From: an uncultured Atribacterota bacterium
Lineage (GTDB): Bacteria > Atribacterota > Phoenicimicrobiia > Phoenicimicrobiales > Stramentimicrobiaceae
Reading direction: 5' to 3'
DNA: 64,000 nucleotides
Assembly: GCA_964428905.1 (NCBI GenBank)
Contig: CAYSAA010000035.1
Location: 281-64,280, forward strand
This document shows positions 1 through 64,000 of this stretch, piece after piece (position 1 is the first letter of the stretch; each line of letters begins with the position of its first letter). Both the position numbers and the translations under genes were made by a program. The notes beneath the pieces were generated by a model. The model saw nothing but the letters and a program-made list of their open reading frames with translations. It did no database searches and had not been told where the DNA came from.

Positions 1-251
1 ACCGTATCAATATGAGCGTCCATGGCTATTAAATGTTTCCCATTGCCGATATAACCAAAAATATTTCCCATGGGGTCTATTTCTATTCTGTCAAAACCTA
101 CTTTTTCCATTTCTTCTTTGATTCTTAAAATGACTTTTTTCTCATTACCGCTCTCACTGGGAATAGCAACCATGTCTCTCAAAAACTTTGACATATCCTC
201 CCGGTAATATTCTGCTCTCTCATTTACTTTGTTGTTAAAGTCAATCATCAT
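1..251 (-). CDS. ygeY: M20-family peptidase, YgeY-like; N-terminal 83 codons only (the rest lies left of the window)
   Basis: Hand translation of the reverse strand from the ATG at 251 gives [83 protein letters not shown]. This is collinear with the E. coli YgeY N-terminus as I remember it ([38 protein letters not shown]). GGGAG lies 8 nt upstream of the ATG. The ORF is missing from the track because it runs off the window. Confidence 0.8.
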
Positions 252-330
252 GCAAAAATCTCCCTTCTTCTTAGCATAATTAATTATGCAAATTTTATGC
301 TATTGCCAAATCCATGATTAGAAATTTTTC

Positions 331-1701
331 CTACTGTCTCTTCAACAATTTTCCATACCCTTTTTTCCCAATAATTCCCCCTTCTTCTTTGGAATAAATA
401 ACTTCTCCTCTGATGATTGTCATAAATATCTCACCTTTCAAAACTTTCCCTGCCAGTGGAGAATACTTTCCTTTGCTCTCTAATTGTGAGGGGTCTACTA
501 ACCATTCTTTATCTAAATCTATAATGGAAAAATCGGCATCACTCCCTTGCCTAATAACTCCCTTTTGTGGATAAAGTCCATATCTTTTAGCAGCATTCTC
601 GGACATTAATTTCTGGATATCATCTAAGCTTAATTTCCCTTTATGGTAGCCATAATGGAGGATGCTTGGCACCGCTAATTGTATGCCGGGGATACCGGCA
701 TAATTCTTCCACATATCAGGAGAAGATTTTTCCTCAGGATATTTCCCCGCTGCGTGGTCGGTAGCAATAAAATCAATTGAACCATCCTTTAGTCCTTCCC
801 AAAGTCCTTCCCGATCTTCTTTTCTTCGTAGTGAGGGTGCAATTTTTAATATCGCATCCATTTTTATAAAATCCTCTATAGTAAAAAGTAAATATTGCGG
901 ACAGGTTTCTGCTGTTATATCTATCTGGTGTTTCTTAGCCCAGCGGATAACATTCAAACCTGCCTTGGAAGAAAGGTGCACAATATGCAGCTTATTCCCA
1001 ACCTTTTCAGTAATTCCCACTACAGACCATATAGCTTTGGGTTCTGCCTCATAAGCTCTGCCTTCATACCAGCTCTCGGGATCTTTTCTTCCCATTTCCT
1101 GCATAATTCGAGAATAATACTCTACCAGATTATAATCTTCAGCATGTATGGCACAGATTAACTCTAATTCTTTCAGAATTCTAAAAGCTTTATCCATATT
1201 GGGGACCGACATTCTGGGATAGCTTTCCATTCCGGAAATAGTATAAAACTTTACTCCAACCATACCTCTTTCTTTTAATTCTTTTAAGCTTTTCTTATAT
1301 TCGCCTGATTCTACTTGTTTGGGAGTTACTCCTCCCCAGAAGGCAAAATCCACGTAAGCCTTCTGTTTAACGATGCTCAATTTGTAATCAAAGTTGGGAC
1401 CATTAATAACAGGAGGAATGGAAGTACACGGCATATCAATAATAGTAGTAACACCTCCGGCCGCAGCACTTCTCGTTCCTGTTTCAAAATCCTCTCTATC
1501 GGTAAACCCGGGGTCATCAAAATGTACATGAGGGTCAATAAATCCGGGGAAAACAATGTTTCCTTTTGCATCAATTTCTTTTTCCAATGGTGCTGAAATC
1601 TTATCGTACACAATTTCTTTTATTTTTCCGGCATCTATTAATAAACTCACTTTTTTTAATTCTTTATTTTCAATAATCTTGGCATTTTTTATGATATACA
1701 C
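331..1701 (-). CDS. Cyclic amidohydrolase (allantoinase / dihydropyrimidinase / HyuA-YgeZ-like hydantoinase)
   Basis: 456 aa. Carries DPHVHF metal-binding motif, GVKFY (carbamylated-Lys position), ETCPQYL and ATDHA motifs, all typical of the allantoinase/dihydropyrimidinase branch. It sits directly upstream of ygeY, as hyuA does in E. coli. Confidence 0.85.
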   Translation of the reverse strand: MYIIKNAKIIENKELKKVSLLIDAGKIKEIVYDKISAPLEKEIDAKGNIVFPGFIDPHVHFDDPGFTDREDFETGTRSAAAGGVTTIIDMPCTSIPPVINGPNFDYKLSIVKQKAYVDFAFWGGVTPKQVESGEYKKSLKELKERGMVGVKFYTISGMESYPRMSVPNMDKAFRILKELELICAIHAEDYNLVEYYSRIMQEMGRKDPESWYEGRAYEAEPKAIWSVVGITEKVGNKLHIVHLSSKAGLNVIRWAKKHQIDITAETCPQYLLFTIEDFIKMDAILKIAPSLRRKEDREGLWEGLKDGSIDFIATDHAAGKYPEEKSSPDMWKNYAGIPGIQLAVPSILHYGYHKGKLSLDDIQKLMSENAAKRYGLYPQKGVIRQGSDADFSIIDLDKEWLVDPSQLESKGKYSPLAGKVLKGEIFMTIIRGEVIYSKEEGGIIGKKGYGKLLKRQ

Positions 1702-1773
1702 GCCATCACCTCTATTAAACGGGCACTATCATCAAATTTATCGTGCCTTGATCTTCTAAGAATAAACCATTAA

Positions 1774-2700
1774 TCAAGCACTTTCCTTACTATACGGCTT
1801 TCCTAAAAAAGCCGGGACATTAAATTGTCTTCTCACAATAGTTGCCACAATAGTTAAAATATAGGGAAATGCTATTAAAAACTCTTTGGGAATCAGCTTA
1901 AAATTGGAAGTTAACAAAACTACTGAAACCCCCTCAGCAAATCCAAATATCAAAGACCCTATTAGTATTCCCAATGGATTCCAGTTTCCTAAAAAGCAGA
2001 TTGCAAAAGCAATCCATCCTCTTCCTCCAATGATATTATTAGTGAAAAGCCCTAAAAATCCAATGGAATAAAAAGCACCGGCCAAGCCATCTAATGCACT
2101 TGCTCCTAACAAAGTAAAAAACCTGATATGTTCCACATTAATACCAGCCACATCTACTGCTGCAGGATTTTCGCCAGTAGACCGTATAATCAAACCCAAA
2201 GGAGTTCGGAATAAAACCCAATATCCTAATACAACAAGTGCTAACGATAAGTAGGTAATAATATTCTGACTAAAAAAAACGATTCCGATAACAGGAATAT
2301 TAGATAAGAAAGGGATTGAAATATCTTTTAATGGTTCTACGGTTAATGGAAGAATAGGAATTCCGAATAAAAGTTGATATAGGAATAGTCCTAAACCCAG
2401 TGTAAGGATATTGATCGCTACTCCGGTAACAATTTGGTGTTGTTTTAATTTAATCGTAAAAAACCCGTAGACTACTCCGAATAAAACTCCCACCACTAGA
2501 GCAAATAAAAAACCAACCCATATATTTCCAGTCAAATAAGCTCCAACAAACCCTCCCCATGCACCCATAAGAAAGATTCCCTCAATTGCTATATTCATAA
2601 CACCAGTTCGTTCAACAAACACTTCCCCCAAAGAACCAAGCATCAGGGGTGTGCTCATGCGAATGGTTGCAACAAGTAATCCAGTAATAATTCTACTCAT
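1774..2700 (-). CDS. ABC transporter permease (BMP/nucleoside-type, second permease of importer 1)
   Basis: 308 aa, polytopic and hydrophobic. Last gene of an SBP-ATPase-permease-permease set. Resembles NupQ/YufQ-type permeases. Confidence 0.85.
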   Translation of the reverse strand: MSRIITGLLVATIRMSTPLMLGSLGEVFVERTGVMNIAIEGIFLMGAWGGFVGAYLTGNIWVGFLFALVVGVLFGVVYGFFTIKLKQHQIVTGVAINILTLGLGLFLYQLLFGIPILPLTVEPLKDISIPFLSNIPVIGIVFFSQNIITYLSLALVVLGYWVLFRTPLGLIIRSTGENPAAVDVAGINVEHIRFFTLLGASALDGLAGAFYSIGFLGLFTNNIIGGRGWIAFAICFLGNWNPLGILIGSLIFGFAEGVSVVLLTSNFKLIPKEFLIAFPYILTIVATIVRRQFNVPAFLGKPYSKESA

Positions 2701-2705
2701 AAATG

Positions 2706-3824
2706 TTACCTTTCTTGTAGCGCTAACTTTTTCTTGCTTCTTAAAACTATTAGTTTATCTCTAATAAAATAAGATAAAATGACAGATAATATAACAAAAC
2801 CCTCCATGATACCGATAATGCTTGCAGGAATTCTTGATGTTTGCACTACTAAATTTCCACCTACTTTTAAGGCACCAAACAAAAGGGCAGAAAGTACTAT
2901 GCCCAATGGGTGCGCATTTCCCAATATAGCGATACCTATCCCTTCTGCTCCAATCATTGGATTAAATCCCTCAATCAGCATATGTTGCATTCCATTTATT
3001 TCGGTAAAACCCGCAAGACCAGCAAATGATCCGCTGATACAAAAGACTATGATATAGACTATGTTTATATTTATCCCGGCATAGCGAGCCGCATCTCGAT
3101 TATACCCGACCATCCTGATTTTATATCCTAATGATGTCCGCCATAAAATGATATAGGCTAACAGAGCAATCAAAAGAGCAATCACAAACCCCCAGTGAAG
3201 CCTGGTATCAGGGATAAGTGAAGGTAACCAACTACTTTTTGGTATAACATCAGTTTGAGGGTATTCTCCTTTAGCCTCTTTTAAGAATCCTCCAAGCAAA
3301 AAATTCATAATGGCAATAGCAACATAAGTTAACATCATACTAATTAGAAATTCATTTGCATTAAAACGTGCCTTTACATAACCGATAAATGTTGCCCATA
3401 GACCTCCTCCTGTTAAACTCATTGTAAAACACATGATGAGAATAAGATAAGAAGGAATTGATCCTAATTTTAGAGCAAAAGTCACTGCCATTACTGCTCC
3501 TATATAAAACTGTCCTTGAGCTCCGATATTGAATAAAGATGCCCGGAAAGCAAATCCAAAAGCTAATCCAGTAAAAATAAGGGGAGTTGCTTTGGCAAAT
3601 ATATCCGCTATATTATAGATATCAAGAAAGGCATAACTTAGCATATTATAATAAACTACCAAGGGATTATGCCTTAAAAGTAATATCATTAACCCGCTCA
3701 TTAGTAAACCAAACAACACAGAAAATACCGGTAAAAAATTCAGCCAAATAATGTTTTCTTGTATTATTGATGATTGCTCCACTTTTTCTTCTGCCTTGTT
3801 CATCAAATTATCAGCTTCTATCAT
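2706..3824 (-). CDS. ABC transporter permease (BMP/nucleoside-type, first permease of importer 1)
   Basis: 372 aa, polytopic. Its start overlaps the upstream ATPase stop by 4 nt (3821-3824). Confidence 0.85.
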   Translation of the reverse strand: MIEADNLMNKAEEKVEQSSIIQENIIWLNFLPVFSVLFGLLMSGLMILLLRHNPLVVYYNMLSYAFLDIYNIADIFAKATPLIFTGLAFGFAFRASLFNIGAQGQFYIGAVMAVTFALKLGSIPSYLILIMCFTMSLTGGGLWATFIGYVKARFNANEFLISMMLTYVAIAIMNFLLGGFLKEAKGEYPQTDVIPKSSWLPSLIPDTRLHWGFVIALLIALLAYIILWRTSLGYKIRMVGYNRDAARYAGININIVYIIVFCISGSFAGLAGFTEINGMQHMLIEGFNPMIGAEGIGIAILGNAHPLGIVLSALLFGALKVGGNLVVQTSRIPASIIGIMEGFVILSVILSYFIRDKLIVLRSKKKLALQER

Positions 3825-5353
3825 CTGTTTTTTTCCTCTGTAATTCCTGCCATCAGTAATCCGATTTGATCGATTTTTGCATTTTCTCTTGTTAATATTT
3901 TTAATAATTTTCCTTTATAGATTACACCTACTCGGTCTGACAGAGCCATTATTTCAGAAAGTTCTGTCGAAATTAATAAAATTGATTTTCCCTCTTCTTT
4001 TTCTTTACATAGAATTTTATGGACATATTCAACTGCTCCTAAATCCAAGCCACGCGTGGGTTGTACTGCCACAAGTAATTTTGAACCAATTTTAACTTCC
4101 CTTGCAACTGCAATTTTTTGTTGATTTCCTCCTGATAAAGTCATGGCTTTACTTTTGGAAGAGGCAGCCTTAATTTCGAAATTTAACATCAAGTTTCTAG
4201 CATCTTTCTGAATTTTGTTATGATTTATAAATCCATAATGCAAAAAAGCAGTGTTAGAATGGTCCTTGAGAAATAAATTCTCTTCTATGGACATATCTAA
4301 AACTAATCCCTCTTTATGTCTATCAGCAGGGATATATCCTACCCCTTCCCGAATAGTCGATAAAACATCCTTATTGGTAATATCTGTACCAGATAAAAAC
4401 ACTTTACCGCTTTCTATTTCACGCAAACCACATAATGCCTGGGCAAGTTCTTCCTGACCATTACCGCTAACACCTGCAATACCAAAAATCTCCCCTTCAT
4501 GAATAGTAAAAGATAACTCATCAATTACTTTGTTCTTTCTATCTCCTAAAACAACTATATTTCTTACCTTAAGAACTTCTGATTTTTTATAAGCACTATT
4601 ACCATTTGTCCTTGCAGGTGCAAGATCTCGACCTATCATCATATGAGTTAATTGCTTTCCTGATGCCTCCCGACGTAAAACATTTCCTACAAGTTTACCA
4701 TTTCTTAATACAGTAATTCTGTCTGCAATGGCCATCACTTCATTAAGTTTGTGGCTAATGAAAATAACAGAATTGCCCTTTGCCTTAAAATCATGAATAA
4801 AATGAAATAACTTTTCTGTTTCTTTAGAACTAAGAACTGAGGTTGGTTCATCCATAATCAAAATTTGTGCATTTCTATACAGGGCTTTAAGAATTTCTAC
4901 TCGTTGTTGCATACCAACGGGGAGTTGATTAATTATTGAATAAGGATTTATTTCAAGACCGTATCTTTCCCCGATTTCTGTTATTTTTTTTCCTCTATTT
5001 TCAACATCTAAATATCTTAAATAAGCTTTCTCTGTACCTAAAATAATATTTTCTACTACTGTATGCACAGGGACAAGTGTAAAATGCTGGTGAATCATAC
5101 CTATCCCATATTTCATGGCATCATGCGGAGAATGTATCTTTACCTGCTCTCCTTTAATCAATATCTCACCTTCATCTGGTTGATATAGTCCATAAAGAAT
5201 ATTCATCAAAGTAGTTTTCCCGGCACCATTTTCCCCAAAAAGAGCCAATGCTTCTCCCCTTGCTAACGTCAGGTCAATATGATCATTGGCAATTGTTCCC
5301 GGGAAATATTTGGTAATATTTGTTAAAGTAATTAAATTACCTTTGCCATTCAA
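3821..5353 (-). CDS. ABC transporter ATP-binding protein with tandem ATPase domains (importer 1)
   Basis: 510 aa. Walker A GENGAGKTT, signature LSGGNQQK, and a second degenerate NBD (GVSGNGQEE). This is the typical sugar/nucleoside CUT2-type double ATPase. Confidence 0.9.
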   Translation of the reverse strand: MNGKGNLITLTNITKYFPGTIANDHIDLTLARGEALALFGENGAGKTTLMNILYGLYQPDEGEILIKGEQVKIHSPHDAMKYGIGMIHQHFTLVPVHTVVENIILGTEKAYLRYLDVENRGKKITEIGERYGLEINPYSIINQLPVGMQQRVEILKALYRNAQILIMDEPTSVLSSKETEKLFHFIHDFKAKGNSVIFISHKLNEVMAIADRITVLRNGKLVGNVLRREASGKQLTHMMIGRDLAPARTNGNSAYKKSEVLKVRNIVVLGDRKNKVIDELSFTIHEGEIFGIAGVSGNGQEELAQALCGLREIESGKVFLSGTDITNKDVLSTIREGVGYIPADRHKEGLVLDMSIEENLFLKDHSNTAFLHYGFINHNKIQKDARNLMLNFEIKAASSKSKAMTLSGGNQQKIAVAREVKIGSKLLVAVQPTRGLDLGAVEYVHKILCKEKEEGKSILLISTELSEIMALSDRVGVIYKGKLLKILTRENAKIDQIGLLMAGITEEKNR

Positions 5354-5363
5354 AATATCTTCC

Positions 5364-5399
5364 TTTTAAAACAAAATGGAGGGTCGTTAAAGGCCCTCC
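5364..5399 (-). terminator. GC-rich stem-loop plus U-run directly after the SBP gene (intra-operon attenuator / mRNA stabiliser)
   Basis: Minus-strand RNA reads GGAGGGCCUUUAACGACCCUCC followed by AUUUUGUUUU. It sits in the 65-nt gap between the SBP and ATPase genes. Confidence 0.45.
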
Positions 5400-5418
5400 A
5401 AATCAATTTAATTTTGCT

Positions 5419-6417
5419 TTAATCTAACGATTCTGGAAAATGAGAAACAAATTGTAACAGGTCTCCTTCTGCAATCAAATCTTCTGCCCGTTTCACTATT
5501 TCTTGGACTTCTGGCGATACTTCATCACTAAAGGATATACTAATAACCCCTTCGCTAACGCCTAATTCATTTACGATTGGTTCTAAATTACCAGACATAT
5601 AATTGGTTACAATCCATTTATACATATCTTCTGTTCCAAACCAGGCACTTGCAATTACTGTTCCAGGGGCAACACTATTTTGATCGCTGGCAAAGCCTAT
5701 AAATTTAGCTCCTTTTTCTTTGCATGCTTGAATAGCACCAAGACCAACCTGATTTGCGTAGAAGAAAAGAACATCAGCTTTATTGTCAATCATAGAACCA
5801 GCCATTTGTTTGCCCAATGTTACATCATCCCATGAATTTGCATAAGACCTAATCACCTCAACCCTCGGTGAACCAATCCTTGCTCCATATTCAAAGGTAT
5901 TAAGAAGCATGATCATAAGCTTATTTGGGAAGCCTCCTGCAATTCCAATTTTACCTGTTTCTGTGGTATAACCAGCAACAATACCTGCTAAAAAGCTTGC
6001 TTCGTATTCTTTGGGTAAAACCGGACATACATTGGGGGGATTAGCAATCATACCATTAAATACGCAATAGGTAGTATCCGGATAATTCGGCCCAACTCTG
6101 TTTGCTGCTTCATCAAATTGTGTTCCAGCCGAAATAACCAAATCATATCCACGTTCACCATAATTTCGGAAGGTTGATTCAAAGTCACTTGCTTGAACAT
6201 TTTCTACATATTCCATGTTTGTGCCCAATGCATCATTACAAGCTAATAACCCTGCATAGTTTGCAGCATTCCAACTTTGATCATTGATAGGTCCAGGAAG
6301 TATTAAAACCATCTTATAACTGCCTGGATCCTGGGCTATACCAGACATAGTGCTCAAGCTCAATACCAAAATGATTAATAGTATTTGCACAATAAAACTT
6401 GAAAATTTCATTCTCAT
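5419..6417 (-). CDS. BMP-family (Med/PnrA-like) substrate-binding protein of importer 1
   Basis: 332 aa. N-terminal signal peptide with no Cys (MSGIAQD). Overall BMP-family features. GGAGA lies 8 nt upstream of the ATG. Confidence 0.85.
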   Translation of the reverse strand: MRMKFSSFIVQILLIILVLSLSTMSGIAQDPGSYKMVLILPGPINDQSWNAANYAGLLACNDALGTNMEYVENVQASDFESTFRNYGERGYDLVISAGTQFDEAANRVGPNYPDTTYCVFNGMIANPPNVCPVLPKEYEASFLAGIVAGYTTETGKIGIAGGFPNKLMIMLLNTFEYGARIGSPRVEVIRSYANSWDDVTLGKQMAGSMIDNKADVLFFYANQVGLGAIQACKEKGAKFIGFASDQNSVAPGTVIASAWFGTEDMYKWIVTNYMSGNLEPIVNELGVSEGVISISFSDEVSPEVQEIVKRAEDLIAEGDLLQFVSHFPESLD

Positions 6418-6569
6418 AATTAATATCTCCTTTTAAATTTTTTTAGTTTGGATAACACAAATTTATATTCTTTTTTTCACCTCCCATTCTCTTTATTTAT
6501 CAAATTGCACCAATGCTTACCATACAATTTAACATTTTATCAGTTCATCAAATTACCAAAGATCTTCCA

Positions 6570-7124
6570 CTAAAAATTGCTGGGAGTAATGGCAGAAATA
6601 ACAACAAGATCTTCCTCTCCGATGCTGGTTATCTTATGTGGAATACTGGCAATATAGTAAATGGTATCCCCTTTTTCCAGGATGAAAAATTCATCTCCAA
6701 TTTGGATTTCCATCTTGCCCTTTAATACGAAGGTACATTCTTCGCCTTGATGAGGAAGTGGAACGGTACAGGTGCTTGCCCCTGGCTCTAATCGGATTCT
6801 AATCATCTCAATTTGTTTGCTTAAGTCCGGACTGAGAAGTTCAAAAGTTAAGTGAGACTTGGGAAATTGTAGAACTTTGCGTTCATTCTTTCTTACTACT
6901 CCCCTTTGTTTACCATCATCAACTAAAAAGTAAAATATTGGAACATTCAACGTTTTGGAAATTTCTCTTAAGGCCATTATCGATGGTGAGGCTAACCCTC
7001 GTTCTACTTGACTTAAGTAACTGGTGGTTTTACCAATTTCCGCGGCAAAAGTAGCCAGGTTCATTCCTTTTGAAATGCGTATCTTACGAATTTTATCTCC
7101 CAGTACTTTATTTTCATTTTTCAT
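6570..7124 (-). CDS. XRE-family HTH transcriptional regulator with C-terminal cupin domain
   Basis: 184 aa. HTH_3-like LATFAAEIGKTTSYLSQVERG at the N-terminus. Cupin-2 pattern PHQGEE...G....H in the C-terminal half. Confidence 0.85.
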   Translation of the reverse strand: MKNENKVLGDKIRKIRISKGMNLATFAAEIGKTTSYLSQVERGLASPSIMALREISKTLNVPIFYFLVDDGKQRGVVRKNERKVLQFPKSHLTFELLSPDLSKQIEMIRIRLEPGASTCTVPLPHQGEECTFVLKGKMEIQIGDEFFILEKGDTIYYIASIPHKITSIGEEDLVVISAITPSNF

Positions 7125-7313
7125 CTAAGCTTAAAACCTTCATTTTGTAATTTGTAAAATATGAATAGCATTTGTTCATTGCAATAACTTATGTTAACTA
7201 TCTGATATTTTTACTTTGCTTTTCAACTTAGTTAAAAATTTTGGGAATATAGGACCGGCATTTGAGATATTTCATAACTGAATATAGTAATATGGTCTAT
7301 TTGTCAGAATAAA

Positions 7314-7351
7314 TTTATTAAATATTATTTAATTTATTTAATATTATTTAA
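7314..7351. repeat. Tandem 19-bp direct repeat (TTTATTAAATATTATTTAA / TTTATTTAATATTATTTAA)
   Basis: Two adjacent copies (7314-7332 and 7333-7351) differing at one position. They lie in the 267-bp gap upstream of the XRE-cupin gene. Confidence 0.8.
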
Positions 7352-7391
7352 GCACAATTATTAAACAATGTCAATATCTATACTGATCTCA

Positions 7392-8390
7392 TCAAATGTG
7401 CCTACTTTCTTCCTTGAAAGCTTTTACTATTTTTTCCGGGGTTATGGGCAAGGAATAAATTCTTACTCTTATGGCATCATAGACTGCATTGGCAATAGCC
7501 GGGGCAGTGGCAATCGTAGCCGGTTCTCCAATCCCTTTGGCTCCAAAAGGACCCCCTGAATCTTCATTCTCTATCAGCCGCGTAACAAAATGAGGACTAT
7601 CCATAGAAGTAGGAATTAAATAGCCGGTCAAATCAGGATTCAAAGTAATTCCTTCCTTTATAACCTGTTCTTCCATAAGAGCCATCCCGATTCCCTGGAG
7701 AGTACCTCCTTCTATCTGACCTTCTACATTTTTAGGATTTATAGCCTTTCCTATATCGACAGCAGTATAAACATTTAATACTTTCACAATTCCGGTGTCT
7801 GTATCAACTTCTACCTCAACCACCTGAGTAACAAAAGTATATGCCACATACACCTTTTTGCCCTGTCCAGTTTTGGGGTCGGGGGCATCGGTTTGAGGAA
7901 AGAAAGATGCTTCTGCTTTCAAACTTTCTCCTCTTGTTTTCACCCTTTCTGCTAATTCCCAATAACTTAATTTATCATCTGGATTTCCATATTGGAAAAT
8001 ATGGCCCCCTTCTACCCTTAATTCAGGATAACCGCTTCTAAATTCTAAACTGGCATAATGATAAATTTTAGCTAATACCTCTTCAGCCGCCCTTTTAACT
8101 GCATTTCCGGTAAAATAAGTCTGACGAGTCGCTGAAGAAGAACCTGCATTTTTGGTAAGATTGGTATCGGCTGGAATGATTTCTATGGCTTCCGGACTTA
8201 CTCTTAACACTTCTGCCACAATCTGGGTAATTACAGTTAAGACACCTTGGCCAACATCAGCTGCAGCACTTCTAACCAAAATCTTCCTATCCTTTTCAAT
8301 TTCTACTGAAGCAATAGAATGATCAGGGAATCCTTCTCCATAACCAAAACCAAACATAATGGTAGCCATTCCTTTGCCATGTTTCTTCAT
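7392..8390 (-). CDS. Mo-hydroxylase (xanthine dehydrogenase family), C-terminal half of the molybdopterin subunit (NdhM-like)
   Basis: 332 aa from the ATG at 8390; the track ORF begins at an upstream TTG. Homologous to the C-terminal 330 aa of the intact paralog at 21183-23486. Ends with the AKGIGEP catalytic-Glu motif. The ATG overlaps the upstream stop (ATGA), and GGAGGAGGG lies 6 nt upstream. Confidence 0.85.
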   Translation of the reverse strand: MKKHGKGMATIMFGFGYGEGFPDHSIASVEIEKDRKILVRSAAADVGQGVLTVITQIVAEVLRVSPEAIEIIPADTNLTKNAGSSSATRQTYFTGNAVKRAAEEVLAKIYHYASLEFRSGYPELRVEGGHIFQYGNPDDKLSYWELAERVKTRGESLKAEASFFPQTDAPDPKTGQGKKVYVAYTFVTQVVEVEVDTDTGIVKVLNVYTAVDIGKAINPKNVEGQIEGGTLQGIGMALMEEQVIKEGITLNPDLTGYLIPTSMDSPHFVTRLIENEDSGGPFGAKGIGEPATIATAPAIANAVYDAIRVRIYSLPITPEKIVKAFKEESRHI

Positions 8391-9658
8391 ATGGTTCCCT
8401 CCTCCCAACCAGCCATGTTTATCGCTTCTCTAATGGTTTCTTTTACCCCTACACTATGGGTTAATATCTGTTTATTGGGTGTGGAAGAACCAATATCATA
8501 AGCATTTTGCCAACGAAATTGAGCCGGATTAATCCCTAATTTGCAAGCCAGAATATCCATCTGAGACTCATAGGCAAAAGCCATCTGAGTTGTACCAAAA
8601 CCACGCATTGCCCCTGCATAGGTGTTATTAGTGTAAACAGTATAGGCTACTCCTTTGACATGATCAACATTATAAGGTCCGGTGCAGTGATACATACCTT
8701 TGTGCACTACTGCCGGACCGCTGGAAGCATATGCTCCAGTATCACCGATTACTTCAACCTGCCAGGCAGTTAAATAGCCCTTTTTGGTTGCACCAGTCTT
8801 TGCCCGAATAATAAATGCATGTCGCTTAGATTGAGCAATCATTGATTCTTCCCGGGTATAAGTCAGTTTCACTGGCCTTTTAGTCATCATTGCCGCTAAA
8901 GCCAGGTGAATATGGACAGAGATATCTTCTTTTCTTCCAAAAGCACCCCCAATAGCTGGTTGAATAATCATTACCTTTTCTTTAGGAATACCTAAAGACT
9001 GAGCTATATCAGCTTGAGTGTCATGAAGCCATTGAGAAGCTACCCAGAGTTTTATAACCTCATTCTTTGGGTCAAAAAATCCGACTCCTGCTTCCACTTG
9101 GAGAGGAATATGGTCTAAAAAACTTGTTCTATATTCATTTTCTACAATTACTTCTGCTTCTGCAAAACCCTTTTTTATATCACCCTTTTTTAAATAATGA
9201 GTAATTAAAATATTGCCATCTTCATGAATATAGGGAGCACCTTTGGTCATTGACCGCAAGGGATCAGATATTACTTCTAATTTTTCTACTTCAACTTCAA
9301 TTAACTTAGCTGCTTTAGAAGCAATTTCCTTGCTTTCTGCTATAACTATAGCCAGGGCATCTCCCATATAACGTATTTTTTCGCCAATAGCAATAAGAAC
9401 TGGTTGGTCCTTTATAATCAAACCAAAATTCTTCACGGTAGGAATGTCAGCTGCAGTAATGACCTTAACTACTCCCGGTAATTTTTGTGCTTTACTTATA
9501 TCAATCTTTCGTAGGTAGGCATGAGGATAAGTAGCTCTTTTGATTTTAAGATACAACATATCGTCAAAATAGATATCGTCAGGATATATGGCTTGACCGA
9601 TTACTTTATCCCGGGCATCTACTTTATAAACATTTCTACCTACATATCTTTCAGTCAT
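8387..9658 (-). CDS. Mo-hydroxylase, N-terminal half of the molybdopterin subunit (NdhL-like)
   Basis: About 423 aa from the ATG at 9658 (AAGGAG 8 nt upstream; the track start at 9679 is also possible). Has the a/b-hammerhead region plus GGAFGRKE and AMRGFG motifs. Collinear with residues 1-430 of the 767-aa paralog. Confidence 0.85.
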   Translation of the reverse strand: MTERYVGRNVYKVDARDKVIGQAIYPDDIYFDDMLYLKIKRATYPHAYLRKIDISKAQKLPGVVKVITAADIPTVKNFGLIIKDQPVLIAIGEKIRYMGDALAIVIAESKEIASKAAKLIEVEVEKLEVISDPLRSMTKGAPYIHEDGNILITHYLKKGDIKKGFAEAEVIVENEYRTSFLDHIPLQVEAGVGFFDPKNEVIKLWVASQWLHDTQADIAQSLGIPKEKVMIIQPAIGGAFGRKEDISVHIHLALAAMMTKRPVKLTYTREESMIAQSKRHAFIIRAKTGATKKGYLTAWQVEVIGDTGAYASSGPAVVHKGMYHCTGPYNVDHVKGVAYTVYTNNTYAGAMRGFGTTQMAFAYESQMDILACKLGINPAQFRWQNAYDIGSSTPNKQILTHSVGVKETIREAINMAGWEEGTI

Positions 9659-10157
9659 TTTTTTTGCTCCTTCCGCCACCCTTTTCCCTTAATCTGCTGG
9701 CAGATAATTCAATGGCATCAAATATTTTTTGATAGCCAGTACAGCGACACAGGTTGCCGGAGATACCTCGCTTAATATCCTCCTCACTGGGATATAAATT
9801 CTCTTCTAACAGTCTTTTGGCAGCTAAAATCATGCCCGGGGTACAAAATCCACATTGAACTGCCCCAGTCTCTATAAAAGCCTCTTGGATAGGATTGAGA
9901 TGCTTACTACTACCTATGCCTTCGATCGTAGTAATAACTGCTCCCTCAGCTTGGGGTGCCAACACCAAACAGGAGGCTACCAGCTCTCCGTTCATTATCA
10001 CAGTGCAAGCCCCACACTCACCCTTCCCGCATCCCTCTTTAGTTCCTGTTAGATGTAAGTCATCCCTTAAAAGATCCAACAAGCGGGTATGAGAAGTTGT
10101 TTCAATCTTTCTTTTCTTACCATTAACGGTTAATTCAATTACTAATTTTTCCACCAT
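9651..10157 (-). CDS. Mo-hydroxylase small subunit, 2x[2Fe-2S]
   Basis: 168 aa. Motifs GCGKGECGACTV and CGFCTPG...CRCTGY are diagnostic of XDH/CODH small subunits. Confidence 0.92.
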   Translation of the reverse strand: MVEKLVIELTVNGKKRKIETTSHTRLLDLLRDDLHLTGTKEGCGKGECGACTVIMNGELVASCLVLAPQAEGAVITTIEGIGSSKHLNPIQEAFIETGAVQCGFCTPGMILAAKRLLEENLYPSEEDIKRGISGNLCRCTGYQKIFDAIELSASRLREKGGGRSKKND

Positions 10158-11043
10158 AGTACCTCCGTAGGGCTAAATCTATCTCTTCTAAGGCATTTAT
10201 CATTATCTCTTTCGCAACATCTTTGCGATACTCTCTGGTCCCCCTGATATCATCGATAGGGGCAATTTTATCCTCAACTATCTGACCTAATTGGTCAAAA
10301 TCTAATTGATTAAACTGTTTTCCTGCCATCTTTGTTCCAATTTCTTTAATTTCAATAGGAGTAGGCGCTACAGAGCCCAGGCAAGTTCTTACCTCCTTAA
10401 TGGTTTTATTATCTGCAGCCATTTTCACTATCAGGGCTAAGGTAATGGTAGCAATGGCCAAAGCCCTTCTCTTACCAATTTTTATCCAGCTGCCATAAGT
10501 ATTTTCACCGGGCAAAGGAAGGATTACCTGGGTTAATAATTGATCCGGTTTTAGGATAGTTTTTTTAGGTCCGATAAAAAATTCTTCTGCGAGAACTAAA
10601 ACTTCTCCTTGCTGAGAGAGCAATCTAAATTGAGCATTGTAAGCTATTAAAGGAGGAAGGAAATCACCTGCTGGAGAGGCATTAACAATATTACCTCCCA
10701 TAGTACCTCGGTTTCTTATCTGGGGAGAACCAATATCCGCTGCAGCCAGGTTTAAGACCGGAAAGTACTTTTTGATATCTTCAGATTTTTCTAATTGAGC
10801 ATGAGTAACCATCGCCCCAATTATCATCTTATCTTCAACTATTTTTACTTCTTTCAATTCTTGAATTAATCGTAAATCTAACCACCCGCTCACTTCATAT
10901 AGTCGATCATAATATTGTACTAAAAGGTCAGTCCCTCCCGCAATCACCTTTAGCTCATTTTGATAACGGGACAAAATCTCCAGTGCCTCCTTTAATTCCC
11001 GAGGTGCAAAATACTGCTGATTCGGTAAGGTTCTCTGTCGCAT
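10135..11043 (-). CDS. Mo-hydroxylase FAD-binding subunit (CoxM/XdhB/NdhF-like)
   Basis: 302 aa. AGGTDL and NRGTMGGNIVNASPAGD motifs of the FAD_binding_5/CO_deh_flav_C family. Confidence 0.92.
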   Translation of the reverse strand: MRQRTLPNQQYFAPRELKEALEILSRYQNELKVIAGGTDLLVQYYDRLYEVSGWLDLRLIQELKEVKIVEDKMIIGAMVTHAQLEKSEDIKKYFPVLNLAAADIGSPQIRNRGTMGGNIVNASPAGDFLPPLIAYNAQFRLLSQQGEVLVLAEEFFIGPKKTILKPDQLLTQVILPLPGENTYGSWIKIGKRRALAIATITLALIVKMAADNKTIKEVRTCLGSVAPTPIEIKEIGTKMAGKQFNQLDFDQLGQIVEDKIAPIDDIRGTREYRKDVAKEIMINALEEIDLALRRYYGGKISN

Positions 11044-11227
11044 AAATCCCTTGCCTCCTTTAAAAAAGGATATCTTCTTTTATTTTTTAATCTTCTTTTT
11101 CTTATTACCTAAACCAATAGAGTTGCTCTGGCAATACCTTAAAAATTGAAAAGGGTACAGTTGCTAAGAATAAGAACAGGACTTTTTTGTTTTTTAGCAT
11201 GCAATTGTCAAGTTATATTTTAAATTA

Positions 11228-14200
11228 TTACATGTTAATTAAATAATGATAATCTTTTAAGATGGTGTTTATTACCGTGAAAATCTTGTTAAGTTCCTTA
11301 AAATCACCATTGTTATTGCTTGGATATTTAAAATTTGCGGGTATGATTAATTCATTGTTTTTATTAATTTTCAACTTCCATAAATCATCTTTTACCCTTA
11401 AGGTTATTAACTTATCATCAGACGAACCTGTAATAACAAAACCAGTATTGGTACTGTTTCTAAAGTCTTCTATGGTGCTAAAAAAGGTTAGCTTATCTCG
11501 GTAGGGTTTCCCATCATAGGGACAGAAGGTAGCGCAGTTTCCACATTCATTGCATAACGCATCGAGATGAAGAATCTGGTAAATATCCTTAAAATCTTCT
11601 TTTTTATCCACTTTAATTGCTACATTTGCCCGATTAGGACAGACATCTACACATTTATTACAGATCGTATTGCACTCGAGACACCGCTCTGCTTCCGTCT
11701 CAGCTATTACCCTATCATCTTCGGATATTGGTACAGAAATGAGGCGCCCTTTTTTATAATAGATTTCCTGTATTTGTTTCTTTTGATCAAAATCTAAGTC
11801 AATGTTTTTATCCAAACCTTTCCAATTCGGTATTTCCTTTTTAGCGATAGCCTCTGCTGCCTTTCTCGCATCGGCAATAGCTTCAACTACTGTTGAGGGA
11901 CCTCGCAGGATATCACCGCCAATAAAAACATTTGTAAGGTTAGTCTCTAGTGTTTCTGTGTTTACATATAGTCTGTTATTTTTTTCAACCTTTAATCCGC
12001 AGGTTGTTAAAAAGGTAGAGTCTGCATGTTCACCAATAGCACCAATAACAGCATCTACAGCCATCTCTGTGGTCTCCTCAGTAGGAGCAGGACTCCTGCG
12101 ACCACTTTTGTCAGGAGCACCTAAAGACATCTTGCGACATTTTAGAACCCCCTCTTTGGAAAATGCTTCCGGCAACAAGAGGGGCTTAAAAACAACCCCC
12201 TCTGCAAGGGCTCGCTTATACTCTTCTTGGTCTGCAGGCATTTCCTCTTCAGTACGGCGATAGATGATAAAAACCTCTTCAACACCCTTTACCCTCAGTG
12301 CGGAACGGGCACTATCTACGGCAGTATTTCCGCCCCCTATTACCGCAATCCGTCGACCAATGTTCAGAGACCTTTCTTCCTTATGGAATGACCTTAAAAA
12401 ATCCAGGGCTTCATAAACATGATGATTATCTCCAGTCAGCTGCAGCTTTTGTGAAGCTTCTGCCCCAATTCCTATAAAAATATATTTATATCCCTCATTT
12501 TTTAAATGACGAACAGAGAATTCATCTGATATACCATATTTGAAATCTACCCCCATTGCTTCAATATTAGCAATATCTTTTTGAATGGCAGATATTGGGA
12601 TTCTGAAATTAGGCAGTATATGGGCTACGACACCTCCGGGGGAATCTTGTTTCTCAAATATAGTTACCTTAAATCCTGCTTTAGATAGAAAATAAGCTGC
12701 AGATAGCCCTGCCGGTCCTGCTCCGATAACCGCAACTTTGGTATTTAACTGCTTGGCAATACTGAGACTTTTACTATGTTGGACATATCTCCCATGCTCA
12801 GCAGCAATCCTCTTGATCTCACGAATATTGACTGCCCCTTCATAATCAAGTCGGCTGCAATTATACATACATTGATGAGCGCAAATATATCCAGTTATAT
12901 TAGGAAGAGGATTTTTCAAATAGATAAGTTCCAAAGCCTTATCGTACTGCCCATCTCCCACCAGTCGAATATACTCCGGAATATCTTGAAGGATTGGACA
13001 GGAGAGAATACAGGGAGCAATGTAGCAGTCGGTTAAGGGTAATTTTCGATCAATGAAAACCTTCTTCGTTCCCCTCCAATCTTTTTGGTAATAATTATCT
13101 TGCAGGGATTTTTCGGCTAATTGTTCAAGCTTCTTGACATCAATCATATTGGTTTGACTCTTCTCTTCCATAATTGGCTCTAATTTTCGAGCCATTTCTG
13201 CCATTCTCAGGTAACCGCCCGGTTTCAAAAGTTCAGTAGCCACGGTAATGGGCTTAATTCCTGTCTCAAAAATCCGGAGAATATTTAACTGAGATGCCCC
13301 TCCTGAATAAGAGATCGGGAGAGTCCCTGCAAATTGCCGTGCTAAGCGGGAAGCCAGAGTAATGGTAATGGGAAAGAGAATACGTCCGGACAGATACATT
13401 TCTTCTCCCGGAAGAATGCCCAAGGTATTTACCGTTCCCAGGGTATTGGAAAGTTTAATACCAAAATAACGATTGCATTCAGCAGCTAATTTAGAAAGCC
13501 GTTCAATCATCCCTATTGCATCATCCCACTGCAGGTCCTTAGTAAATGTCGATTCTTTGAGAGTTACATAGTTGAAACCAAGGGCATCCAGTATTTTTCT
13601 AACTTGTTTATACCCCAGGAGGGTCGGGTTCAACTTTACATAGGTATTAAGCTTTTTTTTCTCCATCAGATATCTGCTTATCGCCTCTATCTCCTGGGGA
13701 GGGCATCCATGCATGGTAGAAAGAGTGACCGATCGGGTAATATAAGGTGAAATCATACTGGAAATATTCTCAAGTCCTTGGACCTGTCCTTTAATACCCA
13801 TAGCTTCTGAAAGGTCCAATCCCCGGATAAAAGAAAGCAATTCTTCCAGATGACGCTTAAATACCAAGTTTTTTGAGGCATCAGCTAAATGGTTAATGAA
13901 GGAATTCATTTTTGGCGTTTTGATACCCTTCAGGTCGTAGCCAACACTCATATTAAAAATAAAAGAGTGCTCCGGAGAAACACATCTATTAAAAATAGAC
14001 TCTATCAGGTAAAGCAGAATCCATGCTTTGAGATACTCGTCAAAGGCCTGTTCCAGAGAAAGTTCGGTAGACCATTCAGTATTATAACCCTCGTCTAGCG
14101 CGTCAATACAGGGTTTATCAAATTGCAGACTGTCAAGTTTCTGCACCGTTTTAAGCTCAAAAAACCGGCCCCCCACTAAATAGGCGGTAACAATATTTTG

Positions 14201-14398
14201 AGCTAATTGGGTATGAGGTCCTGCTGCCGGTCCCAAAGGAAGGCCACAGTTTTCATTAAATATCTGAATATGATTCGGATTTTCTTGAACAAAAAATTGG
14301 GATTCCGGTATCCCAAAAATGGTATGTTGGGAACGATATTCTTCAATTATCCATCGGAGCAACTGCTTAAACGGAACTGGTCGCATAACATCGCCCAT
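11228..14398 (-). CDS. ygfK: YgfK-type multidomain Fe-S flavoprotein ('putative selenate reductase subunit YgfK')
   Basis: 1056 aa (E. coli YgfK is about 1030 aa). The N-terminus MGDVMRPVPFKQLLRWIIEEYRSQHTIFGIPESQFF matches the YgfK N-terminus as I recall it. Has a TIM-barrel-like N-terminal third, two Rossmann motifs (VAVIGAGPAGLSAA, IAVIGGGNTAVDSA) and C-terminal CxxCxxCxxxCP ferredoxin motifs. Confidence 0.9.
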   Translation of the reverse strand: MGDVMRPVPFKQLLRWIIEEYRSQHTIFGIPESQFFVQENPNHIQIFNENCGLPLGPAAGPHTQLAQNIVTAYLVGGRFFELKTVQKLDSLQFDKPCIDALDEGYNTEWSTELSLEQAFDEYLKAWILLYLIESIFNRCVSPEHSFIFNMSVGYDLKGIKTPKMNSFINHLADASKNLVFKRHLEELLSFIRGLDLSEAMGIKGQVQGLENISSMISPYITRSVTLSTMHGCPPQEIEAISRYLMEKKKLNTYVKLNPTLLGYKQVRKILDALGFNYVTLKESTFTKDLQWDDAIGMIERLSKLAAECNRYFGIKLSNTLGTVNTLGILPGEEMYLSGRILFPITITLASRLARQFAGTLPISYSGGASQLNILRIFETGIKPITVATELLKPGGYLRMAEMARKLEPIMEEKSQTNMIDVKKLEQLAEKSLQDNYYQKDWRGTKKVFIDRKLPLTDCYIAPCILSCPILQDIPEYIRLVGDGQYDKALELIYLKNPLPNITGYICAHQCMYNCSRLDYEGAVNIREIKRIAAEHGRYVQHSKSLSIAKQLNTKVAVIGAGPAGLSAAYFLSKAGFKVTIFEKQDSPGGVVAHILPNFRIPISAIQKDIANIEAMGVDFKYGISDEFSVRHLKNEGYKYIFIGIGAEASQKLQLTGDNHHVYEALDFLRSFHKEERSLNIGRRIAVIGGGNTAVDSARSALRVKGVEEVFIIYRRTEEEMPADQEEYKRALAEGVVFKPLLLPEAFSKEGVLKCRKMSLGAPDKSGRRSPAPTEETTEMAVDAVIGAIGEHADSTFLTTCGLKVEKNNRLYVNTETLETNLTNVFIGGDILRGPSTVVEAIADARKAAEAIAKKEIPNWKGLDKNIDLDFDQKKQIQEIYYKKGRLISVPISEDDRVIAETEAERCLECNTICNKCVDVCPNRANVAIKVDKKEDFKDIYQILHLDALCNECGNCATFCPYDGKPYRDKLTFFSTIEDFRNSTNTGFVITGSSDDKLITLRVKDDLWKLKINKNNELIIPANFKYPSNNNGDFKELNKIFTVINTILKDYHYLINM

Positions 14399-14582
14399 AA
14401 TGATTCCCTCCTTGTAACATACATCGCATATCTTCTATTTTGCGATAAAATTGTAATTGGTAACGAACTTTTCTCTTTCACAGTTTAGCATAATTACTTA
14501 TCATTATAATAATCATAAGGAATAATAATAAATATTTTTCTTTTTCAATGGTTACTAATTTTACTCCCCGCCCTTGCACCTG

Positions 14583-14634
14583 TTTAAAAACAATTCCTTC
14601 TGAAATCATTCGAAGCACCAATTCAGGATTGTTC
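14583..14634 (-). terminator. Probable rho-independent terminator after the DUF364 gene
   Basis: Minus-strand RNA AACAAUCCUGAA...UUCAGAAGGAAUUGUU forms an imperfect hairpin followed by UUUUUA, 14-65 nt after the stop at 14648. Confidence 0.4.
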
Positions 14635-14647
14635 TTTCCTTTCTTTT

Positions 14648-15373
14648 TTAATGGCTGCAGAAACAATAATGATGATAATTCATGAGGTAGGCAATACCAC
14701 TAATGGTAACCCCATAAAAGATAATCGGCTTTTTACCTAATAGAGAAGTTAAGGTATTATTTACCGAGGTTGTGCCGGTAGCGATAATAATATCAGAGCT
14801 GGATATCATTTGCCGGGTATGGGACACATTCTCTATAAGAATGCCATTTTTTCTAAGACCTACATTGCCTTTATCTAAATCAACAACTCTGATTTTAAAA
14901 GTTGTCGATAGCGATTCGACTATTGCTGGTTGTAATCCAATAAAAGCTATACGCGGTTGCCCAAATTTTTCTTGCATATAATTTTTAAACTGGGTAGCAC
15001 ATTCTGCAGGCTCTTGGTCTCTACAATGAATGGTATTGGAAATATAGCCCAAATAGCGTAAAACAGCATTGATACTGGCAATAAAAACAGCCCTCTGAAA
15101 ATTATTAATAAGTGGAAGTTGAAAAACGTCTCTTAATGTTCCAGTAAAATTTCCGGGCATATCAGTAAATGCCTGTCCTAAACTTCCCCTGAAATCAGCT
15201 TGCATCATGACTTCCTTACCCTTTAATAAGGGAAAATCATCTCTTCCCGGATTTCCTATTACCTCTTGAGGAGTAAGAGGCCTCACATTCACCACATGAA
15301 AGGTAGATGACCAAATATTATTATCTGAAACCAACAGGTAAAATTTTTCCTTGATTTTCTGGTATAAATTCAC
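14648..15373 (-). CDS. DUF364/DUF4213-type protein ('putative heavy-metal chelation' Rossmann-like domain)
   Basis: 241 aa. IAFIG...VVDL...IIIATGTTSVNNTL resembles the DUF364 signature. The C-terminus is Cys/His-rich (NYHHYCFCSH). Family call is from memory of the Pfam signature. Confidence 0.6.
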   Translation of the reverse strand: MNLYQKIKEKFYLLVSDNNIWSSTFHVVNVRPLTPQEVIGNPGRDDFPLLKGKEVMMQADFRGSLGQAFTDMPGNFTGTLRDVFQLPLINNFQRAVFIASINAVLRYLGYISNTIHCRDQEPAECATQFKNYMQEKFGQPRIAFIGLQPAIVESLSTTFKIRVVDLDKGNVGLRKNGILIENVSHTRQMISSSDIIIATGTTSVNNTLTSLLGKKPIIFYGVTISGIAYLMNYHHYCFCSH

Positions 15374-15410
15374 AGCTGTATCCTTTCTTCTTGGTAGTTC
15401 CTTTTACATA

Positions 15411-16430
15411 TTATCGGCCAAAATAACAAAATGGATAATGACATTTAGAACAAGTAGCGCAAAATCCGCCTTCGCCCATTTTTATAAAGTCCTTTTTAGA
15501 CAGGATATCGCCTATGAATATTCTTGGTAAGACAATATCTAAAATCGTATTTTTATAAAATAAGGATGCACCAGGGATACCTATTAAGGTCGTCTCTCCT
15601 GAATAGGCCAACATAAACATATTGCCTGGTTGAACGGGGACACCATAGGTCACAATCTTTGCACCGCTTTCTTTAATGGCACCGGGTGTCAGGTCATCCG
15701 GATCTACTGACATTCCCCCGCTTAAGGCTATCAGGTCGACATTCAGTTGTCTAAAATAAGAGATGGCTGCTTTAATTTTTCCAATATCATCGGGGCATAA
15801 AATTTGTCCTTTAATCTCTGCTCCAAAATAAGCAAACTTCTTCCTTAATAAAGGACCAAATTCATCTTTAATCAACCCTTTAAACACTTCATTACCGGTA
15901 GTCACAATACCCACTCTTAGACTCTTATACTTTTTTACAGCAAAAACAGCCCCTTCTTCCTGACATAATACTTCTACTTTTTTGATCATTTCTTCTGGAA
16001 TAACGAGAGGAACAATGCGCACACCTGCTAAACTCTGATTTTCAATTACCCTGAAATGATTGGGAAGACAAGGAATGGTAACATTTTCTATAGAATTTAT
16101 TTGGTATAGAAGTTTGCTTTTAACTTCAAACAATCCTTTGGTTAACGATTTTAAGGTTATTTTCCCCTCAACAGGTTCATCAAATTTAATATTCTCTCCT
16201 GATATTGCTTGAGATATTCTCAGAGAGGCTTCATTCTCATGAATTTCCCCTTGCTTGGGCTGCCAGACATAAATGTATTCCTTGCCAATTTTCTTTAACT
16301 TTTCAATATCTTCCTGCCTGATAATATGATCTTTTCGAAAGGCAGGTCCTTTGAATTTTCCAGGTATAATTTGTGTAATGTCATGACATAACTTCGTACC
16401 AACTGCTTTAGCTACCGGTATCTTTTTCAT
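15411..16430 (-). CDS. Molybdopterin-binding protein (MoCF_biosynth / MoeA-like) with Cys-rich tail
   Basis: 339 aa. The central VGIVTTGNEV...LSGGMSVDPDD region is typical of MoaB/MogA/MoeA domain III. The C-terminus reads GGFCATCSKCHYPFCYFGR. Confidence 0.7.
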   Translation of the reverse strand: MKKIPVAKAVGTKLCHDITQIIPGKFKGPAFRKDHIIRQEDIEKLKKIGKEYIYVWQPKQGEIHENEASLRISQAISGENIKFDEPVEGKITLKSLTKGLFEVKSKLLYQINSIENVTIPCLPNHFRVIENQSLAGVRIVPLVIPEEMIKKVEVLCQEEGAVFAVKKYKSLRVGIVTTGNEVFKGLIKDEFGPLLRKKFAYFGAEIKGQILCPDDIGKIKAAISYFRQLNVDLIALSGGMSVDPDDLTPGAIKESGAKIVTYGVPVQPGNMFMLAYSGETTLIGIPGASLFYKNTILDIVLPRIFIGDILSKKDFIKMGEGGFCATCSKCHYPFCYFGR

Positions 16431-16505
16431 TCGAATTTCCTAACTGTAAAATTGGAATACATTTTTTTCCTCTCAGCCTTTTATTAAATTACAGGTACTC
16501 ATAGG

Positions 16506-17198
16506 TCATTCTCCAATCGAATTTTCTTTCCTTTCGAAATAAGTCCTGGCTTTTAAATAATCTTCATCTCTATCAATATCAAATAAAATTGAACGATCTG
16601 AGATATTTATTCTTTTCACCTTATCAGGATGTGCCTTTATTAGTACTCTGCCACCTACATCACCGGTTATATTCATTAACTCCTCTTTCCAATCAAGGTC
16701 AAAAAGAACCGGATTTCCCCGTTTATCTTGATAATAAGGAACAACTATCTCTTTTTTGCCTTTAGTAAAAGAGGTAATCAGTTGATTGATAATTTTGGCG
16801 TTAATCAAAGGCTGATCACCTAAAATCAGACAAAAGCCATCTACCTCTTTTCTCTGGGAATCCAATTGAAGTAGACCTTTTTGAATGGTTGTACTCATAC
16901 CTTTCTTAAAATCGGGGTTAAAAACAATTTCTGCCTTCCACCTTTTCCCTATCTCTGAAACCTCTTTATCATCCGGACGTATCACTAAGATCATTTTATC
17001 TAACAGAGAGGATAAAGCTGCTTCCAATACCCATTCAATGATTTTTTTGGAACCTAAGGAAAGATTTAATTTTGGCTTACCCATTCTAATCCCTTCCCCT
17101 GCAGCTAAAATAATACCTGCTATCTTTGTGTCCACTGAATTAAAATCGCTTCCAAAAGTCTTGTGCCTGTTCTTTTGTTTTAATAGCAATCCTTTCAT
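16506..17198 (-). CDS. mocA: Molybdenum cofactor cytidylyltransferase (MobA-like NTP transferase, MocA/PucB type)
   Basis: AGIILAAGEGIRMGKPKL and LGDQPLI motifs. The start is uncertain: the ATG at 17198 overlaps ssnA by 59 nt, while a GTG at 17135 lies 4 nt after the ssnA stop. Confidence 0.8.
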   Translation of the reverse strand: MKGLLLKQKNRHKTFGSDFNSVDTKIAGIILAAGEGIRMGKPKLNLSLGSKKIIEWVLEAALSSLLDKMILVIRPDDKEVSEIGKRWKAEIVFNPDFKKGMSTTIQKGLLQLDSQRKEVDGFCLILGDQPLINAKIINQLITSFTKGKKEIVVPYYQDKRGNPVLFDLDWKEELMNITGDVGGRVLIKAHPDKVKRINISDRSILFDIDRDEDYLKARTYFERKENSIGE

Positions 17199-18471
17199 AA
17201 TCTAATCCACATATATTTCGATCTTCCATTAATATTTTACCGCCTACAATAGTATAATCAACCATATCTCCGCTCAGCCCGAATAAAATATGAAAATAAA
17301 CATTATTACTGTTGATGGGAGTAGGCGGAAAGTAATTGACCACTAAAAAATCAGCAGGGGCTCCTGCCGCAAGGATTCCCAGAGGTTGATTAAAAAATTT
17401 ATGGGCAATCTCACGGTTATTTTTAAACGCCATCTGAAAAACTTCTTCTGAGCCAGCCTGAGGATGGTGCAGTTCATGTTTTTGTAATAGATTTGCCACT
17501 TTGATGCTTTCAAACATATCAGCAGTATATCCATCCGTCCCCAATCCTACCACAATACCTTTATCGAAAGAGGATTGAACCGGAGCCATACCTACTGCAT
17601 TACCCATATTAGATTCAGGATTATGAACTAAATAAACCTGATTATTTTTTAACATTTCCAATTCTTTTTCCTGAAGATGAACACCATGAATAGCTAAAGT
17701 CCCGGGACGTAAAATATGAAAATGCTGAAGACGATCTGCCACTCCTTTATAACCACGGGTCTTGCTTTCGTAAACATCAGCCATTCCCTCGGCCACATGG
17801 ATATGAAAAGGGATTTCTAATTCATCAGATAGAGAAGCTGCTTGGGATAAAGTTTCATTATTTAGCGTAAAAGAGGCGTGAAGTCCAATTAACCCTCTTA
17901 AATAGTTATTGCTTTCCTGTTGTGTCCTCTTTATAAATCGTTCATTTTCCCTGATCCCTGCCAAAGCCTTTTCCTGACCGTCACGGTCGGAAATTTCATA
18001 AGATAGATTAGCTCTAATACCTGTCTGATGTATCGCTTCAGCAATTACATCTAAACTTCCATCAATAAAATTACTACTGGCATGATGATCAAAGATGGTG
18101 GTCGTTCCCTTTTTTACACAATCTAAAAGAGCATACATTGCACTGTAATATATATCTTCTTTATTTAAAGTTCTATCTAATCTCCACCAGAGCTTTTCCA
18201 AAATTTCTACAAAATTTTTAGGTGGCACATCTGTTTTAAGATTCATTCCTCGTGCAAAAGTACTATAAAGATGCATATGAGTATTAATCATACCGGGCAT
18301 TATGATTCTGCCCTTAATATCTTTAAAGGTAGCTTCCGGGTATTTTATTCGCAATTCTTCCGTTTTTTCAACTGCCAAAATATCCACTCCGTCAATGGCC
18401 ACTCCACCATTAGGGATAACTCGAGTATCTTTATCAAGAGTAATCACAGTTCCATTTCCAATAATCAACAT
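17140..18471 (-). CDS. ssnA: SsnA-type putative aminohydrolase (amidohydrolase superfamily)
   Basis: 443 aa (E. coli SsnA is 442 aa). Collinear motifs include MPGMINTHMHLY, LWWRLDRTLNKEDIYYS, IFDHHAS, HIHVAEG and LGTDG. Confidence 0.88.
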   Translation of the reverse strand: MLIIGNGTVITLDKDTRVIPNGGVAIDGVDILAVEKTEELRIKYPEATFKDIKGRIIMPGMINTHMHLYSTFARGMNLKTDVPPKNFVEILEKLWWRLDRTLNKEDIYYSAMYALLDCVKKGTTTIFDHHASSNFIDGSLDVIAEAIHQTGIRANLSYEISDRDGQEKALAGIRENERFIKRTQQESNNYLRGLIGLHASFTLNNETLSQAASLSDELEIPFHIHVAEGMADVYESKTRGYKGVADRLQHFHILRPGTLAIHGVHLQEKELEMLKNNQVYLVHNPESNMGNAVGMAPVQSSFDKGIVVGLGTDGYTADMFESIKVANLLQKHELHHPQAGSEEVFQMAFKNNREIAHKFFNQPLGILAAGAPADFLVVNYFPPTPINSNNVYFHILFGLSGDMVDYTIVGGKILMEDRNICGLDYERIAIKTKEQAQDFWKRF

Positions 18472-18484
18472 CTTTATTCACCTC

Positions 18485-19843
18485 TCATCCTTCAATTATC
18501 TTTTGGGAAATTTGATTGGCCTCCTCAATCAATTTTTCTTCATCGATATTGGTTAGACAGCCTTCACGAACTACAATTCTACCATTCACGATAGTTATAT
18601 CAACAATTTGGGAATCACCTGAAGTTACCAGAGCAGAAACAGGATCTGATAAGCCACCAGCAAATCCCAATCTTTTTGTATTGATTAAAAATATATCTGC
18701 TGCTTTTCCTTCCTCTATGCTTCCGATCTCCGGCTGGTTCAGCACATCACGACCACCATTGGTAGCCATACTGAGTACTTCGTCTGCTGATAGGCCAGAA
18801 ATACCATAGATTAAACGGTGTATCAGAAAAGCTGCTTTCAATTCAGCAATCATATTAGAAGAATCATTACTGGCACTTCCATCAACTCCAAGAGCTACCG
18901 GTACCTTCCTTTTTAACATATAGGGAATATTAGCTGTTCCAGAGGCCAGTTTCTGATTAGAAACAGGACAATGTGCTACTCCCGTTCCTGTTTCAGCTAA
19001 TAGATCTATTTCTATTTCGTTTAGATGGACACAATGGGCAAACCAGATATCATGACCTAACCATTCAACTTTTTCCATATAATCCAGTGGTCGCAAATTA
19101 AAAGTCTTCCCACAAAATTCATCTTCATCTTTAGTCTCTGCAAGGTGTGTATGACCCTTCACATTATAACTACGTGCCAGTTTGATTGATTCTCTTAAAA
19201 GATTTTCAGTAACTGAAAAGGGAGAACAAGGAGCCAAAACCACTCTTTGCATAGCAAAAGGTTTACTATCATGGTATTTCTCTATCACTCGTTGAGAATC
19301 TGAGAGAATCTCTTCTTCGCTTTGAACTACTTCATCAGGTGGTAATCCCCCATCTTTTTCACTTAGAGACATGCTTCCCCGACCGCCATGAAATCTGATG
19401 CCAATTTCCTGAGCAGCCCTGAACTCTTCATCTATTAATTCTTTCGGCTGGTTCTTAGGAAAAACATAGAACTGGTCAACTGCGGTGGTGCAACCCGTCT
19501 TTAGAAGTTCTCCCATTGCCACTAAACTACTATAATAAACTGCCTGCGGGGTTAAACGAGCCCAGATAGGATAAAGATATTTCAGCCAACCGAATAGCTC
19601 TACATTTTGCACCTGGGGAATATTCCTGGTCAAGGTTTGATAGAAATGATGGTGGGTATTAATCAATCCCGGATACAGGAAATAATCAGAACCATCAATG
19701 ACCTCATCAGCTTTACATTCTATCTTCGGGGTAATTCTACTTATTCTATCATCTTCAATTAGAAGACTGTAACCTTTTAATCTTGTTCTATCTCTATCCA
19801 TTGTGACAATCTCTTTGATATTTTTAATTAATATTGAAGACAT
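18485..19843 (-). CDS. Amidohydrolase of the COG0402 deaminase group (8-oxoguanine / guanine deaminase-like)
   Basis: 452 aa. PGLINTHHHFYQTLTRN...LFGWLKYLYPIW is the signature I associate with 8-oxoguanine/isoxanthopterin deaminases. HTHLAET, HCVH and GVDGSASND complete the metal site. Confidence 0.75.
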   Translation of the reverse strand: MSSILIKNIKEIVTMDRDRTRLKGYSLLIEDDRISRITPKIECKADEVIDGSDYFLYPGLINTHHHFYQTLTRNIPQVQNVELFGWLKYLYPIWARLTPQAVYYSSLVAMGELLKTGCTTAVDQFYVFPKNQPKELIDEEFRAAQEIGIRFHGGRGSMSLSEKDGGLPPDEVVQSEEEILSDSQRVIEKYHDSKPFAMQRVVLAPCSPFSVTENLLRESIKLARSYNVKGHTHLAETKDEDEFCGKTFNLRPLDYMEKVEWLGHDIWFAHCVHLNEIEIDLLAETGTGVAHCPVSNQKLASGTANIPYMLKRKVPVALGVDGSASNDSSNMIAELKAAFLIHRLIYGISGLSADEVLSMATNGGRDVLNQPEIGSIEEGKAADIFLINTKRLGFAGGLSDPVSALVTSGDSQIVDITIVNGRIVVREGCLTNIDEEKLIEEANQISQKIIEG

Positions 19844-19860
19844 TCAAAAAATCCCCCCTT

Positions 19861-20325
19861 TCAGTCTTTGGTTACACTCTCAATTGCTTCAATAATCTGT
19901 TCATAGCCGGTACAACGGCAGAGGTTACCCTCCAGGGCTGTTTTAATCTCTTCTCGACTGGGATGAGGGTTATGGGTAAGCAATGCTTTGGCAGACATCA
20001 GCATCCCCGGTGTACAAAAACCACATTGTATGGCATGATGATCAATAAAAGCCTGCTGTAAAGAATCAAGCTCACCCTGCACTTCCAATCCTTCAACCGT
20101 AAGCACTTCACTTCCCCCAATCTGCCCGGTAAGAATTAAACAGGAACAAACTGCCTTGCCGTCAAGGATAACTGTACAGGCTCCGCATTCTCCGATACTG
20201 CATCCTTCTTTGGTTCCAGTTAATTTTAATTGTTCCCTCAAAGTATCAATGAGTCGCTCCTTAGAACCTACTTTTAGGGTTACTTCTTTCCCATTTACCG
20301 TGAAAGTTACAGTGATCTTATGCAT
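19861..20325 (-). CDS. xdhC: Xanthine dehydrogenase-family small subunit, 2x[2Fe-2S] (XdhC of the E. coli xdhABC nomenclature)
   Basis: 154 aa. Motifs GCSIGECGACTV and CGFCTPG...CRCTGY. Confidence 0.9.
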   Translation of the reverse strand: MHKITVTFTVNGKEVTLKVGSKERLIDTLREQLKLTGTKEGCSIGECGACTVILDGKAVCSCLILTGQIGGSEVLTVEGLEVQGELDSLQQAFIDHHAIQCGFCTPGMLMSAKALLTHNPHPSREEIKTALEGNLCRCTGYEQIIEAIESVTKD

Positions 20326-21196
20326 TAATTTTTGCCTCCTGAATAATCTTTTCCAGCGCTCTCTTAATCAGAACAGCAATGGTCGGTTTCTTATAAGGAG
20401 TAGACCATCTCTCTCCAGTAATAGAGATCATTTCATTGCCGGTTATTTGACTAATTTCCTCTAAATCAATCGTATGCATCGATTTTCCATTAACCGCTTC
20501 TTCTGATTGAGGAAAGGATTGGGGATAAGGGGTAGCAGATCCGGGCACAATTCTCGTATCCCGGAATATCCCCTCTTCATCTATTTTTGCCACCAGGGCA
20601 ATACTTAGCCGTGCAATTGATAGTGCTTTTCTGCGACCAATTTTTTGAAAATCAGCATAATAATGTTCACCAAGCAAAGGAATTTTTATTTTGGTTAATA
20701 ATTCATATGCCTGTAATTTAGTTTGATAAGGACCGGTTAAAAATTCTTCTAAGGATAATACTCGTTTGCCTTTCTGGGAAGTTAATTCCACTTTGGCTTT
20801 TAAGGCAATTAAAGGTGGTAAAAGGTCTGCCGCAGGAGAAGCATTCACAATATTACCTCCCATAGTGCCCCTATTACGGATTTGTGTTGAGCCGATAGTT
20901 TGGGCTGCGTTGGCCAAAATAGGAAAATTATTATTTATGAGAGGTTCATGTATTAAGCTGGAATGGGTTATCAAAGAACCTATTTCTATAAAATGATGAA
21001 CTGCGGTAATAAAATTCAATTCTGAAATATTACTGATATCCAACAGGTAATCAAAGGGTGTTAAACGAGAGCTTCCTTTATGAAGATTGACCAACAAATC
21101 TGTTCCCCCGGCCAATATCTGAACCCTTTTTAATTTATCTAAATAATTTAAGGCCTCTTCGATTTTTGTGGTAGTCAAAAAATCATAAGTTTGCAT
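20318..21196 (-). CDS. xdhB: Xanthine dehydrogenase-family FAD-binding subunit
   Basis: 292 aa, the same length as E. coli XdhB. AGGTDL and NRGTMGGNIVNASPAAD motifs. Confidence 0.9.
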   Translation of the reverse strand: MQTYDFLTTTKIEEALNYLDKLKRVQILAGGTDLLVNLHKGSSRLTPFDYLLDISNISELNFITAVHHFIEIGSLITHSSLIHEPLINNNFPILANAAQTIGSTQIRNRGTMGGNIVNASPAADLLPPLIALKAKVELTSQKGKRVLSLEEFLTGPYQTKLQAYELLTKIKIPLLGEHYYADFQKIGRRKALSIARLSIALVAKIDEEGIFRDTRIVPGSATPYPQSFPQSEEAVNGKSMHTIDLEEISQITGNEMISITGERWSTPYKKPTIAVLIKRALEKIIQEAKINA

Positions 21197-23486
21197 TTCT
21201 TGGGGCTCCTTTACTTAAGGAATATCCCAGTAAAACCCTTTCCAGATTAAGGGGCAAATGTCTCATTCTATTTCCGGTAGCATTAGTCAGCGCATTAGCA
21301 ATGGCTGCTGCTGTTAATTCTAACGTGGGCTCACCAATAGATTTAGCTCCGTAAGGACCATTGGGGTCAGGATTTTCTACCACAATTGGTACTATTTCGG
21401 GCATATCTTTTATGGTTGGAATAAGATATTCATCAAAATTAGTATTTTTAATATAACCCTCTTCGGTTTCTATCTCTTCCATAATACCGTAACCCAAACC
21501 CATCATGACTCCGCCATAGATTTGCCCTTTTAGATAGGCAGGATTAATAGCCCTGCCTACATCATGAACGGCGGTAATCTTCAATACTTCTATCTGACCG
21601 GTCGCTATATCAACCTCAACTTCAGCCACCTGACAACCATAGACATAAGTAAAATATGGTCTGCCTTGGCCGGTTTCTTCATTCCAGGAAATATCGGGAG
21701 CTTTGTACCAGCCATAGGCAGATAAAAAGATTCCCTGTTTATTGGCTAAATCAACTACTTCATTAAAAGAAACTATTCTTTTATTTTTCTCATATATACT
21801 TTCATTTTTAAAAATCAAGTTACCCTTTTTGACCTTACATTCAACTGCTATGATATCAGCCAGGGTTTCTTTTATTTGATTAGCCGCTTTCTTCACTGCT
21901 TGACCACCTAACAAAGTACTGCGGGAAGCAACAGTAGAACCACTATCGGGAGAGACTGAAGTATCAATCTCCATATAACTAATCCTCTTAATTTCTACCC
22001 CCAGTTCCTCTGCTGCTATCTGGCTAAAGACAGTTTTTAAACCCTGACCATTTTCAGCCAACCCACAGGAGATTAAGATACTACCATCACGCTGAATGGC
22101 AACTATGGCTCCGGCAGCATCCGTTGCCTCAGCCCCCAGACTACAACCCCGAAAACTGACGGCCATGCCGATACCTCTTTTTTTATCTTCTTTTTTACCT
22201 TTACTATATTTTATGTATTTCTCTTGATAATGACTTGCTGTAATAGCCTTAGTTATTACCTCTTCCAGACTCACCTGGTGATTATCTAATTTCTGTCCAC
22301 TGGCCGTAATGGAATCATTGTGATAGATATTTTTTAAACGTAAATCCACCGGACTTATCCTTAATTGTTCAGCCAATTCATCCAGCAATGATTCCTGAGC
22401 AAAGATAACCTGTGGTGAGCCATAACCTCTCATTGCCCCGGTATATACATTGTTGGTATAGTAGCCATAAGTATCAGTCTGCACATGGGGTATTTCATAA
22501 GGACCTGTGGCCTGTACCACTGAGCGCCAGGTAACAAATGGAGTCTGGCAGGCATAAGCCCCACTATCGGCAACACATTTAATCTCCATTGCCACCAATT
22601 TGCCTTCTCTAGTAGCACCTACTTTATATTTCATCTTATAGGGATGACGTTTATAGCTTTCGAGAATTGATTCTTCTCGAGTATTTATCATTTTAATCGG
22701 TCGATTCGTTTTTAAAGATAAGAGGGCTGCGCGGGCAGCCATAGAAGACATAACTTCGTCTTTTCCACCGAATGACCCTCCCATATGATTTTGAATGATT
22801 CTCACCTGATTTAAATCGACTCTAAGTACGGAAGCCACTGCATTTCGACAGGCGAAAGGATTTTGTATCGAACCGTAAATAGTTACCAAATTGTTTTGCT
22901 CATAGGGCACTGCTACGACTACCTCAGTTTCAATATAACTGTGTTCCACAAATTGGGTAGTGTATTCTCTTTCCAAAATGACCTCAGCCTGAGCAAAACC
23001 TTTTTTTGCATCTCCCTTTCTTAGAAGATGATGAACTACTTGATTAGTAAGTGTTTCAGGTTGAATTAACAGGGCTTCTTTGGTTGCTGATTCATCCGGA
23101 TCAAAAATTCCGGATAATTCTTCATATTCTACCTCAATCAACTCTAAAGCTTCTGTAGCCGCTTCTTTAGTCTCAGCAGCAACAACAGCAATACCATCGC
23201 CTATATACAAAACTCGCTCCTTAGCTAAAACCTGTTGGTTTGGTATAATGACTCCAAATTCATTATTGGGAACATCTTGGGCAGTTAGTACAGCCTTAAC
23301 TTTTGGATAGGCTAAAGCTCTATCAATATTTATCTTTAAAATTCGAGCATGGGGATATTTACTGCGTAAAACTTTACCATAGAGCATATCAGGAAAGAAA
23401 AGATCAGCACCAAATTTTGCCCTTCCGGTAACTTTTTCATAGGCATCAACCCGTCTTATTGGTTTATTAACTTTACTATAAACCAT
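21183..23486 (-). CDS. xdhA: Xanthine dehydrogenase-family molybdopterin-binding large subunit (intact, single chain)
   Basis: 767 aa. Motifs GGSFGGKDE, AMRGYGSPQ and AKSIGEP (catalytic Glu). The Mo-FAD-FeS gene order and the sizes 767/292/154 mirror E. coli xdhABC. Confidence 0.9.
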   Translation of the reverse strand: MVYSKVNKPIRRVDAYEKVTGRAKFGADLFFPDMLYGKVLRSKYPHARILKINIDRALAYPKVKAVLTAQDVPNNEFGVIIPNQQVLAKERVLYIGDGIAVVAAETKEAATEALELIEVEYEELSGIFDPDESATKEALLIQPETLTNQVVHHLLRKGDAKKGFAQAEVILEREYTTQFVEHSYIETEVVVAVPYEQNNLVTIYGSIQNPFACRNAVASVLRVDLNQVRIIQNHMGGSFGGKDEVMSSMAARAALLSLKTNRPIKMINTREESILESYKRHPYKMKYKVGATREGKLVAMEIKCVADSGAYACQTPFVTWRSVVQATGPYEIPHVQTDTYGYYTNNVYTGAMRGYGSPQVIFAQESLLDELAEQLRISPVDLRLKNIYHNDSITASGQKLDNHQVSLEEVITKAITASHYQEKYIKYSKGKKEDKKRGIGMAVSFRGCSLGAEATDAAGAIVAIQRDGSILISCGLAENGQGLKTVFSQIAAEELGVEIKRISYMEIDTSVSPDSGSTVASRSTLLGGQAVKKAANQIKETLADIIAVECKVKKGNLIFKNESIYEKNKRIVSFNEVVDLANKQGIFLSAYGWYKAPDISWNEETGQGRPYFTYVYGCQVAEVEVDIATGQIEVLKITAVHDVGRAINPAYLKGQIYGGVMMGLGYGIMEEIETEEGYIKNTNFDEYLIPTIKDMPEIVPIVVENPDPNGPYGAKSIGEPTLELTAAAIANALTNATGNRMRHLPLNLERVLLGYSLSKGAPRNANL

Positions 23487-23662
23487 TTCTCTACACCTCT
23501 CTCCTTTGACAGAGGGTTACCTCTGTTGATAGGTACCAACACCCTGATAGATGTGGTACTCTTAATATTTAGTTCTGCTTGTCCTATTCTTTACAGATGG
23601 GAGTTCCTGATGAATCAATAGTTACTGCATTATGAAACAGGAACAACCCCCCCCGCTATCTT

Positions 23663-24616
23663 TTATTTATCTTCTATGGAAAAAGAGGTACCCAAAGCTG
23701 ATGGTGATGAAAAGCTGGTCTTCTTTTTTTTGCTTAAAAATGTCATGATCACCAGAACGATCACTGTTATCAAATAAGGAGCCATATTAAGAAATGATGC
23801 CGGTATGACCGTCCCTGCAGCTTGAAGTCTGTATTGTACAGCATTAATTCCCCCAAATAGAATTGCCCCAAATACCGCTCTTGCTGGATTCCAGCCCGAG
23901 AAAATGACCAGAGCAATAACAATCCATCCGCGTCCTCCGGTAATATTTTCAGACCACCCGGGAGTATAGGCAAGAGAAAGGTGAGCACCTCCCAATCCCA
24001 CCAGCATACCTCCAAAAACGGTATAACTATATCGTATTTTCATGACACTGATACCCATGGCAGCAGCAGTACGAGGATTTTCGCCTACGGATCGTAAGGA
24101 TAGGCCATTCTTCGTTCTATACAAATAAAACCAGGCTAAGGGAACAATAATATATAACAGATAGGTGAGAACATCCTGCTGAAGAAATGCTGAAAGCACC
24201 GGGATTTCTTCCAGAAAAGGTATGTGAATAATAGGAAATTTCTCCCCGGTAAGACCAGTAAGATTATAACTATTCTCCGCCGGTCCGAGACGCTGACCAA
24301 GAAAACTGGCAAAACCGGTACCAAAGATGGTCAGGCTTAACCCGCTGACAACTTGATTAGCCCGCATGGATACCGAAAGAAACGCATGAAGTAAAGCCAT
24401 AGCACCGCCAACCAACATGGCTGCTGCTACTCCAAGCAGGAGATTCCTAGTACTATAAACAACACTGAAAGCAGTAACTGCCCCCATCATCATCATCCCT
24501 TCCACACCAAGATTCAGAATACCTGATCTTTCGGTGTAGATCTCACCGATAGTAGCATAGAGCAGTGATGTTCCTGCCCTTATGGTTACCAGCAATAATG
24601 TGGTTATTAACAGCAT
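23663..24616 (-). CDS. ABC transporter permease (importer 2, second permease)
   Basis: 317 aa, polytopic. Paralog of 1774-2700. Confidence 0.85.
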   Translation of the reverse strand: MLLITTLLLVTIRAGTSLLYATIGEIYTERSGILNLGVEGMMMMGAVTAFSVVYSTRNLLLGVAAAMLVGGAMALLHAFLSVSMRANQVVSGLSLTIFGTGFASFLGQRLGPAENSYNLTGLTGEKFPIIHIPFLEEIPVLSAFLQQDVLTYLLYIIVPLAWFYLYRTKNGLSLRSVGENPRTAAAMGISVMKIRYSYTVFGGMLVGLGGAHLSLAYTPGWSENITGGRGWIVIALVIFSGWNPARAVFGAILFGGINAVQYRLQAAGTVIPASFLNMAPYLITVIVLVIMTFLSKKKKTSFSSPSALGTSFSIEDK

Positions 24617-24617
24617 C

Positions 24618-25682
24618 TCAAACCTCTTTTGTTTTCTTAATACGAATGCGATATTCCGTAAAAATTGAACCCGCTAACAGCGGAAAGAGTAGTAATCCCT
24701 GAATCACCAATCCCATCGCAGAAGGTAAACCCATTATCATTTGTATCTGATCACCTCCGACTAGTAATCCTGCTATTAAAATAGCCACAAATAGAATCGC
24801 TATCGGGTGAAGCTGAGACATCCAGGCAACAATAATAGCCGTATAGCCGTAACCTGAGATAATTCCCTTCTGCAATCGATGCGAAACTGCAGCGACTTCG
24901 GCTCCCCCGCCAAGTCCACTGAGAGCACCAGAAAGCAACAGTACCATGATCATATTCCAATTTATGTTTACTCCCTGACATCGTGCTGCTTTTGGACTTT
25001 TACCGATCATCTGAATTTGGAATCCCCATTTTGTCCTGAAAATTACAAACCAGAGAAGAAACGCAATAATAATTGCTATAAATAAACCCCAATGTGCGCG
25101 TCCTGAAAATCGTGGTAACCAGACTTCCTGGGGAAAAGGTTCAGTACCGGGAAAACCATAACCTTTGGGATCTCGCCATGGTCCATAATAAAGATACTCC
25201 GCAAAAAGAATTGCCACATAGTTGAGCATAAGGGTAGTCAGGGTTTCATCAACCTTCCCTGATGCCTTCAATACTGCCGGAATACCTGCCCAGATGGCAC
25301 CAGCGGCCATGCCCATAAGTAAGCCCAAGGGAAGAAGCGCTGGTACGGGTAAAAACTGCCAATACAGCATAATCCAGGTCGTGCCAATAGCACCCCATAC
25401 ATATTGTCCTTCTGCGCCGATATTCCAGAAACGAAGCCTAAAGGCAACTGAAACTCCAAGTCCGGTTAACATTAAAGGAATTGCCTTGACCAGGGTTTCG
25501 GAAAAAGCCATCCAATTGCCAAAAGCTCCCTTAAACATATGAATATAAGTCATAAAAGGATTTGCCTGGGAAAAAGCCAGTACAATACCACCAAGGATCA
25601 AAGAAACAAGAAAGGAAATAATCGGAACAAGCACTGATATTTTATTAGATCTTGTTTCCCGTTTTACCAGCGTTATCCTCAT
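24618..25682 (-). CDS. ABC transporter permease (importer 2, first permease)
   Basis: 354 aa, polytopic. Paralog of 2706-3824. Overlaps the ATPase stop by 4 nt. Confidence 0.85.
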   Translation of the reverse strand: MRITLVKRETRSNKISVLVPIISFLVSLILGGIVLAFSQANPFMTYIHMFKGAFGNWMAFSETLVKAIPLMLTGLGVSVAFRLRFWNIGAEGQYVWGAIGTTWIMLYWQFLPVPALLPLGLLMGMAAGAIWAGIPAVLKASGKVDETLTTLMLNYVAILFAEYLYYGPWRDPKGYGFPGTEPFPQEVWLPRFSGRAHWGLFIAIIIAFLLWFVIFRTKWGFQIQMIGKSPKAARCQGVNINWNMIMVLLLSGALSGLGGGAEVAAVSHRLQKGIISGYGYTAIIVAWMSQLHPIAILFVAILIAGLLVGGDQIQMIMGLPSAMGLVIQGLLLFPLLAGSIFTEYRIRIKKTKEV

Positions 25683-27211
25683 AAAACCCTCCCGGCAACT
25701 CCAGCCATCATCATACCAAGTTCTTCCATATCAGCCGTTTGGGCATTTACTACTCCCATAATTTTTCCATCAGACATCACGGCAATCGTATCAGCCACAG
25801 CCATTAACTCATCCAGCTCTTCTGAAATTAATAAAATTGCACATCCCTTTTCTCGCTGTTCAAGAATTTTTTTTCGTACAGCCTCGATAGCACCAACATC
25901 CAATCCTCTGGAAGGATAAACTGCTACCAGAATTCCACCACAGGCATCTATTTCTCGGGCAAGAATCGTTTTCTGAATATTGCCACCGGAAAGAAACTTA
26001 ACCATCGTGGTCAGTTCAGGAGTAGAAATATTAAAAAATGTGATCATACGTTTCGCGAAGCTGAGTATGAGATCAAGGCGCAGTACCCCTCTTTTACTGA
26101 GTGGTTCATTCCGATACTTTTTCATGGCAAGATTATTAGATACACTCATATCTCCAACAATTCCCACAGTATTACGATCTGCGGGAATATAACTGATACC
26201 AGCTTGAATCATCTGTATTGGCTGCTTGTTGGTCATATCTTTACCGTCAATTTTTATAATTCCGGAACCTATCCGGGACAATCCTGTTAATACTTCAGCC
26301 AATTCCTGTTGCCCATTGCCAGCAACTCCTGCTATACCAAGAATTTCACCGCCTCTAATCTTAAGGGAAATGTCTTTTAGCAATTTTCTTCCTGTTTCAT
26401 CTTCTGAATGGACATGATCCAACTTAATCCTGATCTTCCCCGGAAAAAAGGGCTTTTTTTCAATGCGGAATAATACCTCACGCCCCACCATTAGTTTGGC
26501 CAGATCGCGCTGGGTTATTTCTTTCGTATTGCAAACTGCTACTGTTCTACCTTTCCTTAATACCTGCACTCGATGGGAAAATTGAATAACCTCATCCAAT
26601 TTATGGGTTATAAAGATTGCCGACTTTCCTTCATGTAACATGGTATTCATGATTCTATTAAGGTCACGAGCCTCTTCGGGAGTCAACACTGAAGTTGGCT
26701 CATCCAGGATGAGAACAGTAGCCCCCCGATAAACGAGTTTCAATATTTCCACACGTTGCTGCTCTCCAACACCCATATTTTGAATGTATGTATCAGGATT
26801 AACTTTTATATTGTATCGTTCTGACAATTCCCTAATCTTTTTTCTTACCTCTCCCATGGAGGGTATAAACGGAATATCTTTGAGCCCAAGAATAATATTT
26901 TCCGCCACGGTCATATTTCCAACCAGCATAAACTCCTGGTGTATCATACCGATACCATGAAGTATGGAATCCTGTGGATTGCATATTTCAACTCGACTTC
27001 CCCGAATAAAAATTTCCCCTGCATCAGGATAATATAACCCCGCCAACACATTCATAAGGGAACTCTTGCCGGCGCCATTTTCTCCGAGCAAAGCAAGTAC
27101 TTCGCTAGGATAAAGCTCTAACTCAATAGAATCATTAGCAACAACCCCGGGGAAACGTTTGGTAATGCCTATCATTCGGAGTATTGGTGCTTCAAGTTTT
27201 TTTTGATTCAT
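25679..27211 (-). CDS. ABC transporter ATP-binding protein, tandem ATPase domains (importer 2)
   Basis: 510 aa, identical in length to 3821-5353. Motifs GENGAGKSS, LSGGNIQK and GVAGNGQQE. Confidence 0.9.
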   Translation of the reverse strand: MNQKKLEAPILRMIGITKRFPGVVANDSIELELYPSEVLALLGENGAGKSSLMNVLAGLYYPDAGEIFIRGSRVEICNPQDSILHGIGMIHQEFMLVGNMTVAENIILGLKDIPFIPSMGEVRKKIRELSERYNIKVNPDTYIQNMGVGEQQRVEILKLVYRGATVLILDEPTSVLTPEEARDLNRIMNTMLHEGKSAIFITHKLDEVIQFSHRVQVLRKGRTVAVCNTKEITQRDLAKLMVGREVLFRIEKKPFFPGKIRIKLDHVHSEDETGRKLLKDISLKIRGGEILGIAGVAGNGQQELAEVLTGLSRIGSGIIKIDGKDMTNKQPIQMIQAGISYIPADRNTVGIVGDMSVSNNLAMKKYRNEPLSKRGVLRLDLILSFAKRMITFFNISTPELTTMVKFLSGGNIQKTILAREIDACGGILVAVYPSRGLDVGAIEAVRKKILEQREKGCAILLISEELDELMAVADTIAVMSDGKIMGVVNAQTADMEELGMMMAGVAGRVL

Positions 27212-27251
27212 GTATTGTTTTCTCTTTCGAATATCCGGTTGGATAAAGAAG

Positions 27252-27282
27252 GCTCCCTGCGCTTACATGAATTACAGGGAGC
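27252..27282 (-). terminator. GC-rich stem-loop directly after the SBP gene of importer 2 (attenuator / mRNA stabiliser)
   Basis: Minus-strand GCUCCCUG-N15-CAGGGAGC (8-bp stem) followed by CUUCUUUAU. Same position as the hairpin at 5378-5399 in importer 1. Confidence 0.4.
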
Positions 27283-27299
27283 GTCGGCTAGGTCATTTT

Positions 27300-28373
27300 T
27301 TATTGCACTTTTCCTACTACACCCTGTACAAAGAAATTAAGATTCAGTTTCTCATTATCGCTCATTACCTGTCCCTCTGGCACAACAATTTCCCCTTCTT
27401 GATTGTAGACAGGACCGGTAAATACATCCCATTCTCCGGATTCAATTATGGCCTTTTTTTCTGCTACCAAGTCACGGACATCCTGAGGAACCAGGGGACT
27501 GAAATCGGAAAGTTTAACGACATTCTCATTCAAACCACCCCAATATTGATGGGTTTCCCAGCTTCCATGCAACATATTTTGTACAGTATCAATATAGTAC
27601 ACTCCCCAGTTCCATACTGGTGATACCAATACACTGTCCCCGACAAACTGTCTCATATCAGCATCATACCCTATACTGAGTTTTCCCCTTTCATCAGCTG
27701 CCTTAGGCGGTTCTGTAGTATCTTGATGTTGGGCAAGGATATCCGCACCCTGATCAAGCAGTGCAATGGCTGCTTCCCGTTCCTTTACAGGATCATACCA
27801 GGTGTTTGTCCAGACGACATGTACTTTTGCATCAGGATTAACCTCCTGAACACCAATGGTAAAGGCATTAATGCCCCGAATGACCTCCGGAATGGGGAAA
27901 GCCGCCACATATCCAATAATATTTGATTCTGTCATCTTTCCGGCAACTATTCCTGAGAGATACCGAGGTTGATATATCCGTCCAAAATAGGTAGCCATAT
28001 TGTCATGGGTCTTGTAGCCAGAACAATGTTCAAAATATACGTCCGGAAAATCCTGAGCTACTTCGTGCATATAATCCATATACCCAAATGAAGTGGCAAA
28101 TATGGCATTATAGCCTTGCATGGCATATTGCCGTATAATACGAGCACTATCTGGCCCTTCCTCGACACTTTCAATAAATTTTACTTCAACTTTTTCTCCC
28201 AGAGCTTCCTCCATCTCCTTGCGTCCAAGATCATGCATATAGGTCCATCCAAGATCTCCCGGGGGACCAATATAGACAAAAGCAATCTTAAGGGGAGTTT
28301 CCTGGGCTCCAACAACCGAAATAAAGCTACATATCATAATCAACAGCATAAGAATCAATCCAGTTTTTTTCAT
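27300..28373 (-). CDS. BMP-family substrate-binding protein of importer 2
   Basis: About 357 aa. I prefer the ATG at 28373 (GGAGG 10 nt upstream) over the track start at 28382, where the spacing is only 1 nt. Signal peptide ends ...SVVGAQETP. Confidence 0.85.
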   Translation of the reverse strand: MKKTGLILMLLIMICSFISVVGAQETPLKIAFVYIGPPGDLGWTYMHDLGRKEMEEALGEKVEVKFIESVEEGPDSARIIRQYAMQGYNAIFATSFGYMDYMHEVAQDFPDVYFEHCSGYKTHDNMATYFGRIYQPRYLSGIVAGKMTESNIIGYVAAFPIPEVIRGINAFTIGVQEVNPDAKVHVVWTNTWYDPVKEREAAIALLDQGADILAQHQDTTEPPKAADERGKLSIGYDADMRQFVGDSVLVSPVWNWGVYYIDTVQNMLHGSWETHQYWGGLNENVVKLSDFSPLVPQDVRDLVAEKKAIIESGEWDVFTGPVYNQEGEIVVPEGQVMSDNEKLNLNFFVQGVVGKVQ

Positions 28374-28533
28374 ACGAATCATACCTCCTTTTATAAATTA
28401 TCCTGGCCTGGGGATGTGGTGATAAATTGCTACACCAGACCTTCTTTTTCAATTTTGTATACCTCGACAGAATTACAGCTAAACCAAAAGAATCATAACC
28501 TCCCTTCTGCCTCTGATTCATTCTGTTTATTTC

Positions 28534-28562
28534 ATTTTAATTTCCCCTTTTTCCAATGTCAA
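28534..28562 (-). promoter_or_regulatory. Sigma-70-type promoter for the importer-2 operon (TTGACA-17-TAAAAT)
   Basis: On the minus strand, TTGACA (28562-28557), a 17-nt spacer, then TAAAAT (28539-28534). Predicts a 5' leader of about 145 nt. Confidence 0.5.
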
Positions 28563-28746
28563 TTACAATTATCTTGTTTGAGTCAACGATTTGGAGATGT
28601 TCCTTAAAATTTATGCCAAAAAGTAGGTAATAATTGGGGTTTCGGTCTTCACAGGCTGGCCTCGTTGAATTTTCCTATGACGAGGGTCACATCAGGCTTT
28701 ACACTTCTTTAAGGAAACCGGTTCTTTGATTAGTGGTTTTTTATGG

Positions 28747-30456
28747 TTAAATAAACAAATCTACAATTTTTGCCTTATTAACATCTACCAGGCCTTTATT
28801 GGTTAATTTAATATAGGGAGCCACTTCTAAAGATAAGAAAGCAATACTCATAAAAGGATTGTCTACTGTAACTCCTAATTTTTCGGCAGTTTTAGAGACG
28901 GATTCCAATTTTTCTTTCACCTCTAATAAAGGTCTATCCGACATCAAGCCAGCAATAGGCAAGGGAAGTGAATCTACTATTTTTTCATTTACGGATATTG
29001 CTAATCCGCCTCCCATCTTTGCAATAGCTGCCCCAACATTTAACATATCCTTATCATTAGTGCCCACAATTATGATATTGTGGGAATCATGGGCAACAGA
29101 TGACCCCAATGCTCCTCTTTTCAGACCAATACCTTGGACTAAACCTCTACTCACTTTTTCAGAAGCATGATGTCTCTCTACTACAGCAATTTTTAACACA
29201 TCTCGTTTGGTATCAGAAATAACAAAACCTTCCTCGGTTTTAGGGACTTCAATAATTTCTTCCGTAATAATTTGACCTGGTGTAACCTTTATAACTCTGC
29301 ATCTATTGCCTCTTACGGGAATCTTAAAATCTTCAGGATAAAGCCACTTAATATTAATTGAACCTCTAATAGGTACCTCTAATGGTTTGGGACTTAGTGC
29401 TAACAACTCTCCGTTTTCGGCAACCAATTTTCCATTATTAAAAACTTTAAGGATATTAAAATCTTTAAAATTATCAAAAACAACCAAATTAGCCAGATAA
29501 CCAGGAGCAATTGCCCCTAAATTTCTTAGTCTAAAATATTCAGTAGTATTTATGGTGGCCATCCTTATAGCGGTAACAGGATCTATGCCCTTCTGGATAG
29601 CAGTTTTAATAATATAATTAATATGCCCCTCTTCAATTAAATCTTTGGGGTGCCGGTCATCACAACAAAAGAAACATCTTCGGGAATTATCAGGATTTAT
29701 AAGAGGCAAGAGGTCGATTAAATTTCGAGTGACTGAACCTTCTCTGAGCATAATATACATCCCTAATCTCAATTTTTCTTTAGCCTCTTCCACCGTGGTA
29801 CATTCATGATCAGATCTTATTTGAGCGGAAATATAGGCACAAAGATCCTTACCCGATAAATTAGGAGCATGTCCGTCAATACATTTTTTTGAGGACGCTA
29901 CTATTTTAGCTAAAACCTCAGGAACCTGGTTTAACACTCCCGGAAAATTCATCACCTCTCCCAACCCTAAAACCCATTTTTCGTCTAACAGAGGAAATAA
30001 ATCATTTACACTAAGGTTTGCACCAGAGGTTCCTAAAGATGAAGCAGGAACACAAGAAGGGAGCATCATAAAAATATTTAAAGGGTTATATTTGCTGGAT
30101 TCTAACATATATCTAATACCTTCTAAGCCCAACACATTGGCAATTTCGTGAGGATCGATAATCACTGAAGTTGTCCCTCTTGGCACTACAGTCTTGGCAA
30201 ATTCTGAAATTTTAACCATAGAACTTTCTAAGTGAATATGGCCATCTATAAATCCAGGAGAAAGATAGCAATTAGAGATATCTATTTCTTTATCGGCGTC
30301 ATATCCTCCTCCTAATCCCACAATCATGTCTTGATAAATTGCAACATCGGAAATATATATTTCTCCGGAAAAAACATTAATTATCTTCCCATTTTTTAAT
30401 AATAGATCTGCTTTTTCCTTTCCTCGAGCAACTTTAATAATATCAGCAAGACTCAT
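28747..30456 (-). CDS. ade: Adenine deaminase (amidohydrolase superfamily, Ade/YicP type)
   Basis: 569 aa. The GFIDGHIHLESSM motif and the overall length are typical of adenine deaminase. Confidence 0.9.
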   Translation of the reverse strand: MSLADIIKVARGKEKADLLLKNGKIINVFSGEIYISDVAIYQDMIVGLGGGYDADKEIDISNCYLSPGFIDGHIHLESSMVKISEFAKTVVPRGTTSVIIDPHEIANVLGLEGIRYMLESSKYNPLNIFMMLPSCVPASSLGTSGANLSVNDLFPLLDEKWVLGLGEVMNFPGVLNQVPEVLAKIVASSKKCIDGHAPNLSGKDLCAYISAQIRSDHECTTVEEAKEKLRLGMYIMLREGSVTRNLIDLLPLINPDNSRRCFFCCDDRHPKDLIEEGHINYIIKTAIQKGIDPVTAIRMATINTTEYFRLRNLGAIAPGYLANLVVFDNFKDFNILKVFNNGKLVAENGELLALSPKPLEVPIRGSINIKWLYPEDFKIPVRGNRCRVIKVTPGQIITEEIIEVPKTEEGFVISDTKRDVLKIAVVERHHASEKVSRGLVQGIGLKRGALGSSVAHDSHNIIIVGTNDKDMLNVGAAIAKMGGGLAISVNEKIVDSLPLPIAGLMSDRPLLEVKEKLESVSKTAEKLGVTVDNPFMSIAFLSLEVAPYIKLTNKGLVDVNKAKIVDLFI

Positions 30457-30804
30457 ACTATTTATTCCCTTCTTTAGTATAGAGTATATGGTATGTCGTA
30501 CTCGTTAGAGAACTAAAAAATGATTTACCCCAATGAAAACTGCTCTCATCTATCGGAATGTGTCAATCTCTTTGTTAAGCCAAAATTTTAAGACTTTGCA
30601 ATAGAGTATTTCTTTTGTTCTTTTTTACTGTATTTTAGCATGGATTCTGTTATTAATAAATAGTCAGGTTATTATTTACATAACCCCTTTCTCTTAAGAC
30701 AAGGTTCAACAAATAGAGGGAGTCAAGACCAGGAAGGAAATGGTAGTCAGGTAATTTTAAGGAAAAATAGGGATTGAATCGATGGTGTAAAATTTTATAA
30801 TAAC

Positions 30805-30833
30805 TTGACCGCTGAGGTTAAATATATTATAAA
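30805..30833 (+). promoter_or_regulatory. Sigma-70-type promoter for rqcH (TTGACC-17-TATAAA)
   Basis: TTGACC at 30805-30810 and TATAAA at 30828-30833, about 50 nt upstream of the ATG at 30884. Confidence 0.45.
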
Positions 30834-30883
30834 TGACCTGTAACATCTATTGATATTTATATACTAAATACAGGTGGAAAAAG

Positions 30884-32683
30884 ATGAAACTTGACAGTAT
30901 TGTCCTATCCTCGGTAACCCATGAAATTAAAGAACAAATGATCCCGGCAAAAATCATTGACCTTTATCAGCTTAGCAAGTATGAAATATTGCTGGTTATG
31001 ATGAGCAATTACTCCACCGGAAAATTGTTTTTTTCCGTACGACCAGATAGGATGGCATTTTTTCTAAGTAAATCACCTCTTCCTTCAGAAAATTTTAATT
31101 CTCTTTTCTTTAATCAACTGAAAAACTGGGTTCAGGGTGGAACGTTGTTAGATATTGAACATTTTCAATTCGACCGTATTATCAAACTCTTCATTCAGCC
31201 TTACCATAAATTTGGACCGGCAAAACATTATCAGATGGTGATTGAATTTATGGGTAAACATAGCAATGTTATCCTGATAGATGAAAACAATCATATCAAA
31301 GCCGCATTAAAACAGGTTGGCTCGGAGGTCAACCGCTATCGGGAAGTAAAGGCAGGTATTTGCTATGTTCATCCACCCAAAAAGGACAAAGTAAATCCTC
31401 TAACAGTCAGCCGGCAGGAATTTTTAAATTTGATAATCCAAAGCAGTCATTCAGATAATGTAGGATATTTATGGCAATTCTTCCAATTGCATTTTAACGG
31501 ATTTGGTGTCAAAAGTTCCAAAGAAATTGTTTCCTCTATGAATTTCCCTGTGCAGCAAAGGCTTAATCAAATTCCTGAACCAGAGTTGCCTGACCTGTGG
31601 AAGCCATTTTCAGGGCTCAGACAAAAAATTCTCAATAATGAATTCTCTCCGGTAGTGTTAATCGATAAAGATACCGATAAGATTATCGACTATTTCTTAC
31701 TCTGCCCGGTAAGTCAAGAGAATACCATGAACGTTCCCTTTAAAGATACTTCATCCTGTCTGGAATTTGTCTTTATCCGCTTAAGAGAAGAAGAAGAAAA
31801 ACAGGATTTATATCACAACATTCATAAAGTTTTAAAAAAGAATATTGAAAAATTGGAAGAGAAAAAAAGCTTTTTGAATGGCAGGAAAAAAGAAATAGAA
31901 GCATGTGAAGAATATAAAAAGAAAGGCGAATTGATAAAGGCAAATCTGTGGAATATCAAACCCGGAACAAATGAAATAACCATGATTGATTATAGTGATT
32001 CACGTCAACCTCAAATAACTGTCCATTTAAACCCTGATTTGACACCCCTGCAAAATGCAAAATATTATTTTAAAAAATATAAAAAATTATCACAAAACCA
32101 GGATGAAATCGAAATACAAACCAATGAAAATCAAAAAATTTTACATCAGTTACAGGAAATACATAAGAAATTAGCTGAGAGCAGTAATTCCTTAGAAGAC
32201 TTATCCAAACTATATAACAAATTATTTAAGCTAAAATATATCAAAAAAGAAAAGCAAACCCCACCAAAGCGAAAAACAGAGCAAACCCCTGCCATAAGCA
32301 AATTTCTCTCCCCGGACGGATGGACAATCCTGGTCGGGAAGAACAACAGGCAGAATGAATATATTTTAAGGTATCTGTCTTCGGGAAACGATTTCTGGTT
32401 ACATAACCTGAGCAGACCGGGAAGCCATGTCATCATCAAAAATCATAAGAATCTGGAAAGCCCTCCCCATTCTACACTGCTCTTTGCAGCAAGGCTGGCC
32501 GGTTATTACAGTAAAACCAAAGACAAAGAAAATGCACCTATTATCCATACCCTGAGAAAATATGTGAGAAAACCAAAAGATGCCAAAATGGGCAAAGTAA
32601 TCTATTCTAATGAAAAAACTCTATTTGTTTTGATTAACCATAATGAAATCAAAAAAGAAATTCAGCGCCTGTTAAGCACTTAA
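30884..32683 (+). CDS. rqcH: NFACT-family ribosome quality-control protein (RqcH / FbpA-like, NFACT-N + DUF814)
   Basis: 599 aa. N-terminal NFACT-N features, a long coiled-coil middle, and a C-terminal DUF814 region (DGWTILVGKNNRQNEYI...DFWLH...PGSHVII). Confidence 0.85.
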   Translation: MKLDSIVLSSVTHEIKEQMIPAKIIDLYQLSKYEILLVMMSNYSTGKLFFSVRPDRMAFFLSKSPLPSENFNSLFFNQLKNWVQGGTLLDIEHFQFDRIIKLFIQPYHKFGPAKHYQMVIEFMGKHSNVILIDENNHIKAALKQVGSEVNRYREVKAGICYVHPPKKDKVNPLTVSRQEFLNLIIQSSHSDNVGYLWQFFQLHFNGFGVKSSKEIVSSMNFPVQQRLNQIPEPELPDLWKPFSGLRQKILNNEFSPVVLIDKDTDKIIDYFLLCPVSQENTMNVPFKDTSSCLEFVFIRLREEEEKQDLYHNIHKVLKKNIEKLEEKKSFLNGRKKEIEACEEYKKKGELIKANLWNIKPGTNEITMIDYSDSRQPQITVHLNPDLTPLQNAKYYFKKYKKLSQNQDEIEIQTNENQKILHQLQEIHKKLAESSNSLEDLSKLYNKLFKLKYIKKEKQTPPKRKTEQTPAISKFLSPDGWTILVGKNNRQNEYILRYLSSGNDFWLHNLSRPGSHVIIKNHKNLESPPHSTLLFAARLAGYYSKTKDKENAPIIHTLRKYVRKPKDAKMGKVIYSNEKTLFVLINHNEIKKEIQRLLST

Positions 32684-33648
32684 AAGAGGGAAGGAGCTTG
32701 GAGTGCTGATAATTGTTGCATTATATCATCAGGTAGGGGTGAGGTAAAACTCATCACCTGGTGATTAACAGGATGGGTAAACTGTAAATATTGGGAATGC
32801 AAGGCCTGTCTTGTTATGAAAATCAACGGGGTTTTGCCCTTGCGTGGCCCATATACCTTGTCTCCTACCACGGGATGACCAATAAACTTTAAATGCACCC
32901 TGATTTGATGAGTACGACCGGTATACAATCTGAGTAATAACAGGGTAAATGATTCAAAATTTCTGATGATTTCAAAGTAAGTCTTCGCCTCCCGACTGGC
33001 AATATCAGAAACAGCCATCTTATTTCCGTGTTTTTGATCTCTTCCAATGGGTGCTTCAATAAATCCCGCCCGGTCTTTCACCACACCATGAACCAGTGCC
33101 ATATATTTTTTAACGATTTTCCTTTCCTTGATCTGTTTGGTTAAAATACGATGGGCTTGTTCAGATTTGGCGACCATCATCAATCCGGAAGTTTCTTTAT
33201 CCAGGCGGTGAACAATCCCGGGACGATTTACACCATTAATGCCCGGTAACTTTCCCTGACAATGAAAGAGGATTGCATTGACCAGGGTACCAGTCCTGAC
33301 TTTACTGGTAGGATGAACAATCATACCGGCACTTTTATTAATCACCATCATATGCTCATCTTCATGGTAAATATCAAGGGGAATATTTTCGGGCTGTAAA
33401 GGCAGATCTATCTGGTCAGGAATATCAATGGATATTTTTTCTCCCGCCTTTAAAAGATAACTGGGTTTTACCTTCTTTCCGTTCACCAGAATATTACCCC
33501 AGGTAACCAGTTCCTTGATTCTGCTTCTGGATAAGTTCGTAACCTGATCCCGGGATAGAAAAGCATCTATCCTGACATTATCCTTTTCTAAATATTGAAC
33601 TTCTTCAGGTAATTTTCTGGAATCCAAACGGTTTGTCTTCCCTTTCAT
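32680..33648 (-). CDS. rluD: RluA-family 23S rRNA pseudouridine synthase (RluD-like, S4 domain + catalytic HRLD)
   Basis: 322 aa. Motifs GIVHRLDKETSGLMMVAK and GRTHQIRVH. Confidence 0.9.
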   Translation of the reverse strand: MKGKTNRLDSRKLPEEVQYLEKDNVRIDAFLSRDQVTNLSRSRIKELVTWGNILVNGKKVKPSYLLKAGEKISIDIPDQIDLPLQPENIPLDIYHEDEHMMVINKSAGMIVHPTSKVRTGTLVNAILFHCQGKLPGINGVNRPGIVHRLDKETSGLMMVAKSEQAHRILTKQIKERKIVKKYMALVHGVVKDRAGFIEAPIGRDQKHGNKMAVSDIASREAKTYFEIIRNFESFTLLLLRLYTGRTHQIRVHLKFIGHPVVGDKVYGPRKGKTPLIFITRQALHSQYLQFTHPVNHQVMSFTSPLPDDIMQQLSALQAPSLF

Positions 33649-33671
33649 AAATAGTTTATATAATTATCTTC

Positions 33672-34139
33672 TTAATCTTCCTGCTGATTACCCTGCACTT
33701 CATCTTCTTTATGAATTAAGAAATGGATAATGAGCAGGAAAAGACCAATGTTGAGTGCGGAATCGGCAACATTGAAAATCGGCCATATTCGAAAATCCAA
33801 AAAATCAATAACACTGCCAACCCGCAAACGGTCTATCATATTCCCTAAAGATCCACCTAAAATAAAAATCAGGGAAAAGAAGACAAGTTTGTTTTTCTGG
33901 GCAATTTTTTTACGCAATAAAAATACAATTATTAGAATCACCAGTAAGGCAATAATAACAAATGCCGTATTGGGAAATTTTAAAAGACCAAAGGCAGAGT
34001 TGGGATTTTGAATATAAGTTATATGGAATATTCCCCTGATTACAGGGATAGATTCCATCAATTCCATATTAATTTGAACCCATATCTTAGTGATTTGGTC
34101 CAGCAAGGTAACCAAAAAAACACCTATTACAAAATACAT
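33672..34139 (-). CDS. lspA: Lipoprotein signal peptidase II
   Basis: 155 aa, four TM segments. NMIDR and FNVADS motifs. Confidence 0.9.
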   Translation of the reverse strand: MYFVIGVFLVTLLDQITKIWVQINMELMESIPVIRGIFHITYIQNPNSAFGLLKFPNTAFVIIALLVILIIVFLLRKKIAQKNKLVFFSLIFILGGSLGNMIDRLRVGSVIDFLDFRIWPIFNVADSALNIGLFLLIIHFLIHKEDEVQGNQQED

Positions 34140-34169
34140 TAAATCTCCACCATAGTAAATTTTACGAGA

Positions 34170-36977
34170 CTATTCCCGGCTATTTTCATCAAGTACTGAA
34201 ACACATTTATGACAAATGGTAGGATAACGGCTGTCTTGTCCCACAGTTTCGGAATAACACCAGCACCTTTCGCATTTCTGTCCGGGTGCCTTTTTTATGG
34301 CAATGGATAGTTCGGGTACTTCCTCTCCCTTAAAAATATTCTTATCGGAAATATCCTCGTTAAGATTCAGAAGTTCCACTTTAGAAACAATAAATATTAT
34401 TTCCAACTTCTCTTTAAATTGTCTTAAATAATCATAAAGTTTTTGATCTTTCGTGTAAAGATCTACCTGCGCCTGCAGGGCATTACCAATCTGCCCGTCT
34501 TTCCTGGAAATTTCCAGTGCCTTTAAAACATCTTTTCTAACAGCCAGCAGTTGACTCCAATGTTCTTCCATTTCCATCCGAACCATTTTCTGATCCACCT
34601 TTGGCCAGGGTGAGAGAAAAACACTTTCTTCCTTTTGGCCTATTTTGTTCAAATTCTGCCATATCTCTTCTGCCGTAAAGCTCAATACCGGAGCAACAAG
34701 GCGGGTTAATTCGCTGACGATTTTATAAAGAACTGTTTGTGCTGCCCTTCTCTGTAAAGAATCGGCATTTAAAACATAAAGCCTGTCTTTAATGATATCC
34801 AGATAAAAGGAACTCAGGTTAAGGGCACAGAAATTATGGATATCATGATAAAGGGTATGAAATTCATAGTTCTCATAATTCTCTGTGGTTCTTTTAACCA
34901 AATCCTGAAATTGGCTTAATATAAGCTGGTCAATATCCTCAATTTTATCATAAGAGACCTGATTCTTTTCCGGATCAAAATCATACAAATTACCCAGAAT
35001 AAAGCGGGCTGTATTTCTTATCTTCCGGTAAATTTCAACCAGTTGTTTCAGTATCTTCCTGGATATCCTGACATCTCTTTTGTAATCGGAAGAGGCAACC
35101 CATAATCTCAAGATATCTGCACCATACTGATCAATGACCTCCTGTGGTGGAATAACATTACCGATGGACTTAGACATTTTCCTGCCTTCTTCATCAACAA
35201 TAAATCCATGTGTTAACACTGACTTATAGGGAGCCCGATCAAAGCTGGCAACGGATGTTAAGAGGGAAGTCTGAAACCATCCACGATGCTGATCAGTGCC
35301 CTCTAAGTACAGCTCACAGGGCCAGTGTAAATCTTTTCTGCTTTTTAGTACTGCCGCATGGCTACAACCGGAATCAAACCATACATCCATGATATCTGTT
35401 TCTTTTTCAAATTCAGTACCCTGGCAATAAGGACACCGGAAATCTTTTGGCAGAATTTCCTCAGCACTCATAGCAAACCAGGCATTGGAACCCTTTTCTC
35501 TAAACAACTTTTTAACAATCTCGATAGTCTTTGACTTAATCACAATTTTTTTACAGTTTTTACAATAGAAAGCAGGAATGGGAACACCCCACACTCTTTG
35601 GCGGGAGATACACCAGTCTGTTCTTTCTTCCACCATGCCATAGATTTTCTCTTTTCCCCAGCGTGGAATCCACTGGACCTGATCGATAGCCTCAAGTGAT
35701 TTACTCCTAAACTTGTCAACTGAGACAAACCATTGTTCGGTAGCTCTGAATAAAACCGGGTTTTTACAACGCCAGCAATGTGGATAAGAGTGCCTTATTT
35801 TACCAGCTCCCAAAAGATAGCCTTTATTGCGCAAAGCCTCTATCACTTTTATGTTGCCTTCCCGGTAATCAAGACCATTAAAAGGACCGGAATTTTCGTT
35901 TAATCTTCCTTTACTGTCCAAAACAGAGACAATCGGTAAATGATATTTCATACCGATTTCATAATCTTCCTGTCCATGCCCGGGTGCAGTGTGAACACAT
36001 CCTGTCCCTTCATCTAAGGTGACATGCCTTCCAAGTATAATCACAGAATCCCTCTCTAATAAGGGATGACTGCATTTAATACCTTCAAAAAGATTGCCTT
36101 CTTTTTCATCCAGTATCTGATATGAATCTATTCCTGTTTTTTTCATTACTTGAACGACTAACTTTGAAGCCATAATCAAATACCCCTGCCCGGTTTTCAC
36201 CAAACTATATTTGAAATCCGGATTAAAGGTAATGGCAAAATTGCCAGGTATAGTCCAGGGGGTTGTTGTCCAGATGACTACGTATGCCTCTTCCGGTTTT
36301 GCCTCAGGAAAAACTGAGCTTAGATCATCAATAACCTCAAACTTTACATAAATAGAATCACTTTCTTCATCACTATATTCAATCTCAGCAGCAGCAAGTG
36401 CCGTTTCACAAGAGGGACACCAGTATACTGCCTTTAGACCCTTGTAAATGTATCCGCGTTGATACATCTTACCAAAAACGTCAATTTGTTTTTCCTCATA
36501 TTCCGGTAAGAAGGTTAAATACGGATTTCCCCAATCGGCAATAACCCCCAATCTCTTAAATTCTTCCCTTTGGATATTAATATACTTCTCCGCATATTCC
36601 CGACACTTTTCCCGCAATACTACCGGGTCTATATCATTAAGTGTTACATTTAAATCTCGACTCACTTTATGTTCAATAGGCATACCATGTGTATCCCAAC
36701 CGGGAACATAATAGGCATTAAACCCTTTCATCCATCTGTACTTAGGAATAATATCTTTCAATATTTTATTATAAGCAGTACCGATATGGATATTGCCATT
36801 GGCATAAGGCGGACCGTCATGAAGAATAAATTTCTCCCTGTCCCGGTATTTTTCTAATAATTTTTTATCTAATTCCATATTTTGCCAAAATTCAAGCATC
36901 TTTGGTTCTTCATTTGGTAAATTGGCTTTCATTGAAAATTCTGTTTTTGGTAAATTGAGTGTTGTTTTAAAATCCAT
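34170..36977 (-). CDS. ileS: Isoleucyl-tRNA synthetase
   Basis: PPYANGNIHIGT (HIGH) and KMSKS motifs, plus a C-terminal Zn-finger CERCW...CHKC. The true start is the ATG at 36977 (MDFKTTLNLPKTEF). The track ORF extends 31 codons into the T-box terminator. Confidence 0.95.
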   Translation of the reverse strand: MDFKTTLNLPKTEFSMKANLPNEEPKMLEFWQNMELDKKLLEKYRDREKFILHDGPPYANGNIHIGTAYNKILKDIIPKYRWMKGFNAYYVPGWDTHGMPIEHKVSRDLNVTLNDIDPVVLREKCREYAEKYINIQREEFKRLGVIADWGNPYLTFLPEYEEKQIDVFGKMYQRGYIYKGLKAVYWCPSCETALAAAEIEYSDEESDSIYVKFEVIDDLSSVFPEAKPEEAYVVIWTTTPWTIPGNFAITFNPDFKYSLVKTGQGYLIMASKLVVQVMKKTGIDSYQILDEKEGNLFEGIKCSHPLLERDSVIILGRHVTLDEGTGCVHTAPGHGQEDYEIGMKYHLPIVSVLDSKGRLNENSGPFNGLDYREGNIKVIEALRNKGYLLGAGKIRHSYPHCWRCKNPVLFRATEQWFVSVDKFRSKSLEAIDQVQWIPRWGKEKIYGMVEERTDWCISRQRVWGVPIPAFYCKNCKKIVIKSKTIEIVKKLFREKGSNAWFAMSAEEILPKDFRCPYCQGTEFEKETDIMDVWFDSGCSHAAVLKSRKDLHWPCELYLEGTDQHRGWFQTSLLTSVASFDRAPYKSVLTHGFIVDEEGRKMSKSIGNVIPPQEVIDQYGADILRLWVASSDYKRDVRISRKILKQLVEIYRKIRNTARFILGNLYDFDPEKNQVSYDKIEDIDQLILSQFQDLVKRTTENYENYEFHTLYHDIHNFCALNLSSFYLDIIKDRLYVLNADSLQRRAAQTVLYKIVSELTRLVAPVLSFTAEEIWQNLNKIGQKEESVFLSPWPKVDQKMVRMEMEEHWSQLLAVRKDVLKALEISRKDGQIGNALQAQVDLYTKDQKLYDYLRQFKEKLEIIFIVSKVELLNLNEDISDKNIFKGEEVPELSIAIKKAPGQKCERCWCYSETVGQDSRYPTICHKCVSVLDENSRE

Positions 36978-37011
36978 AATTAACTCCCCTCTTGTGATTG
37001 CAAAACGAAAT

Positions 37012-37050
37012 AAAAATAAAAACCTCTTGCCTGTTAAAGGACAAGAGGTT
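37012..37050 (-). terminator. T-box terminator hairpin
   Basis: 12-bp stem at 37021-37050 plus a U-run (reverse complement of 37011-37020). Confidence 0.85.
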
Positions 37051-37250
37051 AAAGCTTCCTGCGGTACCACCTTTATTTGTTATTATCATTTCTATAATAA
37101 TATAATAACTGTAATAACCTTTATGAAAGATATGAAAAACATTCTTCCATCTTCAGCTCTATCGGGTCAACCGTTTTGACTTAGTAGTCCTCGTTCAGTC
37201 AAAATACCAAGAGGTGATTTTCAGTACTTGATTATTGACTTACTCTTCCT
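37012..37250 (-). promoter_or_regulatory. T-box riboswitch leader of ileS
   Basis: Minus-strand AAAGGUGGUACCGCAGG (T-box sequence, 37061-37077) is followed immediately by the terminator hairpin AACCUCUUGUCC-UUUAAC-AGGCAAGAGGUU and UUUAUUUUUAUUU. An AUC (Ile) triplet lies in a plausible specifier region. I could not fold Stem I reliably by eye, so the 5' boundary is approximate. Confidence 0.85.
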
Positions 37251-37350
37251 CTTATTTTTTCTTTTATTGAATATAAAAATATAACAGAAAAATAGTATCA
37301 CTCTTTTTAAAAAGAGTCAATGAAAAAGATCTATGGTTTTTCTCTATACT

Positions 37351-37938
37351 TTAAACATCTTCATTATTTTGATTATTGTTCAGTTTGTTTTTCATATTTT
37401 CTAATTTTTTTTCTTCATCAGAATACATTTTAATCTTGAGTTCTTCTACCGTTTTATCCTCAATATATTTTGTACCCGCTTCTTCCGGTTCTTCCTCTTT
37501 TTCTTCATCAAGCATTCGCATATGAAGTTTTAAGGAATTTTTAAATTTTTCTAAAATAAGAGACTTTCTTTTTCTAAGTGCTTCAATTTCATTCGTGATG
37601 TCATAAAGTTCCCGTTTTGCCTGCTGCTTTATATTCTCAGCATCAATTCTGGCATTATCAATCATCACCTGGGTTTCTTTTTGCACATTTTCCTTAATGG
37701 TTGCAGCGCTTTGCTGAGCATTGACCAAAGCAGTTCTCAAAGTTTCTTCCATCCTGGAATACTCTTCCAGTCTTGACTGAAGCTTCTCTATTTCTTCTTT
37801 GAGTTTGATATTTTCATTAAGTATATCTTCGTAATCCTTGGCAACACGGTCTAAAAAGTTATCAACCTCTTCTTCGTTGTAACCTCTAAACGATCTTCCG
37901 AACTGTTGTTGCTCTATATCCATTGGCGTAATTCTCAT
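37351..37938 (-). CDS. divIVA: DivIVA-domain cell-division protein
   Basis: 195 aa. Canonical N-terminus MRITPMDIEQQQFGRSFRGYNEEEVDNFLDRV followed by coiled coil. Confidence 0.9.
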   Translation of the reverse strand: MRITPMDIEQQQFGRSFRGYNEEEVDNFLDRVAKDYEDILNENIKLKEEIEKLQSRLEEYSRMEETLRTALVNAQQSAATIKENVQKETQVMIDNARIDAENIKQQAKRELYDITNEIEALRKRKSLILEKFKNSLKLHMRMLDEEKEEEPEEAGTKYIEDKTVEELKIKMYSDEEKKLENMKNKLNNNQNNEDV

Positions 37939-38005
37939 CCGTAGTCCTCCTTATATTTGCTGCCTGTTTTCGCTTTATTTGAGCGATTATTTTTGTGTCA
38001 GCAAA

Positions 38006-38275
38006 TTAATAATACAAATTAACAATCAGTCTTATTAGAGCTGTTCTTAATAAATTGAGTAAAAAAAACACAATAATGGGAGATAAATCAATCCCCATTC
38101 CGCCTAACGGTAAAATAACACGAAAAGGAGCCAGGACTGGTTCGGTAACTTGATAGATGAACCTTACAACTGGATTTGTCCGGTCAACTCGAAACCAGGA
38201 TAAAAATATTCTGGCTAAAATAATATAACCATATATTCTAAACAAATTATCAATAATGTTAATTAATACATACAT
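38006..38275 (-). CDS. yggT: YggT-family membrane protein
   Basis: 89 aa, two TM segments. The ARIFLSWF...P.......TEP.L.P.R pattern is typical of YggT/Ycf19. Confidence 0.85.
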   Translation of the reverse strand: MYVLINIIDNLFRIYGYIILARIFLSWFRVDRTNPVVRFIYQVTEPVLAPFRVILPLGGMGIDLSPIIVFFLLNLLRTALIRLIVNLYY

Positions 38276-38283
38276 ATAATTTA

Positions 38284-38985
38284 CTATCTTTCTCCATTTT
38301 GTGCAATTTTCTGTTTGATTCTTTCACCATTTACCATGTAAATAACTCTTTCAGCTAAATTACCGGCATGATCTCCGATCCTCTCCAGGTTATCTGCAAT
38401 AAATATTAAATGAATAGCCCGGCTGATGGTATGAGGATCTTCCAACATAAAAGTAAGCAATTCACGAAATATCTGCTGATTCAATTGATCAACCAGCTTA
38501 TCCTTTTCCCAGACAGACCTGGCCAGATCAACATCACCCCTGAGGTAGGCATCCAGACTTTCCTGCAACATACTCTGCGTTATTTCCGCCATTCTTGGTA
38601 TATCTATTAATGGTTTTACTAATGGTTTAGATGATAAATACTGACTTGCTCCGGCAATGTTAGCTGCACGATCACCTACTCTTTCCAGTTCGGAAATTGT
38701 TTTTATTCCGCTGGTGATGACCCGTAACTTTTTTGATACCGGATGTTTCAATGCAATCAGCTGCAGGCATTGTTCTTCGATGTCCAGCTCCATTCGATCA
38801 ATCTTCTCATCACCATCAATCACCTGTTGTGCAAGTTGCTGGTCTTTTTGGACCAGAGACTGTATTGCCTGTTCCAAAGAATCTTGGACCAATTTTGACA
38901 TACTGATCAGGTTATCCCGTAAATCAGCAAACTCCCCGTTAAAAAGTGCTATTAGTTCTTTATCTTCATTACTTTTTTGGTTCAT
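38284..38985 (-). CDS. phoU: Phosphate signalling complex protein PhoU
   Basis: 233 aa. Two PhoU repeats with the ELERVGDRA / NLERIGDHA motifs. Confidence 0.9.
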   Translation of the reverse strand: MNQKSNEDKELIALFNGEFADLRDNLISMSKLVQDSLEQAIQSLVQKDQQLAQQVIDGDEKIDRMELDIEEQCLQLIALKHPVSKKLRVITSGIKTISELERVGDRAANIAGASQYLSSKPLVKPLIDIPRMAEITQSMLQESLDAYLRGDVDLARSVWEKDKLVDQLNQQIFRELLTFMLEDPHTISRAIHLIFIADNLERIGDHAGNLAERVIYMVNGERIKQKIAQNGER

Positions 38986-39040
38986 CTACTCTTCTTCCCG
39001 ATATAACATATAAAAAAATTAGATTTGATGACTTTTATAT

Positions 39041-39069
39041 AATATAACAAAAAAGACCTTTTATTTCAA
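39041..39069 (-). promoter_or_regulatory. Sigma-70-type promoter for phoU (TTGAAA-17-TATATT)
   Basis: On the minus strand, TTGAAA (39069-39064), a 17-nt spacer, then TATATT (39046-39041), about 55 nt upstream of the phoU ATG. The AT-rich background makes chance matches likely. Confidence 0.4.
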
Positions 39070-39204
39070 TTATTTTAATAATAAACAAAACCAATGACCA
39101 AGATGCACTGAATTGCTTGTTTCACACAATTTGTCTAATGCAATCAGGTCAAAGGTTTTAAAAAAATTTTCTTTGTAATCTTCTATTTTTGTGTAACGAA
39201 AAAA

Positions 39205-39954
39205 TCAGGTTACTTTATTTCTGTGCTTTTTCAAAGCTGCACCGCCCAGATAGGCTTCCTGTACTTTTTTATTATCTTTCAGTTCTGAAGAAAGACCACT
39301 GATCGTTATATTTCCGGTTTCCAATACATAGCCCCGGTGAGATATAGCCAGAGCCTTTCTGGCATTCTGCTCCACAAGGAGAATGGCAACACCTTGCTCA
39401 TTGATTTCTTTAATTATTTTAAAAATTTGTTTCACCAACAAAGGGGCAAGACCTAAAGACGGTTCATCTAAAAGTAATAATTGGGGATCACTCATTAACC
39501 CTCTTCCGATAGCCAGCATCTGCTGCTCACCACCCGATAAGGTACCGGCTAATTGACTCTTCCTCCTTTTTAGAATTGGAAATAGATCATAAGCACGATC
39601 CTTTCTCTCTGAAACAAGTTGAGGATCACCTCTGCGGTTAAAAGCTCCCAGGTTTAAATTTTCTTCTACCGACAAGGTAGCAAAAACATGTCTTCCTTCA
39701 GGCACATGGGAAATACCGTCAATAACAATTTTATAGGCTTCTCTTTTCTTGAGAGATGTGTCAAGGAATAGCATTTCACCTGTTCGAACTGGAACAAGTC
39801 CGGAGATTGCTCTGAGTAATGTACTCTTTCCGGCACCGTTGGCACCCAGAACACTTACAATTTCACCCTTAGCAACATCAAGGGAAATTCCTTTTAAGGC
39901 TTGAATTGATCCATAATAAATATGGAGATCACTGATCTTTAATAAAGTCTCCAT
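39205..39954 (-). CDS. livF: Branched-chain amino-acid ABC transporter ATP-binding protein (LivF type)
   Basis: 249 aa. Motifs GANGAGKSTLL, LSGGEQQMLAIGRGL and LLLLDEPS. Confidence 0.9.
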   Translation of the reverse strand: METLLKISDLHIYYGSIQALKGISLDVAKGEIVSVLGANGAGKSTLLRAISGLVPVRTGEMLFLDTSLKKREAYKIVIDGISHVPEGRHVFATLSVEENLNLGAFNRRGDPQLVSERKDRAYDLFPILKRRKSQLAGTLSGGEQQMLAIGRGLMSDPQLLLLDEPSLGLAPLLVKQIFKIIKEINEQGVAILLVEQNARKALAISHRGYVLETGNITISGLSSELKDNKKVQEAYLGGAALKKHRNKVT

Positions 39955-39959
39955 CAGAA

Positions 39960-40787
39960 CTACATTTCCTCCTCTTCTTCCTTCCCCAGATATGCTTCAA
40001 TAACAAGCGGATTACTATAAACTTCTTCGGGTTTTCCTTCGGCAATTTTTTTACCTTCATCCATGACGGTAACCCAATCGGAAATTCCCATAACCACGTT
40101 CATATCATGTTCAATCAGTAAAATGGTTAGGTCTTCTTTGATAATTTCATCAAGAAAATTCATTAAATCTTCAGATTCCTTGTCATTCAGACCACTACTT
40201 GGCTCATCAAGTATCAGCAAATAGGGATTACTTGCTAATGCCCGGGCGATCTCTAACATTCTTTGATTTCCATAGGCAATATTTTTAGCCAGCTCATGCT
40301 TATAGGCAATTAAGCCAACCTGTTCAAGTCTTCTTTCTGCAATTTCTTGAATTTTCTGCTCCTCTTTAATCTGAGACGGCAATCGAAAGATTGTAGGCCA
40401 GATGCCCGATTGACTCCGGGCATGTTGCCCGGACATCACATTTTCCAGACAGGTCATATTTTGAAAAAGTCGAATATTTTGAAAGGTTCGTGCTATCCCT
40501 TTGGAAAGTATCTGATGTGGTTTTAAACCCAATATCTTTTCCCCTTTAAAAAAATATTGCCCGTCATCAGGTTGGTAAATACCAGTGATAACATTGAAAA
40601 CTGTTGTCTTGCCGGCACCATTAGGTCCGATAATACTACTGATCTTACCTTTGGCAACTTTTAAATCAATCTGATTAACAGCAATAAGTCCACCAAATCG
40701 CTTGGTTAATTTATCGGTTTCCAGCACAATTTCAGTGTCAGCGCTATTTACAATCTTTTTTTCTTTTTCCTCAACTTGATTTTCCAT
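39960..40787 (-). CDS. livG: Branched-chain amino-acid ABC transporter ATP-binding protein (LivG type)
   Basis: Motifs GPNGAGKTT, the LivG-specific C-terminal region and LILDEPSSGL. I prefer the ATG at 40787, which overlaps the livM stop by 1 nt (TAATG). The track start at 40856 overlaps livM by 70 nt. Confidence 0.88.
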   Translation of the reverse strand: MENQVEEKEKKIVNSADTEIVLETDKLTKRFGGLIAVNQIDLKVAKGKISSIIGPNGAGKTTVFNVITGIYQPDDGQYFFKGEKILGLKPHQILSKGIARTFQNIRLFQNMTCLENVMSGQHARSQSGIWPTIFRLPSQIKEEQKIQEIAERRLEQVGLIAYKHELAKNIAYGNQRMLEIARALASNPYLLILDEPSSGLNDKESEDLMNFLDEIIKEDLTILLIEHDMNVVMGISDWVTVMDEGKKIAEGKPEEVYSNPLVIEAYLGKEEEEEM

Positions 40788-41794
40788 TATATCTCGCTCT
40801 TCCCTGCCTTTATTAGCATTGATTCGGTTTGTAATTTCCCTCTCTGTCTTGGCCATACACCCCCGGGTCGAAACATCATCATTAATACCATTGCCATACC
40901 AAATACTAACATGCGGTATTGGGCAAATGGTCTAAATATTTCCGGAAAAAGTGAAATTGCAGCGGCACCAATAAATATACCGGGAATAGAACCCATACCA
41001 CCTATCAAGACGATACTAAATAACATACAGGATTCCATAAAAATAAAACTTTCTGGGGAGACTACCATTAACTTACTAGCATAAATACTACCTGCTACAC
41101 CGGCTAAAGCAGCACCTAATATAAAGGCAAGTAATTTATAATACCGGACATCAATCCCGGATGCCTCTGCTGCAATAACGTCTTCACGAATACAGTTCCA
41201 GGCTCTGCCAATTCTGGAACCCTGTAAGCGAATCAGAGAAATAACACTTAAACCAACTATAATCCAGATAAAGTAATAATATTTAAGACAACTATCAATA
41301 ATAAACAAATTACCGATTGAGGGGAAACAGATACCAAAAACCCCATTCGGCCCACCGGTAATACCAAAGGGATTATTAATCAAGGTCAGTCTCACGATTT
41401 CACCCATACCAATCGTAACAATACATAAATAATCTCCTCGAAGATGTATAATAGGCGAGGTGACCAAATAGGCAAAAATTGCTGCAGCAATAGCACTAAC
41501 TGGTAATAAAACTAAGACAGGTATACCGTAGCTGGTATTTAAAATGGCAGTGGTATAGGCACCGATAGCGGCAAACCCCATGTGTCCCAAATCAAATAAC
41601 CCGACTTCTCCTAAAACAATATTCAGACTTAGTCCCAATAAGGTATAAATGCCAAAGAAAAAGGCAACATCAATGATATAATCACTTTTAATCACCAAAG
41701 GAAAAACAATGAATAGAAGTGTTACCACAATAGCAAACCAATTATCTCTTATTTTAACACTATAGTTCTTATCAATTTTATTTTTTACATTCAT
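40787..41794 (-). CDS. livM: Branched-chain amino-acid ABC transporter permease (LivM type)
   Basis: 335 aa, polytopic. Position in the operon is consistent with LivM. Confidence 0.85.
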   Translation of the reverse strand: MNVKNKIDKNYSVKIRDNWFAIVVTLLFIVFPLVIKSDYIIDVAFFFGIYTLLGLSLNIVLGEVGLFDLGHMGFAAIGAYTTAILNTSYGIPVLVLLPVSAIAAAIFAYLVTSPIIHLRGDYLCIVTIGMGEIVRLTLINNPFGITGGPNGVFGICFPSIGNLFIIDSCLKYYYFIWIIVGLSVISLIRLQGSRIGRAWNCIREDVIAAEASGIDVRYYKLLAFILGAALAGVAGSIYASKLMVVSPESFIFMESCMLFSIVLIGGMGSIPGIFIGAAAISLFPEIFRPFAQYRMLVFGMAMVLMMMFRPGGVWPRQRGKLQTESMLIKAGKSEI

Positions 41795-41806
41795 TTTCCG
41801 CTATCC

Positions 41807-42718
41807 TTATACCTTTTCTGCCACTTTTTCACCAAGAAGACCGGTTGGCCTAAAAATTAAAACAAGTATCAAAATGAGAAAAACAAAGACATCCTTGTAG
41901 GCAGTAGAAATATAGACAGATCCCAACATTTCTAATATCCCCAAAAGAAGGCCACCTAACATAGCTCCGGGAATATTGCCTATGCCACCCAAAATGGTAG
42001 CCGTAAATGCTTTAAGGCCATAATTCCAACCCATAATAAATGTTATCTTCCGATAGTACATCCCTACCATTACACCGGCAGTCCCCCCCAAAGCAGGACC
42101 AAGTGCAAAAATAAAAAAGATGATTAAGTTGATGTTTATACCCATCAAAGCAGCCGTCTCTCTGTCCAGTGCTGAAGCTCTAATAGCTGCACCGAAAGTT
42201 GTTTTTTGAATTACATAATAAAGTATTCCCATGAATAAAAAAGATAAAAAAAGAATGATTATCTGCAAAATTGTTATACGCAATCCGCCTATGTTCAGCA
42301 TAACATTGGGAATCACATTTGAAGTGTAAGCCTGGGGCCGTGCACCCCAGATAACCATAATCGCATTTTGTATAATAATTGAAACACCCAAAGCAGATAC
42401 AACTGCAGGCAAGCGACCTGCTGGATAAATCGGACGATAAGCTAACCGCTCGACAATAAGGCCCATGACACCTATACCGATTGCGGCTACTACCATAGCC
42501 GCAATCATTCCACCCCAAACACCAAAGGCAGAGGTTACATAGGCTGTCCCCATTACCAACAAGGTATACCCAAGAAAAGAACCAAGAGTAAATAGGTCAC
42601 CATGAGCAAAATTAATTAATTTCATAACACCATACACCATGGAATAACCCAATGCAATCAAGGCATAAAAAGATCCAATAGTCAATCCATTTAAAAGCTG
42701 TTCAATAATTAATTTCAT
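41807..42718 (-). CDS. livH: Branched-chain amino-acid ABC transporter permease (LivH type)
   Basis: 303 aa. N-terminus MKLIIEQLLNGLTIGSFYALIALGYSMVYG is typical of LivH. Confidence 0.88.
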   Translation of the reverse strand: MKLIIEQLLNGLTIGSFYALIALGYSMVYGVMKLINFAHGDLFTLGSFLGYTLLVMGTAYVTSAFGVWGGMIAAMVVAAIGIGVMGLIVERLAYRPIYPAGRLPAVVSALGVSIIIQNAIMVIWGARPQAYTSNVIPNVMLNIGGLRITILQIIILFLSFLFMGILYYVIQKTTFGAAIRASALDRETAALMGININLIIFFIFALGPALGGTAGVMVGMYYRKITFIMGWNYGLKAFTATILGGIGNIPGAMLGGLLLGILEMLGSVYISTAYKDVFVFLILILVLIFRPTGLLGEKVAEKV

Positions 42719-42751
42719 TAACCTCTACCTCAATAATCAGTTATTTTTTAC

Positions 42752-43909
42752 TTACCTTTCCACTATGGAATAACTTCCATCATCATTAACCACATACAGG
42801 TTAATTCCAGTTCCTACGCGGTCTCCTTTTTCGTCAAATCCGATAGGCCCGGTAATGCTGGGGAATTCTTTCAACTCATTTTTTAGGTAATCAACCAGTA
42901 CATCCGAGTCGGTAGAACCGGATTTATCAATGGCTTCCGCCAGTACCATCAAGGCATCTCCGGCATATACAGACCAGGGACTTGATGGCAGATTACCATA
43001 AGCCTCTTTATAATTTTCTTTAAATTCTACAGCTTCCGGGTTAGTAAAGTATTCAATAAGCGCTTCCTGTGTTTGATAACAACCGGCAGCATATTCCAAT
43101 CCTGCTATCCTGATAAAATCCTCATTAATGGCAGCGTCTCCTCCCACAAAAGGCACATCAATTCCAATCTCTCTAGCCTGCCTAATAATCAAGCCAGCTT
43201 CCGGGAACATTGCAGTGTAATAGAAAATATCCGGATTCGTTTCTCTTAATTTCGTTAGAGGAACGGTATAATCAGATTCACCGGGAGTAATACCGTCAAA
43301 ATACACTAACTCCACTTCTCCACTATCAATATGAGCCTGTAGAGCCTTTTTTGTTTCTTCAGCTAATCCTAATGAGAAAGTGTTATTGTCATGCATGATA
43401 GCTATTCTTTTAGCACCAAAATAAGGTACTACCTCATCGGCAAAGAATTTTCCCTGAGTATCAGTCCGGCCACAGGTACGGAAGAAATACTTTAACCCTC
43501 TTTCAGATAGATCTGTGTTAGTTGCACCGTAAGCAATGTTTATCATTTTAGCTTTTTCATAAATATCCGAAGTAGCCTGAACAAGTGGAGAACCATAGGT
43601 AGAAATTACTGCAACTATTTCATCCATTGAAATAAATTTTGTGGCTGCCAAGGCACCGGCTCTAGGCTGGAAGGCATCATCTGCTACTTCAACTTCAATC
43701 ATTCGCCCATCCAGAATTCCACCTTTTTCATTAATCATCCGAGCTGCTGTTTCGGCACATTGCTTGGCCATTTCTCCTTCTATGGCATAATCCCCGGTGA
43801 TTGGAGCCTGCAAACCAATTACGACAGGTTCTTTCTGGGCTAAAGAATTGAACGATAAGCACAAAGCAACAATGAATACTACAATAAGAATATTTTTGAT
43901 TCGTTTCAT
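42752..43909 (-). CDS. Amino-acid ABC substrate-binding protein (LivJ/LivK family, Peripla_BP_6)
   Basis: 385 aa. Signal peptide ends ...NSLAQKEP. IGLQAPITGDYA is typical of the family. Confidence 0.85.
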   Translation of the reverse strand: MKRIKNILIVVFIVALCLSFNSLAQKEPVVIGLQAPITGDYAIEGEMAKQCAETAARMINEKGGILDGRMIEVEVADDAFQPRAGALAATKFISMDEIVAVISTYGSPLVQATSDIYEKAKMINIAYGATNTDLSERGLKYFFRTCGRTDTQGKFFADEVVPYFGAKRIAIMHDNNTFSLGLAEETKKALQAHIDSGEVELVYFDGITPGESDYTVPLTKLRETNPDIFYYTAMFPEAGLIIRQAREIGIDVPFVGGDAAINEDFIRIAGLEYAAGCYQTQEALIEYFTNPEAVEFKENYKEAYGNLPSSPWSVYAGDALMVLAEAIDKSGSTDSDVLVDYLKNELKEFPSITGPIGFDEKGDRVGTGINLYVVNDDGSYSIVER

Positions 43910-44044
43910 ATTTTCCTCCTTAAATTAATTTATAAAATAAACATGGTATATTATCACTGATTCTAATCTATAAATATTCACCTCCTTTGAAACTCTCAGA
44001 TATTAAAGTTCAGGGTCTAAAATTCACACTATCAGATAATAAAC

Positions 44045-45199
44045 CTAAACCACGGATGGTTCTAAAATCAATTCACCCCTTTTAAAACGACCAATATCCA
44101 ACTTTTCAATGGGCAGTTCTGACTCTTCTTCCAGCATATATTCTGCCAGCATCTTCCCCGATACAGGAGCAAGCATATAGCCATGGCCGCTAAAACCAAC
44201 TGACATATAATAGCCATTCAATTGAGGATGTTCTCCTAAAATAGGCTGAGAATCAGGGCTCATGATATAAGAACCTGACCATTGTCGAACCATATGGATA
44301 TTTTTTAATACAGGCACTAATTGCGTCATTTTTTTAGCCATTGTACTGGCGAATTGCCAGGTTGACCTCAGGTCATGCCCAATGATTTCATTTTCAGGAT
44401 CCCCATAGCCACCAATAATAGTTCCATTAGGGAGTTGCTGAAAATAAAAATTTCGTGAAAAAGACATTAACATGGGACCCCATAATGGTTCTATCGGTTC
44501 GGTAATCAATATTTGATGTCTTTGAGCATAGACCGGTATCTCGACTCGGGCAATTTCTCCCACCTCTTTAGCGTATCCTCCCGCTGCATTGACTACCTTA
44601 CGAGTAAATATTCGTCCTTTATCAGTTAAAACAGCTTTCACTTGATTCTGCTCTGATTCAATTGCAATGGCTTCTGTAAATCGATATATTTTTACACCTA
44701 GTCTTTGTGCAGCCTCGGCATAAGCAAAAGTGGTTAAAAGCGGATTAGCATTGCCATCCGTGGGACAATAACTTGCTGCCAGAACATCCTCTATATTTAG
44801 CAAAGCTACTATTTCTTTTGCCTCTTGCGGTGTAACCAATTTAGATACAATGCCCAGACTTTGTTCCAATTGAACATTTTTCTTAAATTGTACCAGTTCT
44901 TTTTCTGTATAAGCTAAAATAAGATAACCATTTTGGTTAAATTCAATATCGTAATCCAGCTCTGCACTTAATTGTTCCAATATTCTAACACTTTCTCTGG
45001 CCAGAACACAATTCATTTCGGTACCAAATTGCTGACGGACACCTGCAGCACACCTACCGGATGAGCCCGCGGCACAAGTTTTTTTCTCTAATATTACAAT
45101 ATTTTTTTGACCTTTTTTTGCCAAATTGTAAGCAATACTGCATCCCTGTACACCACCACCGATAATAACCACATCCGCACTCTTAATCATCCTTATCAC
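44045..45199 (-). CDS. FAD-dependent amino-acid oxidoreductase (sarcosine oxidase beta / HcnC / proline dehydrogenase beta-like, DAO family)
   Basis: 384 aa. N-terminal ADVVIIGGGVQGCSIAYNLAKKG...ILEK dinucleotide fold. Confidence 0.8.
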   Translation of the reverse strand: MIRMIKSADVVIIGGGVQGCSIAYNLAKKGQKNIVILEKKTCAAGSSGRCAAGVRQQFGTEMNCVLARESVRILEQLSAELDYDIEFNQNGYLILAYTEKELVQFKKNVQLEQSLGIVSKLVTPQEAKEIVALLNIEDVLAASYCPTDGNANPLLTTFAYAEAAQRLGVKIYRFTEAIAIESEQNQVKAVLTDKGRIFTRKVVNAAGGYAKEVGEIARVEIPVYAQRHQILITEPIEPLWGPMLMSFSRNFYFQQLPNGTIIGGYGDPENEIIGHDLRSTWQFASTMAKKMTQLVPVLKNIHMVRQWSGSYIMSPDSQPILGEHPQLNGYYMSVGFSGHGYMLAPVSGKMLAEYMLEEESELPIEKLDIGRFKRGELILEPSVV

Positions 45200-45455
45200 C
45201 TGCCAGTGTCCCCAATGGTATAGGTCTGGTGGGAGGACGAAATGTAGACAGCGGAATATCTTCTACCTTCTTATTGAGATACCTGGCAATGGCATGCAAG
45301 AGAATTCTCTGGCAGGTTTTTCCTTGGCATGGACCCATCCCAGCTCTGGTAATGCGCTTGATTTCATCTAATGTGGTATAACCATTATCCAGCTGTTTTC
45401 TGACCTCTCCCCAGGTGACATCTTCACAACGACAGATAATAGTATTATCATCCAT
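45183..45455 (-). CDS. BFD-like [2Fe-2S]-binding small protein
   Basis: 90 aa. ICRCEDVTWGEV...TRAGMGPCQGKTCQ matches the Cys pattern of BFD-like [2Fe-2S] domains. Confidence 0.8.
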   Translation of the reverse strand: MDDNTIICRCEDVTWGEVRKQLDNGYTTLDEIKRITRAGMGPCQGKTCQRILLHAIARYLNKKVEDIPLSTFRPPTRPIPLGTLAGDKDD

Positions 45456-45945
45456 TTTGCTGTTCCTCCACCTTGATATTACGAATGACCATTGCTAATT
45501 CCTTCGGGACAATAATTGAAATAACATTGGTCTTATTTTTTGTTTTTAATACCCTGTCTACTTTTGCATCAGCCATTTTTTGTCCTGCCCGGTCTAACCC
45601 GGAAACAATCTGACCCTTTTGGGGAACAGGGAGTAATTCATAGGGAAGTTTAATCAGTGCCTCTGTATCCGAATAGCTCATATCTACCACAAAGATAGCC
45701 AAACCCGGACATGCTGCAATACATAGTCCGCAACCGGTACACTTACTGTAATCTACTGCAGGTAGATCATTAATATCCTCAAAAGGCATGATAGCTCCGG
45801 AAGGACAACTGGCAGCACAGGGATCACAGGGAATATGTTGAAAGCATTCTACCATCACGACCGGACCCTTGGCTAAAGCTTCCGGAGAGGGAATAACCTT
45901 TGCCAACTCTTTTTCTGTTGGTATGCCATTAGTGGGAATAGACAT
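45448..45945 (-). CDS. 2x[4Fe-4S] ferredoxin-domain protein
   Basis: CDPCAASCP and CTGCGLCIAACP motifs. I prefer the ATG at 45945 (AAGGAGGGG 4 nt upstream). The track start at 45999 overlaps the upstream gene by 71 nt. Confidence 0.8.
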   Translation of the reverse strand: MSIPTNGIPTEKELAKVIPSPEALAKGPVVMVECFQHIPCDPCAASCPSGAIMPFEDINDLPAVDYSKCTGCGLCIAACPGLAIFVVDMSYSDTEALIKLPYELLPVPQKGQIVSGLDRAGQKMADAKVDRVLKTKNKTNVISIIVPKELAMVIRNIKVEEQQNG

Positions 45946-47044
45946 GAGCCCCTCCTTTTTTGATGGTTGCTTTTTGTATACCCCTGGTGATTGCTTCACT
46001 CATAGGATTATTTCGTAACTGAAACAACTCTTTTTTAAACCGGTCATTCAGTTGATGGTATTCTTGGTGATAAAAACCTAAACTGGCTGCCGCATTTAAA
46101 CCGGCAATCTGTCCTTCCACCATAGCACTGCTGGCCTCCTCAATGCCAGTAACATCTCCAGCAATATAGATCTGACTATGGGTAGTCTTCATGTTCTCAT
46201 CTCGTTGGGCTACATAACCACATAGTTCAGGAATATAGACCATTTGACAATCTGCCTGCCATAAAAGTTCGGTTAAGGGGGAAAGCCCCACAGCCAGACA
46301 GACAGTATCTACCATAAGCTCTCTTTCAGTTCCCGGGATAAAATGAAAATCTTTATCAATAGTACAGACAGTTACGCTTTCCACTGCCTCACTGCCCTGA
46401 ACTTCCTTTAAGGTACAGGAGGTATAGATAGGAACACCCAGTCTTCTTATTTTACTGGCATGTACCCAATAGCCGCCGACACAGGACATGGCTTCTACAA
46501 TGGCTTTGACTTCTATACCGGCCTGCATCAGCTGATAGGATACAATCAAACCAATGTTACCGGCACCAACCATGAGCACTGCTTGACCTGGGATAACCCC
46601 ATAAACATTCATCAGGGTCTGCACGGCTCCGGCACCGTAGACACCAGGTAAATCATTATTGATAAAGGGAAGCATGTTCTCAGAGGCACCGGTAGCCACA
46701 ATGACCCGGCGAGGTTTGACTTTGATCATCTCATCACCATCAAGCCCTTTTAGAATAGTCAACACACCATCCGGATAATAACCGGTGACAGTGGCCTGGG
46801 TTAAAACATCAATATAGGGAGATTGCTTAATCTCACGGATAAAATTTCTGGCAATATCAATACCCCGGATTCCGGCAAACTGTTTGGTAGAACCAAAAAA
46901 CTTATGAGTCTGCTTGATGAGCTGTCCTCCCAATTGAAGGCCGTCATCGACTAATAGGACGCTTGCAGCACAGGAAGCAGCTGTCAAGGTTGCAGCCAGA
47001 CCAGCCGGTCCTCCTCCCACAATAACAATATCATACTCTTTCAA
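45929..47044 (-). CDS. NAD(P)/FAD-dependent oxidoreductase (pyridine-nucleotide-disulfide type; HcnB / OoxA / SoxA-N-like)
   Basis: 371 aa. YDIVIVGGGPAGLAA at the N-terminus and a second Rossmann motif, LMVGAGNIGLIV. Confidence 0.8.
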   Translation of the reverse strand: MKEYDIVIVGGGPAGLAATLTAASCAASVLLVDDGLQLGGQLIKQTHKFFGSTKQFAGIRGIDIARNFIREIKQSPYIDVLTQATVTGYYPDGVLTILKGLDGDEMIKVKPRRVIVATGASENMLPFINNDLPGVYGAGAVQTLMNVYGVIPGQAVLMVGAGNIGLIVSYQLMQAGIEVKAIVEAMSCVGGYWVHASKIRRLGVPIYTSCTLKEVQGSEAVESVTVCTIDKDFHFIPGTERELMVDTVCLAVGLSPLTELLWQADCQMVYIPELCGYVAQRDENMKTTHSQIYIAGDVTGIEEASSAMVEGQIAGLNAAASLGFYHQEYHQLNDRFKKELFQLRNNPMSEAITRGIQKATIKKGGAHVYSH

Positions 47045-47060
47045 CGTTTCACCTTCTTTT

Positions 47061-47345
47061 TTATTGTCTTTCTACAACCATTCCCTCTTCTAATTTGGTA
47101 ACACAGGTTCGGACATTGGGGATACCGTTTACTTTCATTAAACAGGAAGAGCACTTCCCGATGGCACAGAAGAAACCGCGGGGGCGTTTCAATTTTATAC
47201 TGTAGCTTAAAACTTTAATATCGGCTGCCACCAAGGCTGCCGCGATAGGTTCATCACAATAACCTTCCAACTTCTTTCCCTGGAATGTAAAGCTAACCTT
47301 TTCCCCGTGCTGAAATTGCAGGATAGGATGTTCTTGTATTCTCAT
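47061..47345 (-). CDS. [2Fe-2S]-binding small protein (HcnA / SoxA N-terminal-domain-like)
   Basis: 94 aa. RPRGFFCAIGKCSSCLMKVNGIPNVRTC matches the HcnA-type Cys cluster. Confidence 0.75.
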   Translation of the reverse strand: MRIQEHPILQFQHGEKVSFTFQGKKLEGYCDEPIAAALVAADIKVLSYSIKLKRPRGFFCAIGKCSSCLMKVNGIPNVRTCVTKLEEGMVVERQ

Positions 47346-47510
47346 AAGATTATGCTCCTCTAGGTAAAAATTTATTCAGCAGTTTCTTAATGTACTCTCT
47401 CTATATTGAGAATAGCATTCTATTAACAGTTATACAAGTAAATATCGCATCCGCATAGCGGGTGGTTTTTTTAAGCATTACCACCTTCAAAGAAGGGGGT
47501 TTTTATAGGT

Positions 47511-47560
47511 AAATAAAAAACAGAGAAATAATATAAAGAAATTTATTTCTCTGTTTTTTA
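47511..47560 (-). terminator. Rho-independent (bidirectional) terminator downstream of ftsZ
   Basis: 11-bp perfect stem (CAGAGAAATAA at 47521-47531 pairing with TTATTTCTCTG at 47543-47553), flanked by an A-run and a T-run. Confidence 0.8.
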
Positions 47561-47697
47561 TTTTATTACTGGAAAATAGATTGATAAAACAATCATTTCT
47601 TAGTACAATTTGTGCAATGACTTTGCTATATTTCCACACTGCGAAAGTTTTCCCTTCTAGCAATTTTATCTTCACTAGCAAAAGCTAGCATCCTAAA

Positions 47698-48828
47698 TTA
47701 TCTATTTTTACGTAGGAAAGTCGGAATTTCTAAATCTTCATAACGAACATTATCCTTTGGCATTTCTTCGCTTATTTCTTTATTAGCTGTCTCATTATCA
47801 GCTGCTACTTTTTCTTTCTTTTCTCCAACAGGCTCGACTACACTTTCTCTAAATTGTTCTTTTTCATCTGATGAGAACATATCAAAGCCGGTTGCAATCA
47901 CTGTAACACGAATATCTTCACCAAGAGACTCGTTAATCACTGCTCCAAATATGATATTTGCATCTGCATTTGCGGCTTCTTGAATAATTTCAGCAGCTTG
48001 GTTGACTTCAAAAAGAGTCATATTTTTTCCACCTGAAATATTAAATAATATTCCTTTTGCATCAGTAATTTTAGTCCCCAACAAAGAACTATTCACAGCA
48101 TTGTAAGCAGCTTCGCTGGCACGATTTTCGCCATTAGCCCTGCCTATCCCCATAATAGCGGTCCCGGCATTTTCCATAATCATCTTGACATCGGCAAAGT
48201 CAACATTGATTAGACCTGGTTCAACAACAATTTCTGAAATTCCCTGAATTCCATGAAGCAACAATTCGTCTGCTATTTTAAAAGCCTCTAAAACTGGGGT
48301 ATTCTCTGCAATAATTTGCAGTAGTCGATCATTGGGGATTACGATTAGGGTATCTACGTATTCCTTAAGCAATTTAATGCCCTCTTCTGCTTGTTTCTTT
48401 CTTTTTATTCCTTCAAAAGTAAAAGGTGTGGTAACCACACCAACTGTTAAGGCACCTAATTCTTTGGATACCTGAGCAATAACCGGACTTCCACCAGTAC
48501 CCGTTCCTCCGCCCATTCCTGCTGTAATAAAAACCATATCTGAACCTTCTAATGCCTTAGCAATTTTATCCTTATCTTCTTCAGCCGCTCTTTTACCAAT
48601 ATCAGGATTGGATCCACTACCTAAACCCATAGTAATTCTGCTGCCTATCTGAATTTTTTGCTCAGCATTGGAAAGAGCCAGCACTTGAGCATCAGTATTG
48701 GCAGAAATATATTTCACACCATTAATGCTTTCTTCAATCATTCTATTAACCGCATTACCTCCGCCTCCTCCAACTCCAATTACTTTAATATCAGCAAATG
48801 ACCCAGGTCTTTCTGGGATATTATTCAT
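47698..48828 (-). CDS. ftsZ: Cell-division GTPase FtsZ
   Basis: [13 protein letters not shown] and GGGTGTG motifs. The true start is the ATG at 48828 (GGGAGGG 6 nt upstream). The track start at 48846 is a TTG lying inside that Shine-Dalgarno sequence. Confidence 0.95.
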
Positions 48829-48869
48829 AATTAACCCTCCCTTCAAATCTTAGTAATAAATTTATAATT

Positions 48870-50102
48870 TTAAAAAAAGTCTCTTAACCAATTCGTTAGT
48901 TTGGCAAAGATTGCTGTGCTTTTTTTTCTGTTCGCTCTATTTGAACCTGCTATTTTTTCCTGTTCAATGGCAAAATCAAGCAAACCCATAACAGTAGAAA
49001 ATCTTGGGTCATTAATCAAGTCTCCCAATTCGCCTTGATAATCTGGTTTACCCAAACGAATATTTGTACCAAATACCTTTCCAGCTAAATCTGTAATGCC
49101 GGGCAGAAGCGCAGACCCTCCTGTTAATACCACACCCTGTGTAATCACATGAAAATAGTTTGATCTTTCCAGTTCTTCTTTTATTAAGCTAAAAACCTCC
49201 TGCACTCTTGGTTCAATAATATCAACCAGATATTTTTTTGCTATTTTCTCTTTCTCCTTACCATTGACTTTGGCAACTTCCACTACATCCTCAGGAGAAA
49301 TATAATTTCCCATTACATTGCCATATTTTAGCTTTAATTTCTCTGATTCTTCAATAGAAGTTTTGAGGCCAATAGCTAAATCATTCGTAATTTGTATTCC
49401 ACCTAAAGGTAATATGGAAGAATATGCGATGTTATCATTCATAAAAACAGAAATATCAGATGAACCTGCTCCCATATCAACCAGAAGAACCCCCAACTCT
49501 TTTTCAGTTTTATTTAGTATGGCATTTCCAGAAGCAAGATTACCAAAGATTAACTCATCTACTTCTAATTCAGCCATCTCCATACATTTTAACAAATTTT
49601 GAACAGCAGTAATGGAACCTGTTACAATATGAACTTTTCCTTCCAATCTCGAACCAGTCATACCTACAGGATCTACAATACCTTTCTGACCATCTAAAAT
49701 AAATTCCCTAGGTAGAACATGAATCAACTCCCTTTCCGGTGAAACTACACCGGCTTTAGCAGCTTCAATTACTTTTTCAATGTCCTCCTCTCCTATCTCT
49801 GAACTATCTTTGGGCACTGCAATAACTCCCTGACTATTAAAAGAAGAAAGATGACTCCCATTGACTGCCACAACTGCAGAATCCATTTTCACACCGGCCA
49901 TTCGCTCTGCATTACTCATCGATTCTCTAACAACTTCGGCAGCTTGATCTAAATCAACAATAACCCCTCTCCTGATACCCTTAGATGGAACAGCTCCCAC
50001 TCCCACTATTTCAACATGATCATCTTCTCCTACTTCTGCAATCAGTGTATTGGTCTTACTTGTTCCAATATCTATTCCTGCTATTAGAATCTCACCTCTC
50101 AT
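48870..50102 (-). CDS. ftsA: Cell-division protein FtsA
   Basis: Actin-fold motif GIDIGTSK. The ATG at 50102 is preceded by GGAGGG at 5 nt; the track ORF carries a 10-codon upstream extension. Confidence 0.93.
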   Translation of the reverse strand: MRGEILIAGIDIGTSKTNTLIAEVGEDDHVEIVGVGAVPSKGIRRGVIVDLDQAAEVVRESMSNAERMAGVKMDSAVVAVNGSHLSSFNSQGVIAVPKDSSEIGEEDIEKVIEAAKAGVVSPERELIHVLPREFILDGQKGIVDPVGMTGSRLEGKVHIVTGSITAVQNLLKCMEMAELEVDELIFGNLASGNAILNKTEKELGVLLVDMGAGSSDISVFMNDNIAYSSILPLGGIQITNDLAIGLKTSIEESEKLKLKYGNVMGNYISPEDVVEVAKVNGKEKEKIAKKYLVDIIEPRVQEVFSLIKEELERSNYFHVITQGVVLTGGSALLPGITDLAGKVFGTNIRLGKPDYQGELGDLINDPRFSTVMGLLDFAIEQEKIAGSNRANRKKSTAIFAKLTNWLRDFF

Positions 50103-50297
50103 ATACGCCCTCCTATATGCTAAACAATGCAATTTCCGAGCTAGTCAAAGGAGAAAACTCCCCTGAAACCCTTCAAGTTATTTTTTTCTTCTACATTTTT
50201 TAAGGTACCTATTTTAAATATTTGTTAGATTCATACTCTTATTTGTTAAGAATTTATTTTATAGCCAGGTATTTTTTGAAATCCTGATGCTAAAAAA

Positions 50298-51089
50298 CTA
50301 TTCTTTAAGTATAATTGATAACCTCTCATTATACTTCATATTGATTTCCTGGAGCTGCATCTCTTCCTGAGCAACCTTTTGTAAGGCTTTTTCCAGCAAA
50401 TACCATTCATCAATCAGCTGGTCTCCATTTTCGATTCTAACTTCAATTTGGTTCTCTTTATGAAATAAAAGGTATTCTTCGTTGGAAATTACCTTTATTT
50501 TATAAAATTGATCCGGGAAAATATTTTCTAATGCATAAATTATTCTTGGTATATTTTGATATTCCTGGCTATCAATTGTTTCTCCTGGATTTTTTTTCCC
50601 AATAGCCAATCCCGTAATGATATATAAACCAAACTCATTATCTGACTCCTGTGATATTGATAAAATAATTCCCTCTTCGCTAATCAGATAAAAGTGATTC
50701 TCACAAAAGATCAGCACACCAGGTTGACGTTCCACAACTTGAATATTCAACTGATTGGGAAATATTTTTTTTATGGAAACATCTGCTATCCAAGGATTAT
50801 TTAAAAGGTTCGCATTGGTTTTTTCAATATTAAAATGAAATAAATTGATATAAAACTGAATTCCCCCCTGGGTTATAATGGTTTCATTGCTGAGATAATT
50901 ATTTCCATTAATATTGACCTTTTTAACCTCAAACCACTGGGACGTAAAAATAAAATAGAAAAAATTCCATCCTAAAAAAGCTATAATGCTATAGTAAAAA
51001 AATACTTTGGTCAGATTAAATTTTCTAGTACTTTCCTCGTTCTTCTCGGAAAGAACCTCTTCATTATCCTCTGAATTCTGATAATTAAT
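50298..51089 (-). CDS. ftsQ: Cell-division protein FtsQ/DivIB (TM + POTRA); start codon non-canonical or uncertain
   Basis: The track ORF (50298-50750) starts at an internal TTG. The reading frame is open upstream to 51107. It encodes the expected TM helix (VFFYYSIIAFLGWNFFYFIFTS) and POTRA start (FEVKKVNINGNNYLSNETII), with no ATG/GTG/TTG. An ATT at 51089 lies 9 nt after AAGAGGA. Confidence 0.7.
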   Translation of the reverse strand: MNYQNSEDNEEVLSEKNEESTRKFNLTKVFFYYSIIAFLGWNFFYFIFTSQWFEVKKVNINGNNYLSNETIITQGGIQFYINLFHFNIEKTNANLLNNPWIADVSIKKIFPNQLNIQVVERQPGVLIFCENHFYLISEEGIILSISQESDNEFGLYIITGLAIGKKNPGETIDSQEYQNIPRIIYALENIFPDQFYKIKVISNEEYLLFHKENQIEVRIENGDQLIDEWYLLEKALQKVAQEEMQLQEINMKYNERLSIILKE

Positions 51090-51131
51090 AAAGCCAATTC
51101 CTCTTATCTAATTATAATATCTGTCTTTATC

Positions 51132-52043
51132 TTAACCGATGATACTTATTTCTCTCTCCAGTGCGATGCCGAAGTTTTTTTCAACTCTTTTTTTAACTTC
51201 TTCCATTAATCCTAAAATATCTTTAGAAGTTGCCTTCCCCCGATTAATAATAAAATTTGCATGTTTCTCAGAAATCTGAGCATCTCCTATCATTAACCCC
51301 TTTGCGCCGGATTTCTCTATCAGGTAACCAGCCGGTTTCATTTTCGGATTTTTAAATATGCATCCGGCAGTAAGATGCTCTATAGGCTGACTTGCTTCTC
51401 TTTGATGATAGAATTTCTTTATTTTAGAAATAATCCTGTTTTTATCCTCTTTAACCAGATCTAAATATACATCTAAAATGATGAATTTTTTTATATCTAA
51501 ATCAATGCCCCTGTAAATAAAAGCAAATTGATCTTTATCAAGTTCTTTCAGATTACCATTATAATCAAATATAGAAATTTTCTTAACAATGCTGGCTATG
51601 GATTCAGTTCCAAAGCTGGCATTGTTCATGATGGCACCACCCAGTGTTCCCGGTATATGGGAGGCAAATTCAAGTCCGCTTAGTTCTTTTTCCACCATTT
51701 TTCTTACTAAGGCTGGAAGGAGGATTCCAGCACCTACTTTTATCATTTTATCAGAATATTCAATTTTGTCGAGTGTTCCGGAAATTTTTACCACTAAACC
51801 TCGGATACCTTTATCTGAGACCAAAATATTGGAACCGTTACCGATAATATGAATCGGCAAATCATGTTCTAAGCCAAACAATAGTACATTTATCAGTTTT
51901 TCTTGATCAGCGGGAATACAAAAAAAATCGGCAATACCACCGATCTTCCATGATGTATGAAATTTCATTAACTCATCAATCTTTATCTCTTTTGCTAAAC
52001 CGCACTTTTCAATCTCTTTACAAATCAGTTTCTTATTGAACAT
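51132..52043 (-). CDS. murB: UDP-N-acetylenolpyruvoylglucosamine reductase
   Basis: 303 aa. FAD-binding domain plus the MurB C-terminal domain (SAGCIFKNP-type motif TAGCIFKNP). Confidence 0.92.
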   Translation of the reverse strand: MFNKKLICKEIEKCGLAKEIKIDELMKFHTSWKIGGIADFFCIPADQEKLINVLLFGLEHDLPIHIIGNGSNILVSDKGIRGLVVKISGTLDKIEYSDKMIKVGAGILLPALVRKMVEKELSGLEFASHIPGTLGGAIMNNASFGTESIASIVKKISIFDYNGNLKELDKDQFAFIYRGIDLDIKKFIILDVYLDLVKEDKNRIISKIKKFYHQREASQPIEHLTAGCIFKNPKMKPAGYLIEKSGAKGLMIGDAQISEKHANFIINRGKATSKDILGLMEEVKKRVEKNFGIALEREISIIG

Positions 52044-53476
52044 TAATTTCCTATACCAGCTTTTATTTCAATACTTTTTAATTCTTTTGCCAGCTCCTTC
52101 CCGACCTTCCATACATCTCCTGCTCCCATCGTTATCACGATATCACCTGGAGTAATCATATCCATTAAAAAAGGAACGGTCTCTTTCTTTCCCGGAACAT
52201 AATAAACATTTCCCTTTTTGTGTTCTTTGACCCTCTGATAGACTAGTTCTGAAGAAATATAAGGAATAGGCTTTTCGCTGGCAGGATATATGTCGTTAAT
52301 AATAATAATATCAGAATCCCGGAAAGCAGTTCCAAATTGTTCCAGCAATAGTTTAGTTCTACTGTAACGATGTGGTTGGAATACAGTAATCATTCTACGT
52401 TTCGGCCATCCCAGTCGAATCGCCTCTAAGGTAGCCTTTATCTCTGAAGGATGATGCCCGTAATCATCCATGATCATTAGGGTATCATTAAAATTGGCAA
52501 TAAGCTCCTGCCTGCGCTTCACACCCTTAAAATAAAACAATATCTCTTTAACATCTTCGAATTTGATCCCTAACTCCATAGCAGTAGAAATGGCAGCAAG
52601 GGCATTGGAAATATTATGATATCCGGGAATATTAAGATTCAAAGATCCCAATTTCTGTTTTTTATAATATATATCAGAAATGGAAGTATTTTTTGACAGA
52701 TAGGGATTCATAGCCCTCATTTGAGCATACTGATGAAATCCATAGGACATAACGTGTTTTTTAAAAGCCTCTTTTTTCATAAGCTGTCTGGTATTGGGAC
52801 AGTCACAACCAAAGATAACACACCCGTCACTGGGTACTTTGTTCATAAATTGTCTAAAACTTTCTATGGTTTTCCCAATATGGGTAAAATAATCCAGGTG
52901 ATCATTCTCAATATTAGTTACAATCGCCAGATTAGGGTTGAGTAATAAAAACGAACCATCACTTTCATCGGCTTCAACTACCACATAATCTCCTTTTCCC
53001 AACTTGGCATTCCCTCCAATGTCATTGACCTCTCCGCCAATAGCAATGGTAGGGTCCAGACTCATTCTTTCCAGAATCAGACTTATCATAGAGGTAGTTG
53101 TAGTCTTACCATGAGTTCCAGACACTGCAATCCGATGACTCTGTTGCATGATACGAGAAAGCATTTCAGCCCGGGGAATAATTTCAATATTATTTTCCCT
53201 GGCCGCGATAACTTCTTTATTTTCATTATTAATTGCTGAGGAAATAACTACTAAATTTGCTCCTGAGATATTGCTACTATGGTGACCCTTAAAAATCATT
53301 GCCCCTTTATCTACCAGTCTTCTGGTAATGATCGTACTCTGTAAATCAGAACCGCTAATTTTATATCCTAAATCTAATAATATTGATGCAATCCCACTCA
53401 TCCCTGCTCCACCAATTCCTATAAAATGAACACGCTTTTCCTGGTTATTCATAAATGAACCTTTCTGGTTTTTCAT
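52043..53476 (-). CDS. murC: UDP-N-acetylmuramate--L-alanine ligase
   Basis: HFIGIGGAGMSGIA and GTHGKTTTTSM motifs. The start may be the ATG at 53452. Confidence 0.93.
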   Translation of the reverse strand: MKNQKGSFMNNQEKRVHFIGIGGAGMSGIASILLDLGYKISGSDLQSTIITRRLVDKGAMIFKGHHSSNISGANLVVISSAINNENKEVIAARENNIEIIPRAEMLSRIMQQSHRIAVSGTHGKTTTTSMISLILERMSLDPTIAIGGEVNDIGGNAKLGKGDYVVVEADESDGSFLLLNPNLAIVTNIENDHLDYFTHIGKTIESFRQFMNKVPSDGCVIFGCDCPNTRQLMKKEAFKKHVMSYGFHQYAQMRAMNPYLSKNTSISDIYYKKQKLGSLNLNIPGYHNISNALAAISTAMELGIKFEDVKEILFYFKGVKRRQELIANFNDTLMIMDDYGHHPSEIKATLEAIRLGWPKRRMITVFQPHRYSRTKLLLEQFGTAFRDSDIIIINDIYPASEKPIPYISSELVYQRVKEHKKGNVYYVPGKKETVPFLMDMITPGDIVITMGAGDVWKVGKELAKELKSIEIKAGIGN

Positions 53477-53549
53477 AAGGCAAATATTATTTCTCCTAAT
53501 AGTTTACCTTATTTTATTCTTTATTCAAATAGATTATCCATAAGTTTTT

Positions 53550-54659
53550 TTATTTTTTTATATTATGATAAATTGCATCGATTATTTCCTCGGCAGCCTT
53601 CCGATTACCAATGCTTCTACTGTTTTGGGCAAGCATATTTAGCTTCCCTTTATTGTCCAATAATTGTAATAGTTCAGAAGCCAGCTTTTTATCAGACAGT
53701 TCATTCTCAGGGATCACAATAGCAGCATGCTTACTTTGCAGGAAACGGGCATTATAAAGTTGATGGTCTCGTGTCGCATAAGGGTATGGTATCAAAATTG
53801 CCGGCAGACCTTTCACTGTAAGTTCTGCTACCGTCGTTGCACCCGCCCTGCAAACAACCAAATTGGCAAGGTCATAAGCATCTTCTATCTGGTGTAAATA
53901 CGATAAAGTGTGAATATTTTCTTTATATTTATAATGATCTATTTTTTCTTTCACCATAATGTAATCATCTTTCCCGCTAATTATCAAAACCTGCCATTTA
54001 TTCCAAACTGATTCATCAATTAAGTTTAAACAATCTAAAAAGGTATGATTGATAGCGCTCGCCCCTTTACTTCCTCCAAAAACCAATATTGTTTTTTTGT
54101 CACCAGAAAGTTTGGCTATTCTACTAATTAACTCCTTTTTGTCACCCTGCCAGATATTTTCCCTGACCGGATTGCCCAGGTAAACTGTTTTATGCTTACC
54201 CCAAAAGTATTTTTTAGATTCGGGAAAACTAATAAAAACTATCCTGCTGGTTAAAGATAAAATTTGATTGGTTATTCCCGGTATAGCATTCTGTTCATGA
54301 ATGAAAGTAGGAATACCCATTATTGACGAAATCAAAGCAACCGAGCCACTAACATAACCACCTGTCCCAATTACCAGATCTGGTTTGATTTTTTTTATTA
54401 ACTTAAACGAGGTAATCAGGGAACCAAAAAACAATAAAATAGCATAAAAACTTTCCAGACATATTTTTCTTCTAATCCCTTTTAAGTTTACAGCATGAAA
54501 TTGAAATCCTTCTCTGGGAACAATTTCTGATTCCATGCCATGATCCGTTCCTACAAATACTATCTCATTATCTTTATCTCTTTTTTGTAATGCCCTGGCC
54601 AGGCTTATTCCCGGGTATATATGCCCCCCTGTTCCTCCTCCGGTCATAATAATCTTCAT
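53550..54659 (-). CDS. murG: Undecaprenyl-PP-MurNAc-pentapeptide GlcNAc transferase
   Basis: 369 aa. GGGTGGHIYP motif. Confidence 0.93.
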   Translation of the reverse strand: MKIIMTGGGTGGHIYPGISLARALQKRDKDNEIVFVGTDHGMESEIVPREGFQFHAVNLKGIRRKICLESFYAILLFFGSLITSFKLIKKIKPDLVIGTGGYVSGSVALISSIMGIPTFIHEQNAIPGITNQILSLTSRIVFISFPESKKYFWGKHKTVYLGNPVRENIWQGDKKELISRIAKLSGDKKTILVFGGSKGASAINHTFLDCLNLIDESVWNKWQVLIISGKDDYIMVKEKIDHYKYKENIHTLSYLHQIEDAYDLANLVVCRAGATTVAELTVKGLPAILIPYPYATRDHQLYNARFLQSKHAAIVIPENELSDKKLASELLQLLDNKGKLNMLAQNSRSIGNRKAAEEIIDAIYHNIKK

Positions 54660-54663
54660 TCCT

Positions 54664-55785
54664 TTATATAACTCTACTTTTATTGATAGAATGTTTAGAA
54701 ATATTTAACAGAATGCCACAACACAACATATTAACTATTAATGATGACCCGCCATAACTGATAAATGGTAAGGTAATTCCAGTTGTAGGAATTAGCTTTG
54801 TTACCACGCTGATATTAATTACAGCCTGAAAGACAATCATTGATGTAATACCTGCAGCTATCAATGAACCAAAAATATCTTGAGCCTTTAAGGAAATCAA
54901 AAATCCTCTCCATAAAAATATGATAAAAAGGCTAATAACTATAAAGGTACCAATAAAGCCTAATTCTTCACCAATAATAGAAAAAATAAAATCAGTATGT
55001 TGGTCGGGAAGATAAAAAAACTTTTGTCTGCTTTCGGCAATCCCCACTCCAGTCAACCCACCACTGCCTAGCGCCAGCAGTGACTGAATAATATGAAATC
55101 CGCTTTTTAATGGATCCTCCCAGGGATTCAAGAAAGAAAGAAGTCTTATGCGCCGATAATCTTCACCTAAAGCCAAAATGATTCCCATCGGTATCAGCAG
55201 GACAATTAAAGAAAATAATTGGGTAATTTTGCTTCCTCCGATAAAAAGCATAATAAAGGAACAGCCCATAAGAACAATAGCTGTGCTAAAATCTGGCTGA
55301 TCAAATACCAGCAGAAAAATGAGAACTGTAATCATAAATATAGGTAAAATACCTCGTATGAAGGTACCTATATCCTTGGCATTTTTCCTGGTTAAACAAT
55401 CCGCAATGTACAAAATAAGGGCAAATTTGGCTAATTCTGAAGGCTGAAGAGACAGGGGACCGATACTAAGCCACCTTCTAGCCCCCCTTACATTCTTTGC
55501 AAAACCCGGAAAATAAAGCATGACTAATAAGAATATTATTATAATTAAAACAGGAATGGCAATTTTTCGCCAAAAATGATAATCAATCCTCATAGCAATA
55601 AAAAAAATAATTACAGCAATAACTGCATAGATAGACTGTCGGCTGAAGAAATAAAAACTGTTACCATACCACTTATAGGCCATAACATAACTGGAACTGA
55701 ATACCATAATTACACCAAAAATAAGCAATAGAAATATGGTAGCCAGCAAGATGTAATCGGCTTGTTTGGTCTGTAATAAATTCAT
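54664..55785 (-). CDS. ftsW: SEDS-family peptidoglycan glycosyltransferase FtsW
   Basis: 373 aa, polytopic. FtsW/RodA signature region PDQHTDFIFS. Its dcw position is consistent with FtsW. Confidence 0.9.
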   Translation of the reverse strand: MNLLQTKQADYILLATIFLLLIFGVIMVFSSSYVMAYKWYGNSFYFFSRQSIYAVIAVIIFFIAMRIDYHFWRKIAIPVLIIIIFLLVMLYFPGFAKNVRGARRWLSIGPLSLQPSELAKFALILYIADCLTRKNAKDIGTFIRGILPIFMITVLIFLLVFDQPDFSTAIVLMGCSFIMLFIGGSKITQLFSLIVLLIPMGIILALGEDYRRIRLLSFLNPWEDPLKSGFHIIQSLLALGSGGLTGVGIAESRQKFFYLPDQHTDFIFSIIGEELGFIGTFIVISLFIIFLWRGFLISLKAQDIFGSLIAAGITSMIVFQAVINISVVTKLIPTTGITLPFISYGGSSLIVNMLCCGILLNISKHSINKSRVI

Positions 55786-55830
55786 GCTATGAATGTTCCT
55801 TTATTTACCCATTACTATGTAATTAATTAC

Positions 55831-56799
55831 TCAATAAAAAGGATAAGAGGCTAACCCTAACAGGGAAAGGATTAACCCTATTCCCCAAAACAAGGTAACT
55901 ATATGTATTTCTTTCCATTTAAGCAATTCAAAATGATGATGCAATGGACTCATTTTAAAAACAGGCTTCCGGTTCATTTTTATTGCTATAACCTGTATAA
56001 TTACTGATAACGTCTCGATGACAAATACACCACCTATCAGTATTAAAAATAACTCTGTACTGGTAAAGACAGCAATGGCAGCCAGAACACCACCTAAACC
56101 CAGAGACCCAACATCTCCTAAAAATATCTTTGCCGGATGAAAATTGAATATCAAAAATCCGCTACAGGAAAGCACAATAATTAAAGAAAATATCCCTAAA
56201 TTCTTTTGCCCCTGTGAAAAAGCAATGAGAGCAAAAGAAATAAGGGCGATTACTGTCAGTCCTGTGGCTAAACCATCCAAACCATCGGTAAGATTGACTG
56301 CATTCGTGGAAGAGATAAAAACAAGTACTGCAAAGGGTATATAAATCATTCGCTGAACAAAACAGGGAGTCTGTATAAAAGGGACTATTACTGACTGATT
56401 GATTGACTGGTTCTGAAAAAACCAGAATAAAAATAAGACACAAATCACAAATTGCATAACAACCTTTGCTCTTGCTTTTAAACCCAATGATCTTCCTTTA
56501 TAATATTTAATAAAATCATCTAAGAAACCAACAAACCCAAAGCTGCATAATAAGACAAAAGCAGCATATACATTGTTGTCTTCAGGTCGTAATAAAAACA
56601 AAGAAAGACCTACAGAAAACAAGATTACCAAACCTCCCATGGTTGGTGTCCCCGTTTTGTGCTGATGTAAATCAGGTCCCTCCTGCCTGATTTTTTGTCC
56701 GATTTTATATCTTTTCTGAATTTTTATAAAAAAGGGAATAATCAGTATGGGACCAAAAAGGGCAATCATCAAAGAACCTATAATCCTAAACATGAACAC
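55831..56799 (-). CDS. mraY: Phospho-N-acetylmuramoyl-pentapeptide transferase
   Basis: 322 aa. Motifs NAVNLTDGLDGLA and PLHHHFE. Confidence 0.94.
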   Translation of the reverse strand: MFMFRIIGSLMIALFGPILIIPFFIKIQKRYKIGQKIRQEGPDLHQHKTGTPTMGGLVILFSVGLSLFLLRPEDNNVYAAFVLLCSFGFVGFLDDFIKYYKGRSLGLKARAKVVMQFVICVLFLFWFFQNQSINQSVIVPFIQTPCFVQRMIYIPFAVLVFISSTNAVNLTDGLDGLATGLTVIALISFALIAFSQGQKNLGIFSLIIVLSCSGFLIFNFHPAKIFLGDVGSLGLGGVLAAIAVFTSTELFLILIGGVFVIETLSVIIQVIAIKMNRKPVFKMSPLHHHFELLKWKEIHIVTLFWGIGLILSLLGLASYPFY

Positions 56800-56808
56800 C
56801 TTCCCTCT

Positions 56809-58224
56809 TCATTTGTCATTTTCTACCCAATATCGGACAATATCTTCCATTTGCATACCTCTGGATCCTTTGAGTAACACAATGCTATTATCCGGAACCG
56901 AATCCATCAATTGAATCGTTAATTTATCTTTATCCTCTCTATTAAAGTAATAAATTCTATCTTTCGCCATCCCGTTCTCCTGAGCACCTTTACCAATGTA
57001 AGTGCCATATTCTCCAAGGGTAATGAGTAAATCAAAAGGAAGCGATGCAACTATTCTCCCTACTGCTTCATGATAATCAGGAGCCTGATTCCCTAACTCC
57101 AGCATATCTCCCAGCACAGCAACCTTGAACCGTTCTTCGGAAATACTTGCAACACTGTTTAATGCTTCTTTCATGGCGGTGGGATTGGCATTATAATAAT
57201 CCTGTATCAAGGTTATTCCCCTGTTCATTGCCAGGCATTCCATATTCATATGTGAACTTTTAAAACTGGAAATACCCTGAATCATTTCATCTATGGAAAT
57301 ATTCATCTTTATCCCTACTGCAATAGCAGCCAGGGCATTATACACATTGAATTTTCCTAACATGGGCATGAATATATGATGAATCTTTCCCCCCTGTAAT
57401 AATAAATCAAAATGAATTCCCTTTTCCCTTTCTTGCTTAAAACTCACCACTCTCAATTGGGCTTCCATGTGAAATCCGATACTAATTACGTCGATATAAC
57501 GGGGTACTCGATTTCTAAGATAGGTAAAATATTCATCATCACGATTTAGGATTGCTGTCCCCTTATCCTTTAATACTACCATTATTTCCGATTTCTCCTT
57601 GGCTATATTGTCTCTACTTTCAAACAAACCAATATGTGCTTCACCAATATTAGTAACAATGGCAATATCAGGCTTTACAATATTGGTCAGCTCCTTTATT
57701 TCTCCCAACTTCTGGGCAGCCATCTCCATCACCAATACCTTATGATATGGTGCTAAGCCAAGAAGTGTTAAAGGAACACCTATTTCATTATTATAATTAC
57801 CCTGAGATTTTAACACATGGTATTTAGGTGTCAACAAATGAGCAATGATCTCTTTGGTAGTAGTCTTGCCATTACTTCCTGTAATGCAGATATTCAAAGT
57901 TTTAAATAGGGATTGATAGTGACGAGCCCATAGCTGAAGAGCCACTAGTGAGTTATCAACCAATAGAAAAGGTCGTTTGTACTCGTAGGGAAATAATTGG
58001 TGATTTTGAAAAAATATTTTCTCTAATACAACGCCACCGGCACCCTTCTGGCAAGCACTTCTGATAAATTGATGACCGTCATACTTTTCTCCTCTTAAAG
58101 CAAAAAAAAGTTCACCAGACTTGATTGTCCTGCTGTCAATAGATATATTTTCCCACTCTATATTCCTATCTCCCAGTAGTATTGATTCCGGTATCACTTT
58201 GGCCAGATCATTTAATCGAAACAT
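56809..58224 (-). CDS. murF: UDP-MurNAc-tripeptide--D-Ala-D-Ala ligase
   Basis: 471 aa. ITGSNGKTTTKE motif. Position lies between murE and mraY. Confidence 0.92.
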   Translation of the reverse strand: MFRLNDLAKVIPESILLGDRNIEWENISIDSRTIKSGELFFALRGEKYDGHQFIRSACQKGAGGVVLEKIFFQNHQLFPYEYKRPFLLVDNSLVALQLWARHYQSLFKTLNICITGSNGKTTTKEIIAHLLTPKYHVLKSQGNYNNEIGVPLTLLGLAPYHKVLVMEMAAQKLGEIKELTNIVKPDIAIVTNIGEAHIGLFESRDNIAKEKSEIMVVLKDKGTAILNRDDEYFTYLRNRVPRYIDVISIGFHMEAQLRVVSFKQEREKGIHFDLLLQGGKIHHIFMPMLGKFNVYNALAAIAVGIKMNISIDEMIQGISSFKSSHMNMECLAMNRGITLIQDYYNANPTAMKEALNSVASISEERFKVAVLGDMLELGNQAPDYHEAVGRIVASLPFDLLITLGEYGTYIGKGAQENGMAKDRIYYFNREDKDKLTIQLMDSVPDNSIVLLKGSRGMQMEDIVRYWVENDK

Positions 58225-58227
58225 AGA

Positions 58228-59709
58228 TCAACTACCCTTTTTCATGATTATTTGACGGACAGCTTCTTCATCATTATGATAAATAGTTCGATTGTGATAT
58301 ACCTGCTTATTTTCAGGACCTTTCCCGGCAATCAAGACAATATCATCCTTTTCAGCAATATCTAAGGCATACTCAATTGCCTGAACACGATCTAAAATTA
58401 CTCGATAGTTGCAATTATTAACCTCTTTTAATCCTTTTTCTATCTCTCTGGAAATCTTGATCGGATTTTCACTTCTGGGGTTATCAGTGGTAATAACACT
58501 ACAATCACTGTGCATCCCAACGACCTGTCCCATCTTTTTTCTTACCCGATAATCCCTCTCTCCGCCATGACCAAAAACGGTAATAATCTTATTTCTGGGA
58601 AAAAGTTCCAAAGTTTTTAGAATATTTTCTAATCCGTGAAAGTTATGGGCAAAATCAATGATAATAGTATAAGGTTGTCCATAATCTAATATTTTATATC
58701 TGCCCGGAGCACCCGGAAACTTACGAAAAGCACTGGCAATTACTTCCAAAGAAACACCCTGGCTTACAGCAGCGGCCATAGCTGCCAGGGCATTATATAT
58801 ATTATATTTGCCACTCATATTTAATAATATTTCTACATTCCCTTGAGAGGTTTCTGCCGTAAAACGTGTCTCCTTCAGATTGATAGTTATATCCTTAGCA
58901 TGAAACATGCTTTCCTTATCAATTCCATAGGTAACCGTATCCACCTGAAGGCAATCCATAAATTCTTTAGCATAAGGTTCATCAATATTAATAATTCCTT
59001 TTTTATGATAAATACCTTTCTTTGAGCTATACATGGACTGAAATAATTTCTTTTTACTATTCAGATAATTTTGGAAATTGTTATGGATTTCAAAATGCTC
59101 ATCACTGATATTGGTAAAAATAGCTATATCAAAATCGCACCCTTCTACCCTTGATAAACTAAGTGCATGAGAAGAGACTTCCATAATAACATAATCAGTA
59201 TTACAGGCTTGCATTTTACAAAATGATTTCTGTAAATCAAGTGATTCCATGGTGGTCATGTTGGATTCTACTGATTGATGGTCAATGATATTCTCAACTG
59301 TTGTTAACAGGCCAATTTTTTTATGGTCCTCTTCGAAAATTGCTTTTAGCATATAGGCTACGGTTGTCTTGCCGTTTGTTCCGGTAATACCAATCAATTT
59401 TAAGTTACGTGATGGATAATTGTAATATCGATTGGCCAATAAGGCAAGTGCTTCTCGGGTATCCTTTACCCGTATAAAGGTAATACCTTGGCCAATAGGA
59501 ATATCTTTCTGCAGCAAAATCGCCCTGGCTCCCCTTTGTATTGCCTGGGGAATAAACTGATGTCCGTCCCGGACAAAACCATTTATACAAACAAATAGAT
59601 GGTCCTTCTCAACTGTTTTAGAATTTTGTGATATTCCGTCAATTTCAATATCAGTATTCCCTTTGATTTCTATAATACTTAAATCCTGGATTAAATTTGT
59701 TAATTTCAC
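58228..59709 (-). CDS. murE: UDP-MurNAc-L-Ala-D-Glu--2,6-diaminopimelate (or Lys) ligase
   Basis: 493 aa. Motifs GITGTNGKTT and TTDNPRSENP. Confidence 0.92.
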   Translation of the reverse strand: MKLTNLIQDLSIIEIKGNTDIEIDGISQNSKTVEKDHLFVCINGFVRDGHQFIPQAIQRGARAILLQKDIPIGQGITFIRVKDTREALALLANRYYNYPSRNLKLIGITGTNGKTTVAYMLKAIFEEDHKKIGLLTTVENIIDHQSVESNMTTMESLDLQKSFCKMQACNTDYVIMEVSSHALSLSRVEGCDFDIAIFTNISDEHFEIHNNFQNYLNSKKKLFQSMYSSKKGIYHKKGIINIDEPYAKEFMDCLQVDTVTYGIDKESMFHAKDITINLKETRFTAETSQGNVEILLNMSGKYNIYNALAAMAAAVSQGVSLEVIASAFRKFPGAPGRYKILDYGQPYTIIIDFAHNFHGLENILKTLELFPRNKIITVFGHGGERDYRVRKKMGQVVGMHSDCSVITTDNPRSENPIKISREIEKGLKEVNNCNYRVILDRVQAIEYALDIAEKDDIVLIAGKGPENKQVYHNRTIYHNDEEAVRQIIMKKGS

Positions 59710-59840
59710 TAAATCACCTTAATACATAAACCTATCATCTTGATTTGAAAATATCGATAATGTGTAAATGAACGAAATAAACATACCAGGAATATCTTAC
59801 TGAATATCTTTTGAAAAGTAAAATATTTTCCCAGATATCT

Positions 59841-61523
59841 TTATTCAGGAGGGATTGATAAATAGGGAAGAACCTTTGTTGCAATTTCTTGAAAAACCGG
59901 AGCTGCTACTGTCCCTCCATAATAACTTCCCTTTGGCTCATCCAGCATGACTAAAATAGCAATTTCTGCGTCATGGCTGGGAGCAAATCCTACAAACCAG
60001 GAAGTGAATTTCTCATTGGAATATCTTCCCAGGGAAAAATCAAATTTTTGGGAAGTACCGGTTTTACCACCAGCCGTATAATTCTCCAGTCTTGCCCTGG
60101 TTCCTGTTCCATCATCTATAACTTCCTGTAAAATATTCATCATCGTATTTGCTGTAAATAAAGATACAACTCGTCGAACTTCTTCAGGTTTATATTGTCT
60201 AATTGTATTATACTCTGAATCAATAATTTCTTTAATTAGTAATGGTTTCATCAAAATACCGTTATTAGCAATCGCGGCTGTGGCCATAACTAATTGCAGG
60301 GGGGTAACTGATACCTCCTGTCCGATGGACAAAGAAGCAATGGAAATTTTGGACCATTGATTGACCGGTCTAAATAATCCAGGAGTTTCACCTGGCAAAT
60401 GAATACCAGTTTCTTCGCTAAAACCAAAAGCACGAATGGATTCAGCAAAAATATTTTCATCAATCCTTGTCCCTACCTCAATTAGACCGACATTGCAAGA
60501 ATTTTTTACAATGTCTGTTAAATCCTGTGGACCATGTGGGTGAATATCATGGAAAACAGTTCCCTGGTAATTAATCCAACCCTTGCAGTTAAAACGATCA
60601 TTCAGGCTGGCAACACCATTCTCCAGAGCGGTAGCAATGGTGAATATTTTAAAAGTCGAACCAGGCTCATAATTATCAGTAATAGCGCGATTTTTCCAAC
60701 TGTCTTCCGATGAATTTTGAAAATGATTAAGATCAAAGGTAGGTTTCACTGACATGCTTAAAATTTCACCTGTTTTGGGGTTAACCACAATTGCAACCGC
60801 TGATTTGGGCCGATATTGTTGATAAGCTTTATTCAATGCCTCTTCAGTAATGTATTGTATAACTTCATCAATCGTTAGCACAATTGAAAGACCATCTTTG
60901 GAAGGTTGTATTCTTTCCATACTTAACGGTATTTTTTCTCCGGATGCATCCCTTTCCATAACAACTAAACCGGGTATACTTTTCAGTTCTTCATCAAAAT
61001 ACATCTCGAGACCTTCCAAGCCCTGATTATCAATTCCTACAAATCCTAAGATATTGGCAGCAAGGAAATCTCTAGGATAATACCTCTTATTTTCCGTTAC
61101 GAAATCAACCCCTTCCAAATCCATTTTTTGTAATTCCTCATAACTTTCTGGGGGTAGTTTCCTCTGAATCCAGACAAAGTACTTTTCTTTTTCTAACTTT
61201 GTACTGATATCCTGGTATTTCAAATCAAGCTTATCTGAAAGAATTAAGGCTATTTCATCAGGATTATCAATTTTATAAGGCATGGCAAATAATGATTTTG
61301 AATCTACATTAACAGCCAATTTTTTTAGATTTCGGTCAAAGATGATTCCTCTTTTGCCATCTAAAACATAGGACATAATATGTTCTCTTCTGGCAAGTTC
61401 ATTGAGTTTACTGCCCTCTACTACCTGTATTTGATAAAGACGGTAAATCAATACTAAAAAGATAATAAAAAAAATAATAAATAATAAAAGAACTCTTTCT
61501 CTTTTTTCGTTTAATTGAAACAA
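59841..61523 (-). CDS. ftsI: Class B penicillin-binding protein (FtsI / PBP2B transpeptidase)
   Basis: 560 aa. N-terminal TM segment, then STFK, SCN and KTGT active-site motifs. Confidence 0.92.
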   Translation of the reverse strand: MFQLNEKRERVLLLFIIFFIIFLVLIYRLYQIQVVEGSKLNELARREHIMSYVLDGKRGIIFDRNLKKLAVNVDSKSLFAMPYKIDNPDEIALILSDKLDLKYQDISTKLEKEKYFVWIQRKLPPESYEELQKMDLEGVDFVTENKRYYPRDFLAANILGFVGIDNQGLEGLEMYFDEELKSIPGLVVMERDASGEKIPLSMERIQPSKDGLSIVLTIDEVIQYITEEALNKAYQQYRPKSAVAIVVNPKTGEILSMSVKPTFDLNHFQNSSEDSWKNRAITDNYEPGSTFKIFTIATALENGVASLNDRFNCKGWINYQGTVFHDIHPHGPQDLTDIVKNSCNVGLIEVGTRIDENIFAESIRAFGFSEETGIHLPGETPGLFRPVNQWSKISIASLSIGQEVSVTPLQLVMATAAIANNGILMKPLLIKEIIDSEYNTIRQYKPEEVRRVVSLFTANTMMNILQEVIDDGTGTRARLENYTAGGKTGTSQKFDFSLGRYSNEKFTSWFVGFAPSHDAEIAILVMLDEPKGSYYGGTVAAPVFQEIATKVLPYLSIPPE

Positions 61524-61565
61524 AATATTATGCCTCGTCTGTTAGATTTACTACCATTCTATTAT

Positions 61566-62006
61566 TTATTGATTTTTTATGATTTGTAAATTAGCAAACT
61601 CCTTCAGAAAAGCACCCGCCTCTAAATATCCTGCACCATTCCTTTCCTCAGGAGGCTGGCTGACTACTAAATTCATGTTGATATCTGCGGGAAGCATGAC
61701 AATAAACTCTATATTTTCCGGACGATGCATTCCCAATTCCTGACATGCTATCTGTTCAATTCGGGTCAAGGAAGAAAGTTGTTCAACTGAATATACCAGC
61801 AGATCTTTTCTTACCAGTAACTGTTCACTTTTCTGCTCTAAATCAATTGATTGATAGCCTAATTTCATTAACATTATATTACTGCATATGTACCCTATGA
61901 CCAACAGGCTAATGATGATAACTATAAATAAGAAAAAAGAGAATGATACCTTATGATTTCTTTCCTTAAATTGACTGTTTTCCTCAATGAACAAATTGTT
62001 TCTCAT
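61566..62006 (-). CDS. ftsL: FtsL-like cell-division protein (single TM + coiled coil)
   Basis: Small bitopic protein located between rsmH and ftsI. I prefer the ATG at 62006; the track start at 62042 overlaps rsmH by 59 nt. Confidence 0.7.
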   Translation of the reverse strand: MRNNLFIEENSQFKERNHKVSFSFFLFIVIIISLLVIGYICSNIMLMKLGYQSIDLEQKSEQLLVRKDLLVYSVEQLSSLTRIEQIACQELGMHRPENIEFIVMLPADINMNLVVSQPPEERNGAGYLEAGAFLKEFANLQIIKNQ

Positions 62007-62940
62007 TTTCAAATACTTTCTCTGAAAATATTTTTTCAGCAACTCTCATTTTGGCACTACGGGCTTTACGATTTTCATTAATCTCGTTTTCGGTAGGATA
62101 AAATGGTTTTTTTGATATTACTCTCAATCCATACCCGTAAAGAGTAATTCTTTCTTTGTTCGCCAATTCTTTGAATGTATGTTTAACAATCCTGTCCTCT
62201 AATGAATGATAGGAGATCACACAAATCCTTCCCTTCTGTGCTAGAAAGTTAACCGCCTGGTATAATACTCCTCTTAGTGCCTCTAACTCATTATTGACCT
62301 CAATCCTCAAGGCTTGAAATACTCTGGTGGCTGGATGGATGCGCCATTTATTTTTTTTATACCTACTATAAACATCAGTAATTAATTTTGCCAGCTGTGT
62401 TGTTGTTTGAATTGGTTTATTATTTCTCTCTTTTACAATTAACCTGGCAATTGACCGTGAGAAACGTTCCTCTCCATATTTACTAAAAATGTTCCATAAT
62501 TCTTTTTCTGAATAATGGTTTACAATATAGCGTGCATCCAATGTTTTGCTTACATCCATCCTCATATCTAAAAGATGCTCTTCTAAAAAACTGAAACCTC
62601 TAGATTGAGAATTAATTTGGTGAGATGATAAACCTAAATCAATCAAAACACCGGTAACATTTTTCAAACCCAGATCCCGTAACGACATTTCCAAATGAGT
62701 AAAATTACTTTTTATCATTATGATTTTATCCTGATAAGCTCTTAAGTTTTCTCTGGCATACTCCAAAGCTTCTACATCCTGATCCAACCCGATAAGCAAC
62801 CCTTCAGGATAGATCTTCTTTATAATTTCTTTTGCATGACCACCTCCCCCTAAAGTACAGTCAACATAGACTCCTTCTGTTTTTGTAATTAAATAAGATA
62901 AAACTTGTGAACACATCACCGGGATATGAAAATCCATCAC
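61984..62940 (-). CDS. rsmH: 16S rRNA (cytosine1402-N4)-methyltransferase
   Basis: 318 aa. Motifs HIPVM, DCTLGGGGH and DLGLSS. Confidence 0.94.
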   Translation of the reverse strand: MMDFHIPVMCSQVLSYLITKTEGVYVDCTLGGGGHAKEIIKKIYPEGLLIGLDQDVEALEYARENLRAYQDKIIMIKSNFTHLEMSLRDLGLKNVTGVLIDLGLSSHQINSQSRGFSFLEEHLLDMRMDVSKTLDARYIVNHYSEKELWNIFSKYGEERFSRSIARLIVKERNNKPIQTTTQLAKLITDVYSRYKKNKWRIHPATRVFQALRIEVNNELEALRGVLYQAVNFLAQKGRICVISYHSLEDRIVKHTFKELANKERITLYGYGLRVISKKPFYPTENEINENRKARSAKMRVAEKIFSEKVFENEKQFVH

Positions 62941-63380
62941 GAATCGTGTCTTTCTTTTTCATAAATACGCTCAGCAATATCTTCATAGGATTGTTCTGTT
63001 TCTTCTGCATATCCTCTCCACCTGTCTAAATCCCAGATTTCAATACGCTCAAAAACACCGATAATCATGACATTACTATTAATCTCAGCATAATCTCTTA
63101 AATACCTGGAGATAACAACTCTTCCCTGCTGGTCAAAATGGCTAATCAATGCTCTGGAGGCTAAGGTTCTACTAAAAGCCCGGGCATCTTTTTTACCGAA
63201 AGGAAGTGCCTGAAGATTGTTGGCCAACTTTTGCCATTCTTCCATAGGATAAACAAAAAGGCATCTATCTAACCCGAAGGTTATGACAAAAGGATCTCCT
63301 AAATCCTCCCGAAACCTGGAAGGCATAATAATTCTACCCTTTTTATCCAGAGAATGTTCATACTGACCCAGGAACATCAT
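62937..63380 (-). CDS. mraZ: Transcriptional regulator MraZ
   Basis: MMFLGQYEHSLDKKGRIIMPSRFRE matches the canonical MraZ N-terminus. I prefer the ATG at 63380 over the GTG at 63398, which lies inside the repeat array. Confidence 0.92.
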   Translation of the reverse strand: MMFLGQYEHSLDKKGRIIMPSRFREDLGDPFVITFGLDRCLFVYPMEEWQKLANNLQALPFGKKDARAFSRTLASRALISHFDQQGRVVISRYLRDYAEINSNVMIIGVFERIEIWDLDRWRGYAEETEQSYEDIAERIYEKERHDS

Positions 63381-63410
63381 TTTGCCACTTTCCTCCACTT
63401 TCCTCCACTT
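63381..63410 (-). promoter_or_regulatory. Probable MraZ operator: three direct GTGG boxes at 10-bp spacing
   Basis: Minus strand reads AAGTGGAGGA AAGTGGAGGA AAGTGGCAAA immediately before the mraZ ATG. Plus-strand CCAC occurs at 63385-88, 63395-98 and 63405-08. Confidence 0.65.
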
Positions 63411-63411
63411 A

Positions 63412-63439
63412 TGTATAAATAGTATACTACACTTTGCAA
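63412..63439 (-). promoter_or_regulatory. Candidate dcw/mraZ promoter (TTGCAA-16-TATACA) preceded by an A/T-tract
   Basis: On the minus strand, TTGCAA (63439-63434) and TATACA (63417-63412). This places the start site at the first GTGG box. A long A/T tract at about 63450-63478 resembles an UP element. Confidence 0.4.
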
Positions 63440-63556
63440 GAAAAATCCTCTTTTTTTTAAAAATTTTTAAAAAAAATTCAGAAAATAGTAGGAAAGGTGA
63501 TGATACGAACCATTACTTAGTGAATAAACCAGAGAAATGCAAAGAAAAAATAGGAA

Positions 63557-63594
63557 ACAAAAAAGAAGCGCACTTAAAAATGCGCTTCTTTTTT
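63557..63594 (-). terminator. Rho-independent (bidirectional) terminator after rnpB
   Basis: GAAGCGCA (63565-72) and TGCGCTTC (63581-88) form an 8-bp GC-rich stem, flanked by A6 and T6 runs. Confidence 0.8.
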
Positions 63595-63963
63595 GACAAG
63601 CAAATCATAAGCCGAGTTCTGTCACTGTTTCTTCTTTAAATAATAAAGAGAAACAATGTGGTAATCATCTATCTGGAGCATAAGTTACCTTATACTTCTA
63701 GCGATCTACCCGGAAACTTATAGCGGGCAACTACCTGTTTCCTTCTTGATCTTGCTCCAAGCGGGGTTTGCTAAGCTTATTGGTCACCCAATAACTGGTA
63801 GGCTCTTACCCTGCCTTTTCACCATTGCCATAAAGGCTGTTTCTTTTCTGTAGCACTTTCCTGGGGTTACCCCCACTGGGTGTTACCCAGCACTCTGCCC
63901 TGTGGAGCTCGGACTTTCCTCAGACTATAAAAGAAAGTCTGCGATTACCTGATTTACTTGCCA
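63595..63963 (-). ncRNA. rnpB: RNase P RNA (type A-like)
   Basis: The minus strand carries GAGGAAAGUCCGAGCUCCACAGGGCAGAGUGCUGGGUAACACCCAGUGGGGGUAACCCCAGGAAAGUGCUACAGAAA, then GGUAAGAGC, GGAGCAAG and CCAGAUAGAUGAUUACC, ending in ACAGAACUCGGCUUAUGAUUUGCUUG. The order and spelling follow the E. coli M1 RNA conserved blocks. P1 can form between CAAGUAAAUCA (5') and UGAUUUGCUUG (3'). Ends are accurate to about 5 nt. Confidence 0.9.
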
Positions 63964-64000
63964 AGGGATATTTATTCTGTTCATTATAATTATACTATGA

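Follow-up and report, generated by a model that had tools for sequence, protein, structure and literature searches.

The four adjacent genes F, S, L and M, read from the minus strand of a 64-kb window (the whole stretch of DNA analyzed) of an uncultured Atribacterota bacterium, encode a molybdenum hydroxylase of the xanthine dehydrogenase (XDH) type. The departure from the known enzyme type is real, though modest: four genes are present instead of the usual three, because the gene of the Mo subunit is split, cleanly and heritably, in two. The four open reading frames (Table 1) overlap with their neighbors by 23 nt (F/S), 8 nt (S/L) and 4 nt (L/M), and their products, of 34, 18, 47 and 36 kDa, would form one functional enzyme of four chains. 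For L, the start was taken at the ATG (MTERYVG), giving 423 aa; the mechanical ORF, from the GTG at 9679, has 430 aa. The motifs GGAFGRKE (L237), AMRGFG (L350) and GIGEP (M286) are present. F matches the NCBIfam XdhB model with 213 bits, versus 66 bits for the YgfM-type TIGR03312, and S is of the XdhC/PucE type (about 190 bits). The best NCBIfam match of L is TIGR03311, with scores under the cut-offs of both TIGR03311 and TIGR03313. Gene order, subunit lengths, junction and motifs, as described in the first-pass annotation, are borne out by the ORFs and motif positions; only the strand had been left unstated.

Table 1. Position of the F-S-L-M genes and of neighboring features in the window.
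Feature	Position	Strand	Description
HyuA-like cyclic amidohydrolase	331..1701	-	456 aa
HTH_3 + cupin regulator	6570..7124	-	184 aa, downstream of M
M, Mo subunit C-terminal half	7392..8390	-	332 aa from ATG (MKKHGKG), 36.0 kDa; Pfam MoCoBD_2
L/M junction	8387..8406	-	ATGA stop/start 8390-8387; GGGAGGAGGG at 8406-8397, then 6-nt spacer
L, Mo subunit N-terminal half	8387..9658	-	423 aa, 47.0 kDa; a/b hammerhead + MoCoBD_1
S, 2x[2Fe-2S] subunit	9651..10157	-	168 aa, 18.1 kDa; Pfam Fer2 + Fer2_2
F, FAD-binding subunit	10135..11043	-	302 aa, 33.9 kDa; Pfam FAD_binding_5 + CO_deh_flav_C
ygfK	11228..14398	-	1056 aa, directly upstream; TIGR03315 1424 bits, 51% identical to E. coli YgfK
DUF364 protein, cofactor accessory	14648-15373	-	
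MoCF_biosynth-domain protein, cofactor accessory	15411-16430	-	339 aa
MocA cytidylyltransferase, cofactor accessory	16506-17198	-	
SsnA	17140-18471	-	NF005540 601 bits, over cut-off
8-oxoguanine-deaminase-like amidohydrolase	18485-19843	-	NF006055 598 bits, over cut-off
Intact paralogous hydroxylase operon	19861..23486	-	Mo 21183-23486, 767 aa; FAD 20318-21196, 292 aa; FeS 19861-20325, 154 aa
Adenine deaminase	28747..30456	-	569 aa, TIGR01178 627 bits; putative hypoxanthine source

Judging from homology, the surrounding genes belong to an anaerobic purine-degradation cluster of the 2,8-dioxopurine pathway: ygfK, ssnA, hyuA and adenine deaminase are found in the window, and ygeY-, ygeW- and ygeX-like genes lie just past its left end (contigs L003-L005, which carry an identical M protein). 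The purine-pathway functions of these genes are taken from bioRxiv 10.1101/2025.04.24.650524, where YgfK, of which the window gene encodes a homolog, is the NADPH:2,8-dioxopurine oxidoreductase. The block ygfK-F-S-L-M is kept in other Atribacterota. The same type of HTH_3 + cupin regulator recurs in two related clusters (L088 and L098), and the MoCF_biosynth protein is 43% identical to an Andreesenia angusta protein adjoining YqeC and an XdhC-like gene. No yqeB, yqeC or selD was found within the 64-kb window; a dependence on selenium, or a selenium ligand, is plausible on indirect evidence from relatives. Orthologs of the paralogous operon, 68-71% identical, occur in Petrotoga, Acetomicrobium and Halanaerobiales.

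Active-site residues are given in bovine numbering, from what we take to be the bovine sequence (checked for self-consistency only). L carries Gln767, Glu802, Lys880, Arg912 and Phe914, and M carries Tyr1009, Glu1011, Ser1078 and the catalytic Glu1261. The aromatic residue at 1009 and the retained F914, E802 and E1261 are XDH-like; Arg880, essential in classical XDH, is replaced by Lys, and by Gln in the nearest clade of fused enzymes. The signature of the 767-aa paralog is D802, R880, L1009 and V1078, its aliphatic residue 1009 being shared with XdhD and with fusions of the FeS and Mo subunits. Ser1078 of M agrees with the A1078T/S change reported for 2,8-dioxopurine dehydrogenase (DOPDH; bioRxiv 10.1101/2025.04.24.650524).

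The true orthologs of this enzyme are uncharacterised F-S-Mo enzymes from purine clusters of Bacillota (P0122, P0292 of Selenihalanaerobacter shriftii, P0300 and P0304), which differ in having the Mo subunit in one chain of ~760-790 aa. Their identity amounts to 55-62% for L, 55-61% for M, 67% for S (operon in L088) and 41% for F, which is 56% identical to its Petrotoga counterpart. They share the F-S-Mo order, the signature E802, K/Q880, F914, Y1009, E1011 and S1078, and, as neighbors, an ssnA-like gene, adenine deaminase and an HTH-cupin regulator, but several adjoin an extra FeS-Mo fusion or a PreA-like reductase and not ygfK. At three loci, the fused ortholog lies next to a separate FeS-Mo fusion of 913-919 aa, in which residue 1009 is aliphatic and residue 1078 is Thr, and no other Mo hydroxylase was found there within about 10 kb. 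From the architecture and two residues quoted in the preprint, we infer that this fusion is of the DOPDH type. Adenine deaminase is encoded close to the window enzyme type in all six cluster types examined, and also close to the related Andreesenia angusta enzyme.

Because the fused orthologs adjoin this probable DOPDH and are always found close to adenine deaminase, F-S-L-M is most parsimoniously read as a hypoxanthine/xanthine ("purine") hydroxylase. As to substrates and division of labor, we infer that F-S-L-M would convert hypoxanthine and xanthine, provided by the neighboring adenine and guanine deaminases, into urate, and that the 767-aa paralog would run urate <-> 2,8-dioxopurine, the step supplying YgfK. 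The "candidate purine hydroxylase" of the first-pass annotation is kept as the leading reading. The explanation as a whole (four-chain purine hydroxylase/XDH, independent fission, paralog as the better DOPDH candidate) is held with moderate confidence. In Acetomicrobium and Vibrionaceae, an ortholog of the paralog is accompanied by an XdhD-type enzyme; a paralog acting as DOPDH therefore implies redundancy in these bacteria.

Possible, though less likely, is the reverse assignment, in which the paralog is the XDH and F-S-L-M the DOPDH of the cluster (reductive 6-dehydroxylation of urate). F-S-L-M would then be an FAD-linked, four-chain, non-orthologous substitute for XdhD/YgfM or XdhAC, passing 2,8-dioxopurine to YgfK. 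The Atribacterota enzyme is indeed tied to ygfK even apart from the other purine genes (L011), and F overlaps ssnA in most relatives, as in the E. coli order ssnA-ygfM-xdhD; in Acetomicrobium, the same slot holds an unfused XdhD-like F-S-Mo775, beside a 767-type enzyme. These observations, together with the lost Arg880 and the DOPDH-like Ser1078, also count against the purine hydroxylase role. Moreover, an XdhD-type or XdhAC-type gene is absent from the window and its extension, and TIGR03311 is the top NCBIfam match of L. However, the three independent loci would each contain two DOPDHs and no XDH, beside adenine deaminase and purine permeases, and Tyr1009 is aromatic, versus aliphatic in both probable DOPDH types. 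Identity of L/M to XdhD and to the FeS-Mo fusions is also low (29-33% and 29-43%).

Orthology of F-S-L-M to XdhD/YgfM was rejected. The first-pass annotation had called the set the split counterpart of YgfM/XdhD, and the slot after ssnA/ygfK is equivalent, but F prefers the XdhB model, identity to XdhD is limited, and the fused F-S-Mo enzymes, co-occurring with an FeS-Mo fusion at the three loci, are closer. The natural split and the purine link of that interpretation stood; the counterpart did not.

In a neighbor-joining tree (bootstrap n = 100), the split enzymes form a clade (98/100) that has the fused P0300/P0304 as sister (99/100) and is nested inside a fused clade (99/100), with nicotinate dehydrogenase (NDH) placed apart. 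Since the split clade sits among fused enzymes, away from Eubacterium barkeri NDH, the split of the Mo gene is an independent fission, not inherited from the NDH lineage. The gene would have been cut in the linker between MoCoBD_1 and MoCoBD_2, in an ancestor common to Atribacterota, Petrotoga and a Halanaerobiales lineage, among which the split would have spread by descent or transfer. It is very improbable that F-S-L-M is itself an NDH, orthologous to E. barkeri NdhFSLM. The gene order and the cut point are the same, and the best PDB matches, far beyond chance, are NdhL for L (3HRD_A, E = 1.4e-99, 337 bits; next match, 180) and NdhM for M (3HRD_B, E = 1.2e-62, 1-328 aligned to 1-328), but the identity is 41-43%, a level that the intact paralog and the FeS-Mo fusions reach as well. 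In addition to the separate clade, L802/Y873/R880/N1009 of NDH are replaced by E802/S873/K880/Y1009, and the context is purine and not nicotinate catabolism; the annotated genes of the 64-kb window include none identified as part of the nicotinate pathway. The enzyme is thus purine-linked, as first annotated, and not nicotinate-type, with Glu in place of the Leu of NDH at position 802.

On the minus strand, the L/M junction reads GGGAGGAGGGAACCATATGAAG: L ends in AGWEEGTI, and by direct reading a GGAGG-rich run stops 6 nt upstream of the ATG of M. The 767-aa paralog has YSKGKKEDKKRGIGMAVSF at residue 427. The cut is a domain boundary, because L carries Ald_Xan_dh_C and MoCoBD_1, and M carries MoCoBD_2. 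The ATGA overlap is kept in Atribacterota (L009, L011) and Halanaerobiales (L098), while the Petrotoga junction differs (TGAcaATG); the split relatives share the ribosome-binding site and an M protein that begins with MKK[HKR]G[KR]G. The strong ribosome-binding site and the overlapping stop and start codons would keep both halves co-translated. In the database search, the best 120 M homologs all have 326-341 aa. At least 10 contigs, drawn from several metagenomes, encode the identical M protein, and L is a gene of its own on every one of them. Relatives are split as well: further Atribacterota genomes (L008, L009, L011 and L013), the cultured Petrotoga mexicana DSM 14811 (L of 423 aa, 73% identical; M of 331 aa, 69%) and a Halanaerobiales MAG. 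This agrees with the earlier view of a natural, translationally coupled split and not decay. That the split reflects pseudogene decay, or an error made in sequencing or assembly, is practically excluded: only the general risk of a 1-nt indel speaks for it, and it is refuted by the same split in hundreds of independent assemblies and in three phyla, the conserved M start and ribosome-binding site, and halves that diverged to 69-84% identity with catalytic motifs retained.

Like the known DOPDHs (Clostridium sporogenes XdhAC; E. coli XdhD/YgfM), the enzyme is an XDH-family Mo enzyme of the same pathway cluster, beside ygfK/ssnA, with a hydroxyl residue at 1078. DOPDH, on the contrary, has an FeS-Mo fusion, which the window enzyme lacks, and the latter has a classical XdhB-like FAD subunit, Tyr1009 and scores below the TIGR03311/TIGR03313 cut-offs. 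According to the preprint, the cluster closest to that of DOPDH is the one formed by NDH, whose homologs are often split (bioRxiv 10.1101/2025.04.24.650524). In the selenium-dependent NDH of E. barkeri (Alhapel et al. 2006, in the summary given in PMC10331938), the genes NdhF/S/L/M likewise encode FAD, FeS, Mo-N and Mo-C parts. The parallel with NdhL/NdhM drawn in the earlier annotation is exact at the cut: the residue is the same, M begins with MKK[RH]GKG in both (MKKRGKG in NdhM), and the L/M lengths are 425/330 aa in NDH and 423/332 aa here. NDH is also the best structural template, and L and M would come together into one Mo subunit in the way that 3HRD shows for NdhL/NdhM. Clostridium purinolyticum has a selenium-dependent purine hydroxylase, reportedly a multi-subunit Mo enzyme found alongside a separate XDH, which is said to use hypoxanthine and purine. 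Such a substrate range fits the adenine-deaminase linkage of the window enzyme. For C. acidurici, the genome paper lists "delta" and "gamma" subunits of a purine hydroxylase, an annotation that implies four chains for that enzyme too.

The hydroxylase is encoded by four overlapping genes, for the FAD (F), 2x[2Fe-2S] (S), N-terminal Mo (L) and C-terminal Mo (M) subunits, in a region where every gene lies on the minus strand (Table). The overlaps measure 23, 8 and 4 nt from F to M. When called mechanically, the L ORF starts at GTG 9679. At the L/M junction, the coding strand reads GGGAGGAGGG-AACCAT-ATGA: an ATGA stop/start overlap with a strong Shine-Dalgarno run ahead. L carries the a/b-hammerhead (PF01315) and MoCoBD_1 (PF02738) Pfam domains and M carries MoCoBD_2 (PF20256); hence, the cut is a domain boundary. 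Both partner subunits of the xanthine dehydrogenase (XDH) family are present, S as Fer2 + Fer2_2 and F as FAD_binding_5 + CO_deh_flav_C. The motifs GGAFGRKE, AMRGFG and GIGEP are found in L/M, and the linker YSKGKKEDKKRGIGMAVSF in the 767-aa Mo subunit of an intact paralogous operon. GIGEP, VASQ and AMRGFG align to the catalytic Glu E1261, Gln767 and Arg912/Phe914 in the numbering of what we take to be the bovine sequence, which is self-consistent (E802, L873, R880, F914, F1009, A1078 and E1261 fall on the expected residues). These domains and motifs place F-S-L-M among the xanthine dehydrogenase / aldehyde oxidase Mo hydroxylases. ORFs, junction, motifs and domains thus confirm the four-gene set with a Mo subunit in two halves that the first-pass annotation had described. 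None of F, S, L and M reaches an NCBIfam equivalog cut-off, which leaves them without a curated name. A promoter/terminator scan of 6300-14800 returned counts equal to chance and no separator between ygfK, F, S, L and M.

Features of the window and of related loci (L0xx, loci of relatives)
Feature	Position	Strand	Remark
F	10135-11043	minus	302 aa, 33.9 kDa predicted
S	9651-10157	minus	168 aa, 18.1 kDa predicted
L	8387-9658	minus	423 aa from ATG (MTERYVG), 47.0 kDa predicted
M	7392-8390	minus	332 aa from MKKHGKG, 36.0 kDa predicted
Intact Mo-FAD-FeS operon	19861-23486		767/292/154 aa
BMP/PnrA-family ABC transporters, two complete	1774-6417; 23663-28382		each with binding protein, double ATPase, two permeases
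DUF364 protein	14648-15373		241 aa; match ('heavy-metal chelation') weak
MoCF_biosynth protein	15411-16430		339 aa
Sarcosine-oxidase beta- and alpha-like genes, small ORF	44045-47044		adjoin branched-chain amino-acid ABC transporter
dcw cell-division cluster	47698-63398		mraZ to ftsZ
selD, selB, selA (other Atribacterota)	L011:3713-8101; L013:3230-7599; L009:1-2943		directly upstream of a 397-aa gene, then ygfK-F-S-L-M
PreA-like DHODH/4Fe-4S protein	L096:20564-21655; L098:20509-21618; L091:12417-13517; L088:15114-17567		~363 aa; relatives without ygfK
Separate FAD, FeS and ~775-aa Mo genes, XdhD-type	L095:17186-20782; L099:17149-20771		Acetomicrobium type

The split is inherited. Every one of the 120 best-matching database clusters for M (77-100% identity) has a length of 326-341 aa; several carry the label Atribacteria or Caldatribacteriota. 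At least 10 contigs from different metagenomes encode an identical M protein, with a separate L gene in each. A genome scan for YgfK found ygfK-F-S-L-M in further Atribacterota, including Ca. Sediminicultor and Ca. Phoenicimicrobium; L/M of other Atribacterota are 79-84% identical to those of the window, and the ATGA overlap is kept. The scan patterns were based on N-terminal sequence in common with E. coli, so hits were confined to Atribacterota, Spirochaetota and Gammaproteobacteria; Clostridia, and with them C. sporogenes XdhAC, were missed. Within the scan, F-S-L-M adjoins ygfK in Atribacterota alone. The cultured Petrotoga mexicana DSM 14811 encodes an L of 423 aa and an M of 331 aa (73% and 69% identical), joined by TGAcaATG, and a Halanaerobiales MAG has the four-gene arrangement too, with an ATGA overlap at L/M. 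F-S-L-M is spread over three phyla, and this recurrence in relatives excludes a sequencing error or a pseudogene as the cause of the split.

The purine link proposed earlier is borne out by the surroundings: F-S-L-M lies in a purine-catabolic cluster spanning about 331 to 30456 of the window. Its order is adenine deaminase, a BMP-type ABC transporter and the intact hydroxylase operon (Mo 767 aa, FAD, FeS); then an 8-oxoguanine-deaminase-like amidohydrolase, SsnA and MocA, a MoCF-domain and a DUF364 protein, and YgfK; and finally F-S-L-M, an HTH-cupin regulator, a second BMP transporter and a HyuA-like amidohydrolase. The end of ygfK is separated from the start of F by 185 nt, a block kept in Atribacterota. 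The contigs with the identical M protein run on into ygeY-, ygeW- and ygeX-like genes. The two BMP/PnrA transporters, which flank the hydroxylase genes, probably take up purines or nucleosides.

Column signatures of the active site sort the hydroxylases into coherent groups. The FeS-Mo fusions (g1) have E802, R880, an aliphatic residue at 1009 and T/S1078, which fits the changes F1009V (aliphatic) and A1078T/S reported for 2,8-dioxopurine dehydrogenase, DOPDH (bioRxiv 10.1101/2025.04.24.650524). Canonical XDH (g2) has F1009 and V/A1078, the XdhD type (D) has Q802, N880, an aliphatic 1009 and Y1078, and the type of the 767-aa subunit (g7) has D802, R880, L/M1009 and V1078. The window L/M type (g5) marks out a clade of purine-cluster hydroxylases that is uncharacterised and has a pocket of its own: E802, K/Q880, Y1009, E1011 and S1078.

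Fused g5 orthologs, 55-62% identical to L/M, adjoin a separate g1 enzyme in three lineages, one being Selenihalanaerobacter shriftii, and no other hydroxylase is visible in these three loci. Pairs of g5 and g7 occur in the window, Petrotoga, the Halanaerobiales MAG and a Bacillota contig; g7 is also found alongside XdhD-type enzymes in Acetomicrobium and Vibrionaceae. An adenine deaminase is near g5 in every cluster examined. In the purinolytic Andreesenia angusta, the g5-related enzyme (g6) has adenine deaminase on one side and the accessory genes (YqeC, XdhC-like, MoCF) on the other. In the proposed scheme, urate would be formed by g2 or g5 and dehydroxylated by g1, D or g7. Each cluster then has at least one enzyme of each kind, and position 1009 follows the same division (aromatic in the urate-forming set, aliphatic in the dehydroxylating set). 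For the Acetomicrobium-type clusters, the assignment holds only if a third, unclassifiable Mo gene, of which ~15 residues are visible at the edge of the loci, is urate-forming. Because the assignment serves every cluster as well as the 1009 rule, F-S-L-M is favoured as a hypoxanthine/xanthine ('purine') hydroxylase, a prediction from sequence that we hold at about even chances. The 767-aa enzyme appears the better candidate for the putative DOPDH.

Alternatively, F-S-L-M itself could serve as urate 6-dehydroxylase (DOPDH) in Atribacterota, Petrotoga and some Halanaerobiales. This newly discovered activity would then have a third form, recruited independently, which contains FAD and four chains and may be physically or electronically coupled to YgfK or PreA-like reductases. 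F-S-L-M is indeed fixed beside ygfK in Atribacterota, even away from other purine genes, and in relatives F overlaps ssnA just as ygfM-xdhD does. Arg880 is not retained, and Ser1078 agrees with the change reported for DOPDH, although Tyr1009 differs from the aliphatic residue. However, clusters with g5 and g1 would then be without any XDH, and we judge this reading rather unlikely. Within the sequence examined, this version of the anaerobic 2,8-dioxopurine cluster contains no XdhD-type or XdhAC-type enzyme, and it is widespread (Atribacterota, Petrotoga, Halanaerobiales, other Bacillota). No DOPDH is recognised in this cluster type, and one of the two FAD-containing enzymes must supply the chemistry, unless the gene is elsewhere in the genome. 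This raises the concrete question of which of the two strips the 6-oxo group from urate, testable in P. mexicana DSM 14811, which has the same operon.

The intact 767-aa operon has orthologs 68-71% identical in Petrotoga, Acetomicrobium and Halanaerobiales; conservation across phyla so much tighter than that of L/M points to lateral spread of the cluster. The pocket of the 767-aa enzyme is unusual (D802, W879, L1009, V1078). In Vibrionaceae, the ygfK loci L021, L025, L033 and L038 encode proteins of 1022-1098 aa, 46% identical to the 767-aa subunit, with an S2-like FeS gene next in order; by length they could be a Mo + FAD fusion. These clusters have three hydroxylases: the 1022-1098-aa protein, a canonical XDH and YgfM/XdhD. 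In the relatives without ygfK, the PreA-like protein adjoins the hydroxylase genes, accompanied in L088 by a GltD-like partner, and may be a two-part or partnerless YgfK analog.

By tblastn, yqeB, yqeC and selD are absent from the 64-kb window; the queries YqeB, YqeC, XdhC-like, SelD/A/B and PreA-like gave no match, the sole accessory-protein match being the 339-aa MoCF protein (shared at 43% identity). For a possible selenium ligand in F-S-L-M, the hints are indirect and come from relatives: YqeC and XdhC-like genes occur in related clusters, and the 339-aa MoCF type recurs beside them in other clusters. In other Atribacterota, selD-selB-selA is located upstream of ygfK-F-S-L-M, with a selD ORF cut short, perhaps at the gene's own Sec codon. 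This position is taken in the window by the DUF364, MoCF and mocA genes, the first two lying between ygfK and mocA; the DUF364 protein may be a stand-in for the missing yqeB/yqeC. No known sequence signature tells selenium from sulfur enzymes (bioRxiv 10.1101/2025.04.24.650524).

In the pathway described in the same preprint, the DOPDH XdhAC of C. sporogenes, a selenium-dependent FeS-Mo fusion, interconverts urate and 2,8-dioxopurine, YgfK reduces 2,8-dioxopurine, and urate is supplied by a separate XDH; the nearest cluster to DOPDH is that of nicotinate dehydrogenase (NDH). Like DOPDH, the window enzyme adjoins ygfK/ssnA in a uric-acid cluster, but its S, L and M are separate chains, without the FeS-Mo fusion of XdhAC and E. 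coli XdhD. The first-pass annotation regarded it as the split counterpart of YgfM/XdhD. As orthology, this is ruled out: L/M are only 29-33% identical to XdhD, F reaches 213 bits on XdhB but 66 on the YgfM model, and in 70 gammaproteobacterial and Spirochaetota ygfK loci the partner is nearly always YgfM + XdhD. Scores on TIGR03313 (XdhD) and TIGR03312 (YgfM) were 197, 136 and 66 bits, against cut-offs of 1102 and 241, and those on TIGR03311 were 405 and 162 (cut-off 830). A grouping with XdhD in an un-bootstrapped neighbor-joining tree of 153 M domains was spurious and is superseded by the curated tree below. The 935-aa FeS-Mo fusion of a C. butyricum megaplasmid, which served as a proxy, has no ygfK nearby. 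XdhD-type Mo subunits unfused from FeS occur in Spirochaetota (L015, S + 788 aa; L016, S + 775 aa) and in the Acetomicrobium type; the FeS-Mo junction of XdhD is thus also variable.

A nicotinate dehydrogenase is rejected, as NDH falls in another clade, the pocket differs (802/873/880/1009 are L/Y/R/N in the NDH clade vs. E/S/K/Y here) and the neighbours are purine-catabolic. In a curated, bootstrapped neighbor-joining tree of M domains, the split enzymes of the window, two other Atribacterota, Petrotoga and the database homolog P0121 form one clade (98/100), sister to the fused P0300/P0304 (99/100), and both sit inside an otherwise fused clade (99/100). NDH is found elsewhere, with P0134, P0127 and P0126 and its own mix of split and fused relatives. 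Nested among fused enzymes, the window clade underwent fission independently of NDH, and a shared origin of the two splits does not hold. In an exhaustive search of cluster representatives, the second-best match was the fused 769-aa P0122 (56% identical), below which split, fused and FeS-fused architectures are intermixed. In this search and in the trees, M-type chains that stand alone (~325-345 aa, with alignments that begin at residue 1) are interspersed with relatives of fused and FeS-fused architecture. Fission or fusion at the L/M linker appears, from these sequences, to have happened many times across the family.

Four-chain Mo hydroxylases are already known. The purine hydroxylase of C. 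purinolyticum reportedly has four subunits and hydroxylates purine and hypoxanthine to xanthine; its chain count matches the four predicted for F-S-L-M. The C. acidurici genome paper annotates 'delta' and 'gamma' purine hydroxylase subunits. Homologs of NDH with a split are already on record (bioRxiv 10.1101/2025.04.24.650524), and our literature search returned no paper linking Atribacterota to the F-S-L-M type. In E. barkeri, NDH has the order F-S-L-M, with subunits of 33/23/50/37 kDa (review, PMC10331938). The window enzyme has this order and the same MoCoBD_1/MoCoBD_2 cut, which upholds the NDH-like architecture proposed at first. Among solved structures, L matches NdhL best (3HRD_A, 337 bits; runner-up 180) and M matches NdhM, aligned 1-328 to 1-328; as M aligns from residue 1 and NdhM begins MKKRGKG, both are cut at the same residue. 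Identity to NdhL/NdhM is merely 41-43%, not above that to the intact paralog or the FeS-Mo fusions. The same linker of the XDH-family Mo subunit has thus been cut at least twice, and, with split and fused forms so scattered, it would be a natural seam of these enzymes.

Follow-up and report, generated by a model that had tools for sequence, protein, structure and literature searches.

The three genes found between ssnA and ygfK in the DNA analysed here, a 64-kb stretch from an uncultured Atribacterota bacterium (the window), appear to be what is left of a larger gene cluster conserved in Atribacterota. Judged from the sequence comparisons, it is fairly probable that the products of this remnant serve metal handling, molybdenum insertion and cytidylylation, and that sulfur or selenium loading and insertion of the cofactor are provided from elsewhere. 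A preliminary description of the same DNA had assigned the genes to the end of an xdhABC operon, and proposed that they constitute a non-canonical maturation module, whose last two members form a Moco-handling pair replacing XdhC, YqeB and YqeC. We found the three ORFs, all on the minus strand, at the positions reported there, and profile searches agreed with the type given to each product; the C-terminal tails were also as quoted. They lie, however, between ssnA and ygfK, in a run of genes that share one direction and have a hydroxylase gene set on either side (Table 1), and the idea that they replace the usual factors is probably mistaken.

Table 1. Features of the locus and of its surroundings (positions in the window)
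Feature	Position	Strand	Basis or remark
Hydroxylase 1: Mo subunit (767 aa), FAD and 2Fe-2S subunits	19861..23486	-	NCBIfam matches of pucD/XdhA, XdhB and XdhC-FeS type
ssnA (upstream neighbour)	17140..18471	-	NF005540, 600.8 bits; TIGR03314, 565 bits
Predicted deletion junction 1	17131..17142	-	ssnA stop (17140-17142) followed almost at once by mocA; yqeC and upstream spacer (~1.0 kb in L088) gone
mocA, predicted Mo-cofactor cytidylyltransferase	16506..17135 (likely); longest ORF to 17198	-	TIGR03310, PF12804
Predicted deletion junction 2	16431..16505	-	75-nt mocA/339 spacer; yqeB, xdhC and ModE-type HTH gene (~2.1 kb in L088) gone
339-aa MoeA-like protein	15411..16430	-	PF00994, 77.7 bits, aa 174-304
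Cys4 tail of 339-aa protein	15414..15473	-	E320-G-G-F-C324-x2-C327-x2-C330-x-Y-P-x-C335
241-aa DUF364-fold protein	14648..15373	-	PF04016, 27.9 bits (cutoff 23), aa 137-223
Remnant of second, canonical DUF364 gene (263 aa in L088)	14532..14660	-	tblastn and blastn with L088 DUF364b
ygfK (downstream neighbour)	11228..14398	-	TIGR03315, 1424 bits
Hydroxylase 2: FAD, 2Fe-2S and split Mo subunit; nicotinate-dehydrogenase type	7392..11043	-	
Hydroxylase 2, L part (430 aa)	8387-9679	-	
Hydroxylase 2, M part (332 aa)	7392-8390	-	ATGA overlap with L

With ssnA as its neighbour, the module can be assigned to an operon for purine degradation by a pathway of the 2,8-dioxopurine type (bioRxiv 10.1101/2025.04.24.650524). 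Both hydroxylase gene sets are intact. The split of the Mo subunit of hydroxylase 2 is natural and was seen again in the sister contig L089; in the PDB its L part matched chain A of the Eubacterium barkeri nicotinate dehydrogenase (3HRD_A) with E 1.4e-99 and 337 bits, the next match scoring 181 bits. The gene arrangement of the window recurs in five independent assemblies from several samples. A scan of the region between 14.2 and 24 kb for promoters and terminators gave counts at chance level, which speak neither for nor against internal transcription units.

Among the NCBIfam models, TIGR03310 (MocA/YgfJ) was by a wide margin the best match of the mocA product (E 1.3e-51, 175.3 bits; cutoff 186.45). 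The protein scored 110 bits with PF12804, as expected of a MobA-like NTP transferase fold, and its gene is located in an XDH-family/SDMH neighbourhood, as expected of MocA/YgfJ. The ancestral ATG of mocA is lost. The start is likely to be the GTG at 17135, which lies 4 nt past the ssnA stop and gives a protein of 209 aa, while the longest ORF starts with the ATG at 17198, codes for 230 aa and runs 59 nt into ssnA. The protein is 78% identical to MocA of L088, the closest relative.

The earlier observation that XdhC, YqeB and YqeC are missing from the 64 kb held up. None of them was found by the NCBIfam and Pfam scans of the window, which covered the ORFs of 120 aa or more on the minus strand and the one long ORF on the plus strand, and tblastn of the window with YqeC, YqeB and XdhC of close relatives (three XdhC probes) gave no match at E <= 1, while the MocA, 339-aa and 241-aa queries matched it at 58-73% identity in the same search. 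Genes of the selD, mod and moa types were not found in the 64-kb window either, and XdhC_CoxI/XdhC_C domains (PF02625/PF13478) were detected in neither the 339-aa nor the 241-aa protein.

In relatives, the same genes were found together with the factors missing here. The gene of the 339-like protein is directly upstream of the DUF364-like gene in all 21 evaluable Atribacterota loci, and YqeC, YqeB and XdhC are encoded upstream of the pair in 14 of 15 evaluable loci of this phylum; the relatives' YqeC and YqeB scored 169 bits with TIGR03172 and 349 bits with TIGR03309, both above the NCBIfam cutoff. The pair is also linked in a Dehalococcoidales MAG, in a Syntrophaceae MAG and in an unassigned metagenome contig (L179), and 339 homologs of several Firmicutes and of another unassigned contig (L180) occur in YqeC-MocA-YqeB/XdhC clusters, beside XDH genes and ModAB. 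Since in relatives the pair stands beside YqeC-MocA-YqeB-XdhC, it appears to accompany these factors rather than to replace them. Thus, of the earlier proposal, a conserved adjacent pair from families tied to the Mo cofactor could be retained, but not its role as substitute. A 268-aa ORF of Thermosediminibacter (L003) was considered as DUF364-like and rejected, its N-terminal GAGDxASG matching the YqeB (TIGR03309) domain confirmed in L005.

The orthologous locus of L088 has the order ssnA-yqeC-mocA-yqeB-xdhC-modE-like-339-241-DUF364 and, with ssnA upstream, shares 79-83% amino acid identity with the window. Aligned with it, the window is an L088-type locus minus three cleanly excised segments, and the absence of XdhC, YqeB and YqeC from the window would thus be the result of three lineage-specific deletions. 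At junction 1, blastn aligned L088 798-2667 with window 19000-17131, and L088 3696-4306 with window 17131-16521. In the spacer at junction 2 the final ~45 nt are homologous to the HTH-339 intergenic region. The DUF364b remnant consists of the first 8 codons joined in frame to the last ~33 codons; in the sister contigs L089, L090 and L093 a 43-aa ORF (14478-14609) was called at this place. The dN/dS ratio was 0.20 for mocA, 0.12 for the 339-aa gene and 0.11 for the 241-aa gene, compared with 0.14 for ssnA, values that indicate purifying selection on the retained trio. That the three genes no longer have a function and are decaying is therefore hard to believe. The removal of three neighbouring genes or blocks and the loss of the original ATG of mocA would fit such a view, but the ORFs are intact, all family-invariant residues are kept, the dN/dS range of 0.11-0.20 equals that of ssnA, the arrangement is stable in the five independent assemblies, and the GTG close to the ssnA stop offers mocA an alternative start.

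A canonical yqeC-mocA-yqeB-xdhC locus with a 339 gene was found in contigs L174, L175 and L178, which are 99% identical to each other and come from sibling samples of both sample series holding window-type contigs; YqeB and YqeC are present in L178. The 5' end of the L174-type 339 gene is 96.7% identical to that of the window at the amino acid level and ~94% at the nucleotide level over 309 nt, nucleotide identity being higher within the coding part; the mocA genes share 71% amino acid and 77% nucleotide identity. The L174 and L178 contigs end 240-330 nt inside the 339 gene. The L178-type locus probably shares a genome with the window and would be its second locus of this kind; it is possible that P0366 and P0361 are the second-locus copies of 241 and 339. 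In the preliminary description a canonical set lying elsewhere and sufficient on its own was named as a finding that would speak against the proposal; a canonical locus with a near-identical 339 gene in the same sample series comes close to this, although its placement in the same genome is only probable.

It is unlikely, in view of these results, that the lineage has dispensed with XdhC, YqeB and YqeC and that the pair and MocA alone take care of Mo, S or Se delivery and insertion for both hydroxylases. The deletions did take exactly yqeC, yqeB and xdhC and left mocA, 339 and 241 intact and under purifying selection, but 14/15 Atribacterota loci, like the other YqeC-MocA-YqeB/XdhC clusters that we examined, have the pair side by side with these factors. 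Both hydroxylase sets are intact and one is closest to the E. barkeri nicotinate dehydrogenase, a protein that we take to contain selenium, which would favour the replacement; the DUF364-like family is, however, mostly unlinked to hydroxylases outside Atribacterota. No canonical factor is encoded within the 64 kb, yet this is a small fraction of a genome, and while L178 belongs only probably to the same genome, the canonical locus with its 97%-identical 339 gene was recovered from both sample series, its contigs stopping at the shared segment. We consider somewhat less likely still that YqeB, YqeC and XdhC are truly lost and that thiolate-rich sites deliver a pre-sulfurated or pre-selenated Mo centre, with the DUF364-like protein perhaps being an Fe-S/SAM enzyme.

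The 339-aa protein has an N-domain not recognised by Pfam (aa 1-168), a MoeA-type MoCF domain (aa ~170-305) and a C-terminal Cys4 motif; its tail is GGFCATCSKCHYPFCYFGR. The profile of the protein aligns to MoeA domain III (P. horikoshii MoeA 172-304), the hG..QPG segment included, and the segment following GGxS that is specific for domain III of MoeA is present. In Foldseek searches MoeA, Cnx1E and gephyrin-E were the best matches (E about 1e-9, 320-390 columns), although the N-domain had no MoeA_N (PF03453) match in Pfam at E <= 10; the MoCF domain gave TMt values of 0.57-0.71 with MogA/MoaB/Cnx1G. Classification as MogA/MoaB was rejected, as these are single MoCF domains of ~160-190 aa, whereas the 339-aa chain has an extra 170-aa N-domain. 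MoeA_C (PF03454, domain IV) was not found, the chain ending ~35 residues past the MoCF domain. The lysines of the KPGKP type, presumably K275 and K279 of E. coli MoeA, are not present: the loop is Q267-P-G-N-M271, in which P268, G269 and M271 never vary, and 45 of 52 homologs have Q267 and N270. With QPGNM in place of these lysines and no domain IV, a MoeA-like insertase mechanism is not assured. In L179 the pair and a transporter lie between canonical MoeA and MoaA/MOSC, and the presence of this MoeA suggests that the 339-aa protein is not simply an insertase.

All 56 close homologs keep the Cys4 tail, as do 50 of 52 homologs in a set reaching down to 37% identity; the tail had no useful Pfam match at E <= 10. 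In the AF2 model (overall pLDDT 87.7) it is of low confidence (mean pLDDT 45-50 at residues 321-339, below 50 at residues 330-339), which would be expected of a metal-dependent element. The family, comprising about 319 clusters at 50% identity, includes fusions to FmdE, MobB, MoaC and ModE-type HTH, the first three of these partners being general Moco proteins and not XDH-specific ones. Our literature search found no MoeA-like or MoCF protein described within the selenium-cofactor trait. A 'molybdopterin cofactor biosynthesis protein' mentioned downstream of yqeC-mocA in a paper on C. difficile is a candidate member of the 339 family.

In the 241-aa protein, which ends with NYHHYCFCSH, DUF4213 (PF13938) was not found in residues 1-130 by Pfam at E <= 10, and its sequence had no match in the PDB; the fold search alone succeeded. 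Foldseek with the model (pLDDT 83.5) recovered the full-length, two-domain DUF364 fold (3NPG, E 1.7e-9, 243 columns, TM 0.55; 3L5O, E 3.4e-6). Residues H116, C117, C125 and C237 are invariant in 74/74 DUF364-like sequences from many phyla, and H241 and C239 are present in 91% and 74% of them. The alignments argue that neither the Cys4 tail nor the Cys3-His motif is there by chance. The protein also has an invariant G146-x-Q-P loop and an acidic residue, D165, as proteins that bind nucleotides or SAM typically do. In L088 and L177 the DUF364-like gene is in tandem with a canonical DUF364 paralog, to which, in L088, the 241-aa protein has a weak local match only.

The only characterised DUF364 enzyme is the SAM-cyclising Orf5, which converts methyl-SAM to methyl-azetidine carboxylate (PMC12930334), and the authors of a DUF364 structure suggested synthesis of a pterin, flavin or siderophore-like chelator (PMC2954201). 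It is possible, if rather doubtful, that the DUF364-like protein is likewise a SAM-dependent small-molecule enzyme, making an azetidine- or nicotianamine-like Mo/W ligand or a modified pterin, with structural Zn or Fe-S at the Cys3-His site. The full-length fold with its Rossmann-like domain, the G146-x-Q-P loop and D165 are consistent with this, as are Orf5 and the suggested chelator synthesis, but similarity to canonical DUF364 is marginal at the sequence level (the PF04016 score, the PDB search and the L088 paralog match), and no exporter or other biosynthetic genes accompany 241. It must be noted that some points here run counter to the explanation which we prefer: Orf5 suggests small-molecule chemistry over metal chaperoning, and the Cys motifs may bind Zn in a structural role.

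The DUF364-like gene is directly ahead of a transporter in 17/17 Atribacterota loci and in 31 of 48 other loci; in the window the pair is without an adjacent transporter. These transporters consist of ModA (TIGR01256 above cutoff), a ModB-type permease and a WtpC/ModC-like ATPase, or of an SsuA-like SBP and a WtpC-like ATPase. The check proposed in the preliminary description, co-occurrence of DUF364 with Mo-hydroxylase genes, revealed little linkage of the DUF364-like family outside Atribacterota: it was seen in 3 of 54 loci, the main partner being a Mo/W-type ABC transporter. The Cys3-His subfamily is represented in no fewer than 527 species genomes, where its gene usually opens a modABC-type operon. 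A DUF364 gene of M. maripaludis is likewise located next to genes of molybdate uptake, and shows cofitness with nif (PMC2954201). We think it improbable, to much the same degree as true loss of the three factors, that the pair serves tungsten specifically, or the discrimination of W from Mo, and not the XDH molybdenum cofactor. The linked ATPases do match tungstate WtpC best, but with scores below cutoff, and the SBPs match ModA above it; the fusion to FmdE would suit tungsten, as formylmethanofuran dehydrogenase operons exist in Mo and W forms, and so would hosts such as Moorella, Syntrophorhabdus and Desulfobacteria, which are rich in W enzymes. On the other hand, 339 is found with MocA, YqeB, YqeC and XDH genes, that is, in Mo-MCD systems, in Atribacterota, Firmicutes and L180.

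In our preferred reading, that of a remnant, the ancestral cluster would have been yqeC-mocA-yqeB-xdhC-(ModE-type HTH)-(MoeA-like Cys4)-(Cys3-His DUF364-like)-(ABC transporter or second DUF364), from which three precise deletions (yqeC; yqeB-xdhC-HTH; most of the second DUF364) would have left mocA, 339 and 241 fused between ssnA and ygfK. The DUF364-like protein may act at the interface with Mo/W oxyanion uptake, conditioning the imported metal via its Cys3-His site or in a SAM-dependent reaction. The MoeA-like protein would bind molybdopterin in its MoCF domain and load or hold the metal, the Cys4 tail perhaps standing in for the missing domain IV, and MocA would add CMP, yielding the cytosine-dinucleotide cofactor of XDH-family enzymes. 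The trio would thus cover early steps of cofactor synthesis. The late steps, addition of the terminal S or Se ligand and insertion of the cofactor, would not fall to this pair but to XdhC, YqeB and YqeC, most probably encoded at the second, canonical locus of the same organism.

These results suggest that two large uncharacterised families are regular members of the Mo/W cofactor gene clusters of anaerobes. Neither family has a place in the present models for the biosynthesis of Moco or the maturation of selenium-dependent hydroxylases. Such hydroxylases have gained medical interest, since gut bacteria remove urate with them. The natural deletion splits a retained block (mocA, 339, 241) from a dispensable or relocated one (yqeC, yqeB, xdhC), and thus offers a testable division between cofactor synthesis and S/Se loading with insertion.

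It is instructive to compare the locus with the systems already described. The SDMH accessory set comprises YqeB (TIGR03309), YqeC (TIGR03172) and YgfJ/MocA (TIGR03310) in addition to SsnA, YgfK and XDH-family genes (Haft & Self 2008, PMC2276186). The window has ssnA, ygfK, mocA and XDH-family hydroxylases in common with it, and the relatives' clusters also YqeB and YqeC; the window itself lacks YqeB, YqeC and XdhC, and adds the MoeA-like Cys4 and DUF364-like genes, which are absent from the described set. Hydroxylase 2 resembles E. barkeri NdhF-S-L-M (3HRD) in that its genes follow each other as FAD, FeS, L, M and its Mo subunit is split, but its context here is purine degradation, and a common substrate is not implied. 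Like the XdhC/PaoD chaperones, the 339-aa and 241-aa proteins are accessory to XDH-family enzymes and occur in the same clusters in relatives, but they have no sequence or fold kinship to XdhC, which is a separate gene there. With MoeA, Cnx1E and gephyrin-E the 339-aa protein shares the MoeA-type MoCF domain (GGxS..D, hG..QPG) and the ~170 residues ahead of it, and it differs from them in lacking domain IV and a MoeA_N match, in having QPGNM for the lysines and in the added Cys4 tail. The 241-aa protein has the two-domain fold and the Mo/W ABC-transporter association of known DUF364 proteins (3L5O, 3NPG, the modABC-embedded DUF364 of M. maripaludis, Orf5), but represents a very divergent subfamily (27.9 bits) with an H-C...C...C(-x-C-x-H) site of its own.

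The preliminary description held that mocA and the genes of a 339-aa molybdopterin-binding and a 241-aa DUF364-type protein follow each other in the window, which lacks XdhC, YqeB and YqeC genes, and this was confirmed. The three ORFs are consecutive and, like the whole array around them, lie on the minus strand (see the table). The first encodes a MobA-like nucleotidyltransferase (PF12804), whose best family was MocA/YgfJ (TIGR03310, E 1.3e-51) with a score of 175 bits, slightly under the 186-bit cutoff. In the 339-aa protein, which ends in GGFCATCSKCHYPFCYFGR, PF00994 (MoCF_biosynth, residues 174-304) was the sole recognised domain; the 241-aa protein, ending in NYHHYCFCSH, passed the threshold of PF04016 (DUF364) in residues 137-223 only. 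XdhC, YqeB, YqeC, SelD, Mod or Moa proteins are not encoded in the 64-kb window, and tblastn searches of the window with YqeC, YqeB and XdhC of close relatives returned nothing at E <= 1; MocA and the 339-aa and 241-aa homologs of the same relatives matched it at 58-73% identity. The best named homologs assign the organism to Atribacterota.

The rest of the window, outside the array, carries housekeeping genes (IleRS, DivIVA, PhoU, a Liv transporter, the dcw cluster). The BMP-family transporters of the purine cluster gave weak matches only, to 'putative B6 ABC transporter' models. The Mo subunit of hydroxylase 2 is naturally split into an L and an M part with an ATGA overlap, and because the same split recurs in the sister contig L089, it is not a frameshift error. 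In this split and in having its genes ordered FAD, FeS, L, M the enzyme matches E. barkeri nicotinate dehydrogenase; its L part matched 3HRD_A with 337 bits, and the next structure with 181 bits.

Features of the window and of loci in relatives
Sequence	Positions	Strand	Feature
Window	331-7124 and 23663-30456	-	purine cluster: two complete BMP-family (BMP-type) ABC transporters, PuuR-like regulator, adenine deaminase, 8-oxoguanine-deaminase-like amidohydrolase, allantoinase
Window	19861-23486	-	hydroxylase 1, three-subunit xanthine dehydrogenase (XDH) type; the amidohydrolase follows
Window	14648-17198	-	mocA, 339-aa and 241-aa genes; between ssnA and ygfK
Window	17131-17198	-	mocA start region
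Window	15411-16430	-	339-aa MoeA-like protein
Window	14648-15373	-	241-aa DUF364-like protein
Window	14478-14660	-	remnant of a second DUF364 gene
Window	7392-11043	-	hydroxylase 2, after ygfK
Window	7392-9679	-	hydroxylase 2, Mo subunit
Window	8387-9679	-	L part, 430 aa
Window	7392-8390	-	M part, 332 aa
L088	7569-9070		tandem DUF364 genes
L177	356-1449		tandem DUF364 genes
L179	2510-2842		CGGC-domain protein
L179	10181-10594		short MOSC-domain protein
L005	10818-13635		ABC transporter

Comparison with relatives shows where this arrangement comes from. Atribacterota loci have a fixed order, XDH genes, YqeC, MocA, YqeB, XdhC, a ModE-type HTH gene, the 339-aa and 241-aa genes and an ABC transporter (SsuA-like substrate-binding protein, WtpC-like ATPase). 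The 339-aa gene lies immediately upstream of the 241-aa gene in 21/21 evaluable loci, the transporter immediately downstream of the latter in 17/17, and YqeC/YqeB/XdhC are present in 14 of 15. The YqeC and YqeB neighbours scored over their NCBIfam cutoffs, the XdhC-family neighbour (NF045664, 291 bits) and the ModE repressor domain (61.5 bits) under theirs (350 and 98.5, respectively). In the closest distinct relative, L088, the order is amidohydrolase, SsnA, YqeC, MocA, YqeB, XdhC, HTH, 339-aa homolog, a 240-aa homolog and a canonical DUF364 protein; SsnA, MocA and the two proteins share 79-83% amino acid identity with those of the window. Nucleotide alignment showed that the window is the L088 locus minus three segments. 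The first deletion removed yqeC, so that the ssnA stop is now followed, at a distance of 4 nt, by a GTG usable as the mocA start. The ancestral ATG of mocA has become AAG and the longest ORF begins inside ssnA with a 59-nt overlap, the GTG at 17135 being the more likely start. The second removed yqeB, xdhC and the HTH gene but kept about 45 nt of the former spacer between HTH and the 339-aa gene, and the third took the interior of the second, canonical DUF364 gene, joining its first 8 codons in-frame to the last ~33 (a 43-codon ORF is called there in sister contigs). Five independent assemblies, made from several samples, show the same arrangement, thus it is not an artefact. The retained genes are under purifying selection (dN/dS 0.11-0.20; ssnA 0.14). 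The suggestion that the two proteins form a pair holds in so far as this pair is real and conserved, but a reduced variant of the conserved cluster is a better explanation than a non-canonical module in place of XdhC/YqeB/YqeC.

A canonical set of these genes occurs in other contigs. The best relatives of the L088 YqeB include P0242 and P0367, and the contigs encoding these YqeB proteins (L174, L175, L178) share 99% identity with one another. Their sources are the JGI samples Ga0643561 and Ga0643563 and, in addition, 'ML8', siblings of the samples (Ga0643562, Ga0643564, 'MLSed') that yielded the window-type contigs. Metagenomes with window-type contigs are JGI 3300077522, 3300077564 and 3300001533 as well as SRR2989655 and SRR2986055. 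L178 carries XDH genes, YqeC, MocA, YqeB, XdhC, HTH and the beginning of the 339-aa gene, which over 309 nt is 96.7% identical to the window's in amino acids and ~94% in nucleotides, with higher identity in the coding part; the similarity ends ~35 nt upstream of the ATG. In contrast, the two mocA genes share only 71% amino acid and 77% nucleotide identity. L174 and L178 both end 240-330 nt into the 339-aa gene, inside a long identical stretch, as is characteristic of assemblies broken at a repeat. Read most simply, these contigs represent a second, complete locus that belongs to the same genome, or to a very close co-resident strain, and whose 339-aa gene has been homogenised with the window copy; that this canonical locus shares the window's genome we regard as somewhat probable.

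The DUF364-like family extends well beyond Atribacterota. Homologs occur in at least 527 species genomes, with hosts including Moorellaceae, Peptococcaceae, Syntrophorhabdus, Desulfobacteria, Nitrospirota, Dehalococcoidia and Armatimonadota, and 80 loci were analysed. In other phyla a transporter lies immediately downstream in 31/48 loci, usually ModA (TIGR01256, over cutoff) with a ModB-type permease and a WtpC/ModC-like ATPase; the 339-aa gene was immediately upstream in none of 47, and an XDH Mo subunit lay within 10 kb in only 3 of 54. The Cys/His-rich tail noted earlier proved a conserved hallmark, although 'tail' is hardly the right word for the conserved unit: all of the 74 sequences, from many phyla, have H116, C117, C125 and C237 (H241 is 91% conserved, C239 74%), a Cys3-His site connecting the linker between the domains with the extreme C-terminus. 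A link between DUF364 and the molybdate transporter has been published (PMC2954201; M. maripaludis fitness data). A SAM derivative is the substrate of the one DUF364 enzyme characterised so far (PMC12930334), hence a SAM-dependent role of the 241-aa protein competes seriously with one beside metal import.

Several further observations concern this family and its neighbours. The tandems of a Cys3-His DUF364-like and a canonical DUF4213+DUF364 gene in L088 and L177 show that both subfamilies coexist side by side, presumably with different roles. Two contigs of one Atribacterota MAG (CSMAG_624; L029 and L031) each carry a DUF364-like gene, thus genomes of this phylum can have two copies. The transporter adjoining the pair in L005, under a ModE-type HTH gene, consists of an SsuA/NMT1-type substrate-binding protein, a TauC/SaoP-like permease and a WtpC/ModC-like ATPase; it recurs in L008-L033, L036, L053, L064, L081, L082 and L179, and could represent a kind of Mo/W (or other oxyanion) importer not described before.

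The Cys-rich end of the 339-aa protein, pointed out in the preliminary description, turned out to be a family hallmark: the motif GG(F/L)C-x2-C-x2-C-x-(Y/F)P-x-C is present in 56/56 close homologs and in 50 of 52 homologs down to 37% identity. Its cysteines are C324, C327, C330 and C335 in the window's protein. An exhaustive search (E <= 1e-30) yielded ~319 clusters at 50% identity, falling in two classes, ~340 aa with and ~320-328 aa without the Cys4 tail. Homologs in Formimonas, Thermosediminibacter and an unassigned metagenome contig (L180) lie within YqeC-MocA-YqeB/XdhC clusters, in the two genera close to XDH genes; the Thermosediminibacter gene immediately follows a ModE-type HTH gene, ModA and ModB. 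In L179 general cofactor genes enclose the gene together with a DUF364-like neighbour and an ABC transporter, canonical MoeA on one side and MoaA/MOSC on the other. Fusions join 339-like proteins to FmdE (with its treble-clef zinc finger), a ModE-type HTH, MobB or MoaC (P0392, P0418, P0435, P0455, P0471, P0475, P0376, P0405, P0397). These clusters, L179 and the fusion partners argue for a general Mo/W-pterin cofactor factor that is not XDH-specific. Most of the FmdE fusions have no Cys4 tail, a sequence pattern hinting that tail and zinc finger are possibly interchangeable in function. The CGGC-domain and short MOSC proteins flanking the L179 block are likewise candidates for partners that handle sulfur or metal.

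The Cys sites of the two proteins may bind Zn, Fe-S or Mo/W. In the mechanism we propose, the three genes would supply metal-loaded, cytidylylated cofactor. The DUF364-like protein would act beside metal import, the MoeA-like protein would bind molybdopterin and load or hold Mo, and MocA would make the cytosine-dinucleotide cofactor; XdhC, YqeB and YqeC, encoded elsewhere, would attach the S/Se ligand and place the cofactor in the enzyme. As a more general lead, two uncharacterised Cys-motif families belong regularly to the Mo/W cofactor supply of anaerobes.

It is instructive to compare the two proteins with known systems. The confident AlphaFold model of the 241-aa protein (pLDDT 83.5) matched both solved DUF364 structures full-length (3NPG, E 1.7e-9; 3L5O), the fold being the same but the sequence very remote. 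The model of the 339-aa protein was also confident (pLDDT 87.7); its best Foldseek matches were MoeA, Cnx1E and gephyrin-E over 320-390 columns, and its MoCF domain superposed on MogA, MoaB and Cnx1G (TMt 0.57-0.71). The family profile aligned with MoeA domain III, including the MoeA-specific hG..QPG segment, at an offset consistent with MoeA domains I + II ahead of it. However, domain IV is absent, MoeA_N is undetectable by sequence and the lysines of KPGKP are replaced by a conserved QPGNM, thus the 339-aa protein is MoeA-like, not a MoeA.
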